This document shows, one piece after another, positions 1 to 24,000 of a stretch of DNA of 24,000 nucleotides (within the stretch, counting starts at the first letter, position 1; the number at the start of each line of letters is the position of its first letter). The DNA is from an uncultured Bacteroidales bacterium. GTDB lineage: Bacteria; Bacteroidota; Bacteroidia; Bacteroidales; UBA932. The translations under genes and the position numbers were made by a program. The notes beneath the pieces are model-generated. The model had not been told where the DNA came from and searched no databases. It was given only the letters and a program-made list of their open reading frames with translations. The stretch spans positions 40,519 to 64,518 of the forward strand of contig ONEF01000015.1 of NCBI GenBank assembly GCA_900316795.1. The letters are read 5' to 3'.

Positions 1-154
1 GAATGAATCCGACATAAGGCCCGGTCAGGATACCAGCTACGATATATCCCAGCACCAGAGGCTGCTTGAGAGCCTTGAAAATAATTGTCACGACTCCGGC
101 CACCACAAGAATAAGGGCCAGATCCAAAAGCATCGGATTGATTGTCTCTGCCAT
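1..154 (-). CDS. Cation:proton antiporter (Kef/Na+-H+ exchanger family), N-terminal 51 codons only; the gene continues past the window start
   Basis: Minus-strand ATG at 152-154 overlaps the pgi stop by 1 nt (TAATG). My own translation is MAETINPMLLDLALILVVAGVVTIIFKALKQPLVLGYIVAGILTGPYVGFI, two hydrophobic helices with the GYI(V/L)AG(I/L)LxGP pattern typical of the family's N-terminus. Confidence 0.55.
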   Translation of the reverse strand, partial: MAETINPMLLDLALILVVAGVVTIIFKALKQPLVLGYIVAGILTGPYVGFI

Positions 155-1458
155 TACTTGTCCTGATAGCCCGGTCTGCCCAGAAGTTTGTAAAGATTGT
201 TTTTGTACACCTCCACGGCAGGCTGGTCAAACGGATTGACTCCCAGCATATAAGCAGACAAGGCGCAGGAAAATTCAAAGAAGTAGAACAACTGTCCCAT
301 ATTCCATTCGTCTATCTTTTCCAGCACCAGGTATATGTTTGGAACATTGCCGCTGGTATGAGCCAGCCTGGTTCCCTTTTCCGCCATATAGTTGATGTCC
401 TCCAGAGTTCTTCCTACCAGATAATCAAGACCGTCAAGATTGTCTGTGGACTTGGGGACTATGACTTCCACTTCCTTGCTGCCGGCAAGGATAGATGTCT
501 CAAACATTATCCTCTCTCCATCCTGGATATACTGGCCAACGGAATGAAGGTCGGTGGTAAAGTCCAGGGTCGCAGGGAAGAGGCCCTTGAGGTCTTTCCC
601 TTCGCTTTCCGCAAAGAGCTGCTTGAGCCACTCTCCAAGGTACTTCAGCTTCGGATGATAGTTGACGAAAACTTCTATCTTCTTGCCGCTGCGATACATA
701 AGGTTCCTGTATGCGGCATATATCATGGCCGGGTTATCCTCTGATTTTTTCATCAGACATTCCCTCGCCTCCCTGGCTCCTCCTATGAAACGCTCTATGT
801 CAAAGCCTGCAACTGCTATAGGCAGAAGTCCAACGGCTGTCAGTACCGAGTATCTTCCTCCCACATTTGAAGGAACGCTGAGAGAGACATATCCGTACTT
901 CTCGCTCATGGCACGAAGCGCTCCGTTGGAGCTGTCTGTAACCGTCACGATCCTCCTCCTGGTATCTTCCGCCCCGAATCTTTTCAGCATGTTCATCCTC
1001 AAGATCCTGAAGGCCAATGCAGGTTCTATCGTAGTTCCAGACTTTGAAATCACTATCAGTCCATAGGATTTCTTCTTCAGGTAACTCAACAGATCGGACA
1101 TATAGTCCTCTGACAATGAGTAACCTGCAAACACAATATGGGGTGAGTTTCTTTCTCCGGCAGAGGCAAAACTGTGAGAGAAAGCCTCAAGAGCGCATTT
1201 AGCTCCGAGGAAGGACCCTCCTATACCTATCACCACAACTACATCCAGTGTCCCCAGCCACCGGTTGGCTATCATCCTGCAGTCCGAAATCAGAGTGTCA
1301 GACATAGAAACCGGCAGATCCAGCCAGCCGGTCATGTTGCCTCCGGCTCCTTTTCCGGAAACCAAAGTATCAAAAGCCTCGGCAGCATCCGCCTTAGCCT
1401 TTTTCAAGTCTTCAGGAGCCACGAACGGCTCTATCATCTCTGTGTTGAGTTTGAGCAT
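154..1458 (-). CDS. pgi: Glucose-6-phosphate isomerase
   Basis: 434-aa ORF with a SIS-fold layout. Recognisable PGI stretches include IGIGGSFLGA, GGRYSVLTAVGLLP, FAESEGKD and NPFDQPAVE. Confidence 0.95.
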   Translation of the reverse strand: MLKLNTEMIEPFVAPEDLKKAKADAAEAFDTLVSGKGAGGNMTGWLDLPVSMSDTLISDCRMIANRWLGTLDVVVVIGIGGSFLGAKCALEAFSHSFASAGERNSPHIVFAGYSLSEDYMSDLLSYLKKKSYGLIVISKSGTTIEPALAFRILRMNMLKRFGAEDTRRRIVTVTDSSNGALRAMSEKYGYVSLSVPSNVGGRYSVLTAVGLLPIAVAGFDIERFIGGAREARECLMKKSEDNPAMIYAAYRNLMYRSGKKIEVFVNYHPKLKYLGEWLKQLFAESEGKDLKGLFPATLDFTTDLHSVGQYIQDGERIMFETSILAGSKEVEVIVPKSTDNLDGLDYLVGRTLEDINYMAEKGTRLAHTSGNVPNIYLVLEKIDEWNMGQLFYFFEFSCALSAYMLGVNPFDQPAVEVYKNNLYKLLGRPGYQDK

Positions 1459-1471
1459 AACCGTCTAATTC

Positions 1472-2479
1472 TCAATATAATTTATCGCTGAGTCTTTTCA
1501 TGACATAAGCAGGATACCTGTCTTCATAGAGTATATCATGAACCGCCTCAGCGATCGGCATATCCACTCCGAATCTTTTGTTTATCCTGTTGATGGCGTC
1601 TGAGGCATAATAACCCTCCGCCACCATATTCATTTCCACCTGGGCGTTCTTGACCGAATATCCCTTCCCGATCATGCTGCCGAACGTACGGTTACGGCTG
1701 AACTGGCTGTAACCTGTCACCAGAAGGTCTCCAAGGTATGGAGAAGACAGCACGTTGCGTTTTTTGTCCGGATGGGATGCGTTCAAAAAGTCAGTCATCT
1801 CCTTGAAGGAACTGGTAATCAGCACAGACAGGAAATTGTCTCCGTAACCCAGTCCGTGGGCGATTCCGGCTGCTATGGCGTAAATGTTCTTCAGTGCCGC
1901 AGAATACTCCACCCCATAAATATCCGTTCCAGGCATAGCTTTCACATAATCACACTCGAAGAAATCGCACAGGGCCTTGGCTGAAGAAATATGCTTGGAT
2001 GTAAACGTGAGGTAGGAAAGCCTTTCCATACCCACTTCCTCAGCGTGGCAAGGCCCGCTTACAACCCCTATCCTGTCATAAGGGATACCGTGAACCTGGT
2101 TGAAATACTCAGCGATGGTCCGGTCTCCTGCAAAACCCTTGATGGCAGAAACAATGAACTTGCCGTCCAAAGACACGGTGAGCCTGTCCATAACTCCGAG
2201 AAAATAAGCGCTTGGTATGCAGAATACCAGCACGTCAGCCTCCTGTACTATCTCATTTATGTCTGTGCTCATGTGCAGGCGGTCCGGCTCAAGGATTACG
2301 GAACTCAGATAGACCTTGTTGCGGCGATTCTTCATCACCCTGTCTATGTTCTTCTGGTCCCTGATGAACCACCCGATCTTTTTCTGATGGTTCATCAGCA
2401 GCTTCACAAGAGCCGTGGCCCAGCTTCCGCTACCCACCATCGCAAACTTCAAGTTACGTTTTTCAAGAATCGTATCCAT
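1472..2479 (-). CDS. gpsA: NAD(P)H-dependent glycerol-3-phosphate dehydrogenase
   Basis: 335-aa ORF with N-terminal Rossmann motif VGSGSWATAL. It shows GpsA-like blocks (SGPCHAEEV, LKNIYAIAAGI, NRTFG). It lies 13 bp upstream of pgi and 3 bp downstream of rnhA. Confidence 0.94.
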   Translation of the reverse strand: MDTILEKRNLKFAMVGSGSWATALVKLLMNHQKKIGWFIRDQKNIDRVMKNRRNKVYLSSVILEPDRLHMSTDINEIVQEADVLVFCIPSAYFLGVMDRLTVSLDGKFIVSAIKGFAGDRTIAEYFNQVHGIPYDRIGVVSGPCHAEEVGMERLSYLTFTSKHISSAKALCDFFECDYVKAMPGTDIYGVEYSAALKNIYAIAAGIAHGLGYGDNFLSVLITSSFKEMTDFLNASHPDKKRNVLSSPYLGDLLVTGYSQFSRNRTFGSMIGKGYSVKNAQVEMNMVAEGYYASDAINRINKRFGVDMPIAEAVHDILYEDRYPAYVMKRLSDKLY

Positions 2480-2482
2480 AGC

Positions 2483-2956
2483 CTATTTAATTGCTTCTGA
2501 ATTTGAGGAATAAGCGGTAGCCTGGGCAAATGCCAAGGCATCGCACCTTTCGTTTTCCGGATGCCCGGCATGACCTTTCAGCCAATGGAAATGGAGGTCG
2601 AAACCACGGGAATATTCCAGATACTCCCTCCAGAGTTCCTCATTCTTTTTTTTCTTTCTCTGCTTGTCCCTGAAGTCATTGGCCACCCAGTCTTCAAGCC
2701 ATCCCTTTTCAATGGCGTTGACCACATAGGAAGAATCAGACCAGATGTGTACTGTGGCATTCTTCCATCTGATAGCCTTCAGCCCTTCTATCACAGCCGT
2801 AAGTTCCATGCGGTTGTTGGTGGTTGAAGCCGAGCCTCCGCTCAGTTCTTTTCTGAGCTCTCCGCAAACAAGCACCACGCCCCATCCACCAGGCCCAGGA
2901 TTCCCCCTTGAGGAACCGTCTGTGTAAAGATATATAGGCGGATGTTCAGCTTTCAT
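2483..2956 (-). CDS. rnhA: Ribonuclease HI
   Basis: 157-aa ORF with the RNase H type 1 pattern: YTDGSSRGNPGPGGWG, NNRMELTA, SDSSYV, WLKGHAGHPENERCD. Confidence 0.93.
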   Translation of the reverse strand: MKAEHPPIYLYTDGSSRGNPGPGGWGVVLVCGELRKELSGGSASTTNNRMELTAVIEGLKAIRWKNATVHIWSDSSYVVNAIEKGWLEDWVANDFRDKQRKKKKNEELWREYLEYSRGFDLHFHWLKGHAGHPENERCDALAFAQATAYSSNSEAIK

Positions 2957-2958
2957 GG

Positions 2959-4044
2959 CTACTGTTCTTCAGAAACCTGAGCCCTCCGGTTATCCTCCTG
3001 GGCAGGAATCTGGGTTTTCATCGGATTGGAGTGTATCTCCTTGTATCTTTCCCGGCTGCGGTAAATGTCTATGGCAAGGTATATTGCGCTCAGCATGGAA
3101 CGAGGGTTGGCCTTGTTCTGTCCGGCAATGTCGAATGCCGTGCCATGGTCAGGAGAAGTCCTCACCACCGGAAGACCGGCCGTATAGTTGACGCCTGTAT
3201 CGAACGACAGTGTCTTGAACGGTATCAGGCCCTGGTCATGGTACATTGTAAGGACAGCGTCATACTTCCCTTGAAGCGTAGCGGCAAAGAACCCGTCCGG
3301 AGGGAACGGGCCGAATGTTTCTATCCCTTCTGATGCGGCCTCCTTTATGGCCGGGATGATAACCTCCTGCTCCTCGCTTCCCAGAAGGCCGCGGTCTCCG
3401 GCGTGAGGGTTCAGACCCAGTACCGCAATCTTAGGCCTTTCAATGCAGAAATCCTCCTTCAAGGACTGGTTCATCAGCCTCAACTTACTCATGATCACCT
3501 CTTTGTTTATAGAAGCGGAAACATCCTTAAGGGGTATGTGCATAGTTACCACGCCAACCCTCAAAGAATCAGAGCACATGAACATAAGGCCGTCCTTGGC
3601 TCCAAAGGTCTCTATCAGATAACCGGTATGCCCTGCATATTTGAAGTGTTCCAGGGTAACTCCCTTCTTGCTGAAAGGAGCTGTCACTATTGCATCGAGA
3701 TAACCGGCTTTGGCTTCACTTACAGCTCTCTCCAAAGACGCGATGGCAGCCTTGGCGCTCTCGTGGGTAAGCTTGCCCGGCTCTATGGGCAGGTCGTCCG
3801 TAACGCAGTTCACTATGTTCACCCGCTTTGGATGAGCATCCCGGGCGGAGTTGACCAGATTGGTGTTGATGTTTTCAGTTTCCGGAATCTGCTTGCGGTA
3901 ATAACCGAAAGCCTTGGAAGATCCATATACGACCGGAGTAAACAGCTCAAGCACATTGGCGTTGGAAAGAGCCTTGATTATCACTTCATACCCTATGCCG
4001 TTGCTGTCTCCCTGAGTAATTCCTATTACAAGTTTCTGTTTCAT
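2959..4044 (-). CDS. pdxA: 4-hydroxythreonine-4-phosphate dehydrogenase
   Basis: 361-aa ORF with PdxA-family blocks ITQGDSNGIGYEV, LGLNPHAGD, YHDQGL and TSPDHGTAFDIAG. First gene of the minus-strand operon. Confidence 0.92.
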   Translation of the reverse strand: MKQKLVIGITQGDSNGIGYEVIIKALSNANVLELFTPVVYGSSKAFGYYRKQIPETENINTNLVNSARDAHPKRVNIVNCVTDDLPIEPGKLTHESAKAAIASLERAVSEAKAGYLDAIVTAPFSKKGVTLEHFKYAGHTGYLIETFGAKDGLMFMCSDSLRVGVVTMHIPLKDVSASINKEVIMSKLRLMNQSLKEDFCIERPKIAVLGLNPHAGDRGLLGSEEQEVIIPAIKEAASEGIETFGPFPPDGFFAATLQGKYDAVLTMYHDQGLIPFKTLSFDTGVNYTAGLPVVRTSPDHGTAFDIAGQNKANPRSMLSAIYLAIDIYRSRERYKEIHSNPMKTQIPAQEDNRRAQVSEEQ

Positions 4045-4141
4045 AACAAATTATTAATGGTAACACGGGTATATGTACCCTAATCGGTGCAATTTACAAA
4101 AAATCTCGCTATGTGCGTAACTCTTTTTGCGGCAATGCTAT

Positions 4142-4149
4142 TATCTTTG
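4142..4149 (+). promoter_or_regulatory. Candidate Bacteroides-type -7 promoter box (TATCTTTG) for recG
   Basis: Exact match to the published Bacteroides -7 consensus TAnnTTTG, 25 nt upstream of the ATG at 4174. It lies downstream of the GTG at 4087 used by the ORF track. Confidence 0.4.
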
Positions 4150-4173
4150 CAATGGAGCATCATCGCTGAGACT

Positions 4174-6354
4174 ATGACAGATATCCTTGACACCGACATA
4201 AAATACCTTCCCGGAATAGGACCTAAAAGAGCAGAGCTGCTTTCCAAGGAGATTGGAGTGCATACGTTCAGGGATATGCTTTACTATTTCCCTTTCCGAT
4301 GGATAGACAAGAGCAAGGTTTATCCGATTTCCAGCATCGCAGGAGACGATATGCCTGATGGTGAAGACACCCCTTCTTCTTCCTATGTCCAGGTAAGGGG
4401 GATAGTCACAAAGAAAGAAACCGCAGGTATGACCGGCGGAAGGGTTGCCAGAGGCAAGAGCCGCCTGATTGTCACCTTGCAGGATGCCACAGCAAGTATC
4501 GAGATGGTGTTTTTCAGCGGCTTGAAGTGGATCAACGAAAAACTGGAACAAGGTCAGGAATACATAGCCTTCGGAAAGCCTACCGTATTCAACGGGCATG
4601 TGAATCTTGTGCATCCTGAAGTTTACCGCCCCTCGGAAGCAGCCACTTACGGAACTGGATCAATGGCAGGCATTTACTCCATAACAGAAAGGATGAAGAA
4701 CGGAGGGTTCGGCATAAAGGCCATAACCAAAGTGGAAAGTGTCCTGCTGGAGAAGGTAAAGGGTCACATCAAGGAGACTCTTCCTCCCGGCATCATCCGT
4801 GACAAAGGACTCTGCTCCTTGGAAACAGCGCTTGTGAACATCCATTTCCCTTCCGGACAGAGAGAACTTGAAGAAGCCCAGAGAAGACTGAAGTTTGAAG
4901 AGCTGTTCTACCTGCAGCTCAGCCTGCTGAAGCAGAAAAACGCCAGGCTTTCCAAAGGCACAGGCATAATGATGACCAGGGTCGGAGACAATTTCAACCG
5001 TTGCTATCAGTCTCTGCCATACCCGCTTACAAATGCGCAGAAGCGGGTAATTAAGGAGATGAGGGAAGATATGCGGAGCGGAAAGCAGATGAACCGCCTC
5101 CTGCAGGGAGATGTCGGATCCGGCAAAACCCTGGTTGCGGTCCTGCTCTCGCTGATTGCTGTTGACAACGGCTACCAGGCCTGCATAATGGCCCCTACGG
5201 AAGTTCTTGCCAACCAGCATCTTGCCAGCATATCCAAGTTTCTCAAAGCCACGGATGCCAAAGTGGCTCTTCTTACCGGAAGCACAAAGGCAAAGGACAG
5301 GAAGCAGATTCTCAGCGACCTTTCCGACGGCACCATAAACATCATAGTGGGAACCCACGCCTTGATTGAAGACAGGGTGAAGTTCCACTCCCTGGGACTG
5401 GCAATCATTGATGAACAGCACCGCTTCGGAGTTGACCAGAGAAGCCGCCTGTGGAGCAAGAACGACGACTCCCTGGGGCAAACCCCTCTTCTTCCGCACA
5501 TAATGGTAATGACTGCCACCCCTATCCCAAGGACTTTAGCCATGACGCTGTACGGAGACCTGGATGTCAGCATCATAGACGAACTGCCTCCAGGCAGGAC
5601 ACCGGTTGTCACCCAGCATGCCTGGGAGAGCCAGAGAAGGCAGGTTTTCGATTTCATGAAAGCGCAGATAGATTCAGGGCGACAGGTCTTTGTGGTTTAT
5701 CCTCTGATAAAGGAAAGCGAAAAGATGGACTACGAGAATCTGGAAGAAGGATATTTGCGCATCGTGGAGGAGTTCAAGGCCCCTGAATACATAACTGCCG
5801 TGGTACACGGCAAGATGAAACCGGAAGACAAAGACATAGACATGCAGCTGTTCGCGTCCGGCAGAGCTGACATCCTTGTAGCTACCAGCGTCATAGAAGT
5901 TGGTGTTGATGTGCCTAACGCTTCCGTGATGGTCATAGAGAGCGCAGAGAGATTCGGCCTCAGCCAACTTCACCAGCTCCGCGGAAGGGTTGGAAGAGGA
6001 GCGGCAAAGAGCTACTGCATCCTGATGAGCGGATACAAGTTGAGCAAAGAAAGCCGGAAACGTCTGGAACTGATGTGCAAGACCACCGACGGGTTCCTGC
6101 TTGCTGAAGAAGACATGAAGATGAGAGGCCCTGGAGATCTGGAAGGCACATCCCAAAGCGGCCTGGCCATTGACCTGCATATTTCCTCCCTTTATCGCGA
6201 TGGAAGGTACCTTGAATCCGCCCGCCGGACCGCCCTGGATATTCTGGATAAGGACCCTCTCCTGCAATCAGCTGAGAACCACCTGTTGACTGAGCAGCTC
6301 AGGATTTTGCGCAAAGAAGGAAAAGACGTCAAAGACTACTCTTCAATCAGCTGA
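4174..6354 (+). CDS. recG: ATP-dependent DNA helicase RecG
   Basis: Wedge-domain N-terminal region followed by SF2 motifs GDVGSGKT, DEQHRFG, TATPIPRTL and QLRGRVGRG. I moved the start to ATG 4174 (MTDILDTDIKYLPG...). The 29 upstream codons are hydrophobic non-RecG sequence and contain the candidate promoter. Confidence 0.93.
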   Translation: MTDILDTDIKYLPGIGPKRAELLSKEIGVHTFRDMLYYFPFRWIDKSKVYPISSIAGDDMPDGEDTPSSSYVQVRGIVTKKETAGMTGGRVARGKSRLIVTLQDATASIEMVFFSGLKWINEKLEQGQEYIAFGKPTVFNGHVNLVHPEVYRPSEAATYGTGSMAGIYSITERMKNGGFGIKAITKVESVLLEKVKGHIKETLPPGIIRDKGLCSLETALVNIHFPSGQRELEEAQRRLKFEELFYLQLSLLKQKNARLSKGTGIMMTRVGDNFNRCYQSLPYPLTNAQKRVIKEMREDMRSGKQMNRLLQGDVGSGKTLVAVLLSLIAVDNGYQACIMAPTEVLANQHLASISKFLKATDAKVALLTGSTKAKDRKQILSDLSDGTINIIVGTHALIEDRVKFHSLGLAIIDEQHRFGVDQRSRLWSKNDDSLGQTPLLPHIMVMTATPIPRTLAMTLYGDLDVSIIDELPPGRTPVVTQHAWESQRRQVFDFMKAQIDSGRQVFVVYPLIKESEKMDYENLEEGYLRIVEEFKAPEYITAVVHGKMKPEDKDIDMQLFASGRADILVATSVIEVGVDVPNASVMVIESAERFGLSQLHQLRGRVGRGAAKSYCILMSGYKLSKESRKRLELMCKTTDGFLLAEEDMKMRGPGDLEGTSQSGLAIDLHISSLYRDGRYLESARRTALDILDKDPLLQSAENHLLTEQLRILRKEGKDVKDYSSIS

Positions 6355-6388
6355 GCCCATTTTTTTGGGTATTTTCAAAACAGATTCT

Positions 6389-6396
6389 TAAATTTG
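6389..6396 (+). promoter_or_regulatory. Candidate -7 promoter box (TAAATTTG) for the 6427-12267 operon
   Basis: Exact TAnnTTTG match 30 nt upstream of ATG 6427. It is the only sizeable intergenic gap before six tightly spaced genes. Confidence 0.4.
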
Positions 6397-6426
6397 TAAG
6401 AATATTTCCCGCAAACAGAAAGAGGT

Positions 6427-7074
6427 ATGAATACTAAAGAACAATTTGTGATCACAATCGCCCGTGAAATTGGATCCGGAGGACGCACCGTCGGCCGCAA
6501 ACTTGCTGAAAAACTTGGAGTCAGATACTCTGACAAAGAACTTATCAGAGCACTGAGAGAAAAGTTCGACCTTACAACCTATGGAATCGAGAAACTGAAA
6601 GCAGAAAAGAAAAGCTGGCTGGCAGACCTGATAAACAAGGTTGCCCCGGTCCCTAAACCGGAAATGCTCATGGATACCGACAAGAAGTTTACCCAGAGCC
6701 TCCGTTCAGAAGCCACCACAGACGCGGTGTTCAAAGCAGAGACTGAGATCCTGAAGGCAATCGCGGAGGAAAGTTCATGCGTCATTGCCGGCAGAAGCGG
6801 ATTCTTTGTGCTCAACGGGCATCCTAACAAACTTGACATCTTCATTACCGCTTCAAAGCCTAACCGCATCAAGAGGGTTGTCAGAAAACAGCACCTGACA
6901 GAAACCGAGGCGGAAACAATCATAGATTCAGTGGATGAAGGCCGTGACAACTACGTAAAACGCTACACGGGCAAAAGCCGCTATGATGCAAGGAACTACG
7001 ATATCGTTCTCAATGCAGACGGCCACACTGAACAGCAGCTTGTCGATATCATCCTTTCATACATTAAAGAATAA
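6427..7074 (+). CDS. Cytidylate-kinase-like family P-loop protein (function unknown)
   Basis: 215 aa. The N-terminus ITIAREIGSGGRTVGRKLAEKLGVRYSDKELI matches the pattern of the Cytidylate_kin2-type family (degenerate P-loop GSGG). The stop overlaps the next start by 1 nt (TAATG at 7072-7076). Confidence 0.75.
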   Translation: MNTKEQFVITIAREIGSGGRTVGRKLAEKLGVRYSDKELIRALREKFDLTTYGIEKLKAEKKSWLADLINKVAPVPKPEMLMDTDKKFTQSLRSEATTDAVFKAETEILKAIAEESSCVIAGRSGFFVLNGHPNKLDIFITASKPNRIKRVVRKQHLTETEAETIIDSVDEGRDNYVKRYTGKSRYDARNYDIVLNADGHTEQQLVDIILSYIKE

Positions 7075-8195
7075 TGGACCCAACCGTCAGCATGGATTCC
7101 CACTGCCAGGCAATAATCCAGGAATTCAGAGACAACCTTCCCGTTTTCAAGAAAGTCAGTTTTGAGATCAAAGACCTTCTTGAAAAGATGATTTCAGGCT
7201 GCGGCAAGGTTCATACAAATCTTGAAAACCAGCTCAAGGCCAAAGATCTGACGGGAGCCGGCATTCACGTGGCTTCCATTGAGTCAAGGGTAAAGGCAGA
7301 AGAGTCCCTTGCCGGTAAACTGGAACGCAAAGGCAATAAATACAAGTCTTTGGCAGACATCACGGACATCATCGGCCTGAGGGTGATAACCTTCTACATA
7401 GATGACGTGGACAAGGTGGCATCCGCCATTGAAAAGCTGTTTGAGATAGACTGGGAAAACTCCGTGGACAAGAGAAAGCTGCACCAGATAGACAGTTTCG
7501 GTTACCTCTCACTGCATTATATCTGCAAACTTCAAGACTTCCCGTACAGATTTGAGATCCAGTTGCGTACAGTTCTCCAGCATGCCTGGGCCAACATGGA
7601 TCACGATACGGGCTACAAGTCAGGGGTGGAGATACCGATGCAATACAGGAGAGCCATGAACCGTCTGGCTGGAATGCTGGAATTAATTGACGATGAGTTC
7701 AGCAAGATGCGTTCAGAGCTGACTGATTACAGAAGGAGCGTCCACAATCTGGTAGCATCCGGAAAACTGGACGAAGTCCCTCTTGACGGAGACACTTTCA
7801 GGAGTTATCTGGAACTCAAGCCTTTCGACAATCTCAACCGCCGGATAGCGTCCATGAACCAAGCTGAGATCCAGTCGGTCTCACTGATGAACTATCTGGC
7901 TATTTTCAAGGGATTGGGTTGCAAGACACTCGGAGACATAGACAAAATCATAAAGAAGTATTTTGAAGCAGCATACCAGATAGCCTGTTACCAGCTTGGG
8001 CTTACGGACCTTGACGTCATATCAGCTTCCCTGGGGCCTCAGAATCTCTGCATCGCCTACGTGTTGAAGAACGACGGCGGGAAGGCTGGTGTGCGGTACC
8101 TTTATGAACTGATTAACGGAACTTCCAACGGCAGCGAAATATGGGCCGAAATGATTATGGACCAAGCCCGCGATCTTCCTTTCATGAACAAGTAG
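7074..8195 (+). CDS. RelA/SpoT-domain small alarmone synthetase (SAS) with an unassigned C-terminal domain of about 170 aa
   Basis: 373 aa with all five synthetase blocks visible: SRVKAEESLAGKLERK, DIIGLRVITFY, FGYLSLHY, EIQLRTVLQHAWA and HDTGYK. I cannot assign residues from about 205 to 373 to any family. Confidence 0.85.
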   Translation: MDPTVSMDSHCQAIIQEFRDNLPVFKKVSFEIKDLLEKMISGCGKVHTNLENQLKAKDLTGAGIHVASIESRVKAEESLAGKLERKGNKYKSLADITDIIGLRVITFYIDDVDKVASAIEKLFEIDWENSVDKRKLHQIDSFGYLSLHYICKLQDFPYRFEIQLRTVLQHAWANMDHDTGYKSGVEIPMQYRRAMNRLAGMLELIDDEFSKMRSELTDYRRSVHNLVASGKLDEVPLDGDTFRSYLELKPFDNLNRRIASMNQAEIQSVSLMNYLAIFKGLGCKTLGDIDKIIKKYFEAAYQIACYQLGLTDLDVISASLGPQNLCIAYVLKNDGGKAGVRYLYELINGTSNGSEIWAEMIMDQARDLPFMNK

Positions 8196-8199
8196 AACT

Positions 8200-8790
8200 A
8201 TGGCAAACAAACCTCTCGATACAAAACTGCTGGACAAGGCAATCATCTTCGCCGTAAAGGCTCACGCCGGAACGGAGAGAAGAGGAAAAGGCTTTCCTTA
8301 CATCGTGCATCCGATGGAGGCTGTAGAAATTGTCTCCACGATGACCTCAGACCAGGAACTCCTTGCCGCCGCTGCCCTCCACGACACCGTGGAAGACACT
8401 TATGTCACAATAGACCTCATACGGAAAGTGTTCGGAGACCGCATAGCAGACATCGTGGAAGCTGAAAGTGACAAAGGGGTAAACGACAAAAGCGCTGAAG
8501 CCAGCTGGCATGAACGCAAGAAGGCTGCCATAGACAGGCTGGCCAAGGCTCCTTTTGACGCTAAATTGGTGGCGCTGGGAGACAAGCTCTCCAACATGAG
8601 GGCAATCGCACGGGATTATTCCATAAGAGGAGATGAACTGTGGAAAATATTCCACACCAACGACCGCAAAGACCACGAATGGCACTACAGGGGCCTGGCG
8701 GAATCGCTGAGAGAACTTGAAGACACTTTTGCTTACAAAGAGTTCGTAACCTTGATAGACCAGGTTTTCGGAAAGAGCCATGACACTTAA
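8200..8790 (+). CDS. HD-domain (p)ppGpp-hydrolase-like small alarmone hydrolase (SAH, Mesh1/SpoT-hydrolase type)
   Basis: 196 aa. It carries KAHAGTERRGKGFPYIVHPMEAV followed by AAALHDTVEDT (the H...HD...D metal site of the RSH hydrolase domain). It starts 4 nt after the SAS stop. Confidence 0.85.
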   Translation: MANKPLDTKLLDKAIIFAVKAHAGTERRGKGFPYIVHPMEAVEIVSTMTSDQELLAAAALHDTVEDTYVTIDLIRKVFGDRIADIVEAESDKGVNDKSAEASWHERKKAAIDRLAKAPFDAKLVALGDKLSNMRAIARDYSIRGDELWKIFHTNDRKDHEWHYRGLAESLRELEDTFAYKEFVTLIDQVFGKSHDT

Positions 8791-9640
8791 AACAAACAAT
8801 AAAAAACAGATGGATCCTATCAGAATATCCCTAGACGACTATACCCTTTCCGGCGGCGGCGCCAACGGGGAGAGCTATGACAACAAGACAGACCCTTCTG
8901 TGATGCTGAAACTTTACTTTCCCGGCATGATAGAACAGCCTCTGAACGAAATGCTGCTTGCCAGGAAAGTATATGACCTTGGCATACCTACCCCAAAGCC
9001 AGGAGATTACGTCATTACCGAAGACGGGCGCTACGGTATCCGTTTCCACAAGATAGAAGGTAAGGTTTCATATTCCAAGGCAACCAGCCTGCATCCTGAA
9101 AATGTGGGGCAATATGCCTCGGAGTTCGCCCGTATGTGCCTGGACCTGCACTCGATGCATATAGACACATCGCTGTTTGAAAGCGTAAAGAAACGCTACT
9201 TCAAGCTTCTGGAAGACAACCCGTTCTTCACTCCAAAAGAAAAGGACAAGATAGGAAAGTTCATCGCTGACACTCCTGACGAAGACACCCCTATCCACGG
9301 AGATCTCCAGTACAGCAATGCCATCTTTGCAGGAGACAAACGTTATTTCATAGACTTGGGAGATTTCTCCTGGGGGAACCACCTGTTTGACGTTGCAATG
9401 GTATATCTTTGCTGCTATCTCAGCGATCCTGCATTCATACTGGAAACCTACCATCTGCAGAAACCTTTGGCAATGAAGTTCTGGGACTGCTTTGCACCGG
9501 TTTATTTCGGCTCCGGCGTTCCATTGAAAGATATCGAAGAAATGATTATGCCTTATGCCGGCCTCAAGACACTTATCATTGAAAGAAACACACGCCGGCC
9601 TATGCCAGAATTCAGGGCTGCACTAAAAAGCATATTATGA
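8780..9640 (+). CDS. Phosphotransferase, aminoglycoside/choline-kinase (APH) fold
   Basis: 286 aa with kinase catalytic loop IHGDLQYSN and metal-binding FIDLGDF. The start is either ATG 8780 (11-nt overlap with the SAH gene) or ATG 8810. The stop overlaps the next start (ATGA at 9637-9640). Confidence 0.8.
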   Translation: MTLKTNNKKQMDPIRISLDDYTLSGGGANGESYDNKTDPSVMLKLYFPGMIEQPLNEMLLARKVYDLGIPTPKPGDYVITEDGRYGIRFHKIEGKVSYSKATSLHPENVGQYASEFARMCLDLHSMHIDTSLFESVKKRYFKLLEDNPFFTPKEKDKIGKFIADTPDEDTPIHGDLQYSNAIFAGDKRYFIDLGDFSWGNHLFDVAMVYLCCYLSDPAFILETYHLQKPLAMKFWDCFAPVYFGSGVPLKDIEEMIMPYAGLKTLIIERNTRRPMPEFRAALKSIL

Positions 9641-11910
9641 AAAGTAGAGAGAAAATAAGGTCCGATTTCAAAAAGATAAAGGACGCTGCTTCAGAAAGAT
9701 CAATGAAAAAGAAGTCTTTCTGGACAGGCTTGGTTCTGATAGCCTTTGCGGCAGTTTTCCTGGAAGCCATTTCCCTTCTACAGGCGCACTATGCCAAGAA
9801 AGGAGTGAGGACCGAGGCTATAGCCAGGGCTGAAAGCCAGCTGAACTCGACCCGCAACAACATCCTGAATATTGTCAACCAGGTTGAAAGTGCGGTCAGG
9901 AACACCGTATGGGTAGCCCAGTGGTGCCTGGATGTTCCGGACAGCCTCCAAAACATCCCCAAGCTGATAGTAAACAACAACCCGATAGTAGCCGGTTCCA
10001 CGATAGCGCTTGTGCCAGGCTATTACAAAGACCGTCCTTTATATGCGCCTTATTCTGCCATCACAAACGGGGAGATTATGGACAAGACGCTGGCAACTCC
10101 AGAATACGACTACCCGTCAAAGGAGTGGTTCACAAAACCAATAGAAAAGGAAAAAGACTACTGGTCAGAACCATATATAGACACCGGAGGCGGAGAAATC
10201 CTGATGACAACATATTCCGTTCCTATCCGAGACAAGACCGGCCGCATAGCAGCTGTCCTTACAGCGGACCTGGATCTGGAATGGCTTTCCACACTTGTTG
10301 AAGGCCTGAAAATCTACCCTAGCGCCTTCAGCACTGTAGTCAGCCGCACTGGACAGATTATGGTCAGCCCGGCAGAAACACTGGTGATGAAAACCAACAT
10401 CAACGAATTTGCATCATCCGTCAAAGACTCCAATGACCTTAAGAAGCTCAACGCCGCAATGCTCAACAGAGAAAGCGGAAATATGCTGATCACGCACGAA
10501 GGCGAGAAGAACATGGTACTGTTCGGCCCTATAGACAGGACCGGCTGGGCTATCAACGTATTCATTCCTGAGAAGGAGATATTTGCCAACCTGGACAAGC
10601 TCAGCAGTTTCATAAGGATTCTCCAGCTGCTTGGACTCGTGCTTCTGTTCCTGATAATGAGATCGGTAGCCAACAGCCAGATCCGTTTCAAGGCTATCAA
10701 CGACAGAAAAGAAAAGATGGAAAACGAGCTCCACATAGCCAGCAGGATCCAGATGTCCATGATTCCGAAGATATTCCCTCCGTTCCCTACAAGGAAAGAC
10801 ATAGACATGGCGGCAGACATTGTTCCAGCCAAGGAAGTTGGTGGAGACCTGTATGACTTTTTCATCCGCGACGAGAAACTTTTCTTCTGCATCGGGGATG
10901 TATCAGGCAAGGGAGTGCCTGCATCTATGGTAATGGCCGTGACACGCAGCCTCTTCCGCAGCGTGTCCACCCGGGAAGACAACCCGGCAGACATAGTTTC
11001 TTCCATCAACGACAGCATGTCTGACATGAATGAAAGCAACATGTTCGTAACCTTCTTCTGCGGAGTTCTCAATCTGTCTGACGGGACTCTGAAGTACTGC
11101 AACGCAGGCCATAACGCTCCTCTTATACTCACTGACAGAATAGAGTGCCTCAATGTCGTACCTAACCTGCCTATAGGAGTTCTCAAAGGTATGGGCTACC
11201 AGCAACAGGAGACTTCTCTAAAATACGATGACGCCATCTTCCTCTACACAGACGGCATAACAGAAGCCGAGAACCTGAAACACGAACAGTTTGGCCTGAC
11301 CCGGCTCAAGAACACCCTCTCAGGCAGGAAAGCCTCAATTGAACATCTCAAGAATGTACAGACGGCTGTGTCAAAGTTCGTGGACGGAGCGCCTCAGAGC
11401 GATGACATGACTATGCTGTTCATCCACTACCTCAACAGCAACATAATGGTGGCAGGAGGCACTCCGGAGGCCAACAACGGCTTGAACGATAACTCTGACA
11501 GTTCATACAGCTTGCGCATCACCAATGACATACAGCAGATACGCAAACTTTCCGAACTTATAGACAAAATCGCTGAGGAAAATAAAATCTCCAACCAGCT
11601 CCACTCCAGCATAAATCTTGCAGTGGAAGAAGCCGTGACCAACGTAATATGTTATGCGTATGGAGAAAAGAAGAACATGCCTATAGACATAAACGTTTTC
11701 GTCCGTGAGGGAGAGATAAAATTTGACATCGAAGACTCCGGCAAACCATTCGACCCTACGGCAGCACCTAAGGCCAACACCGCCTCAGATGCTGACCAGC
11801 GCCAGGTAGGAGGCTTGGGAATACATTTGTTCAAAAACATAATGGACAGCGTAAACTATTCATACAGAGACGGCAAAAACATATTGTCATTGACAAAGCG
11901 CTTTATCTGA
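9637..11910 (+). CDS. Membrane sensor fusion: Cache-like periplasmic domain, then PP2C/SpoIIE phosphatase, then RsbW-like HATPase serine kinase
   Basis: 757 aa. TM1 is FWTGLVLIAFAAVFLEAISLL. A Cache-like region follows (EWFTKPIEKEKDYWSEPYIDTGGGEILMTTYSVPI), then TM2 LLGLVLLFLIM. The PP2C/SpoIIE block is AKEVGGDLYDF...IGDVSGKGVPASMVMA...YTDGITEA...DDMTML. The C-terminal HATPase_c_2 block is EEAVTNVICYA, DSGKPFD, GGLGIHL. Confidence 0.85.
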   Translation: MKSREKIRSDFKKIKDAASERSMKKKSFWTGLVLIAFAAVFLEAISLLQAHYAKKGVRTEAIARAESQLNSTRNNILNIVNQVESAVRNTVWVAQWCLDVPDSLQNIPKLIVNNNPIVAGSTIALVPGYYKDRPLYAPYSAITNGEIMDKTLATPEYDYPSKEWFTKPIEKEKDYWSEPYIDTGGGEILMTTYSVPIRDKTGRIAAVLTADLDLEWLSTLVEGLKIYPSAFSTVVSRTGQIMVSPAETLVMKTNINEFASSVKDSNDLKKLNAAMLNRESGNMLITHEGEKNMVLFGPIDRTGWAINVFIPEKEIFANLDKLSSFIRILQLLGLVLLFLIMRSVANSQIRFKAINDRKEKMENELHIASRIQMSMIPKIFPPFPTRKDIDMAADIVPAKEVGGDLYDFFIRDEKLFFCIGDVSGKGVPASMVMAVTRSLFRSVSTREDNPADIVSSINDSMSDMNESNMFVTFFCGVLNLSDGTLKYCNAGHNAPLILTDRIECLNVVPNLPIGVLKGMGYQQQETSLKYDDAIFLYTDGITEAENLKHEQFGLTRLKNTLSGRKASIEHLKNVQTAVSKFVDGAPQSDDMTMLFIHYLNSNIMVAGGTPEANNGLNDNSDSSYSLRITNDIQQIRKLSELIDKIAEENKISNQLHSSINLAVEEAVTNVICYAYGEKKNMPIDINVFVREGEIKFDIEDSGKPFDPTAAPKANTASDADQRQVGGLGIHLFKNIMDSVNYSYRDGKNILSLTKRFI

Positions 11911-11964
11911 AAACCAAAGGGTAAAGGCTCATTTAAACGAAACAAAAACAAAAAAAAATAAAAC

Positions 11965-12267
11965 ATGAAGATCAACACCAAAAGACAAGAAGGCATCGTG
12001 ACCGCCGAACTCGTCGGCAGACTTGATACCCCCGCATCGCAGGAAGTTGGAAACGACCTGCTGGTCCTTCAGAACGATGCAGACAAAACCATTATTCTTG
12101 ACTGCACAGCCTTGGAATACATCTCATCTTCAGGATTGAGGCTTTTTCTCACTCTCAGGAAAGCCGCCAGCCAGAAAGGCGGCAAAGTCATTGTGAAAAA
12201 CATAAATGACGACATCCGAAGCGTCTTTATGATGACAGGCTTTTTGAACTTGTTTGAGATTATTTGA
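11965..12267 (+). CDS. STAS-domain anti-sigma-factor antagonist (SpoIIAA/RsbV-like)
   Basis: 100 aa with ELVGRLDTPAS and ALEYISSSGLRLFL (conserved phospho-acceptor Ser context). Preceded by an A-rich leader. Confidence 0.9.
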   Translation: MKINTKRQEGIVTAELVGRLDTPASQEVGNDLLVLQNDADKTIILDCTALEYISSSGLRLFLTLRKAASQKGGKVIVKNINDDIRSVFMMTGFLNLFEII

Positions 12268-12299
12268 CGCACAAAGTCTCTGCACAAAAAGAAGGGATG

Positions 12300-12340
12300 A
12301 AAAAAAGGGGTGACCAGTAATTTGGCCACCCCCTTTCTGT
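12300..12340. terminator. Bidirectional rho-independent terminator between the convergent STAS and hsp20 genes
   Basis: AAAAAA-GGGGTGACCA-gtaatt-TGGCCACCCC-TTT. A 10-bp GC-rich stem (one mismatch) is flanked by an A-run and a T-run, so it can terminate both strands. Confidence 0.6.
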
Positions 12341-12366
12341 TCCTGGAGTCACTCCAGATAGCGCTC

Positions 12367-12804
12367 CTACTTGACCTCTATCATCCTGTGCTCTTCTGTC
12401 TTAGGCTCCTTCACAATCTTAGGGAGATGAACATTCAAGACACCGTTCTCCATCTTTGCCTCAATCTTCTCCCTATCCACGTCGTCAGGCAGAACCAGAC
12501 TCTGATGGAACTTCTCGTAAGAGAATTCACGCCTCAGGAACCTACCCTTCTTTCCACCCTCTTTCTCTTTGTTCTCGGTCTTCTTCTCCATATTGATTAC
12601 AAGGTTACCCTCGCTGTCGAGCTGAATCTTGAAGTCCTCCTTTGAAAGGCCTGGAGCCGCAAGTTCAAGTTCGTACTCTTTTTCGTTTTCAATTACATTG
12701 ATGGCAGGAGCCGTATAATTTGTCCTTTCCATCCAGCTGTTGTCGAAGAAATCATTGAATATCTCTGGCAGCCAGCTATTTGAAGTTCTTCTTACAGGTA
12801 GCAT
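12367..12804 (-). CDS. Hsp20/alpha-crystallin family small heat-shock protein
   Basis: 145 aa with an alpha-crystallin domain pattern: AINVIENEKEYELELAAPGLSKEDFKI, FLRREFSYEKFHQSLVLPDDVD, ENGVLNVHLPK. Confidence 0.93.
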   Translation of the reverse strand: MLPVRRTSNSWLPEIFNDFFDNSWMERTNYTAPAINVIENEKEYELELAAPGLSKEDFKIQLDSEGNLVINMEKKTENKEKEGGKKGRFLRREFSYEKFHQSLVLPDDVDREKIEAKMENGVLNVHLPKIVKEPKTEEHRMIEVK

Positions 12805-13087
12805 AATACAACAGTTTTTAATGTTCAGCCGTCCGGTCTGCTATCTTGAACACCCAACATCCGCAAACCTTCTTCGCTGATCCGTCATTCAGACAGACAC
12901 CTTGGAATCTGCAAACCCGGTGCCAGTTCCAAAACACCTCAAAAAACTCCCTTCCAAAACCTAAAAACCTGAAAAAAAGGCACAAACAACTGCTAAAAAG
13001 TCATTCTCCAACCTTAAAAGAAGACTTTTTGGCAAACCAAAGCCATAAATCCTTAAATTCGCTCCCCGAAACGAAAAAGCTATTACA

Positions 13088-13900
13088 ATGAACATTGTTT
13101 TATTTGCACCCAATTCCTTAAAAGCATCGCTGAGAACCTTTACGGCAGCTATGATGGCTGCACTTGCCTTGACTTCCTGCAGCAAGAGCGAGAAGAACAT
13201 TCCGGTTGAACAGATTGAGATACGGCCCAACAGCATAGAAATGTTCAAGGACCAGAGCATTTCCGTAAACATAACCACTTTGCCTGAAAACGCCACCAAC
13301 GCTTCTGACCTCCAAGTAACTACCGGTACACCAGCCGTGGCCTCATACGAAAACGGCAAGGTAACAGGCGTATCTGCCGGAAGCACCACCCTAACTGCCA
13401 TCTGCGGAGCCGTAAAGCAGACCGCCACCATAAAGGTCTATTGGACAATGTCCAGGAACGGAACCTCCCGCCCTATCAAACAGACCTCCGGCTTCAAGTA
13501 CTTCATGGGCTCATCACAAGTTGACTCCTACGATGTGGACTTCTCTGACGGCTCAGAGCATTTCAGAATATGGATACCAGCCAAACTTCTGGGCAAGACC
13601 ATAGACATCTCCAAGCCTCTTCCTGCGCTTACAGAAGACTGGGATTCCTGCTTCCTGAATTACAGAAGCAACGACTACCAAAACGACTGCACCATCTTCA
13701 TGCAGGCAGATTCCAATCCTATAATCAGAAACAGCGACTGGGACATACTCCCGCTGAATCCTTCAGGCACATTCTCACTTAACCTGATCCCGTCCAAAGG
13801 CTATGTGGCAGACATAGACATCAGGCTCAGCAACGGCCACACCTGGAAGCTCCACTACGAAGGCCCCATAGCCACAGAAGAACGGGGAGAAAAGAGCTAA
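13088..13900 (+). CDS. Lipoprotein with a bacterial Ig-like (Big_2-type) domain; function unknown
   Basis: 270 aa. The signal peptide ends in lipobox LTSC. The stretch IRPNSIEMFKDQSISVNITTLPENA...GKVTGVSAGSTTLTAICG...ATIKV has the Big_2 pattern. Confidence 0.7.
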   Translation: MNIVLFAPNSLKASLRTFTAAMMAALALTSCSKSEKNIPVEQIEIRPNSIEMFKDQSISVNITTLPENATNASDLQVTTGTPAVASYENGKVTGVSAGSTTLTAICGAVKQTATIKVYWTMSRNGTSRPIKQTSGFKYFMGSSQVDSYDVDFSDGSEHFRIWIPAKLLGKTIDISKPLPALTEDWDSCFLNYRSNDYQNDCTIFMQADSNPIIRNSDWDILPLNPSGTFSLNLIPSKGYVADIDIRLSNGHTWKLHYEGPIATEERGEKS

Positions 13901-13904
13901 TCCT

Positions 13905-13960
13905 CCCGCACAATCCTGGAATTGTAAAAAAATAAAGCAGTTTTTTAATGAATGTCTTGC
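13905..13960. repeat. Repeat copy A (partial, right half only)
   Basis: cccgcACAATCCTGGAATTGTAAAAAAAtaaagcagttttttAATGAATGTCTTGC. The core is shared with copies B and C. The AATGAATGTCTTGC extension is shared only with copy C. It starts 5 nt after the lipoprotein stop codon. Confidence 0.85.
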
Positions 13961-13975
13961 AGAATACAATCCATT

Positions 13976-14545
13976 TCATACCTTTGCATCAGACAATGGC
14001 GGCTGAGGATATATCTGGGGATCGTGCCCAGAGGAAGATTCCCCGGCCGCTTTATTATACAGCACCTTTTCTATCTTCCCACTGCCCAGTTTTGATATAT
14101 CGCGACCAAAGACCGTCGAAATATTAGACACCAATATATTTCGCCCTATACTATTGACATTCAAGCCAACACAAATATTCTTATCTTTAATGATTGCCGA
14201 TGTATAGACCCTAAAACTTCTGCCACTTCCACCATAACTGCATATCGCCAGTGGTTCATTGATTACTTCCATTATCTCTAACCACAACTCCTCAGAAATA
14301 CTATGAAACGCATCCTTTGAATGTCTCTTTTCAGATATAACTCTTCTGTTAGCCGTTATGGCACCGTACATTCCATATTTATTCAGAATCTTACCTGTTA
14401 CCCCTATTTTGAAATAAGCCAAAGGAAGTTTCTCTCCCCTTTTCTTTTTCTGTATAAGCTCAATAAAACCAGCAAGATCAGATCCATTTCTCTTGTCATA
14501 CTCTTGTATCTTCCTGCCTATTGGAATAAAAACTTCCATACCCAT
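13976..14545 (-). CDS. Hypothetical 189-aa protein; weak resemblance to phage/conjugative-element Barnase-EndoU-ColicinE5/D-RelE-like (PBECR) nuclease modules
   Basis: Uninterrupted ORF in an AT-rich segment with its own copy of the repeat-borne promoter. The pattern SEKRHSKDAFHSISEELWLEIMEVINEPLAI...FRVYT...ICVGLNVN...VSNISTVFGRD recalls PBECR-type domains (KRH..H, then helix, then beta-strands). This is recalled from memory and not verified. Confidence 0.5.
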   Translation of the reverse strand: MGMEVFIPIGRKIQEYDKRNGSDLAGFIELIQKKKRGEKLPLAYFKIGVTGKILNKYGMYGAITANRRVISEKRHSKDAFHSISEELWLEIMEVINEPLAICSYGGSGRSFRVYTSAIIKDKNICVGLNVNSIGRNILVSNISTVFGRDISKLGSGKIEKVLYNKAAGESSSGHDPQIYPQPPLSDAKV

Positions 14546-14562
14546 CTACAACTAGAAAGGTA

Positions 14563-14644
14563 CAAAGCTACACCCAAAACCTACTCAGCACCAAGCCAAA
14601 CGGTAAAAATAACCCCGCACAATCCTGGAATTGTAAAAAAATGA
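14563..14644. repeat. Repeat copy B (left half plus core), carrying a minus-strand promoter for 13976-14545
   Basis: caaagctacaccc...agccaaacggtaaaaataaccccgcACAATCCTGGAATTGTAAAAAAAtga aligns along its length with copy C. On the minus strand it reads TAGCTTTG (TAnnTTTG) 17 nt before ATG 14545, with TTTG motifs upstream. Confidence 0.85.
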
Positions 14645-14670
14645 GGGGAATATAGTCAAACTTCTGACTT

Positions 14671-14706
14671 CCTCAAGATCAAAGGTTTCCTCAAGATCAA
14701 AGGCTT
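14671..14706. repeat. Direct tandem repeat, 2 x 18 bp
   Basis: CCTCAAGATCAAAGGTTT then CCTCAAGATCAAAGGCTT, head to tail, between the small-gene fragment and repeat copy B. Confidence 0.9.
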
Positions 14707-14723
14707 CCCAAAAGCGCCATCGC

Positions 14724-14765
14724 CTACTTGTACTTCTGGAAGTTATACTTTTCTCTCAGCGATGC
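14724..14765 (-). pseudogene. Duplicated 3' fragment (last 13 codons plus stop) of the small Cys-rich gene at 16086-16277
   Basis: 14723-14765 is identical to 16085-16127 (43 bp) and encodes ASLREKYNFQKYK*. Similarity continues with 2 mismatches into the 9 bp past the stop (14714-14722 vs 16076-16084). There is no start codon and no upstream coding sequence. Confidence 0.8.
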
Positions 14766-14778
14766 TGTAACACGCCCG

Positions 14779-15789
14779 TCACTTTTTGAGCTTCATCCTG
14801 ATCTGCCCCACCTCATCGGCCAACTGGACAGAAGACGGCAGATACAGCTCGTAACGGCTCGCCATAATTGTTTTGTTATCTGCCGGCAATGCCATTTTTA
14901 CTACAGTATCATTCTTGCTGGAACACAGCAGTATACCTATAGTCGGATTCTCTTCCTCCAGTTTCTCGCACCTGTCGTAATAGTTTACATACATCTGCAA
15001 CTGCCCCAAATCCTGGTGTGTGAGTTTTCCCGTCTTTAATTCCACAACCACAAAACACCTCAACAATCTGTTATACAATACCAGATCAACAAAGAACTCG
15101 TCATCCTCAAGCATTATACGCCTCTGGCGGGCAACAAACGAAAAACCTTTTCCCATTTCCAGCAAAAACTCGGTCAGATGGTCTATTATCGCACTCTCCA
15201 GATCTTTTTCATAGTACGATGGCCTTCTTTCCAACCCCAAAAACTCAAGCATCATCGGGTCTTTAATGACTTCTTGAGGGTTCTCCGGTATTCTATCACG
15301 TCTGGCGACAGCAAGAACAGACTCTTTGTCATTGCTTATAAGAAGTCTTTCATACAAGCCTGAGTAAATCTGGCGTTCAAGTTCCCTGCTGTTCCATCCA
15401 TTGTTCACTGCCTCAAGTTCGTAATACTCTCGTTTATCTTCATTGGGAATCGCTATAAGTAACTTATACTGAGTCCAATTCAATTGTGAACGCAGTGCGT
15501 GCACAATTGGATAAGTAATGAAAAACTGTCTACATAAATTCAGTTGCCTCACCCCAAATCCACTCCCATATTCCGGCTCAAGCCGCTCCGCCAACCTTTT
15601 TATCAGATAGCTCCCGTACTCGGCCCTGGCCTTCCCATGTTGCTCTTCCTCAAATATCCTGCGCCCGATATTCCAGTACATCTGAACACGGCTGAAGTTC
15701 ACGCTCCTGACGGCCCCTTCTCTAGCCTTGTCTATAATTCCCTTTATCTCCCCGATAAAACCTTCTTTCACAATCTTAAACTCATCCAT
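14779..15789 (-). CDS. DUF1016/YhcG-family PD-(D/E)XK nuclease domain protein
   Basis: 336 aa. The N-terminal part (RVQMYWNIGRRIFEEEQHGKARAEYGSYLIKRLAERL, GFGVRQLNLCRQFF) and the C-terminal nuclease core (FVDLVLYNRLLRCFVVVELKTGKLTHQDLGQLQMYVNYY) match my recollection of the family. Confidence 0.85.
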   Translation of the reverse strand: MDEFKIVKEGFIGEIKGIIDKAREGAVRSVNFSRVQMYWNIGRRIFEEEQHGKARAEYGSYLIKRLAERLEPEYGSGFGVRQLNLCRQFFITYPIVHALRSQLNWTQYKLLIAIPNEDKREYYELEAVNNGWNSRELERQIYSGLYERLLISNDKESVLAVARRDRIPENPQEVIKDPMMLEFLGLERRPSYYEKDLESAIIDHLTEFLLEMGKGFSFVARQRRIMLEDDEFFVDLVLYNRLLRCFVVVELKTGKLTHQDLGQLQMYVNYYDRCEKLEEENPTIGILLCSSKNDTVVKMALPADNKTIMASRYELYLPSSVQLADEVGQIRMKLKK

Positions 15790-15813
15790 AATACAGTGTC
15801 TCTAAATCCCCAT

Positions 15814-15919
15814 CAAAGCTACACCACACAAACACCCCAAACAAGCCAAATGGTAAAATTGACCCTGTACAATCCTGGAATTGTAAAAAAATGAATCAGT
15901 TTTTAAATGAATGTCTTGC
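15814..15919. repeat. Repeat copy C (full length), carrying a minus-strand promoter for 14779-15789
   Basis: It contains both the left half shared with B and the right half shared with A. The minus strand reads TAGCTTTG 24 nt before ATG 15789. Confidence 0.85.
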
Positions 15920-15985
15920 TACTGCCGAGTGCTGAATCTCGGCGATGGCGCCTTGCAAACAACAACTGGCTATCAGCAGATCCCC

Positions 15986-16020
15986 AAAAGCACCCCATAA
16001 AAAAGGCAGGGTGCTTTTTC
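15986..16020. terminator. Candidate bidirectional terminator downstream of the small Cys-rich gene
   Basis: AAAAGCACCC-cataaaaaaggca-GGGTGCTTTTT. A 7-bp stem is flanked by A and T runs, 66 nt past the minus-strand stop at 16086. Confidence 0.45.
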
Positions 16021-16085
16021 TCAGGCATACTGACATTCAACTACTTACAAAGCACCATCGCCGATTAAAGTGCAAACACCATCAC

Positions 16086-16277
16086 CTACTTGTACTTCTG
16101 GAAGTTATACTTTTCTCTCAGCGATGCCTTCACATCTTCATTCTGGTGCCTGAAATACCCCTTCCATCCCGGGCAGAAATTGATATGCCATCTCCAGAAC
16201 CTTCCTATCAGAGACTTAGGGTTCTTGTCATACCTTGCCCTGAACGGACATGTCTCACAACGATACTTCTTTGCCAT
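16086..16277 (-). CDS. Small Cys/His-containing basic protein (63 aa), function unknown
   Basis: ORF MAKKYRCETCPFRARYDKNPKSLIGRFWRWHINFCPGWKGYFRHQNEDVKASLREKYNFQKYK with CxxC...H..FC, a possible metal site. Its 3' end is duplicated at 14724-14765, and a terminator-like hairpin lies downstream. Confidence 0.55.
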   Translation of the reverse strand: MAKKYRCETCPFRARYDKNPKSLIGRFWRWHINFCPGWKGYFRHQNEDVKASLREKYNFQKYK

Positions 16278-16296
16278 AATTATATATTAAACAAAT

Positions 16297-16452
16297 CTAT
16301 CCAAGCACCACATCCAGCACCATCATCAGGGCAAACCCAAGCATCAGCTTCTGCATCCAGGCAGAAATCTCCTTTTTCAGGCAAAACACGAACCCTGCCC
16401 CCCCTACAGTTCCTGCCAGTGGTATCATCAATGCTGTCAGAATCTCTTTCAT
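16297..16452 (-). CDS. 51-aa hydrophobic ORF not in the supplied track; possibly a 5' fragment of a ZIP-family metal transporter
   Basis: My translation is MKEILTALMIPLAGTVGGAGFVFCLKKEISAWMQKLMLGFALMMVLDVVLG*. The pattern G.G...VF..KK.(8-10 aa).LGFA.G.M resembles the N-terminus of ZupT/GufA-type transporters. A TATATTTG -7 box (minus strand, 16460-16467) precedes it. Confidence 0.35.
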   Translation of the reverse strand: MKEILTALMIPLAGTVGGAGFVFCLKKEISAWMQKLMLGFALMMVLDVVLG

Positions 16453-16459
16453 CTCGGCA

Positions 16460-16511
16460 CAAATATACCAAGAAATACTTTTATTCTCAGCGACAAAGAA
16501 GTATTATCTTT
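16460..16511. promoter_or_regulatory. Divergent promoter region with two TAnnTTTG boxes
   Basis: Minus-strand TATATTTG (16460-16467) lies 7 nt upstream of ATG 16452. Plus-strand TATCTTTG (16504-16511) lies 12 nt upstream of ATG 16524. The plus-strand context ATTATCTTTGCAA is the same as at the recG promoter. Confidence 0.4.
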
Positions 16512-16523
16512 GCAACTGCTATA

Positions 16524-17303
16524 ATGGAAAATCTAACATCTATCGGTATTTCAGTGCTAGTCCTGGCTATTATTGTAATAGCTGTCACGTGGGCTATAAG
16601 AGGTATTGACTGGAAACTGATATTTAAACCCAAAGGAGAACGTGGAGAGTATTATGTCTCAAAACTGCTGAACCAGCTTCCAGAAGATCAATACCGCATC
16701 CTCAACGATATCACGATTCCAGGCAAATACAAAACATCGCAGATAGACCATATTGTCGTATCCATATATGGCATCTTTGTCATTGAAACAAAGTACTATA
16801 AGGGTTGGATTTTCGGTACTGAAGACAGTGAATACTGGACTCAGAACATATACGGATACAAGTATAGGCTGTACAATCCTATCCGCCAAAACAAAAGCCA
16901 TATCCTGGCATTGAAAAAAGCCCTTCCTGAACTTGAAGGCCTGCCTATTTTCTCAATCATAGCCTTCTCTTCTCAAGCACAGTTAGACAACAGGATTCCT
17001 TGCAGTTATGTTATTTACTGGGGCGATATTCTCCCCGCTATTACAAGCAGAAAACAAATCTCTCTTACCCAGGAGCAAGTTTCTTATCTCAGCGACAAAA
17101 TCTTATCGATTCGGCTAGATCCCGAACTAGCAAAATCCCGGCACATTAGCCAAGTCTACATAACCAAGTTTGTGAAGAATAGTAAGATACAATCTGGCAT
17201 TTGCCCTCGATGCGGAGGCAAGCTAGTCCTTAGGCATGGCAAATATGGCTCTTTCTACGGATGTTCAAACTATCCGTATTGCAAGTTCACGCTCGATACT
17301 TAA
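16524..17303 (+). CDS. Membrane-anchored NERD-domain protein with a C-terminal topoisomerase-type C4 zinc ribbon
   Basis: 259 aa taken from the internal ATG of the 452-aa track ORF. The TM helix is SIGISVLVLAIIVIAVTWAI. The NERD pattern is GERGEYYVSKLL...YRILNDITIP...SQIDHIVVSIYGIFVIETKYYKGWIFG. The Zn ribbon is CPRCGGKLVLRHGKYGSFYGCSNYPYCKFT. Confidence 0.85.
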   Translation: MENLTSIGISVLVLAIIVIAVTWAIRGIDWKLIFKPKGERGEYYVSKLLNQLPEDQYRILNDITIPGKYKTSQIDHIVVSIYGIFVIETKYYKGWIFGTEDSEYWTQNIYGYKYRLYNPIRQNKSHILALKKALPELEGLPIFSIIAFSSQAQLDNRIPCSYVIYWGDILPAITSRKQISLTQEQVSYLSDKILSIRLDPELAKSRHISQVYITKFVKNSKIQSGICPRCGGKLVLRHGKYGSFYGCSNYPYCKFTLDT

Positions 17304-17794
17304 TTATCGACGTTCTCAAGATTTGATTTACAACTAGATGTAGTTTCTTCTTGGCCTCCATACTCCTCACCGCTAATTCCCATGTCTTTGTTCTCAATAG
17401 AATCAGATTCTAACTCTTTAATAATCATTGGAAGCAATATCTCATCAGCTGGTAGCCAATTAACGCTATAGATATCATTGATTTCAAGCCATCTAGCCGC
17501 TTCGTGTTCATTTAGATGAATAGCTTCTGCCGCTAATGAACACATATAACAATGCATAATTAAATGAAACTTCGGATAATCCCACTCGACTGTATGTAGA
17601 AATTTATCTATGAGTATCTCAGTAGATAACTCTTCTCTAATCTCTCTTATTAGAGCGTCTTCGGGAGTCTCACCGAGTTCCATCTTTCCGCCAGGGAATT
17701 CCCACCAGTCTTTAAAATCACCATAACCACGCTGAGTGGCAAAAATCTCATTGTCTTTTCTAATAATTGCAGCAACTACTTCTATTGTTTTCAT
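17300..17794 (-). CDS. Nudix hydrolase (MutT/NudG-like (d)NTP pyrophosphohydrolase) with an acidic C-terminal tail
   Basis: 164 aa with an intact Nudix box GGKMELGETPEDALIREIREEL. The N-terminus VVAAIIRKDNEIFATQRG is typical of the MutT-like clade. The start overlaps the upstream helicase stop (ATGA at 17791-17794), and the stop overlaps the NERD gene stop. Confidence 0.9.
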   Translation of the reverse strand: MKTIEVVAAIIRKDNEIFATQRGYGDFKDWWEFPGGKMELGETPEDALIREIREELSTEILIDKFLHTVEWDYPKFHLIMHCYMCSLAAEAIHLNEHEAARWLEINDIYSVNWLPADEILLPMIIKELESDSIENKDMGISGEEYGGQEETTSSCKSNLENVDN

Positions 17795-20730
17795 AAAGAT
17801 TGTTCTGTTAAATATTCGTAAAGATTGCTTTCGACAGGGGTATCAAGCCTATAACCAATTTCGACAGCCGTCACGTTCTCTGTGTCATTCATTACAAATT
17901 GTTGCAAATAGCCATTATGTCTCATCGTACCAAGAAAATAAAATTCTTTAGACGTTTGATCATCCTTATTCTTCCTAACAAAAAGAGGCATTAAAATACC
18001 CCGTTCTTCACTATGGATAGCATTTTGAACATCATCAGAATCAATAGTACGCCTACTCTTTGAAATGGCTGTCAAAGAAGAAGGATCATTAAAACGGTCT
18101 TCATATCTTGTTGTAGCTGTAATATCTTCTTCTTTCTCATAATTGATAAAGACAGGATATGTTCTTGAATATGAATCGTATTTATAACCACCAATATTTA
18201 AAGAAACTTCTTCTTTCTTCCAGTTTAGAAGCCAACATACTTCCGAATAAGTATATTTCTTATAAAGTTTAAATTGAGTCCCAGCATAGCTATTCGAATA
18301 ATCTCTTTTATAACGGTAAATACCAAAATCCAACAACTCTTTAACAGCCTCATAAAAAGCTCTATTTTTAAGCGCATTTTGGAATACTTCAGAAAGCACA
18401 AAGCCATGACTTGTTGAATGAGCTAACTCAATCTTAAATCTTTCTCCACGGAAGAAGCAACCAGAAAGAACAGAAATAACACTTGCACGTACGCTACTAT
18501 CTAATTTTAAGCCATATTGCTTTTCTAATAGTGTCTCCCATAAATCAGTCAACTCAGGCTTTTCTAATAAGAATCGTAAAAGGGTTAACTCATGTATTCT
18601 CATTCCGGGAGCGAGCTTGCGGGAAATGAATTCAAGAATTTTATATTGATCTTCAGACCATTTTTCTGTAAAATCATCCTCATAATCCTTTAGAAAGGCC
18701 TGATATGAGCCCTTCTTATCTATAAGACGAAGAGGATCCAATTCTCCCATTTCATCAAACTCTTTTAAATGAGGAATTCTACCAAGTTTATATTTAAGTG
18801 ACTGATACTCTTTTCTTAGCAATTTTATTTGATTAAGATCAGCCGTATCTATAGATTTATAAATCCTATCTCTTGAAATTTCGTCAAAATAAATAGTAGA
18901 CGCTCCTCTTATAATATTATTGCCCTCCATTATTGATCGGCGAATATTATCCTTATTCCCCGTTCTATCTCCGGATAGAGCTATAGGAATCATGTAGTTA
19001 GTCTGATAATTACCAATAAAATCAAGGACTATTACGAACTCCTTCCCCTCGGCTTTTCTAAGTCCTCGACCCAACTGTTGAACAAAGATTATTGGTGATT
19101 CTGTCGGACGAAGAAGAATAACCTGATTAATTTCAGGAACATCAACGCCTTCATTAAAAATATCAACAGTAAATATATAATCTAACTTGTCTTGACGTGA
19201 ATCTGAAACCAAACGGTCTATTGCATTTTCTCTATCTTGCTGAGAGTCATCCCCAGAAAGCATAATTGTATTATAACGTCCAGTTGCATTAAACTTATTA
19301 CTAAGCTCTCTAGCTTCTTCCTTACGACTACAAAAGATTAGCCCCTTTACCCTATCACCACTATATCCATAATATTCAGCTCTTTCAATAATATATTTAA
19401 CCCTTTTGTCTGAAGTAAGATGACGGAATCGAGATAAGTCACTTATATTCTCACCCTCAATTTCTAAATCCGTTATTCCAAAGTAATGAAATGGACAAAG
19501 CATATCATTTTCCAAAGCTTGTTGAAGACGAACTTCACAAGCAATATTATGATCAAACAATTTAAAGACATCAAAGCTGTCCGTTCTTTCAGGAGATGCA
19601 GACATCCCTAAAAGCAATTCAGGGTGAAAATACCTAATTATCTTTTGGTAGCTCTCAGCTCCACTTCTATGGCATTCATCTAAAACAATTACAGAATAAT
19701 CATTTGGACTAAACTGTTCTCGGATACTGTCTTTTGCCATCATATTCATGGTAGAGAACAAAAAGGTGGATGCTCTCGCTTTATAAAGGTCATTATTTGT
19801 TCCACTAAGAAGTTCCATCTTAACATTCGCACCAAAAATACGCCTATAGCTTTTAAGAGCTTGTCTATTAATTTGTTCTCTATGAGAAAGAAATAGAGCT
19901 TTTTTACCTTTAAGAATATTATCGGCAAACAGCTTTCTAATAGCAAATGCAGAGGCATATGTTTTACCAGTACCAGTAGCTGATATTAATAATGCCCTCT
20001 TTCCTCCAGAATGAATAATTTCTTCAATGTTATATATAAAAGTCTCTTGCATTGAATTAGGTTGCAGAACTTGAGAATAGCCAAGGTCTAAGGTTCTTGT
20101 AAGCTTTGATAAGTCTTCTCTCTCAATACGGCTATTCTCATAAAGTCTTGAATATTCATCTCTGTATTCTATGTAAGATACAGATGAGTTCCAAAGATCA
20201 TTAAACTCAGACTCTATATCTTTAGCAAAAGCCCCTGCAGAAGAGGAAACTAACCTCGTATTCCACTCATGATTTTTTGTAATTGCATCCTGTGTCAAAT
20301 TTGAACTACCAACAATGATACGGATATCGTCTCCATTATGAAACATATATCCCTTTGTATGGAATCCTATATTATTCTCTCCTGTTTTAAAAACTCGAAC
20401 ATCTAAATTTGTCAGAGATGATAGCTTATCCAGTGCCTTAGGATCGCTGAACATAAGATAATCAGTTGTAAGAATGCGCCCCTTAGTTCCCTGCTTTTCT
20501 AAATCTTTAAGAGTCCCAAGTAAAGGAGCAATTCCACCCATTGTAATAAATGCAACACTTATAAACCAATCATCGCATCCCTTAAGTTCTTTTTCAATAG
20601 CAGTTAATACCTTTTTTCCATGAGAATTAGAGAGTAAGCTTGGTGAATAAGTAGGATCTGATTCACGAGTAGCATCAATGAATGCTTTGTGATATCCATC
20701 GACTAATTTACGTATAGATAGCTTTTCCAT
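17791..20730 (-). CDS. PLD-family nuclease / SF2 helicase / DUF3427 fusion protein (SauUSI-like, putative type IV modification-dependent restriction enzyme)
   Basis: 979 aa. The N-terminal HKD motif is HTKGYMFHNGD...IVGSSNLT. The helicase motifs are SATGTGKTY (I), VLDECHR (II), MSASPER (III) and QQLGRGLRK (VI). The C-terminal ~200 aa (YTYSEVCWLLNWKKEE...YPVFINYEKEEDI...YEDRF...FVRKNKDD...EFYFLG) resemble DUF3427 as I recall it. Confidence 0.85.
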   Translation of the reverse strand: MEKLSIRKLVDGYHKAFIDATRESDPTYSPSLLSNSHGKKVLTAIEKELKGCDDWFISVAFITMGGIAPLLGTLKDLEKQGTKGRILTTDYLMFSDPKALDKLSSLTNLDVRVFKTGENNIGFHTKGYMFHNGDDIRIIVGSSNLTQDAITKNHEWNTRLVSSSAGAFAKDIESEFNDLWNSSVSYIEYRDEYSRLYENSRIEREDLSKLTRTLDLGYSQVLQPNSMQETFIYNIEEIIHSGGKRALLISATGTGKTYASAFAIRKLFADNILKGKKALFLSHREQINRQALKSYRRIFGANVKMELLSGTNNDLYKARASTFLFSTMNMMAKDSIREQFSPNDYSVIVLDECHRSGAESYQKIIRYFHPELLLGMSASPERTDSFDVFKLFDHNIACEVRLQQALENDMLCPFHYFGITDLEIEGENISDLSRFRHLTSDKRVKYIIERAEYYGYSGDRVKGLIFCSRKEEARELSNKFNATGRYNTIMLSGDDSQQDRENAIDRLVSDSRQDKLDYIFTVDIFNEGVDVPEINQVILLRPTESPIIFVQQLGRGLRKAEGKEFVIVLDFIGNYQTNYMIPIALSGDRTGNKDNIRRSIMEGNNIIRGASTIYFDEISRDRIYKSIDTADLNQIKLLRKEYQSLKYKLGRIPHLKEFDEMGELDPLRLIDKKGSYQAFLKDYEDDFTEKWSEDQYKILEFISRKLAPGMRIHELTLLRFLLEKPELTDLWETLLEKQYGLKLDSSVRASVISVLSGCFFRGERFKIELAHSTSHGFVLSEVFQNALKNRAFYEAVKELLDFGIYRYKRDYSNSYAGTQFKLYKKYTYSEVCWLLNWKKEEVSLNIGGYKYDSYSRTYPVFINYEKEEDITATTRYEDRFNDPSSLTAISKSRRTIDSDDVQNAIHSEERGILMPLFVRKNKDDQTSKEFYFLGTMRHNGYLQQFVMNDTENVTAVEIGYRLDTPVESNLYEYLTEQSL

Positions 20731-20764
20731 GCTTAGGATCTCAGTTTATATTGACTTCCGTAAA

Positions 20765-20772
20765 CAAAAATA
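20765..20772 (-). promoter_or_regulatory. Candidate -7 box (TATTTTTG on the minus strand) for the helicase-Nudix operon
   Basis: Exact TAnnTTTG match 34 nt upstream of ATG 20730 on the minus strand. Confidence 0.35.
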
Positions 20773-21027
20773 CGAAAAATGAGAGACTTGAAAAATAGTT
20801 TCGTTTAATAAGAAGCTGCCAGAGAAGTCTGATATCGTACTTCAGCAGTGTGAAGAAGGCAAGGGCCGAGAAAAAAAGCCAGGGACAAGTATTTCAGTCA
20901 GGAAATCAAGGCAAAGTATAGTCGCTGAGAATCGCAGAAAAGAGCCCATTTTGCGTCAAAAAAGCAAAAACTATAGGGCGGACAAGGTAAAATGTACTTA
21001 TTTGCTTGCAAAACTCCCAATCATCGA

Positions 21028-21074
21028 ATTATCTTTCCTTCCGGCCAAAGATAATCTTAACTAAATAGTTAAGA
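21028..21074. promoter_or_regulatory. Two adjacent inverted repeats upstream of the small ORFs and HTH gene (candidate operator or RNA hairpins)
   Basis: ATTATCTTT (21028-21036) pairs with AAAGATAAT (21047-21055), a perfect 9-bp stem with a 10-nt loop. It is immediately followed by TCTTAACT-aaat-AGTTAAGA (21055-21074), a perfect 8-bp palindrome arm pair. Confidence 0.3.
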
Positions 21075-21359
21075 ATTTGCTTTGATGGAAAGGAATTATT
21101 TAATAAAATTGTATTCAGAAAACTGTATGACAAAAGTTGAGTTTACACCTTACATCCTAAGAGAAACAGCTGATATCTATTCTTTTAGGATTGAAGGGGA
21201 ATGGAGGTATTAAGAGAACAAGGACTTACCAAGAAGATAAATGGCTAAAAGAATGTGTGGAAACTCTTCAAAAGATAGATAAAGAGTTGATGGATTTGGA
21301 AGAATGCGGTGTCGTACTGGAAGACAAAATAATGAACATTAATCTGGAATTATAGCTAT

Positions 21360-21677
21360 ATGGCCACCAAGTATGTAGATCCATTATTTGCCGAAATTCT
21401 AAAAGGCATTCCACCGCAAACTTCATATGAAGTAGGTTATTCCTATGACATAGCGACGGTTTTGCACAATGTCCTTGAAAGAAAAGGGTGGAGCCAAGTT
21501 GAGTTTGCCAGAAGACTCGGTAAGAAAGAATCTGAAATATCCAAGTGGCTTAGCGGAGTACATCCTTTCACAATGAAAACTATGGCAAAGATTTCAGCGG
21601 CCATCAACGATGACTTTCTGTGCCTTGTTTCAGATTACAGGAAAAAATTGAGGAGAAAAGCTGCTAAGCGTTTCTGA
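21360..21677 (+). CDS. XRE-family helix-turn-helix transcriptional regulator (possible antitoxin or island regulator)
   Basis: 105 aa with HTH_3 pattern LERKGWSQVEFARRLGKKESEISKWLSGVHPFTMKTMAKISAAI and a basic C-terminal tail. The 3' end overlaps the convergent glycosylase gene by 14 nt. Confidence 0.85.
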   Translation: MATKYVDPLFAEILKGIPPQTSYEVGYSYDIATVLHNVLERKGWSQVEFARRLGKKESEISKWLSGVHPFTMKTMAKISAAINDDFLCLVSDYRKKLRRKAAKRF

Positions 21678-22737
21678 AACGGGTGTAAACCTGCCAGGCG
21701 TGCTGGAGGGGCTCCGGATAGGTTTTTGTGGAGCTGCTATGTTTGGCAACGGGTGTGGACGGAATGAAGAATTCCGCCTGAAGCTCCGGTTTGAACGGTG
21801 TCCAGTTGCCGCAGATTATGCCGTCGCGGGCTATGACAGGCTGGAAGATGCCGCTGTTGTTGTGGGCCTTGTGGCGGTATTCAGGGGGAAGGACAACATC
21901 ACGGCTCTTGTAGCCGATCAGATATTCGTCGTATGGAGGAATCAGAAGAAACTTGCCGCTGCGGAAGCCTCTGGTGCGGCAGTCATCGGTGAGGAAAAAG
22001 TCACGGCCATTCCATCTCTCTTTGCGGATATAGTCTTTCTGGAGTTCTATTCCCCTTCTGCAGTCGCTGATGTTCAGGCCGGACCACCACACAAAATCCT
22101 CCAGGGTGGCAGGCTGTCGGCTACGGAAGTATTTGCGGGTGAGCATCATAAGTGCCTCATCCCGGTCAGTTCTGCCTGGGCGTGGACCAGCTTTTTTTGA
22201 AGCAAGAGCGTATGTGGCTTTCATCGGCAGAAGGTCTCCGCTGCAAAGAGTTCCTGTAAATTCCGCCATACGGATATGGTATGAAAGCCTGTGGTCATCC
22301 AGAGTTATGCCCCTGTCCACCAGTGCCTTGACAAAGTCATCCTTGGTGGCGCTGCCTTTGTCCTGGGCTGTTTGGGCCAGGATGTCACCAATGCGCCTGT
22401 ATTCTTTTTCTGTAATCACGATGCCGTTGCTGCTCATCCAGCCATTGGTTACGGAAATGGCTCTTGGGGAGAACAGATCCAGCATCCACCAGTAATCTTG
22501 TGCAGATACAAGCTGCCAGGTGCCTCTGAGAAGGTGCAGGCGGATGATGCTCCCGCTGTCAAAAGCATCCTTGAATGCCTTGGCGGAAGGTTTTTTGGTG
22601 CGCATGGCCACAGCCCAGCGCATCATACGGTATTCCTGTGCCTGAACGGCGCATAAATGGCGTACAACCTCAGCGGGAGTATTGAACTGAGGGGCTGCAA
22701 GCTGCTGGCTTAGAAGACGAATAACTACAGGGTTCAT
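21664..22737 (-). CDS. Winged-helix DNA glycosylase of the AlkZ/YcaQ (HTH_42, DUF1006) family
   Basis: 357 aa. The N-terminal LLSQQLAAPQF.TPAEVVRHLCAVQAQEYRMMRWAVAMR and the later RGTWQLV, YDEYLIGY and CGNW blocks fit the family. The catalytic-motif position reads Q-A-Q. Confidence 0.8.
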   Translation of the reverse strand: MNPVVIRLLSQQLAAPQFNTPAEVVRHLCAVQAQEYRMMRWAVAMRTKKPSAKAFKDAFDSGSIIRLHLLRGTWQLVSAQDYWWMLDLFSPRAISVTNGWMSSNGIVITEKEYRRIGDILAQTAQDKGSATKDDFVKALVDRGITLDDHRLSYHIRMAEFTGTLCSGDLLPMKATYALASKKAGPRPGRTDRDEALMMLTRKYFRSRQPATLEDFVWWSGLNISDCRRGIELQKDYIRKERWNGRDFFLTDDCRTRGFRSGKFLLIPPYDEYLIGYKSRDVVLPPEYRHKAHNNSGIFQPVIARDGIICGNWTPFKPELQAEFFIPSTPVAKHSSSTKTYPEPLQHAWQVYTRFRNA

Positions 22738-22791
22738 CGCATTGCCCTAGATAAATATCTGGCTAATAGAGAAATCCGAAAGTCTTTTGAG

Positions 22792-22854
22792 CAAATGTAC
22801 ACTTGTTTATCGTAATAAACAAATTTTAGCGATTTTTGTTTATCGCGATAAACA
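22792..22854. promoter_or_regulatory. Promoter (-7 box TACATTTG, minus strand) with two palindromic operator-like sites upstream of the glycosylase gene
   Basis: caaatgta at 22792-22799 is TAnnTTTG on the minus strand. Site 1 is TTGTTTAT-cgta-ATAAACAA (22803-22822). Site 2 is TGTTTATCG-CGATAAACA (22837-22854, a perfect 18-bp palindrome). The centres are 33 bp apart. Confidence 0.45.
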
Positions 22855-22865
22855 GATTTGTTTTC

Positions 22866-23579
22866 CTAGTACGGCCACCAGGAAGGTTTGGTGTAGGCCC
22901 CTTGCTGCTCGTAGAGCTTGCGTTCGTCAGCCCAGGCCTGGTTGAAGAAGACGGAGTCCGCCCGGTCTGTGTAGAGAATGCCTTCCAGATGGTCTGTCTC
23001 GTGCTGGAAGATGATTGCGGTATAACCCCCTACCGTGTCTTTCTTGAACTGCTTTGTCTGGAAGTCAAAGTATGAGACAATTATGCTGTCTGCTCTTGGC
23101 ACTACTCCGCGATAGTTGGGAATGGATAGGCATCCTTCAGGCCCTTTTACAACATTTGTGAAGAGGCTGTCTATATGGACGTTGGCATAGACTTGGAGCG
23201 GACGGCCTTCCCTGTCATAGCGCATAAGGGCAAGCATCCTGAGATTTAGCCCGACCTGCGGGGAAGAAATGCCGACACCGTCCTGGCTCGGGTCCCGGAC
23301 TGTGGCAAGAAGGTTGCGGGCAAGAGTCGCAGCCTCCGGGCTATCAAGCTCCTCCTGAGTGAGATCTCTGGAGACTTTCCTCAGTATCAGGCTGTCTGAC
23401 TTGTCGGTGACAACAGTCAGATACATAACGGAATCAGACTGGCTGAGGATAAGAAGCTCTTCCTGCGTGAAGGTCGTGCCGGAAGGTCTGTCTGAGCTGT
23501 TGTCTGACTTGCTGCTTGATTTGCAGGAGAAAACTGCAGAAATCAAGGCGATTGCTGCAATAACTGATTTATATGACAT
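22866..23579 (-). CDS. def: Peptide deformylase-family protein with a lipoprotein signal peptide
   Basis: 237 aa. It has PDF motifs GVGISSPQVG (variant of GxGxAAxQ), EGCLSIP and HETDHLEG. The N-terminus MSYKSVIAAIALISAVFSC followed by a Ser-rich linker looks like a signal peptidase II substrate. Confidence 0.8.
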   Translation of the reverse strand: MSYKSVIAAIALISAVFSCKSSSKSDNSSDRPSGTTFTQEELLILSQSDSVMYLTVVTDKSDSLILRKVSRDLTQEELDSPEAATLARNLLATVRDPSQDGVGISSPQVGLNLRMLALMRYDREGRPLQVYANVHIDSLFTNVVKGPEGCLSIPNYRGVVPRADSIIVSYFDFQTKQFKKDTVGGYTAIIFQHETDHLEGILYTDRADSVFFNQAWADERKLYEQQGAYTKPSWWPY

Positions 23580-23608
23580 ACGGCTTGGTATATTGTCAAC
23601 AATAAGTC

Positions 23609-24000
23609 CTATTTGAACTTGAAGGTATCCTTTAGGGTAACAGTACGGTTGTAAACCGGCAGTTCTGGAGTGCTGTCAGGGTCCTTGAAGAAGTAGCCTG
23701 TGCGCTCAAACTGGACTGCAATGCCGGAGTTGTCTTCCAGAAGTGCCGGCTCGGCGTATGCCGTGATGATGTCCATTGAATGAGGGTTCAGGAAGTCTTT
23801 GTAGTCTGAACCTTCCGGTATCTGGTCCATGAACTGCTCGGTGAAAAGGCGGTCCACAAGCCTTACTTCCAACTTCTTGGCGTGCTGGATACTTACCCAG
23901 TGGATGGTTCCCTTTACGCTTCTCCACTCGCCGGCTCCAGGTTTGGATGAAGGGTCGTATGTGCAGATGATCTTGGTTATGTTGCCTTCGCCATCCTTTA
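23609..24000 (-). CDS. glnS: Glutamine--tRNA ligase, C-terminal part (the gene continues past the window end)
   Basis: The frame is open to the window edge. My translation KDGEGNITKIICTYDPSSKPGAGEWRSVKGTIHWVSIQHAKKLEVRLVDRLF...AVQFERTGYFFKD...VYNRTVTLKDTFKFK* is typical of the GlnRS anticodon-binding domain. The M in the ORF track is an artefactual internal TTG. Confidence 0.9.
   Translation of the reverse strand, partial: KDGEGNITKIICTYDPSSKPGAGEWRSVKGTIHWVSIQHAKKLEVRLVDRLFTEQFMDQIPEGSDYKDFLNPHSMDIITAYAEPALLEDNSGIAVQFERTGYFFKDPDSTPELPVYNRTVTLKDTFKFK

Follow-up and report, generated by a model that had tools for sequence, protein, structure and literature searches.

A conserved Bacteroidales gene cassette that may place a small alarmone synthetase under the control of a partner-switching module

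Introduction

What does a partner-switching module control when its genes lie among those of alarmone metabolism and no sigma factor is encoded beside them? This question is raised by a cluster of six plus-strand genes in a stretch of 24,000 nucleotides of Bacteroidales DNA, referred to here as the window. In order, the cluster encodes a cytidylate-kinase-like P-loop protein, a small alarmone synthetase (SAS), a small alarmone hydrolase (SAH), a phosphotransferase of the APH fold, a membrane protein that joins a Cache sensor, a PP2C phosphatase and an RsbW-like kinase, and a STAS protein. Classical partner switches hold a sigma factor, the protein to which RsbW-type kinases classically bind, and we know of only a few partner switches whose output is something else. 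The control of small alarmone synthetases is attributed mainly to transcription and to the allosteric action of nucleotides or RNA, and we know of no such enzyme that has a phosphorylation-based partner switch as its input or an activity set by an extracellular ligand.

An earlier reading of the sequence alone, referred to below as the original prediction, proposed that these genes form one operon in which the turnover of nucleotide second messengers is functionally linked to a serine-phosphorylation switch. Here we follow up this proposal by computational analysis. Our results suggest that an outside signal is passed on to alarmone levels through a protein-phosphorylation switch and not through a sigma factor, and on balance we lean towards a conserved cassette in which the partner-switching module controls the small alarmone synthetase after translation.

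Results

Layout of the locus

All six plus-strand genes, their junctions, a promoter motif of the Bacteroides type and a terminal hairpin were found at the positions originally proposed when the open reading frames and the sequence were read (Table 1), and all six family assignments were borne out by Pfam and NCBIfam. At 7074 the sequence TAATG forms a 1-nt overlap between the cytidylate-kinase-like and SAS genes, and the SAS stop codon, TAG, is followed by a 4-nt gap to the SAH gene. The APH gene overlaps the SAH gene by 11 nt if read from the ATG at 8780 and follows it by 19 nt if read from the second ATG at 8810, the latter start being favoured by public gene calls and by the starts of homologues. 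The APH and sensor genes overlap by 4 nt (ATGA), and an A-rich gap of 54 nt separates the sensor gene from the STAS gene.

Table 1. Positions of the genes, domains and candidate regulatory elements in the window.
Feature	Position	Strand	Length	Description
recG	end at 6354			upstream of the cluster
Candidate Bacteroides-type promoter	6364..6396	+		-33 TTTG at 6364-6367, 21-nt spacer, -7 TAAATTTG at 6389-6396
Cytidylate-kinase-like P-loop protein	6427..7074	+	215 aa	PF13189 (Cytidylate_kin2, 1.3e-44)
SAS	7074..8195	+	373 aa	predicted N-terminal helix, RelQ/RelP-like SYNTH domain (~60-230), helical C-terminal domain (226-373)
SAH	8200..8790	+	196 aa	HD_4 (Pfam, 3.8e-21, 75.9 bits)
APH-fold phosphotransferase	8810..9640	+	276 aa	286 aa if read from 8780
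Membrane sensor phosphatase-kinase	9637..11910	+	757 aa	TM1 27-52, periplasmic dCache ~55-320, TM2 321-349 (Pfam, hydropathy)
PP2C/SpoIIE domain of the sensor protein	10729-11436	+		residues ~365-600
RsbW-like HATPase_c_2 domain of the sensor protein	11509-11907	+		residues 625-757
STAS protein	11965..12267	+	100 aa	YISSSGLR motif
Codon of STAS S55	12127-12129	+		putative phospho-acceptor
Hairpin element	12307..12340			G+C-rich hairpin at 12307-12332, then CTTTCTGTT on the + strand and TTTTTTTC on the - strand
HSP20 gene	12367-12804	-		convergent with the cluster

The first ATG of the cluster lies 31 nt downstream of the -7 motif. TAnnTTTG, the sequence searched for as the Bacteroides promoter motif, occurs in the window at chance frequency (18 observed vs 15.9 expected), so that the candidate promoter is picked out solely by its position. 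Two further plus-strand copies of the -7 motif fall within genes (at 9404 and 11822), and internal promoters may therefore exist; read-through from recG may also enter the cluster. A scan with the sigma-70 promoter and terminator consensus, which does not cover Bacteroides promoters, returned sites that were no commoner than in shuffled sequence, and the terminator scan detected no terminator-like hairpin on the plus strand within the cluster. The region 12300-12340 had been proposed as the terminator of the operon. A hairpin is present there (folding energy of -25.7 kcal/mol for an 89-nt stretch, z = -1.6), which the consensus terminator scan of the plus strand did not pick up; its better T-run is on the minus strand, and we therefore regard it as a terminator that serves HSP20, the convergent gene, as well as the cluster. 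The cluster is presumably co-transcribed as one unit. An Rfam search of the window found no RNA family, alarmone riboswitches included. Nuclease and helicase genes of the defence-island type were observed 2-8 kb downstream, in a low-GC stretch.

Components of the switch

The sensor protein carries Pfam domains MCP-like_PDC_1/dCache_1, SpoIIE (6.6e-48, 163.6 bits) and HATPase_c_2 (3.2e-23, 82.6 bits). The PP2C residues D421, D539, D589 and D590 are invariant in 65/65 loci of the related cassettes described below, and the kinase N-box (E664, E665, N669) and G-boxes are kept in 63 of these 65. The STAS protein was recognized by Pfam STAS (1.3e-17) and by TIGR00377 (63.7 bits, above the cut-off of 53.45); its YISSSGLR motif is invariant in 41-42 of 42 loci, and we take its S55 to align with the phospho-serine S58 of SpoIIAA. 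In 64 loci the STAS gene always lies directly 3' of the kinase-bearing gene (median gap of 16 nt). Judged by these domains and motifs, the locus appears to encode the components of a partner switch, namely a PP2C phosphatase, an RsbW-type kinase and a single-domain STAS protein with a putative phospho-acceptor serine.

The partner that such switches classically hold was searched for as well. In agreement with the original prediction that no sigma factor is encoded nearby, the window genes scanned contain no sigma domain, and none occurs in the Pfam-annotated related loci. Nor was a conserved sigma neighbour found: 17 of 80 loci is the most in which any other gene family recurs, and none of the few recurrent families checked is a sigma factor. 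The sigma factor that is usually co-encoded as the partner in RsbU/V/W-type systems is thus missing at the level of the locus, although one might be encoded elsewhere in the genome.

Alarmone enzymes

The SAS protein matched Pfam RelA_SpoT (1.1e-20, 74.4 bits vs a cut-off of 27) and had no second Pfam domain (no HD, TGS or ACT). The RxK, Mg-binding D, G-loop Y and ExQ residues are all present in the alignments and across 64 loci, in which R72, K74, D98, Y144, H148, E161 and Q163 are invariant. By domain content and catalytic residues, the protein can be classed as a putative SYNTH-only small alarmone synthetase of the RSH family. Its sequence matches in the PDB were RelQ and RelP, and its AF2 model (pLDDT 92.3) had 5ded and 6ex0 as best Foldseek matches (E 1e-9), CapRel being weaker; the enzyme is RelQ/RelP-like in sequence and in predicted fold, and its product is most likely (p)ppGpp. 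For the helical C-terminal domain (~150 aa, pLDDT 94.8), a structure search of the PDB found no solved structural relative, the best match having an E value of 2.5.

The SAH protein displays the H...HD...ED...D..N motifs of HD_4, which identify it as a probable small alarmone hydrolase, and H37, H61, D62, E65, D66, D128 and N132 are invariant in 49 loci. Its closest solved chains are 7qoe, 4yf1 and 7qoc (1e-21 to 3e-18), presumably all stand-alone SAHs. We also considered Aph1, a (p)ppApp-specific hydrolase with a C-terminal specificity region at ~Y90-E143 (PMC10083569). At the level of the overall alignment, an assignment of the window SAH to the Aph1 type is not supported: the (p)ppApp-specific chain 7smg aligns only with residues 9-86, the region of the HD motifs (4.7e-8), and the protein is closer to 7qoe, 4yf1 and 7qoc than to this (p)ppApp-specific enzyme. 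The SAS and SAH genes are adjacent in 48/50 loci, inside a cassette of five to seven genes.

Kinase-fold proteins

The APH-fold protein matched Pfam APH (2.4e-12) and fell just under the cut-off of TIGR02172 (1.3e-61, 208.3 bits vs 228.2). An identity as an aminoglycoside resistance enzyme was rejected on the scores for APH(6) (16.8 vs 500 bits) and TIGR02172, both below cut-off; what it appears to have in common with aminoglycoside phosphotransferases is the kinase fold and the Brenner motif only. No solved relative was found by sequence. H163, D165, N170 and D182 are invariant in 58 loci (numbered from the 8810 start, 276-aa form), and the gene is a core member of the cassette, present in 47/50 loci. 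An accessory Y_phosphatase3 gene, absent from the window, occurs alongside it in 17 of the 80 loci.

The cytidylate-kinase-like protein scored below the equivalog cut-offs for (d)CMP kinases (21.1 vs 135.55 bits for TIGR00017, 37.7 vs 102.1 bits for TIGR02173), and this identity was rejected. Its nearest solved structure, 3hdt, is annotated as a 'putative kinase', and we know of no PF13189 member with a tested function. The gene occurs in just 6/50 related loci, each time adjoining SAS or SAH. A first impression gained from two loci (L004 and L005), that the APH gene is accessory and the cytidylate-kinase-like gene core, was reversed by the survey of 80 loci.

Conservation of the cassette

A genome scan with an alignment of the SAS family yielded 80 loci, those with the greatest similarity to the window SAS (51-69% identity), all from rumen and gut Bacteroidales. 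Synteny was counted in 50 of them, each from a species-level genome, that had 6 kb or more of DNA on either side. The genes for SAS, SAH, the APH-fold protein, the PP2C-RsbW-like protein and STAS are on one strand and no more than 8 kb from the SAS gene in 46/50 loci, a figure that describes this clade and not every carrier of the family, because the scan kept the 80 loci nearest to the window SAS. The junctions between the genes are tight or overlapping (median gaps of 5-29 nt), and every catalytic or phospho-acceptor motif that was checked in the five proteins shows little or no variation (42-65 loci). The conserved six-family neighbourhood originally envisaged is therefore kept in five of its members, the cytidylate-kinase-like gene being accessory. 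The expected conservation of gene order outside this genome was contradicted, as the five genes occur in 16 different orders and with different flanking genes; it is co-localisation, not order, that is conserved. Based on this co-localisation, we conclude that the link between the five clustered genes is real, and that a functional connection between alarmone turnover and the switch is strongly supported.

SAS homologues in some Prevotella and in all Clostridiales examined are stand-alone genes, and the enzyme therefore does not need the switch; stand-alone homologues of 34-35% identity are without any antitoxin gene. The closest relatives, L004 and L005, are without the APH gene and keep the rest of the cluster.

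Locus variants and gene fusions

Several loci depart from the common composition. In L053 and L093, the SAS, SAH and APH genes are accompanied by a stand-alone RsbW-like kinase (141-149 aa) and STAS in a cluster without PP2C; the Cache domain is absent from L044 and L055; and L034 has two PP2C-STAS pairs in tandem. These variants indicate that the kinase domain and STAS are the constant companions of SAS, with sensor and phosphatase being swappable. They also bear on the proposed link between alarmone turnover and a ligand-gated serine-phosphorylation switch: co-localisation of the five genes in at least 46 genomes strongly supports the link, while gating by a Cache domain is not obligatory, since some loci have a Cache-less PP2C-HATPase protein or a stand-alone RsbW-like kinase.

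In three further, divergent proteins of 521 aa each (P0121, P0271 and P0272, the latter two 82% and 81% identical to the first), HATPase_c_2 is joined to SAS in a single chain. Their sources are JGI and two NCBI contigs that belong to a single metagenome assembly. Aligned with residues 625-756 of the window sensor protein, their kinase part shows 45% identity (E 3e-36), and it retains the N- and G-boxes; the fusion genes are isolated, neither a STAS nor a PP2C gene being close by. When metagenomes were scanned with the fusion junction, no fusions beyond these three came up; the matches were ordinary clusters and the variant in which the RsbW-like kinase stands alone, and the fusion is thus rare. 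The original prediction had named the SAS/SAH pair or one of the kinase-fold proteins as a candidate target of the switch; among these, it is SAS that gains support, from three natural fusions to an RsbW-like kinase. Two other joined proteins, P0128 (SAS with a carboxylesterase) and P0168 (an amidohydrolase with the SAS C-terminus), were each seen once and were set aside as likely artefacts of assembly or gene calling.

Co-variation between the families was examined by a mirror-tree analysis of 25 loci whose positive control, kinase-STAS, failed (partial r 0.06); it gave 0.56 for STAS-SAS, 0.64 for SAS-APH and 0.40 for STAS-APH. With its control failed, we give this analysis no weight as evidence; if anything, it points to STAS rather than the kinase domain as the contact of SAS.

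Discussion

Based on these findings, we propose the following mechanism. A periplasmic ligand of the Cache domain would, in the window protein, shift the balance between the PP2C phosphatase and the RsbW-like serine kinase that are carried by the same membrane protein, and this balance would set the phosphorylation of STAS at S55. The RelQ/RelP-like SAS would take the place of the sigma factor that classical partner switches hold, as a partner either held by the RsbW-like domain or bound by unphosphorylated STAS, and the switch would turn alarmone synthesis on or off. The HD-domain hydrolase would clear the alarmone product, making the signal transient. The APH-fold kinase, together with the cytidylate-kinase-like protein or Y_phosphatase3 where present, would act on the nucleotide side, in substrate supply, in product modification or on a further protein target. 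That SAS contacts the switch directly, and the direction in which it would be affected (activation or inhibition), is what we infer. More tentatively, the kinase domain or STAS might sequester or activate SAS in place of a sigma factor, such that the ligand directly sets the levels of (p)ppGpp-type alarmones in Bacteroidales that abound in rumen and gut, with the invariant APH-fold kinase and its optional companions adding phosphate to the nucleotide or removing it, to yield an undescribed messenger or layer of control; we regard this fuller version as plausible and somewhat doubtful.

The output of the switch might instead be encoded elsewhere, whether it is a sigma factor, some other regulator of transcription or a different enzyme, with SAS, SAH and APH merely being co-expressed stress genes of the operon. 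The sigma-binding habit of classical RsbW-type kinases would fit this explanation, as would the isolation of the fusion genes, the existence of orphan SAS genes and the frequent proximity of heat-shock genes (HSP20, ClpB). We nevertheless consider it unlikely: co-expression leaves unexplained the cohesion of five genes across 16 rearrangements and does not account for the joining of a kinase domain to SAS, and the loci have no conserved sigma neighbour in a phylum, Bacteroidota, that to our knowledge is without sigma factors of the sigma-B or sigma-F type. Another candidate for the true partner of the switch, or for its effector, is the APH-fold kinase, or a small molecule that it phosphorylates, with SAS and SAH modulating APH or vice versa. 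APH is a core gene (47/50) with invariant catalytic residues, it could form a kinase-phosphatase pair with the Y_phosphatase3 of 17/80 loci, and it had the highest residual co-variation with SAS (0.64; with STAS, 0.40) in the mirror-tree analysis, whose positive control failed. The two closest relatives do without APH and keep the rest of the cluster, and no fusion of APH to the switch proteins was seen; a central role for APH is quite unlikely in our view.

An anti-phage module or a toxic SAS with its antitoxin (a type IV toxin-antitoxin pair), triggered by the switch, would be in keeping with the FaRel/ATfaRel-like placement of SAS beside SAH (PMC7229694), with the match of the SYNTH domain to the PADLOC candidate PDC-S33 (6e-16) and with the defence-island-type genes downstream. 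That match, however, is confined to the catalytic domain, and for the remaining five proteins PADLOC gave nothing meaningful (the one match, of the cytidylate-kinase-like protein to the pVip-kinase, is weak, 3.3e-05). SAS is nearest in fold and sequence to the non-toxic RelQ/RelP, CapRel being weaker, its homologues of 34-35% identity stand alone without an antitoxin, and a periplasmic ligand sensor is ill-suited to the sensing of phages; we thus give a toxic or anti-phage role very little weight. Chance adjacency without any functional link is scarcely credible, given that in 46/50 species all five genes share a strand and are closely spaced or overlap, despite their shuffled order and varied flanks.

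Control of SAS by the partner switch, the reading that we favour, has its closest analogue in SiaABCD of Pseudomonas aeruginosa, in which the PP2C phosphatase SiaA and the kinase SiaB set the phosphorylation of SiaC (PMC7647112, PMC8457831), and SiaC binds and activates SiaD, a diguanylate cyclase of the same operon (PMC8457831, PMC7647112). What the two would have in common is an enzyme output, a synthase of a nucleotide messenger, in place of a sigma factor; that the window switch might likewise bind its co-encoded synthase has indirect support in the conserved synteny and in the HATPase_c_2-SAS fusion. Whereas the output of SiaABCD makes c-di-GMP, that proposed for the window cluster is a synthetase of the RelA/SpoT type; the window cluster also differs in having phosphatase and kinase fused on one Cache-bearing membrane protein and in including a dedicated hydrolase and an APH-fold kinase. 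The SiaA model matched the window sensor protein only weakly (NF038263, 38.6 bits vs a cut-off of 700). With RsbU/RsbV/RsbW and SpoIIE/SpoIIAA/SpoIIAB of Bacillus, the window cluster has in common three domain families, their motifs and the phospho-serine; it differs in the fusion of kinase and phosphatase and in having no sigma factor gene, and its proteins score under the RsbW, SpoIIAB and SpoIIAA equivalog cut-offs.

In Chlamydia, RsbU has a periplasmic sensor domain ahead of PP2C. SypE of Vibrio fischeri reportedly has RsbW-like kinase and PP2C domains that are both directed at a single STAS protein, and an output other than a sigma factor, and its sensor is said to be a receiver domain; its domain order and sensor thus differ from those of the window protein. 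One report describes SypE as a serine kinase interacting with the STAS-domain protein SypA (PMC10120452). Unlike the window cluster, neither SypE/SypA nor Chlamydia RsbU/RsbV/RsbW is linked to alarmone enzymes, and our literature search found no paper in which small alarmone synthetases are connected with STAS or partner switching. On the alarmone side, RelQ/RelP of Firmicutes match the window SAS in catalytic-domain sequence, predicted fold and catalytic residues; the window family differs by its extra helical C-terminal domain of 150 aa and by its setting in Bacteroidales, within a switch cluster. FaRel/ATfaRel, a toxic SAS and its SAH antitoxin encoded by adjacent genes (PMC7229694), resembles the window in that a SAS gene adjoins a SAH gene. 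It differs as a locus of two or three genes rather than a cassette of five to seven, in which SAS is nearer to non-toxic enzymes.

If our proposal is true, the cassette would be one more partner switch with a non-sigma output, and would connect an environmental ligand, by a path that can be tested, with a stringent-type response in Bacteroidales, a dominant yet little-studied group in rumen and gut. In addition, the APH-fold kinase family, the P-loop kinase family and the SAS C-terminal domain gain an experimental context from the cassette. Heat-shock genes were observed near a number of the clusters, HSP20 in the window, L004, L016, L018, L053 and L055, and ClpB in L092.

Conservation of the gene cluster across Bacteroidales

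A one-genome-per-species scan with the alignment of the small alarmone synthetase (SAS) yielded 80 loci, every one of them from Bacteroidales of the rumen or gut (SAS identity 51-69%), in which relatives of the window proteins were placed by tblastn. Fifty of them have 6 kb or more of sequence on either side of the SAS gene, and in 46 of these the genes for SAS, the small alarmone hydrolase (SAH), the APH-fold phosphotransferase (APH), the PP2C-kinase protein and the STAS protein share one strand and lie no further than 8 kb from SAS. This count holds for the 80 best matches to the window SAS rather than for the whole family. The gene order, which the original prediction expected to be conserved, is not: these 46 loci show 16 different orders, the commonest being SAS-SAH-APH-PP2C-STAS (20 loci) and PP2C-STAS-SAS-APH-SAH (13 loci). 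What is kept instead is co-localisation, with tight junctions between cluster genes across the related loci. Since the content survives repeated shuffling in differing genomic surroundings, we consider this strong evidence that the five genes form a functional unit. The activity motifs of all five proteins are invariant or nearly so (42-65 loci), including YISSSGLR, which holds the phospho-acceptor serine.

The cytidylate-kinase-like gene always adjoins SAS or SAH but occurs at 6 of the 50 loci; it is an accessory, and the predicted six-family neighbourhood stands for five families. A second accessory, Y_phosphatase3 (PF13350), has no copy in the window and is found at 17 of the 80 loci and at one further locus; it could make a third pair of opposing enzymes with the APH-fold kinase. 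Beyond these accessories, no recurrent family is conserved across the 80 loci, and the few recurrent ones checked are not sigma factors. SAS homologues from Clostridiales (34-35% identity) and one from Prevotella are stand-alone genes, suggesting that the linkage is specific to this clade.

Gene layout and products

ORF calling in the window, which is DNA of an uncultured Bacteroidales bacterium, placed six plus-strand genes exactly where they had been predicted, the junctions read directly from the sequence agree as well (-1, +4, -11 or +19, -4 and +54 nt), and all six family assignments were upheld by Pfam and NCBIfam. In order, the products are Cytidylate_kin2 (PF13189), a RelA_SpoT synthetase domain (SAS), an HD_4 hydrolase (SAH), an APH-fold kinase near TIGR02172, a 757-aa sensor protein with dCache, SpoIIE-type PP2C and RsbW-like HATPase_c_2 domains, and a 100-aa STAS protein. 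Equivalog cut-offs ruled out a true CMP kinase identity for the first. For the APH-fold gene, a start at 8810 is favoured by public gene calls and by where homologues begin. The Cache domain lies between two hydrophobic segments (residues 27-52 and 321-349), which places the sensor in the periplasm and the phosphatase and kinase in the cytoplasm. Among solved chains, SAH is most similar to 7qoe, 4yf1 and 7qoc, and its match to Aph1, which is (p)ppApp-specific (PMC10083569), is confined to the HD motif.

Features of the window and of related loci
Feature	Location	Strand	Remark
-7 box TAAATTTG	6389-6396	+	Bacteroides-type; -33 TTTG 21 nt upstream, first ATG 31 nt downstream
Cytidylate-kinase-like gene	6427-7074	+	
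SAS	7074-8195	+	TAATG, 1-nt overlap with preceding gene
SAH	8200-8790	+	4-nt gap after SAS stop codon
APH-fold gene	8780 or 8810-9640	+	-11 nt; +19 nt if second ATG used
Sensor gene	9637-11910	+	ATGA, 4-nt overlap
STAS gene	11965-12267	+	after A-rich 54-nt spacer
Hairpin	12307-12332		cluster end; better T-run on - strand
HSP20	12367-12804	-	convergent, downstream of cluster
MuF_C-like ORF	13976-14545	-	orphan
YhcG/DUF1016 PDDEXK nuclease	14779-15789	-	
NERD + Zn-ribbon protein	15945-17303	+	
NUDIX protein	17300-17794	-	
PLD-helicase-DUF3427 protein	17791-20730	-	979 aa
HSP20, other loci	L004, L016, L018, L053, L055		upstream of cluster
ClpB	L092 6074-8665		upstream of cluster
Y_phosphatase3	L049, L059, L065-L071, L073, L075-L080, L085; plus L092		usually last gene, after SAH
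Kinase-SAS fusion genes	L086 8001-9566; L087 2282-3847		lone genes adjoining MFS transporter

The predicted promoter at 6389 has both its -7 box and its -33 TTTG, but the -7 motif alone is no commoner than chance in the window (18 found, 15.9 expected); two more plus-strand copies, at 9404 and 11822, fall inside genes, so internal promoters may exist. A scan of the window found no terminator-like hairpin on the plus strand within the cluster. A hairpin does end the cluster within the proposed terminator (12300-12340), but it is not exclusive to it: given its better T-run on the opposite strand, the convergent HSP20 gene shares it. No Rfam family was found in the window.

SAS is RelQ/RelP-like both by sequence, against solved structures, and in its predicted fold (AF2 pLDDT 92.3; best Foldseek matches 5ded and 6ex0), and proteins identical to it carry only the annotation "hypothetical". 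The family is large, with over 7,500 clusters when 90% identity is applied; at 50% identity, 938 representatives have E < 1e-30. An extra C-terminal domain of ~150 residues (residues 226-373, window 7749-8192; a high-confidence prediction, pLDDT 94.8, pTM 0.89), also present in the stand-alone Clostridiales homologues, gave no Foldseek match to solved structures (best E 2.5); its 'GxKTLGDI' motif resembles a helix-hairpin-helix. A 19-residue insertion (residues 44-62, window 7203-7259; regional pLDDT lower, 77) separates the N-terminal helix from the catalytic domain and is absent from every aligned homologue of 354-367 aa. It is probably restricted to the closest relatives of the window, since a length of 373-374 aa is shared only with the proteins P0001-P0003. 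In one protein, P0156 (528 aa, on a single 3.3-kb Logan contig), the synthetase domain precedes an HD_4 hydrolase domain, an order opposite to that of long RelA/SpoT enzymes; seen once, this may be either a genuine fusion or an artefact of gene calling.

Proposed output of the switch

In three proteins of 521 aa each (P0121, P0271 and P0272, the latter two 82% and 81% identical to the first), an RsbW-like HATPase_c_2 domain is fused to the SAS N-terminus. Over the kinase part they share 45% identity with the C-terminal domain of the window sensor protein, and the ATP-binding boxes are kept. The fusion is rare: these three sequences, from two contigs of a single NCBI metagenome assembly and from JGI, are the only ones found, a metagenome scan having added none. 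No STAS or PP2C gene was found within 8 kb of the fusion genes.

The sensor also varies. dCache is present at most loci, often with HAMP, and two loci (L044 and L055) have a PP2C-kinase protein without Cache. At L053 (6102-6836) and L093 (2741-3497), a stand-alone RsbW-like kinase of 141-149 aa directly precedes STAS, and no PP2C gene was found within either cluster. At L034 (11465-16435), two tandem PP2C-kinase genes, each with its own STAS after it, follow a single SAS-SAH-APH set; here several sensors may feed one output. Judged from gene content, phosphatase and sensor appear exchangeable between loci, and the kinase domain and STAS together appear as the part never parted from the SAS, SAH and APH genes.

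The original prediction held that no sigma factor is encoded nearby, and indeed neither the scanned window genes nor the annotated related loci yielded a sigma domain. Given the kinase-SAS fusion, the exchangeable phosphatase and sensor and the lack of a co-encoded sigma factor, we propose that the cluster is likely a partner switch with the alarmone synthetase as its output. SAS had been named as a candidate target; the fusion, the constant kinase and STAS companions and the missing sigma factor point to it. Its contact partner would be either the kinase domain or unphosphorylated STAS, and the fusion favours the kinase domain. Residual co-variation in a crude mirror-tree analysis (STAS-SAS 0.56, SAS-APH 0.64) is not relied on, as the positive control, kinase-STAS, failed at 0.06. 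In the simplest model, the synthetase, with (p)ppGpp or (p)ppApp as its candidate product, would be the partner that is sequestered or activated, and the hydrolase would reset the signal. The firm basis here consists of the cluster's gene content, the conserved motifs and synteny, and the kinase-SAS fusion; all beyond that we infer.

Chance juxtaposition of the cluster genes is excluded, contradicted as it is by the five genes on one strand at 46 of 50 loci. If the switch output lay elsewhere in the genome, with the alarmone genes merely co-expressed, both the conserved co-localisation and the kinase-SAS fusion would be left unexplained, and we regard this as unlikely. That the APH-fold kinase is the true effector seems to us a little less likely still. 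A toxic-SAS/antitoxin or defence module is very unlikely: SAS is more like the non-toxic RelQ/RelP than CapRel, family members occur alone without an antitoxin, a PADLOC candidate is matched by the SAS catalytic domain only, and a periplasmic ligand sensor would be an odd trigger for phage defence.

Relation to known systems and genomic surroundings

The component families of the cluster are textbook families. The serine kinase SypE and the STAS-domain protein SypA interact (PMC10120452). SypE/SypA is reportedly also a case of a fused kinase-phosphatase that acts on a STAS protein. Functionally, the switch comes closest to the SiaABCD system of Pseudomonas aeruginosa: a PP2C-kinase pair there controls whether SiaC is phosphorylated, and SiaC in turn binds the diguanylate cyclase SiaD and activates it (PMC7647112, PMC8457831). 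Jimmy et al., who surveyed the gene neighbourhoods of SAS, describe toxin-antitoxin arrangements and do not mention the present one (PMC7229694), and a 2011 RSH survey summarised Bacteroidia as having Rel and RshB (PMC3153485). A full-text literature search found nothing linking STAS or partner switching to small alarmone synthetases, in agreement with the original prediction, which knew of no described pathway of such composition. As no paper joining the two was found, we rate a partner switch with an alarmone synthetase as its likely output as a new arrangement of known parts.

Heat-shock genes stand beside the cluster in several differing arrangements, which may point to a connection with proteotoxic stress. 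Downstream of the cluster, the stretch at 13976-20730 resembles a defence or mobile island, part of which, at 17.5-21 kb of the window, has a low G+C content (0.34-0.36).

Follow-up and report, generated by a model that had tools for sequence, protein, structure and literature searches.

A small alarmone synthetase and hydrolase pair as candidate output of a partner-switching operon in gut and rumen Bacteroidales

The small alarmone synthetase (SAS; ORF at 7074-8195, plus strand, 373 aa) and the small alarmone hydrolase (SAH) that follows it in the window, i.e. the whole 24,000-nt stretch of uncultured Bacteroidales DNA analyzed here, probably (roughly two chances in three) serve as the enzymes at the output end of a partner-switching signalling module, rather than forming a free-standing toxin-antitoxin pair. 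A preliminary description of this DNA had proposed a two-gene toxSAS/antitoxin layout, which is not what is found: the pair forms part of a module of five to six genes, its two members are often separated in related loci, and the synthetase is nearer to RelQ/RelP than to CapRel or FaRel2. Taken as a whole, the toxSAS/antitoxin interpretation is partly supported. Our literature search, which covered open-access papers and preprints, found no paper that links a partner switch to an alarmone synthetase.

The operon and its switch genes

The operon is tightly packed on the plus strand and codes, in this order, for a cytidylate-kinase-like (CMK-like) kinase, the SAS, the SAH, an APH-fold kinase, a membrane protein combining Cache, PP2C and RsbW-type kinase domains, and a STAS protein, with junctions that include 1-nt, 11-nt and 4-nt overlaps and one 4-nt spacer. 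A candidate promoter -7 box, TAAATTTG (6389..6396, plus strand), was read by eye at a distance of 30 nt from the first gene, on its upstream side, and fits TAnnTTTG, the Bacteroidetes consensus for this box known from Bacteroides promoters. A scan for sigma-70 promoters and terminators yielded sites no more numerous than in shuffled sequences. At the other end, between the STAS gene and a convergent Hsp20 gene, lies a hairpin whose 10-bp stem contains one mismatch (12307..12333, not assigned to a strand), followed by seven T on the minus strand and by TTTCTGTT on the plus strand; it was found by eye, is not reported by the consensus scan, and likely marks the end of the operon.

The first gene (6427..7074, plus strand) encodes a P-loop kinase of the Cytidylate_kin2 family (PF13189, E 1.3e-44; PDB entry 3HDT, 'putative kinase', E 4e-23), and its stop codon shares 1 nt with the SAS start (TAATG). 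The module does not always include this gene, which occurs in 11 of the 80 related loci and in varying positions. The SAS gene ends with TAG at 8193-8195 and, after the spacer AACT (8196-8199), the SAH gene starts with ATG at 8200. The SAH (8200..8790, plus strand, 196 aa) belongs to HD_4 (PF13328, E 3.8e-21; 75.9 bits for a cut-off of 27.2) and presents H37, H61-D62, E65-D66 and the DKLSNMR stretch. Its designation as Mesh1/SpoT-type in the preliminary description is right at the superfamily level, but the closest structures (1e-21 to 3e-18) are those of RelH/MixSpo, namely 7QOE (1.2e-21, over residues 8-168), 4YF1 (1.5e-20) and 7QOC (3.2e-18), with Mesh1 further away at 9e-14. The APH-fold kinase gene (8780..9640, plus strand; PF01636, E 2.4e-12) shares 11 nt with the SAH gene and 4 nt with the gene that follows, and its product is assigned to the TIGR02172 family, with a score of 208 bits that stays below the cut-off of 228. 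We regard both the APH-fold and the CMK-like kinases as accessory.

The two remaining genes provide the parts of the switch. The membrane sensor (9637..11910, plus strand) carries both switch enzymes in a single chain: a transmembrane helix (~28-48), a periplasmic Cache domain, a second transmembrane helix (~327-345), a PP2C phosphatase domain (412-597) and an RsbW-type serine kinase domain (625-757), the two helices being hydrophobic segments read from the sequence. The corresponding Pfam matches are MCP-like_PDC_1 (5.5e-29) and dCache_1 (6.6e-16), SpoIIE (6.6e-48) and HATPase_c_2 (3.2e-23), and inspection by eye locates the N-box and G-box motifs in the kinase and the Asp motifs in the PP2C domain. 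The STAS gene (11965..12267, plus strand; PF01740, E 1.3e-17) codes for a STAS-only protein of the anti-sigma-antagonist type, in which the motif Y-I-S-S-S-G-L, again recognized by eye, contains the phosphorylatable serine of SSSG. Judged from these motifs, the switch parts look active. All components of a partner switch of the RsbU/RsbV/RsbW type, i.e. the PP2C phosphatase, the RsbW-type GHKL serine kinase and the STAS protein with its conserved serine, are therefore present, and neither the operon nor its flanks encode a sigma factor that could be the output.

The synthetase and its C-terminal domain

The catalytic part of the SAS (7074..7754, plus strand) consists of a complete RelA/SpoT synthetase core and the long C-terminal helix common with RelQ/RelP. 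PF04607 (RelA_SpoT) matches residues 71-184 over profile positions 1-111 of 113 (E 1.1e-20), and as its 74.4 bits exceed the cut-off of 27, the protein falls in the RelA/SpoT synthetase superfamily. The columns that are invariant in the alignment of 50 relatives include R72, K74, K82, D98, R103, Y144, H148, E161 and Q163 which, by alignment to RelQ/RelP, are ATP-phosphate, Mg and acceptor-base (G-loop) positions. The complete synthetase core noted in the preliminary description is confirmed.

Concerning its relationships, RelQ/RelP are aligned by phmmer over residues 30-222, and a profile search gives E 1e-25 for RelQ/RelP, 2e-7 for CapRel and 5e-3 for FaRel2, the toxSAS references being the solved CapRel and FaRel2. 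The AF2 model of the full protein (pLDDT 91.8) matches 5DEC/6EX0 with a Foldseek E of 1e-9, and CapRel 7ZTB with a TM of 0.34 only. Among these references the synthetase is nearest to the non-toxic RelQ/RelP (SAS1/SAS2, YjbM/YwaC; Firmicutes), which provide the best sequence and structure matches and agree with it in the synthetase fold, in the catalytic residues and in having the long C-terminal helix. It differs from them in the extra 146-aa domain, in the partner-switch genes alongside and in the lack of the allosteric pppGpp-site motif of RelQ, LAMNFWAT (as listed in PMC10434055), in whose place it reads LQHAWANM. Against the NCBIfam equivalog of RelQ (YjbM), NF053588, it reaches 56.8 bits, far from the cut-off of 320. 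Membership in the PADLOC family PDC-S33 was also considered and rejected, as the catalytic core alone is matched, in the SAS and in its distant relatives alike.

The C-terminal domain occupies residues 228-373 (7755..8195 including the stop codon, with the domain itself at 7755-8192, plus strand). Since residues ~185-225 still have their counterpart in the helix that ends RelQ/RelP, the unassigned part comprises about 146 aa and not the 170 given in the preliminary description, which was nevertheless correct in that the stretch matches no family: no Pfam match was obtained at E <= 1. Folded alone by AF2, the domain yields a confident model (pLDDT 91.3, pTM 0.86) that is mostly helical, with ~10 helices and two short strands, and whose helices are irregular, spanning 4 to 23 residues, rather than forming 34-residue repeats. 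A motif I-A-x-x-N-Q-A-E at residues 258-265 is invariant throughout the module clade in the alignment. The fold search that had been suggested beforehand gives nothing above noise in the PDB (best E 2.4 with Foldseek, best Z 4.4 with VIA-align wide) or in BFVD (best E 1.9), and in the protein atlas nothing but unnamed 'GTP pyrophosphokinase' clusters came up, at 0.76. In a dedicated search the domain was not found in any protein of 654 aa or more.

Two known types of synthetase with an added C-terminal domain deserve comparison. The Treponema denticola enzyme Tde-SAS (DsRel) is non-toxic and has a C-terminal TPR domain that brakes synthesis, and the same genome also encodes an SAH; the two genes (TDE1711 and TDE1690) are not adjacent, and a partner switch is unmentioned in that work (PMC10434055). 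The likeness resides in a non-catalytic C-terminal domain of roughly 150-180 aa; apparently in contrast to DsRel, the domain described here is without a Pfam TPR signature, its helices are irregular and it contains two short strands. Pfam TPR families match at E <= 1 in 0 of 43 C-domain sequences, and TPR proteins are missing from the structural matches (Foldseek PDB and VIA-align wide). CapRel, in turn, carries at its C-terminal end a fused regulatory domain that is comparable in size (PMC7229694, PMC11782079). In CapRel-type systems this domain is a pseudo-zinc-finger antitoxin/sensor. As to the likeness to CapRel raised in the preliminary description, CapRel is not among the matches of the C-domain alone in Foldseek PDB or VIA-align wide, a missing match that does not exclude that fold. 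We consider the C-domain plausibly regulatory and, within the module, likely a docking or regulatory part. It should be noted that more distant relatives of the SAS (33-49% identity) are solitary, lie in prophage-like contigs and are without switch genes; as they share the two-domain build, the C-domain is not exclusively a switch-docking device.

Conservation of the module across Bacteroidales

A total of 80 related loci were collected, and 56 Bacteroidales loci are well flanked, with at least 5 kb on each of the two sides. The SAS is accompanied in these 56 by the SAH (53/56), the APH-fold kinase (52/56), the PP2C/kinase protein (52/56) and the STAS protein (52/56), and all four occur together with it in 49/56, in at least 10 gene orders. 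The partner-switch genes are thus about as constant a companion of the SAS as the SAH (52 vs 53 of 56 genome loci). The two ORFs and their 4-nt spacing are as first described and their adjacency is conserved, the SAH lying directly beside the SAS in 48/80 loci; elsewhere the two are often split by genes of the module, as in the orders SAS-APH-SAH, SAS-CMK-SAH and SAS-PP2C/kinase-STAS-SAH. In the metagenome set, the switch occurs without the SAH at 7 loci and the SAH without the switch at 4. At a few loci (L040, L032) the SAS has no module partner or the SAH as its only one. Genes flanking the module are not conserved between loci. The conserved two- or three-gene SAS-antitoxin operon by which toxSAS systems are recognized (Jimmy et al. 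2020) is therefore not what is seen here, the unit being SAS, SAH, APH, PP2C/kinase and STAS in 49 of the 56.

The SASs of the module form a single clade (SH-like support 100), and a sister clade with 35-43% identity is likewise associated with STAS, PP2C and kinase genes. In Bacteroidales of rumen and gut, the set of SAS, SAH, APH, PP2C/kinase and STAS has stayed in one place despite numerous rearrangements of gene order. The smallest version, locus L219, is a cassette of a 144-aa RsbW-like kinase, a 101-aa STAS protein and a 370-aa SAS with unrelated neighbours; it corresponds to the rsbW-rsbV-sigB layout, the SAS standing where the sigma factor would be. Gene fusions are also found, joining HATPase_c_2 to SAS (P0122), SAS to HD_4 (P0157) and HD_4 to APH (G090). 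The first of these, a kinase-SAS fusion, indirectly supports the idea that the kinase or the STAS protein may bind the output protein in a phosphorylation-dependent way.

In the genome that carries the window (92.75% complete), STAS, SpoIIE and RsbW-like kinase domains above the Pfam cut-offs occur once each, all of them in this operon, and two long RSH proteins that have HD domains are encoded as well. Both SAS and SpoIIE are missing from a sister genus in the family. Across the order, 112 of 151 genomes contain SpoIIE and 13 of 151 the SAS family (E <= 1e-3), with close homologues in only 3. An exclusive co-occurrence of PP2C and SAS across the order is rejected by these counts, and since SpoIIE phosphatases are so common, such switches also exist without an SAS. 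A distance-matrix (mirror-tree) comparison over 66 loci, which is exploratory because the kin are not independent, gives partial r values of 0.04 for the SAS C-domain with STAS and -0.02 with the kinase, its strongest signal being that between APH and STAS.

Proposed mechanism and alternatives

In the mechanism that we propose, a ligand on the periplasmic Cache domain would shift the balance of the fused PP2C and kinase domains, this balance would set the phosphorylation of the STAS serine, and the state of the STAS protein would determine if the SAS is kept inactive or set free. The SAS could be bound by the kinase domain, in the manner of an anti-sigma factor, or by the STAS protein itself, in the manner of HsbA, SiaC or VapS, and the new C-domain would be the docking or auto-regulatory surface. 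Once active, the SAS would move pyrophosphate from ATP onto a purine nucleotide, with GDP or GTP as the most probable acceptor and (p)ppGpp as product, and the RelH-like SAH would degrade this product and reset the signal. A more specific version, tentative and with somewhat less than even odds, is that the 146-aa C-domain is a new type of partner-switch receiver, through which an RsbW-type kinase or the STAS protein holds and releases the synthetase, so that an extracellular ligand sensed by Cache would directly gate alarmone synthesis, with the hydrolase as reset. Counted against the proposed mechanism are the mirror-tree null result for the SAS with STAS and kinase, the solitary relatives of the SAS, the common occurrence of SpoIIE without SAS, and the loci with only SAS or only SAS and SAH.

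Enzymes as outputs of partner switches have precedents. The HptB-HsbR-HsbA-HsbD system of Pseudomonas aeruginosa is a partner switch gating a diguanylate cyclase, and HsbR combines PP2C and RsbW-type kinase in one chain, as does the sensor described here. In SiaABCD, from the same species, a diguanylate cyclase and thereby c-di-GMP is gated by a STAS-type protein together with a serine kinase and a phosphatase of the PP2C family (PMC8457831). Further precedents for regulation of such enzymes are the TPR brake of Tde-SAS (PMC10434055) and the control of an enzyme by a kinase and a STAS protein in vapKSC (PMC13373217). In contrast to the two Pseudomonas systems, the output here would be a pyrophosphokinase of the RelA/SpoT type that has a hydrolase of its own, and the input a periplasmic Cache domain.

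The kinase-STAS-effector layout of the minimal cassette also parallels the three-gene vapKSC, where a STAS antitoxin binds the VapC effector, a PIN RNase, and phosphorylation of a conserved serine leads to release (PMC13373217). The SAS could accordingly be the toxic effector of a similar phospho-regulated growth-arrest or defence module, acting through (p)ppApp, a (p)ppGpp flood or tRNA pyrophosphorylation, with the STAS protein as antitoxin, the kinase and phosphatase timing release and the SAH as a second, enzymatic safety. SAHs are known pan-antitoxins of toxSAS (PMC7229694), and the distant relatives, which have the same two-domain length, adjoin AbiC, terminase and C5-methylase genes in their prophage-like contigs. 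We regard this alternative as unlikely, given that the periplasmic Cache sensor and the PP2C domain fit an external chemical signal better than phage or DNA-damage detection, that the synthetase profile is far nearer to RelQ/RelP than to CapRel or FaRel2, and that the SAH is missing at some loci. No PADLOC system model fits, only ~10 of 129 flanking proteins (21 loci, other genomes) match any PADLOC model, so the flanks are not defence islands, and the defence-island genes of the window are not found beside the module at other loci. The vapKSC kinase, for its part, has its own STAS domain and senses ssDNA, and its operon is without a phosphatase and often lies near defence genes (PMC13373217), whereas the present module has a Cache sensor, a PP2C domain and a hydrolase, and no defence-island habit.

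The mirror-tree comparison, with no special signal between SAS and STAS or SAS and kinase, and the similar Cache-PP2C proteins of many Bacteroidales genomes without SAS are what would be expected if the genes were only co-expressed, i.e. if the switch targeted something elsewhere and the SAS and SAH shared its promoter, so that alarmone turnover capacity would rise without protein contact. This is improbable in our judgement: the linkage outlasts at least 10 rearrangements and reaches the sister clade, the minimal cassette holds kinase, STAS and SAS and nothing else, a kinase-SAS fusion is known, and the genome has no second STAS, PP2C or RsbW-like kinase, nor a sigma factor nearby. A plain type IV toxSAS/SAH toxin-antitoxin pair that came by chance to lie inside a signalling operon is very improbable. 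It would account for the 4-nt gap, for the adjacency at 48 of the 80 loci and for the likeness to the toxSASs (FaRel, FaRel2, PhRel, PhRel2 and CapRel), in which a RelA/SpoT synthetase domain sits beside a neutralising gene, an SAH being the known antitoxin of FaRel (PMC7229694). However, those operons have two or three genes and the present one five to six, there is no mobile two-gene unit, as APH, CMK-like or switch genes intervene at many loci, the SAH is RelH-like, the synthetase RelQ/RelP-like, and two long RSH proteins with HD domains are encoded elsewhere in the genome.

Beyond transcriptional control and the allostery of RelQ, SAS activation is largely unexplained. If the partner-switch reading is true, it would provide a defined route by which a periplasmic sensor controls alarmone synthesis in anaerobes that abound in gut and rumen, a ribosome-independent, phospho-switch entry into (p)ppGpp-type signalling in these Bacteroidales. 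It would also add a third class of partner-switching output, after sigma factors and diguanylate cyclases, and assign a role to a widespread domain without known fold. Adjacent SAS-SAH pairs are, moreover, not always toxin-antitoxin systems, which calls for caution against reading them automatically as such.

Gene neighbourhood of the synthetase

The small alarmone synthetase (SAS, 373 aa, 7074-8195, +) lies in a run of plus-strand genes whose neighbours overlap or are separated by tiny gaps. Downstream of the housekeeping genes pgi, gpsA, rnhA, pdxA and recG (the last at 4087-6354), this run comprises a cytidylate-kinase-like P-loop kinase (Cytidylate_kin2, 6427-7074), the SAS, a small alarmone hydrolase (SAH, 8200-8790), an APH-fold kinase of the TIGR02172 family (8780-9640), a 757-aa membrane protein harboring a Cache sensor, a PP2C (SpoIIE) phosphatase and an RsbW-type kinase domain (9637-11910), and a 100-aa STAS protein (11965-12267). 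The TAAATTTG box (6389..6396, +) is found 30 nt 5' of the cytidylate-kinase-like gene, whose stop shares one base with the SAS start (TAATG), and only 4 nt separate the SAS stop from the SAH start. At the other end, a hairpin separates the STAS gene from a convergent Hsp20 small heat-shock gene (12367-12804, -), which ends at this hairpin and appears again as a neighbour in 4 of 80 related loci. The cytidylate-kinase-like gene, translationally coupled to the SAS in the window, is present in only 11 of the 80, at variable positions within the module, and shows weak similarity to the kinase portion of viperin-kinase fusions (PADLOC pVip-kinase, E 3.3e-5).

The window proteins were compared by tblastn with these 80 Bacteroidales loci, whose SAS homologues show 51-78% identity. 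Partners within 7 kb of the SAS were counted in the 56 loci flanked on each side by 5 kb or more, yielding the SAH in 53, the APH-fold kinase, the PP2C/kinase and the STAS protein in 52 each, and all four together in 49. Gene order is variable, with at least 10 arrangements: SAS-SAH-APH-PK-STAS (PK, the Cache-PP2C-kinase protein) in 19, PK-STAS-SAS-APH-SAH in 15, and others such as SAS-PK-STAS-SAH-APH and SAS-CMK-SAH-APH-PK-STAS (CMK, the cytidylate-kinase-like gene). No conserved flanking genes surround the module in the related loci compared. The module SASs form a single clade (SH-like 100; FastTree, 80 sequences), and their sister clade (SH-like 96), which includes protein P0142 and a SAS-HD_4 fusion, is likewise accompanied by STAS, PP2C and kinase genes in a metagenome scan seeded with this clade, as in the SAS-STAS-PP2C-kinase locus L185. 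Switch genes (STAS, PP2C, RsbW-like kinase) are present at 23 of the 29 metagenome loci whose flanks reach 4 kb or more, and a SAH at 20; 16 loci have both, 7 the switch alone and 4 the SAH alone. This gene context is the decisive evidence for the reading of SAS and SAH.

Natural fusions add support for the linkage. Protein P0122 (521 aa, a single record) joins a module-clade SAS to an RsbW-like kinase 45% identical to that of the window, P0157 (528 aa, also a single record) joins a SAS to an HD_4 hydrolase, and genome G090 encodes a 469-aa fusion of HD_4 and APH-fold kinase, listed with locus L104:9722-11077. The sister-clade scan also yielded a minimal cassette (L219:6215-8089) of a stand-alone 144-aa RsbW-like kinase, a 101-aa STAS protein and a 370-aa SAS, flanked by an ABC transporter on one side and an M20 peptidase/Na-H exchanger on the other, with PP2C, SAH and APH all absent within 7 kb.

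In the host genome, STAS, SpoIIE and the RsbW-like kinase domain each occur exactly once above the Pfam cut-off, in every case within the operon, and a genome of the sister genus has neither SAS nor SpoIIE. Across the order, SpoIIE phosphatases are widespread (112 of 151 genomes), so such switches serve other outputs too. In one locus (L043:10465-15435) SAS-SAH-APH is followed by two successive Cache-PP2C-kinase and STAS pairs, which would mean two sensors per enzyme set. Another full module (L050, SAS 64% identity) lies on a contig that bears the name 'uncultured Ruminococcus sp.' among ranking neighbours that are all Bacteroidales; the label is probably a binning error, possibly a transfer.

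Synthetase, hydrolase and the additional domain

Residues 71-184 of the SAS correspond to Pfam RelA_SpoT, and among solved structures RelQ and RelP are nearest to it (phmmer E 1e-13 to 1e-10, the alignment reaching about residue 220). The preliminary description had a RelA/SpoT synthetase of possible toxSAS type; the synthetase stands, and a profile built from 50 relatives places RelQ/RelP at E 1e-25 to 7e-22, against 2e-7 for CapRel, 3e-3 for long Rel and 5e-3 for FaRel2. Foldseek with the full model ranks the relatives in the same order. Assignment as a RelQ orthologue was ruled out (56.8 bits versus a 320-bit cut-off). The genome also encodes two long RSH proteins, the usual Bacteroidia pair (PMC3153485), next to which the SAS counts as a third, accessory enzyme. 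The SAH (HD_4, 3.8e-21) keeps the metal and catalytic motifs, and is closer to the RelH/MixSpo-type structures 7QOE, 4YF1 and 7QOC than to Mesh1 and the Pseudomonas SAH.

In the AF2 model of the full SAS (pLDDT 91.8), a long helix (189-228) follows the synthetase core and precedes a compact domain (239-372) that is mostly helical. Modelled alone from 43 sequences, the C-terminal domain (228-373) reaches pLDDT 91.3 and pTM 0.86. As proposed earlier, it matches no family: Pfam gave only scattered noise at E <= 1 for the 43 members, and the best hits were E 2.4 with Foldseek against the PDB, E 1.9 against BFVD and Z 4.4 with VIA-align against 48,161 chains. The domain is real and conserved, but the lack of a match in these searches is no proof of a novel fold. 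Neither the TPR domain of DsRel nor the pseudo-zinc-finger of CapRel is recognisable in it.

Distant relatives of the same length (350-375 aa, 33-49% identity) stand alone in prophage-like IMG/VR contigs (L105-L165), beside AbiC-like, large-terminase and C5 DNA methylase genes, with neither switch genes nor SAH next to them. The two-domain enzyme is therefore older than its coupling to the switch, and in these contigs it may serve a distinct purpose in defence or in phage biology. Since such relatives occur without switch genes, the C-terminal domain, judging from these neighbourhoods, must have a function that needs no switch, e.g. autoinhibition or oligomerisation. Distance matrices over 66 loci singled out neither STAS nor kinase as co-evolving with it.

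Proposed partner-switch control of alarmone synthesis

The module genes, their conservation, their fusions and the preserved motifs are observations, from which we infer the signalling steps. Binding of a Cache ligand would shift the PP2C/kinase balance, and thereby the phosphorylation state of STAS, which in turn would hold or release the SAS. The holder could be the kinase domain, in the manner of an anti-sigma factor, or STAS itself, as for HsbA, SiaC and VapS, with the C-terminal domain as the likely contact surface. The product would be an alarmone, most likely (p)ppGpp, which the SAH would clear. The APH-fold kinase, a constant member of the module, has a role that this mechanism does not explain. 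Its distance matrix shows the best correlation with that of STAS among 8 module parts (r 0.89, partial 0.60; 66 loci). As a lead only, this may hint that STAS is the target or partner of the kinase, or clade structure may have produced the correlation artificially.

The preliminary description had likened the SAS-SAH pair to a toxSAS toxin-antitoxin layout. The proximity of the two genes is borne out; the conserved unit, however, comprises five to six genes rather than two, in which SAS and SAH are frequently not adjacent. The main rival is a modified toxin-antitoxin or defence system gated as in vapKSC, where a kinase-STAS pair is able to gate a toxin and STAS is the antitoxin (PMC13373217). 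In its favour, all toxSAS tested are neutralised by SAHs (PMC7229694). We consider it unlikely, given the periplasmic sensor, the RelQ/RelP-like synthetase and the RelH-like SAH. Moreover, only about ten of 129 module-flanking proteins from 21 genomes match any PADLOC model, and the defence-island genes downstream in the window are absent beside the module in other loci.

Each ingredient of a SAS under partner-switch control has a precedent. HsbR/HsbA/HsbD is a partner switch controlling a second-messenger synthase. SiaABCD is another (PMC8457831), and regulatory C-terminal domains are present in SASs such as DsRel, with its TPR (PMC10434055), and CapRel. The gating of an enzyme by a kinase-STAS pair is known from vapKSC. 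Full-text searches of open-access papers and preprints yielded no link between a partner switch and an alarmone synthetase.

Follow-up and report, generated by a model that had tools for sequence, protein, structure and literature searches.

A repeated, predicted promoter module frames a variable array of candidate defence genes in rumen Bacteroidales

Three repeat copies around two cargo genes

How does a cassette-like gene array arise and change with no recombinase in sight? This question is raised by the 24,000-nt stretch of DNA from an uncultured Bacteroidales bacterium of the rumen analysed here (hereafter the window), in which three copies of one repeat bracket two genes, and which a sequence-only reading had interpreted as a locus where different cargo genes are inserted or exchanged behind a portable promoter. 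Sequence comparison bore out the three copies of one element (A, B and C) with a common core: the 23-nt core ACAATCCTGGAATTGTAAAAAAA occurs exactly three times on the plus strand, at 13910, 14619 and 15869, against a chance expectation of 0 (100 shuffles, even with 3 mismatches permitted). The proposed sharing of repeat flanks held as well, with B and C having a stretch of about 82 nt in common at 81-83% identity and A and C being 91% identical over 56 nt. Repeats B (14563-14644, minus strand; 78 bits with model R1) and C (15814-15919, minus strand; 75.5 bits) are full modules. On the minus strand, B comprises a -7 box TAGCTTTG at 14570-14563, a -33-like CTTG at 14595-14592, a palindrome at 14634-14619 and a T-run at 14641-14635, and the same parts of C lie at 15821-15814, 15845-15842, 15884-15869 and 15891-15885, followed by an upstream block at 15892-15919. 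Repeat A (13905-13932, minus strand) is a truncated terminal copy with the T-run, the palindrome ACAATTCCAGGATTGT and GCGGG, in which the promoter part is absent and similarity to B and C stops 5 nt past the palindrome.

The 3' flank of the second cargo gene (13933-13960, minus strand) recurs upstream of the copy C core, making the array terminally redundant: 28 nt of this flank are carried by copy C within the 56 nt that it shares with A. Such redundancy could equally stem from a circular or a tandem intermediate. One other strain, L068, also has a truncated end copy equivalent to repeat A, and there the flank homologous to 13933-13960 lies after the homolog of the second cargo gene. All compared sequences are metagenome assemblies (about 70 metagenome loci); the arrangement is identical in more than 20 contigs assembled independently and is therefore no assembly artefact.

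Cargo 1 (14779-15789, minus strand) encodes a DUF1016/YhcG PD-(D/E)XK nuclease (Pfam YhcG_C, E = 1.4e-58) that corresponds to the PADLOC candidate defence gene PDC-S02 (E = 1.8e-138); the PDC-S candidates, this one included, are presumably single-gene systems. Cargo 2 (13976-14545, minus strand) encodes a protein of 189 aa in which Pfam detects a weak MuF_C domain (E = 6.9e-07); the protein is very rare, with just 5 clusters among 5.8e9 proteins. Of the earlier description of two unrelated nuclease-type genes, the nuclease domain of DUF1016 stands, and the 189-aa "orphan" is a weak MuF_C match for which a nuclease role is unsupported. On the right, the array is bounded by a conserved Big_2 lipoprotein gene (13088-13900, plus strand; Pfam Big_2, E = 1e-07), which adjoins it in all lineage-1 strains. 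As the sequence-only reading had stated, a domain search of the called genes of the window returned no integrase, recombinase or transposase domain, and in at least 8 related contexts the flanks inspected, some 6-10 kb to either side of the array, likewise held no recombinase.

A predicted Bacteroides-type promoter module with a conserved core

The repeats are copies of an extended Bacteroides-type promoter module of about 100 nt, its promoter activity being predicted from the sequence. Toward the cargo, the module consists of a short A/T block, the T-run, the palindrome AC(A/G)ATTCCAG(G/A)AT(T/C)GT, GGGT(A/C)AAWTTTACC, a (T/C)TTG box, 20-21 nt and GTAG(A/C)TTTG. The minus-strand -7 boxes lie where they had been placed before, 17 nt ahead of the ATG of the 189-aa ORF (14570-14563) and 24 nt ahead of the DUF1016 ATG (15821-15814). 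Across 12 module copies from at least 4 lineages, the -7 box, as TAGCTTTG or TAGATTTG, is kept in all 9 of the 9 gene-proximal copies, including the lineage 3 copy of L061, from which the palindrome is absent; it is missing from two truncated end copies and from the recombinant copy of L009. In the gene-proximal copies, (T/C)TTG stands 20-21 nt upstream of the -7 box. Bacteroides promoters have a -33 TTTG at a spacing of 19-21 nt, as Bayley et al. reportedly described in 2000. The -7 consensus is TAnnTTTG (PMC4747536). With conserved -33 and -7 sequences of this kind, the module appears to be a sigma-ABfr type promoter, in agreement with the proposal that the repeat carries a promoter.

The palindrome, which precedes the -7 box by about 60-70 nt, is a putative protein-binding site for a regulator. 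In 96% of cells its symmetry is retained, and one change is compensatory. Core identity is 100% across the lineage-1 copies and the main lineage-2 copy, whereas the adjoining promoter part is merely about 70-80% alike, and core variants are common to every copy of a given lineage, as would be expected if the site and its binding protein co-evolve. Conservation of the core beyond that of the promoter part points to a sequence-specific protein, and is something that general recombination does not explain.

Variation among strains, and the joins in this window

The architecture repeat-DUF1016-repeat-189-truncated repeat recurs in at least 3 other rumen Bacteroidales lineages and at two chromosomal sites, and the 189-aa gene lies downstream of DUF1016 in all three lineages with known context. 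The DUF1016-189 pair with its three repeats is an old arrangement common to at least 3 lineages, and therefore not a recent serial insertion here. What stands of the serial insertion proposed earlier is that the DUF1016 unit looks inserted into a recipient that carried the small gene, repeat B and the 189-aa gene.

Cargo does vary, both between strains at one site and across lineages, in line with the earlier proposal. The module precedes genes as unrelated as DUF1016, the 189-aa gene and, in related genomes, a RhuM-like gene (PDC-S05) and HigBA; in lineages 2 and 3, DUF1016 also occurs with the module and without the 189-aa gene. Between DUF4919 and htpG, strains have either DUF1016 (L047, L067) or the RhuM-like gene (L041, L045), the limits of the swapped segment being the -7 box and a hairpin arm. 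In L009, the 189-aa unit is missing exactly between two cores: a single core connects the left flank of A with the right flank of B, with a loss of 709 bp. Within L068, module copies match each other at 30/31 and 49/50 positions, compared with 23/31 and 32/50 against lineage 1, copies in one genome thus resembling each other more than their orthologues. The switch from shared module to cargo-specific sequence comes at varying points, 0, 4 or about 20 nt past the -7 box, and truncated end copies stop 5 nt or 19 nt past the palindrome with the core retained. The notion of a cassette-like locus with a portable promoter thus holds for the module and for cargo variation, but not for a precise site-specific mechanism, as these switch and stop points vary.

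A second recurrent element lies upstream of repeat C at 15939-16064, where arms TCGGCGATGGYGCYTTG, 85% complementary, surround a terminator-like stem. This hairpin of about 125 nt has a folding energy of -68.9 kcal/mol (z = -5.66). The recurring motif GGCGATGG(C/T)GC was found at the positions noted in the sequence-only reading, the pair at 15941 and 16062 forming the hairpin arms; spacer B holds one arm-like copy of GGCGATGG at 14710-14725. Hairpin copies lie after the RhuM-like gene, DUF1016, HigA and others in lineage 2 and L068, and the hairpin is a recurrent 3' module of cassettes that often ends a unit; in this window it is absent after DUF1016 and after the 189-aa gene. Its ends read TCGGCGATGG and contain no R-box (GTTRRRY/RYYYAAC). 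With these arms, the element looks REP- or MITE-like.

Upstream of the hairpin, the small Cys-rich gene S (16086-16277, minus strand; 63 aa) belongs to a family with 491 homologs in Bacteroidales. Alignment with the alleles S1 and S2 of L034 and L043 showed that S in this window is a hybrid, its 5' part being of the S2 allele and its 3' part and flank of the S1 allele. The exact 43-bp duplicate of its 3' end is real (14723-14765, minus strand, equals 16085-16127) and lies inside a 61-nt repeat at 90% identity. Spacer B (14645-14722, minus strand) is the native 3' flank of S2, since the same flank follows the full S2 in L034 and L043, both of which have a single 18-nt unit where spacer B has an 18-nt tandem duplication (14669-14704). 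The DUF1016 tail is joined to the S fragment within a 13-nt microhomology, GCATCGCTGAGAG (14766-14754). The fragment is no cassette boundary but a by-product of this join, a remnant of the recipient from insertion of the DUF1016 unit. GCATCGCTGAGAG includes the 9-mer TCGCTGAGA (14754-14762, minus strand), which occurs 10 times in the window where 0.24 copies would be expected and is about 40-fold over-represented there; the L034-type join sits on the same TCGCTGAGA motif, and three joins coincide with one over-represented octamer. Beyond S, a 51-aa ORF (16297-16452, minus strand) is a ZIP zinc-transporter gene with an internal deletion between GGGNTTTGC repeats, the full 262-aa Zip gene being present in L036 and L038. 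The region is decaying, with several further microhomology deletions in the array neighbourhood.

Candidate mechanisms and likeness to known systems

On balance, the sequences compared favour a reading, probable rather than assured, in which the cassette-like behaviour stems from general recombination on repeated modules and from one-side-homology joins, with no integron involved. Each module copy would drive one gene of a small defence-type array, giving every gene its own promoter, and the repeated modules would offer portable homology on which host recombination could act without a dedicated recombinase. A crossover between two module copies would delete one unit, as in L009; recombination in the conserved module and in the hairpin or a flanking gene would swap cargo, as for DUF1016 and the RhuM-like gene; and gene conversion may hold within-genome copies alike. 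Homology at one end of incoming DNA, together with a microhomology join at its other end, could allow that DNA to be added in the manner of homology-facilitated illegitimate recombination. In this window, a segment comprising the 3' part of S, the hairpin, repeat C and DUF1016 would have entered a recipient of the order Zip'-S-spacer B-repeat B-189-repeat A with a crossover falling within S and the other end joined at GCATCGCTGAGAG, leaving the 43-bp duplicate behind. Hybrid S, 13-nt join and retained 43-bp remnant appear to match a product of this process, and the alternation of DUF1016 and the RhuM-like gene between DUF4919 and htpG is an exchange of the minimal-mobile-element or hotspot type. 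We infer the recombination pathway itself from end products only. The stronger conservation of the core with its lineage-wide variants, the presence of the core in truncated end copies and the terminal redundancy of the array speak against this reading.

Several other readings were weighed against this one. The core palindrome, with 5-bp arms and a 6-nt centre, might be acted on by a tyrosine recombinase whose gene lies elsewhere in the genome, with promoter-gene-tail units excised as circles and inserted at the core in an integron-like or rAID-like manner. The core is indeed the most conserved part, identical in all copies of a genome and with lineage-specific variants; the retained symmetry of the palindrome, the clean loss between two cores in L009, the core kept in truncated end copies and an array that is cyclic in order and terminally redundant all agree with such a site, and rAID-1 sets a precedent in Bacteroidales for recombinase-linked arrays with repeated intergenic sequences (10.1101/471110). 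Nonetheless we regard this as unlikely: none of the at least 8 contexts has a recombinase within about 10 kb, the repeats lack an attC-like single-strand fold, module/cargo switch points and the ends of truncated copies differ, there are just 2-3 copies per genome, the order DUF1016-then-189 is conserved across lineages and unshuffled, and the insertion in this window appears to have used S homology and microhomology, not the core. An extended form of the idea is less probable still. In it, the 28-nt core (T-run, palindrome, GCGGG) would be the site of a recombinase encoded elsewhere, and a unit of about 2 kb (core-promoter-DUF1016-tail-core-promoter-189-tail), or single cassettes, would integrate as circles at the core, forming a new integron-like platform with a promoter per cassette and with the octamer TCGCTGAG as a second, Chi-like or uptake-like join hot spot.

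It is similarly doubtful that DUF1016 and the 189-aa protein cooperate as a conserved two-gene system, the repeats being a duplicated co-regulated promoter/operator and the variants incidental decay of a defence-island hot spot. In favour of this reading are the placement of an extremely rare family immediately after DUF1016, with order unchanged, in all three lineages of known context, the position of the palindrome, which is typical of an operator, and the many ordinary microhomology deletions in the region; but DUF1016 occurs with the module and without the 189-aa gene in lineages 2 and 3, strain L009 lacks that gene, the module also precedes the RhuM-like gene and HigBA, and PDC-S02 is among candidates presumed to act as single genes. 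Very improbable is an immobile old local duplication, or an intergenic REP/MITE-like element that is ubiquitous and has no relation to cargo, despite the constant arrangement in strains with an identical lipoprotein or small protein and despite the likeness of the hairpin element to REP or MITE. A simple duplication at an invariant locus is contradicted by distant strains and other lineages that differ in cargo and copy number, and by arrays at two different chromosomal loci. Nor is the promoter repeat dispersed: genomes have 2-3 module copies at one locus each, the repeat has 0 matches among the genomes of 185,579 GTDB representatives, a loose pattern included, repeats were not found in viral contigs or plasmids, 266 kb of related loci hold no extra module copies, and all related JGI metagenome matches fall at either of the two known loci. 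The three remaining JGI matches are unrelated, being marine coding sequence. The ends of the promoter repeat carry no terminal inverted repeats, and we rejected a REP/MITE-like dispersed repeat; the ubiquitous element that might have refuted the earlier reading is rare here, and neither is this a widespread system.

Among known systems, integrons have an IntI-type tyrosine recombinase by the array, and CALINs are sets of at least 2 attC sites lacking the integrase. Each attC closes the 3' end of a cassette with an imperfect inverted repeat, 57-141 nt long, that is used as folded ssDNA and has R''/R' boxes (RYYYAAC / GTTRRRY), and the cassettes, lacking promoters of their own, rely on a shared Pc promoter for expression. 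The present array resembles them in its co-oriented single-gene units, repeated boundary element and toxin-antitoxin or defence-type cargo and, as in CALINs, has no adjacent integrase. In contrast to attC, however, its repeat stands 5' of the gene, brings promoter-like sequence to each unit and folds no better than shuffles as a single strand (z = 0.2 to 1.2), while the hairpin, on the 3' side, is without GTTRRRY/RYYYAAC and not in every unit. An integron or CALIN was rejected given no recombinase domain, no attC-like fold or R-box, and a -33/-7 module per unit.

The GTDB representatives searched, in which a loose repeat pattern had no match, presumably include gut Bacteroides that bear rAID-1, for recombinase-associated acquired interbacterial defence. 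Arrays of that type, called integron-like by Ross et al., are recognised by an XerD-like recombinase at the 5' end, with 44% or more identity to BF9343_RS08045, followed by 2 or more co-directional genes whose G+C does not exceed 41% (10.1101/471110). Like this locus, they occur in Bacteroidales and consist of co-oriented accessory genes with repeated intergenic sequences between them and G+C below that of the core genome; unlike it, they have the recombinase, reach up to 31 genes, carry mostly immunity genes and are common in gut Bacteroides (10.1101/471110). Here, DUF1016 and the 189-aa gene are co-directional with G+C of 0.446 and 0.395 (core genes, about 0.49-0.51), the called genes around the arrays include no Phage_integrase or Xer-type domain, and 2-3 units with defence-candidate or toxin-antitoxin cargo are confined to a few rumen lineages.

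The Neisseria minimal mobile elements and core defence hotspots resemble this locus in their alternative cassettes at one site, conserved flanks, lack of mobility genes and presumed homologous exchange (PMC3082526, PMC10250203); here, part of the flank is instead a portable non-coding promoter module, repeated in the array and present at two loci. Displacement arrays (V. cholerae T6SS effector-immunity modules, Rhs C-terminal displacement) share the homologous upstream anchor, the illegitimate downstream join, displaced 3' remnants and integrase-free growth (PMC5361080), whereas the anchor here is a 63-aa gene plus promoter modules, the cargo is defence candidates and three joins fall on one octamer. 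"Putative mobile" promoters and Correia elements likewise place near-identical promoters ahead of non-homologous genes within and between genomes (PMC3575422, PMC2649163), but the present module has no inverted-repeat transposable structure and a very low copy number, with one array per genome and a truncated end copy.

How single-gene defence systems move and are expressed in Bacteroidales is poorly understood, the known routes being conjugative elements, invertible promoters and rAID-1. The present locus is a compact example open to checking by sequence: the unrelated defence candidates PDC-S02, PDC-S05 and HigBA are framed by a portable promoter module and, in many cases, by a hairpin terminator module, and natural empty, swapped and newly inserted states coexist with no recombinase in sight. 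That joins repeatedly use a single over-represented octamer is a hint of some signal for recombination or uptake as yet undescribed in the phylum. If host recombination on the modules suffices, "cassette" behaviour would be possible without integron machinery, and the modules could also help in searching rumen metagenomes for new defence genes.

Predicted promoter module in the window and its relatives

The 23-nt core ACAATCCTGGAATTGTAAAAAAA was found at 13910, 14619 and 15869 of the window, with no fourth match at up to three mismatches and none in 100 shuffled sequences, confirming that repeats A, B and C are real copies of one element, as the sequence-only reading had claimed. Repeats A and C were 91% identical over 56 nt, and B and C 81-83% identical over about 82 nt. 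On the minus strand, the distance from the -7 box TAGCTTTG to the start codon was 17 nt for the 189-aa ORF (box at 14563) and 24 nt for DUF1016 (box at 15814); these spacings, the copies of the GGCGATGG motif and the exact 43-bp duplicate (14723-14765 and 16085-16127) had all been described in the same reading and were borne out. An assembly artefact is excluded, since more than 20 independent metagenome contigs showed the same arrangement. The window belongs to an uncultured Bacteroidales bacterium of the rumen.

Cargo 1 (14779-15789, -) encodes a DUF1016/YhcG nuclease (PADLOC PDC-S02), and cargo 2 (13976-14545, -) a 189-aa protein with a weak MuF_C match, which had no match in PDB, PHROG, PADLOC or NCBIfam, whose family comprised only 5 clusters among 5.8e9 proteins, and whose AlphaFold model was of too low quality (pLDDT 52) to search for related folds. 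A Big_2 lipoprotein gene (13088-13900, +) stands at one end of the array. Towards the other end, S (16086-16277, -) encodes a 63-aa Cys-rich protein that matched no named family but belongs to a well-conserved, unannotated group of Bacteroidales proteins (491 matches at 60-89% identity). Homologs of S close variable defence-type operons in three other species (L015 8001-8192, L018 8001-8195 and L021 4755-4943), namely those of a type IIG restriction-modification system, of a type I system plus SNF2 helicase and of a UvrD/DUF2726 helicase. The neighbouring 51-aa ORF Zip' (16297-16452, -) is what remains of a 262-aa ZIP transporter gene after an in-frame internal deletion between two GGGNTTTGC repeats; the related loci L036 and L038 have the intact gene. 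The region adjoining the array (16524-21700) is a strain-variable defence island with NERD carrying a Zn ribbon (16524-17303, +), NUDIX (PDC-S07; 17300-17794, -), the type IV restriction enzyme PLD-helicase-DUF3427 (17791-20730, -; G+C 0.345) and an HTH gene; in sister strains the site is instead occupied by AIPR with an SLFN-type helicase, RhuM, or NgoFVII with Z1, and in the window's lineage the island stops about 10 nt upstream of the S start codon.

An alignment of 11 repeat copies (A5), read in cargo direction, gave the order of the module: an A/T block; a T-run, replaced by TTTCCGG in the metagenome-assembled genome L068; the palindrome AC(A/G)ATTCCAG(G/A)AT(T/C)GT; NNNGGGT(A/C)AAWTTTACC; and finally (T/C)TTG, 20-21 nt, GTAG(A/C)TTTG and CGGGA. 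Bacteroides promoters reportedly have a -33 TTTG at a comparable spacing. The last part of the module fits a predicted Bacteroides promoter, for which the -7 box consensus is TAnnTTTG (PMC4747536). The -7 box was present in 9/9 gene-facing copies and missing from both truncated end copies, which stop 5 nt (window A) or 19 nt (third copy of L068) after the palindrome, while cargo-specific sequence started 0, 4 or about 20 nt past the -7 box, depending on the copy. Palindrome symmetry was kept in 96% of cells; one change was compensatory and three states were G-T intermediates, though this evidence is weak. As single-stranded DNA, the repeats folded no better than shuffled sequence. An intrinsic terminator was rejected as a function of the core, since the T-run precedes the 5-bp stem on the cargo strand and an A-run follows the stem on the opposite strand. 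The core is most likely a binding site for a putative protein, with a regulator as the conservative guess.

Copies within a genome were closer to each other than orthologous copies across lineages. In L068, the repeats before DUF1016 and the 189 homolog agreed at 30/31 core-block and 49/50 promoter-block positions, compared with 23/31 and 32/50 between L068 and lineage 1, the window's own. Lineage 1 was homogenised only in the core: any two copies agreed at 27-29/31 block positions, and the 23-nt core was identical in all three, whereas the promoter parts agreed at 36/49.

Cargo exchange and the hairpin element

Lineage-1 contigs with an identical DUF1016 protein were compared in the window's minus-strand orientation. 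Four (L034, L037, L039 and L043) had the order X, S1, hairpin, repeat C, DUF1016, Zip', S2, spacer B, repeat B, 189, repeat A and lipoprotein, S1 and S2 being alleles of S. Three others (L036, L038 and L048) had X, S1, hairpin, repeat C and DUF1016, followed by full-length Zip, remnants of S2 and of the 189 gene, repeat A and lipoprotein. The upstream genes X were strain-specific (AIPR and an SLFN-type helicase, RhuM, NgoFVII restriction-modification with Z1, or NERD with BACON). In L009, the lipoprotein gene was followed by one core with the left flank of A and the right flank of B, and then by spacer B and the 3' end of S, so that the 709-bp 189-gene unit is missing exactly between two cores. 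Three other deletions, all in L036, lay at ordinary microhomologies of 4-9 nt. The 18-nt unit TTCCTCAAGATCAAAGGY (14669-14704) is a tandem duplicate in the window strain and single in L009 and L034. A look-up with the window's peptide deformylase matched only strains identical to the window.

A core scan of JGI metagenomes returned 11 loci, five of lineage 1 at the window's locus, three of lineage 2 elsewhere (L041, L045 and L047) and three marine matches (JGI/TARA; L040, L044 and L049), the last being one unrelated coding sequence that was discarded as chance. Lineage 2 showed the order htpG, hairpin, a RhuM-like PDC-S05 gene or DUF1016, promoter repeat and DUF4919. Here the cargo was swapped between homologous flanks, the replaced segment running from 4 nt past the -7 box up to the hairpin arm, and L045 additionally carried a DUF1016 remnant, its tail, a repeat, HigB, HigA and a hairpin arm. 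Downstream of DUF4919, L045 (8152-8451) has an intact TIGR04076-family gene, which carries an internal deletion of about 190 nt in L041 (about 5990-6160), L067 and L047. L068 (GCA_016295295.1) combined both cargo genes at htpG, in the order repeat, DUF1016, hairpin, repeat, 189 homolog, truncated repeat and htpG, and L069 and L070 showed the DUF1016 tail, a repeat and a 189 homolog. In L061, of a third lineage syntenic with the window, the promoter part was kept before DUF1016 and the palindrome was degenerate. Since the lipoprotein and htpG locus types occurred independently across metagenomes, we assume that they belong to separate organisms.

The hairpin (15939-16064) is an inverted repeat whose arms TCGGCGATGGYGCYTTG flank a terminator-like stem (-68.9 kcal/mol, z = -5.7). 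Copies or single arms followed the stop codons of S, the RhuM-like gene, DUF1016, HigA and others (lineage 2 and L068); copies lie at about 4055-4171 and 6164-6280 in L041, 6205-6321 in L045 and 7760-7872 in L068. We read the element as a terminator module that may be REP- or MITE-like; it had no match in Rfam. About 125 nt long, it separates convergent genes in three or more lineages, and the gene next to its arm varies with the strain.

Beyond these loci, GTDB representative genomes gave no match to the exact core or to a loose palindrome-plus-promoter pattern, and viral contigs none to the core or the hairpin arm. BLAST against plasmids and phages found no module, the only weak match being DUF1016 coding sequence; Rfam had no match to it at gathering threshold or E <= 1; and the repeat model R1 found no additional copy in 266 kb of related loci.

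Proposed recombination at the array

In the window, S is a hybrid allele: S2-like in its 5' part and in the upstream Zip', S1-like in its 3' part and flank. At the 43-bp duplicate, the junction between the DUF1016 tail (...ACAGCATCGCTGAG...) and the S remnant falls inside GCATCGCTGAGAG, a sequence native to both partners. The proposed donor held S1, hairpin, repeat C, DUF1016 and its tail, and the proposed recipient Zip', S2, spacer B, repeat B and 189; their recombination would have combined a homologous crossover inside S on one side with a join at the microhomology GCATCGCTGAGAG on the other. One such event would suffice to explain both the hybrid S and the DUF1016-tail join. The insertion appears to fit homology-facilitated illegitimate recombination, the process proposed to build T6SS/Rhs displacement arrays (PMC5361080). 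An integrase att site at the S 3' end was rejected, as the fragment starts exactly at the microhomology with the DUF1016 tail and L034-type strains hold a full second S instead; no tRNA or tmRNA was found as a potential att site.

L034-type strains have that DUF1016 tail fused, at TCGCTGAG, to sequence upstream of Zip', and a third join, the L045 deletion within the hairpin element, lies between TCGCTGAGTT and TAGCTGAGTT. The three rearrangement joins coincide with TCGCTGAG. This octamer is the commonest 8-mer of the window (14 copies, on both strands, coding and non-coding), is also enriched in lineage 2 (L041 and L045), L068 and L061, and was found in none of three more distant Bacteroidales loci. 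The 9-mer TCGCTGAGA occurred 10 times in the 24-kb window against 0.24 expected (4163, 8704, 13127 and 20922 on the plus strand; 5318, 9426, 14762, 16124, 16493 and 17095 on the minus strand). TCGCTGAG is a candidate Chi-like or uptake-like signal.

The proposal of a portable promoter with exchangeable cargo stands at the level of pattern, in the cargo swaps and the L009 loss: the feature is real and cassette-like, and its mechanism is what we infer. Site-specific recombination at the core would account for extreme, lineage-specific core conservation, for truncated end copies that keep the core, and for a terminally redundant array in which copy C holds 28 nt of 189-gene flank. We nevertheless consider it unlikely, and the evidence favours host recombination on repeated modules, together with one-sided-homology joins, over an integron-like mechanism, because no recombinase is among the window genes (as the sequence-only reading had noted), the repeats lack an attC-like fold, the cargo junctions differ from copy to copy, DUF1016 and 189 keep their order, and the sole insertion that could be reconstructed used S and a microhomology and bypassed the core.

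The array is neither an integron/CALIN nor rAID-1: among the defining features tested, it lacked a nearby recombinase and, for integrons/CALINs, the attC-like fold. In operation it resembles minimal mobile elements and defence hotspots (PMC3082526, PMC10250203), the proposed displacement arrays and reused promoters (PMC3575422). What sets it apart is its low-copy promoter module, which recurs inside the array and is common to several loci and lineages.

What the first reader, a model, noticed from the sequence alone, without database searches (positions are those of the whole stretch)
17300..20730. Nudix hydrolase translationally coupled to a SauUSI-like PLD-helicase-DUF3427 enzyme: candidate two-component modification-dependent defence module
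The 979-aa protein combines an HKD/PLD nuclease motif, a complete SF2 helicase core and a C-terminal DUF3427-like region. This is the domain order of SauUSI from S. aureus, a type IV restriction enzyme that cuts 5mC/5hmC-containing DNA. Its stop codon overlaps the start of a Nudix gene with an intact catalytic box (ATGA at 17791-17794), so the two are almost certainly co-translated. The Nudix belongs, by its N-terminus and box, to the MutT/NudG-like (d)NTP pyrophosphohydrolases, and some of those hydrolyse 5-methyl-dCTP and oxidised dNTPs. The pairing suggests a function beyond plain restriction. The Nudix could sanitise modified dCTP so that host DNA never becomes a substrate, which would be a form of self-immunity. 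Alternatively it could deplete phage hm-dCTP-type pools as a second line of attack. I do not know of this pairing being characterised experimentally. The block is also much more AT-rich than its flanks, consistent with horizontal acquisition.
Basis: partly seen in the sequence, partly recalled or inferred. Interest (0 to 1): 0.72.

Follow-up and report, generated by a model that had tools for sequence, protein, structure and literature searches.

The report
SauUSI-type restriction enzyme with Nudix partner
This is an ordinary new copy, in a gut Bacteroidales genome, of a gene pair known since 2011: a restriction enzyme that cuts methylated foreign DNA next to a small nucleotide-cleaning enzyme whose role is still untested, though the evidence here points to a testable one.

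Summary
A 979-aa ORF (17791-20730, minus strand) aligns end to end with SauUSI (PDB 7CLG, E 2e-200). Its stop overlaps (ATGA) the start of a 164-aa Nudix gene (17300-17794). The block has 34-36% GC against 47-52% in the flanks.

The pairing is real but not new. Xu 2011 noted it, Monk 2012 deleted the S. aureus Nudix without losing restriction, Bell 2020 drew it, and PADLOC lists the Nudix family as candidate PDC-S07.

My survey:
- 67 of 80 SauUSI-like loci from bacteria and archaea have this Nudix immediately adjacent. Only 4 with adequate flanks lack it.
- All four gene orders and orientations occur, so translational coupling is local, not required.
- The reverse does not hold. About 40% of close Nudix relatives stand alone among mixed, often housekeeping genes.

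The best PDB match (5X1X) is the S. aureus SauUSI partner itself. The next (3GWY, B. fragilis, 41% identical) hydrolyses 5-methyl- and 5-hydroxymethyl-dCTP at about 5e6 /M/s, the nucleotide forms of the bases SauUSI recognises.

Most likely the Nudix keeps modified dCTP out of host DNA. This is inferred, not shown. The window holds a new member of a known kind.

The parts
17791..20730 (-). [quoted passage not shown]
   Evidence: ORF. Full-length match to SauUSI structure 7CLG, query 12-975 to chain 11-952, E 1.9e-200. PADLOC mREase_IV PDLC03658, 686 bits over 11-975. 120 listed homologues of 75-100% identity, nearly all 979 aa.
20191..20523 (-). PLD/HKD nuclease domain (aa 70-180); H124, K126, G141, S142, N144
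   Evidence: Pfam PLDc_2 1.2e-10. These five residues are invariant in 38 diverse homologues and, apart from one G141 exception, in 68 loci.
19057..20064 (-). SF2 DExH translocase core (ResIII aa 223-382, Helicase_C aa 461-558)
   Evidence: Pfam. Walker A G255-K256-T257, D351-E352-x-H354 and motif VI Q551-Q552-x-G554-R555-G556-x-R558 are invariant.
17806..18630 (-). DUF3427 region (aa 701-975), equal to the coupler plus SRA-like target-recognition domain of SauUSI
   Evidence: Pfam DUF3427 9.1e-78 over the whole model. Four of the six modelled 5mC-pocket residues of SauUSI are kept (Y849, F861, I862, D878). M829 corresponds to G847 and W868 to A888.
17300..17794 (-). Nudix (d)NTP pyrophosphohydrolase of the PADLOC PDC-S07 family, 164 aa (Nudix domain aa 1-130 plus a lineage-specific acidic tail of about 35 aa)
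   Evidence: Pfam NUDIX 4.5e-20. PDC-S07 155 bits over aa 1-127. 44% identical to the S. aureus SauUSI partner, which is PDB 5X1X. 41% identical to a 98%-identical relative (P0391) of the B. fragilis 5-Me/5-hm-dCTPase 3GWY.
17621..17689 (-). Nudix box (aa 36-58) with catalytic E42, R50, E51, E54, E55
   Evidence: All five residues are kept in 69 of 69 SauUSI-adjacent Nudix proteins.
17791..17794 (-). ATGA stop/start overlap of the two genes
   Evidence: Sequence. The same 4-nt overlap is seen in L001, L036, L042, L050, L058, L060, L063, L066 and L095-L097.
20765..20772 (-). Candidate Bacteroidetes-type -7 promoter element TATTTTTG (consensus TAnnTTTG), about 35 nt upstream of the ATG. This is inference only.
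   Evidence: Read from the sequence. The consensus is recalled from the Bacteroides promoter literature. The sigma-70 scan does not apply to this phylum.

Best explanation
The locus is a horizontally acquired two-gene type IV restriction module in an uncultured Bacteroidales genome.

Gene 1 is a SauUSI-family enzyme. An SRA-like C-terminal domain reads modified cytosine in DNA. That switches on a DExH translocase, and an N-terminal PLD nuclease cuts the foreign DNA. This is shown for SauUSI and inferred here from full-length homology.

Gene 2 is a small house-cleaning Nudix enzyme. It most likely hydrolyses 5-substituted dCTP (5-methyl-dCTP, 5-hydroxymethyl-dCTP) to the monophosphate plus pyrophosphate.

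Its most likely purpose is self-protection. Modified dCTP can arise from salvage of restricted methylated DNA, or be made by an infecting phage. Removing it from the replication pool stops the host chromosome from acquiring the marks its own enzyme cuts. In this reading the Nudix is the type IV counterpart of the methyltransferase in classical restriction-modification. The same activity would also deprive phages that build 5mC or 5hmC DNA of precursor.

Steps shown: domain architecture, intact motifs, near-obligate linkage and co-divergence. Steps inferred: the modification read by this enzyme, the Nudix substrate and the biological purpose.
For: Identity:
- Full-length match to 7CLG and to PADLOC mREase_IV, with catalytic motifs invariant.

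Linkage:
- 67 of 80 SauUSI-like loci (38-59% identical) have the Nudix immediately adjacent. They come from Firmicutes, Bacteroidota, Actinobacteria, Proteobacteria, Spirochaetes and four archaeal lineages.
- 9 of the 13 without it have a truncated flank; only 4 have room and lack it.
- The arrangements are 37 SauUSI>Nudix, 20 Nudix>SauUSI, 9 convergent and 1 divergent.
- Pairwise divergences of the two proteins correlate: r 0.65, reached by 0 of 2000 permutations.
- The pair sits in unrelated gene contexts at 84%/81% identity (L001) and on a mobilizable plasmid (L268).
- All five catalytic Nudix residues are kept in 69 of 69 partners.

Substrate:
- The second-best PDB relative, 3GWY (B. fragilis Q5LBB1), hydrolyses 5-Me-CTP, 5-Me-dCTP and 5-hydroxymethyl-dCTP at 4-7e6 /M/s, with much lower activity on canonical NTPs (PMC5158307). 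Its 98%-identical relative P0391 is 41% identical to the window Nudix.
- These are the triphosphates of the two bases SauUSI recognises.

Asymmetry:
- SauUSI almost always carries the Nudix. The Nudix often stands alone among mixed, often housekeeping genes. That fits a general pool-cleaning enzyme that the restriction module brings along.

Non-homologous substitution:
- A second kind of nuclease-helicase (GIY-YIG/DUF2075, PADLOC PDC-S41-like) is paired either with this same Nudix (L090, L091, L108, L115, L152) or with an unrelated MazG-like NTP pyrophosphohydrolase (L268, L270, L272, L005, L175). This points to nucleotide hydrolysis as the selected activity.
Against: - No assay exists for this Nudix or, as far as the searchable library shows, for the S. 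aureus partner.
- It scores about equally against the MutT (88.6 bits) and NudG (83.6 bits) models and passes neither cut-off, so an 8-oxo-dGTP or broader specificity is not excluded.
- The characterised B. fragilis enzyme is itself a stand-alone gene in a different subclade, which has a 3-residue insertion absent from the window clade.
- Deleting the S. aureus Nudix neither abolished restriction nor, evidently, killed the cells (Monk 2012, data not shown). Any protective role is therefore conditional.
- Four SauUSI-like loci do without an adjacent Nudix or any substitute.
- Whether host kinases make enough 5-methyl-dCTP from salvaged 5-methyl-dCMP is unknown.
- The window enzyme has Ala where SauUSI has the modelled stacking residue W868, so its target modification is not certain.
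Confidence: 0.45

Rival explanations
1. Offensive arm. The Nudix is a second anti-phage effector. It hydrolyses the modified dCTP (5hm-dCTP, 5m-dCTP) that cytosine-substituting phages must accumulate. This stalls their replication or forces them to incorporate plain C, while SauUSI cuts whatever modified DNA is made.
For: It relies on the same inferred substrate as the main explanation. PADLOC lists the family as a single-gene defence candidate, PDC-S07. Defence by nucleotide depletion is an established principle (dCTP deaminase and dGTPase systems; recalled from the literature, not checked here). The Nudix also sits in a Vibrio defence island between hsdR and mcrBC (L090).
Against: Stand-alone copies lie among mixed, often ordinary metabolic genes (GH95, M32 peptidase, YaaA, aldo-keto reductase) rather than in defence islands. 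If the Nudix were an independent effector, there would be no reason for it to be almost obligatorily linked to SauUSI (94%) while SauUSI is dispensable to it. The S. aureus deletion had no effect on the plasmid barrier, although phages were not tested.
Confidence: 0.2
2. Generic antimutator or repair helper. The Nudix is a MutT-like sanitiser of oxidised or otherwise damaged dNTPs (8-oxo-dGTP, 2-OH-dATP). It limits mutagenic repair synthesis after restriction-associated DNA breaks, or it simply hitch-hikes with the mobile module.
For: The best NCBIfam match is the MutT model. Database sources name relatives '8-oxo-dGTP diphosphatase'. A close relative (83% identical, P0070) follows a DNA-alkylation-repair gene instead of SauUSI.
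Against: It fails the MutT equivalog cut-off (88.6 against 97.9 bits). Hitch-hiking cannot explain 94% adjacency in four different arrangements across bacterial and archaeal phyla, with co-divergence. The nearest characterised relative is specific for 5-substituted cytosine nucleotides.
Confidence: 0.12
3. Regulator of the enzyme. The Nudix acts on a nucleotide cofactor or signal. It might trim ATP/dATP or remove pyrophosphate as Xu et al. speculated, destroy an inhibitory nucleotide, or process a nucleic-acid 5' end. Alternatively it binds SauUSI physically to restrain it.
For: Xu 2011 proposed a link to ATP/dATP hydrolysis. Tight coupling (overlaps of 4 to about 14 nt) is common. In one locus the Nudix is fused to a SIR2-like domain (L037), which hints at NAD-type chemistry in at least that variant.
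Against: SF2 translocases release ADP and phosphate, not pyrophosphate (established enzymology). Purified SauUSI works alone in vitro, by the abstracts of PMC3141236 and PMC7913695. No Nudix-SauUSI fusion was found among six unusually long homologues. Nine convergent and one divergent arrangement argue against a need for stoichiometric co-production. Substitution by MazG-like enzymes in the sister modules argues for (d)NTP hydrolysis.
Confidence: 0.1

Closest known systems
SauUSI of Staphylococcus aureus with its neighbour gene SAUSA300_2432 (Nudix, WP_000755954.1, PDB 5X1X)
   Same: The three-part enzyme is the same (PLD nuclease, DExH translocase, coupler plus SRA-like reader) and aligns over its whole length. 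The partner is a homologous Nudix: 44% identical and in the same PADLOC family. The two genes are tightly packed in both organisms.
   Different: Gene order is reversed. In S. aureus the Nudix is upstream, 2 nt before the sauUSI ATG. Here it is downstream with a 4-nt overlap. The large proteins are distant: SauUSI-like proteins from other Bacilli in the survey are 38-40% identical to the window protein. Two of the six modelled 5mC-pocket residues differ (M829 to G, W868 to A). The window Nudix has an extra acidic tail of about 35 aa. The host is a Gram-negative gut anaerobe.
Bacteroides fragilis Q5LBB1 (PDB 3GWY), a 5-substituted (d)CTP pyrophosphohydrolase
   Same: It belongs to the same Nudix family: its 98%-identical relative P0391 scores 141.9 bits on PDC-S07 and is 41% identical to the window Nudix. 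It has the same catalytic box and the same family motifs (R22, EFPGGK, Y73, W102, W113, D117).
   Different: It is a stand-alone gene with no SauUSI nearby. It belongs to a different subclade and carries a 3-residue insertion before the EFPGGK motif. Its activity has been measured; that of the window protein has not.
E. coli NudG (Orf135) and mycobacterial MutT2
   Same: Both are small MutT-like Nudix enzymes. NudG prefers 5-methyl-dCTP over CTP (table quoted), and both appear among the PDB matches of the window Nudix (2RRK and 5ZRC).
   Different: They are much more distant (57-59 bits against 85-92 bits for 3GWY and 5X1X). The window protein fails the NudG equivalog cut-off (83.6 against 156 bits). 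Neither is known to be linked to a restriction enzyme.
PADLOC candidates PDC-S07 and PDC-S41
   Same: The window Nudix is a full-length PDC-S07 member. PDC-S07 Nudix genes also sit directly next to PDC-S41 (DUF2075/SLFN-g3 helicase) genes.
   Different: PADLOC treats PDC-S07 as a single-gene candidate. Here it is one half of a two-gene unit whose other half is already classed as a type IV enzyme.
Methyltransferase of classical restriction-modification systems (functional analogy only)
   Same: In the favoured model both protect host DNA from the cognate nuclease, and both travel with it.
   Different: The chemistry is opposite. The methyltransferase adds a mark to DNA. The Nudix would prevent a mark from entering DNA by acting on the free nucleotide. 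The two are not homologous.

Membership tests
SauUSI-type type IV restriction enzyme | N-terminal PLD-family nuclease with an HxK...GSxN motif | tested here: met
   PLDc_2 1.2e-10 over aa 70-180. H124, K126, G141, S142 and N144 are present and invariant in 38 homologues.
SauUSI-type type IV restriction enzyme | Central SF2 DExH ATPase/translocase with all core motifs | tested here: met
   ResIII 2.6e-34 and Helicase_C 1.6e-13. Walker A, DEAH and motif VI are invariant.
SauUSI-type type IV restriction enzyme | C-terminal coupler plus SRA-like target-recognition domain (DUF3427), collinear with SauUSI | tested here: met
   DUF3427 9.1e-78 over model positions 1-280. A single alignment to 7CLG covers query 12-975 and chain 11-952.
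SauUSI-type type IV restriction enzyme | 5-methylcytosine pocket residues modelled for SauUSI (M829, Y831, F841, I842, D858, W868) | tested here: inconclusive
   Y849, F861, I862 and D878 are kept; G847 and A888 replace M829 and W868. The W868 position is W in about half and A in about 45% of the family, and A in all 120 close homologues. The SauUSI pocket is itself a model, not a DNA complex.
SauUSI-type type IV restriction enzyme | ATP-dependent cleavage of DNA containing 5mC or 5hmC, and not of unmodified DNA | not testable with these tools
   This needs purified protein and modified substrates.
Nudix hydrolase, MutT/NudG-like (PADLOC PDC-S07 family) | Nudix fold and box with the catalytic glutamates and arginine | tested here: met
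   NUDIX 4.5e-20. E42, R50, E51, E54 and E55 are present and kept in 69 of 69 partners.
Nudix hydrolase, MutT/NudG-like (PADLOC PDC-S07 family) | Full-length match to the PDC-S07 profile | tested here: met
   1.6e-46, 155.3 bits, aa 1-127 against profile 3-131 of 135. The S. aureus partner scores 183.6 bits.
MutT (8-oxo-dGTP diphosphatase) equivalog | Score at or above the NCBIfam TIGR00586 cut-off (97.9 bits) | tested here: not met
   88.6 bits.
NudG (pyrimidine (d)NTP diphosphatase) equivalog | Score at or above the NCBIfam NF007834 cut-off (156 bits) | tested here: not met
   83.6 bits.
5-substituted (d)CTP pyrophosphohydrolase (as B. fragilis Q5LBB1) | High kcat/Km for 5-methyl- and 5-hydroxymethyl-dCTP and low kcat/Km for canonical NTPs | not testable with these tools
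   Only homology is available: 41% identity to P0391, a 98%-identical relative of 3GWY, and 85 bits to the 3GWY chain. The activity data are for Q5LBB1 alone.
SauUSI-Nudix two-gene module | Nudix of this family immediately adjacent to the SauUSI-like gene | tested here: met
   There is a 4-nt overlap in the window. 67 of 80 surveyed loci show adjacency, which is 67 of 71 with adequate flanks.
SauUSI-Nudix two-gene module | Nudix needed for restriction or for tolerance of the enzyme | not testable with these tools
   The literature reports that the S. aureus deletion kept the restriction barrier (data not shown). Tolerance under modified-nucleotide load has never been tested.

The most novel reading that the evidence does not exclude
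Small NTP pyrophosphohydrolases may be the immunity partners of modification-dependent nuclease-helicases in general. SauUSI-type enzymes carry a PDC-S07 Nudix. GIY-YIG/DUF2075 (PDC-S41-like) nuclease-helicases carry either the same Nudix or an unrelated MazG-like enzyme. In each case the hydrolase would remove the modified dNTP whose incorporation would turn the host chromosome into a substrate. That would define a 'restriction-sanitation' logic parallel to restriction-modification. It would also predict the modification each enzyme reads from the specificity of its hydrolase.
Probability: 0.35. Interest if true: 0.72.

Novelty: new member of a known kind. Interest (0 to 1): 0.42.

Why it matters
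Type IV enzymes have no methyltransferase. How cells avoid cutting themselves has been explained only by the absence of the target mark. A near-obligate pyrophosphohydrolase partner suggests that this absence is actively enforced at the level of the nucleotide pool.

If so, it would explain a 15-year-old unexplained gene linkage next to the main transformation barrier of S. aureus. It would give PADLOC's candidate PDC-S07 a role. It would also predict a conditional weakness: Nudix loss plus a supply of modified nucleoside could be lethal to SauUSI+ strains.

All the pieces for a test exist: the 5X1X structure, a published substrate library and assay, and an existing S. aureus deletion strain.

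The window itself adds only one more ordinary example, in Bacteroidales.

Tried and rejected
- Natural Nudix-SauUSI fusions. Six unusually long homologues (P0250, P0257, P0259, P0294, P0312, P0376) and a long flavobacterial form (L068) hold no Nudix domain.
- A substitute pyrophosphatase in the four Nudix-less loci (L015, L035, L052, L057). The neighbours are NYN/OST-HTH, DUF3881, glutamate dehydrogenase, a methyltransferase, MFS, LysR and LuxR.
- An empty insertion site, sought to prove acquisition. Every contig carrying the exact AlkZ-like neighbour also carries the module, so the case for horizontal origin rests on GC content and on the pair occurring in unrelated contexts.
- Flanking repeats or a tRNA as integration marks. 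No tRNA was found. The only inverted pair spanning the block (17064/21946, 22 nt, 82%) looks like chance.
- Whether the B. fragilis enzyme with measured activity is itself SauUSI-linked. It is not.
- Whether the Nudix clade is context-specific. It is not.
Both types have it.
- A publication on 5X1X, or on DUF2075 together with a pyrophosphohydrolase. None is in the searchable library.
- The sigma-70 promoter scan. It is not informative for Bacteroidetes and was disregarded.

Full report
OBSERVATION

The window holds a 979-aa ORF at 17791..20730 and a 164-aa ORF at 17300..17794, both on the minus strand. On that strand the junction reads ...CAA TCT TTA TGA AAA ACA..., so the stop of the first gene and the ATG of the second share ATGA at 17791-17794.

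Pfam finds these domains in the large protein:
- PLDc_2, aa 70-180, 1.2e-10
- ResIII, aa 223-382, 2.6e-34
- Helicase_C, aa 461-558, 1.6e-13
- DUF3427, aa 701-975, 9.1e-78

The small protein matches NUDIX (4.5e-20) and NUDIX_4 (1e-14).

GC falls to 0.335-0.36 between 17.5 and 21 kb. It is 0.47-0.52 before about 11 kb and after 21.5 kb.

WHAT THE LARGE PROTEIN IS

It aligns in one piece (residues 12-975) with the crystal-structure sequence of SauUSI (7CLG chain residues 11-952, E 1.9e-200). It matches PADLOC's type IV model PDLC03658 at 686 bits over its whole length.

In an alignment of 38 homologues of 33-58% identity, these residues are invariant:
- the HKD residues H124, K126, G141, S142 and N144
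- Walker A G255-K256-T257
- D351-E352-x-H354
- motif VI

Tumuluri et al. 2021 (PMC7913695) modelled the 5mC pocket of SauUSI as M829, Y831, F841, I842, D858 and W868. The window protein keeps Y849, F861, I862 and D878. It has G847 and A888 at the other two positions.

The W868 position is dimorphic across the family. It is W in about half, A in about 45%, and A in all 120 close homologues. Membership in the SauUSI family is therefore solid. The exact modification it reads is inferred.

WHAT THE SMALL PROTEIN IS

It is a single-domain MutT/NudG-like Nudix with E42, R50, E51, E54 and E55 intact.
- It falls below the NCBIfam cut-offs for both MutT (88.6 against 97.9 bits) and NudG (83.6 against 156 bits).
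- It matches PADLOC's candidate PDC-S07 over its full Nudix domain (155 bits).
- Residues 131-164 form an acidic tail found only in this lineage.

Its best solved relative is 5X1X (E 3e-25). I found that 5X1X is identical, 119 of 119 residues, to the S. aureus protein WP_000755954.1. That gene ends 2 nt before the sauUSI start codon. Its flanks match the deletion primers of Monk et al.. So the closest structure is the SauUSI partner itself, 44% identical to the window protein.

The next relative is 3GWY, B. fragilis Q5LBB1; its 98%-identical relative P0391 is 41% identical to the window protein. Nguyen et al. 2016 (PMC5158307) screened it against 74 substrates. It hydrolyses three at 4-7e6 /M/s: 5-Me-CTP, 5-Me-dCTP and 5-hydroxymethyl-dCTP. 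Cleavage is at the alpha-beta bond, and activity on canonical NTPs is much lower.

IS THE PAIRING KNOWN?

Yes.
- Xu et al. 2011 (PMC3141236) reported that a conserved MutT/Nudix gene is linked to sauUSI. They counted at least 60 SauUSI-like enzymes so linked and called the function unknown.
- Monk et al. 2012 (PMC3312211) deleted the gene in strain Newman. [quoted passage not shown]
- Bell et al. 2020 (PMC7641849) drew MutT homologues beside SauUSI homologues in Streptococcus.
- No paper in the searchable library combines SauUSI with Nudix beyond the three found (Xu 2011, Monk 2012 and an eLife 2020 survey that mentions the two separately). None connects it to 5-methyl-dCTP.

HOW STRONG IS THE LINKAGE?

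I scanned one genome per species with a profile of 38 SauUSI-like proteins. That gave 80 loci of 38-59% identity. They come from these groups:
- Lachnospiraceae, Erysipelotrichaceae, Veillonella and Bacilli
- Bacteroidota
- Collinsella
- Sutterella and Succinatimonas
- Treponemataceae
- Methanobrevibacter, Methanosarcinaceae, Methanolobus and Bathyarchaeota

A search of all ORFs with the window Nudix found a homologue directly beside the SauUSI-like gene in 67 loci, and nowhere else in the flanks. Of the 13 loci without one, 9 have under 500 bp of flank on one side. Only L015, L035, L052 and L057 have room and lack it, and their neighbours offer no substitute.

The arrangements are:
- 37 with SauUSI then Nudix, seven of them with the same 4-nt overlap
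- 20 with Nudix then SauUSI, as in S. aureus
- 9 convergent (Collinsella, some Bacillaceae, S. suis)
- 1 divergent

Pairwise divergences of the two proteins correlate (r 0.65; 0 of 2000 permutations reach this). The pair recurs at 84%/81% identity in a wholly different neighbourhood (L001). It also occurs next to relaxase and TraG genes (L089) and on a mobilizable Lactiplantibacillus plasmid (L268).

The linkage is therefore functional. It does not depend on operon structure or on translational coupling.

IS THE NUDIX CLADE SPECIFIC TO THIS CONTEXT?

No. I examined 80 metagenome loci carrying a Nudix 50-79% identical to the window's:
- 36 have a SauUSI-like gene beside or near it, and two more have a DUF3427 fragment
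- 3 have a PDC-S41-type helicase
- 26 have at least 500 bp on both sides and have neither; the neighbours of the Nudix-only loci are heterogeneous, with many ordinary metabolic genes such as GH95, M32 peptidase, YaaA and aldo-keto reductase and a few defence-like ones

A relative 83% identical follows a DNA-alkylation-repair gene (L098-L100). The B. fragilis/Parabacteroides enzyme and its sister group are stand-alone.

So P(Nudix given SauUSI) is about 0.94, while P(SauUSI given Nudix) is about 0.55. In a neighbour-joining tree the window Nudix falls in a large clade of SauUSI partners. The flavobacterial and archaeal partners interleave with stand-alone and PDC-S41-linked members.

A SECOND, PARALLEL PAIRING

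The same Nudix family sits directly beside DUF2075/SLFN-g3 helicases, which are PADLOC PDC-S41. Both gene orders occur: L090 in a Vibrio island between hsdR and mcrBC, and L091, L108, L115 and L152.

Related GIY-YIG-DUF2075 proteins are instead paired with an unrelated MazG-like NTP pyrophosphohydrolase. Both orders occur again, in 3 of 5 plasmid loci sampled (L268, L270, L272).

In L005, L175 and L268 the SauUSI-Nudix pair and a MazG-like-DUF2075 pair lie side by side. In L081 a DUF2075 helicase lies just upstream of the Nudix-SauUSI pair.

Two non-homologous hydrolase folds occupy the same position. That argues the selected property is nucleotide hydrolysis.

MECHANISM

Three things are shown: an intact SauUSI-type enzyme, an intact Nudix of the partner family, and near-obligate, co-diverging linkage. 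What follows is inferred.

SauUSI recognises 5mC and 5hmC in DNA. The nearest characterised relative of the partner hydrolyses exactly 5-methyl- and 5-hydroxymethyl-dCTP. A cell that degrades methylated DNA, or that is infected by a phage making such nucleotides, risks incorporating them into its own chromosome and so creating targets for its own enzyme.

A pyrophosphohydrolase that removes them would act as the immunity component. This explains three things:
- SauUSI nearly always brings the Nudix along.
- The Nudix is also useful on its own as a house-cleaner.
- Deleting it is harmless under laboratory conditions.

I put this at about 0.45. The rivals are an offensive role in depleting phage precursors (0.2), a generic antimutator or repair helper (0.12) and a regulator of the enzyme (0.1).

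The main weakness is that no partner Nudix has been assayed. The sequence is also equidistant from MutT and NudG.

CONTEXT IN THE WINDOW

The organism is an uncultured Bacteroidales bacterium, going by the names on neighbouring proteins. The window corresponds to an ENA contig of 68 kb.

The module sits in a stretch of defence-type and mobile-element genes:
- a MuF_C-like fragment (13976-14545)
- YhcG/DUF1016 nuclease, PADLOC PDC-S02 (14779-15789)
- NERD plus a topoisomerase-type zinc ribbon (about 16524-17303)
- the pair itself
- an HTH_3 gene (21360-21677)

This stretch lies between ordinary STAS/HSP20 genes and AlkZ-like/peptide deformylase genes.

VERDICT

The thing is a new member of a known, repeatedly noted but functionally unexplained gene pair.

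- numbers for the linkage and its asymmetry
- the identification of 5X1X as the S. aureus partner
- the connection to measured 5-substituted-dCTPase activity
- the parallel MazG-like/DUF2075 modules

Interest is moderate (0.42). It rests on an old open question becoming directly testable, not on anything unusual in this window.

Noticed in passing
L090:4501-6687, L091:4501-6902, L108, L115, L152: The same PDC-S07 Nudix family sits directly beside (1-nt gap or 4-nt overlap, both gene orders) a DUF2075/SLFN-g3 helicase protein of 595-665 aa that matches PADLOC candidate PDC-S41. In Vibrio sp. RE86 this lies between hsdR and mcrBC.
   Followed up: partly
L268:5356-7436, L270:1501-3554, L272:923-3081, L005:4161-6409, L175:5210-7435: GIY-YIG-DUF2075 nuclease-helicases are paired with a small MazG-like NTP pyrophosphohydrolase (PF12643) in both gene orders. 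In L005, L175 and L268 this pair lies right next to a SauUSI-Nudix pair; in L081 a DUF2075 helicase lies just upstream of the Nudix-SauUSI pair. No paper in the searchable library mentions DUF2075 together with a pyrophosphohydrolase.
   Followed up: partly
L267:2571-2963 (S. aureus strain 333, NZ_CP077890.1): PDB entry 5X1X ('Mutator mutT protein') is 119/119 identical to the Nudix encoded immediately upstream of sauUSI. A structure of the SauUSI partner therefore already exists, apparently without that context being noted.
   Followed up: yes
L037:6976-8343: Downstream of a SauUSI-like gene, the partner Nudix is fused to a C-terminal SIR2_2 (SIR2-like) domain, giving a 455-aa protein.
   Followed up: no
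window 18067-18069 (A888) and homologues: The position of SauUSI W868, modelled to stack on the flipped 5mC, is dimorphic in the family: W in about 50%, A in about 45%. The window and all 120 close homologues have Ala, which may mean two reader specificities. Both types keep the Nudix partner.
   Followed up: partly
L102:6527-9521: In another sample of the same locus the SauUSI gene is split into 701-aa and 270-aa ORFs while the Nudix stays intact. This is a natural knock-out of the restriction enzyme, as in S. aureus RN4220.
   Followed up: no
window 13905-13960, 14614-14669, 15864-15919; 14712-14772, 16074-16134: A 56-nt direct repeat occurs in three copies (the 15864 copy is 91% and the 14614 copy 63% identical to the reference) and a 61-nt repeat in two copies (90%). 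They bracket the MuF_C-like and YhcG/DUF1016 genes like cassette boundaries. They do not flank the SauUSI-Nudix pair.
   Followed up: no
window 21127-21355 (+): Two short ORFs (28 and 54 aa, in different frames) lie just upstream of the HTH_3 gene at 21360-21677, which matches PADLOC PDC-M64B/C. They may be the frameshifted remnant of a partner gene.
   Followed up: no
window 17300-17401 and 17300-17303: The Nudix carries an acidic C-terminal tail of about 35 aa that relatives outside its own small cluster lack. Its stop codon overlaps the stop codon of the convergent NERD/zinc-ribbon gene.
   Followed up: partly
L098:3225-4387, L099, L100: A Nudix 83% identical to the window's follows a DNA_alkylation (PF08713) repair gene by 5 nt, with no SauUSI. 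Even close relatives are found detached from the restriction enzyme.
   Followed up: partly
L068:3989-7450 (also L070, L072, L080): Flavobacterial SauUSI-like proteins are about 1150 aa. Their C-terminal extension gives a weak Peptidase_S24-like hit (4e-4).
   Followed up: no
L187, L192, L193, L196-L198 (IMG/VR contigs): Divergent SauUSI-like genes followed by the Nudix occur on contigs classed as viral. Many other phage contigs carry a more distant MutT-like Nudix alone.
   Followed up: no
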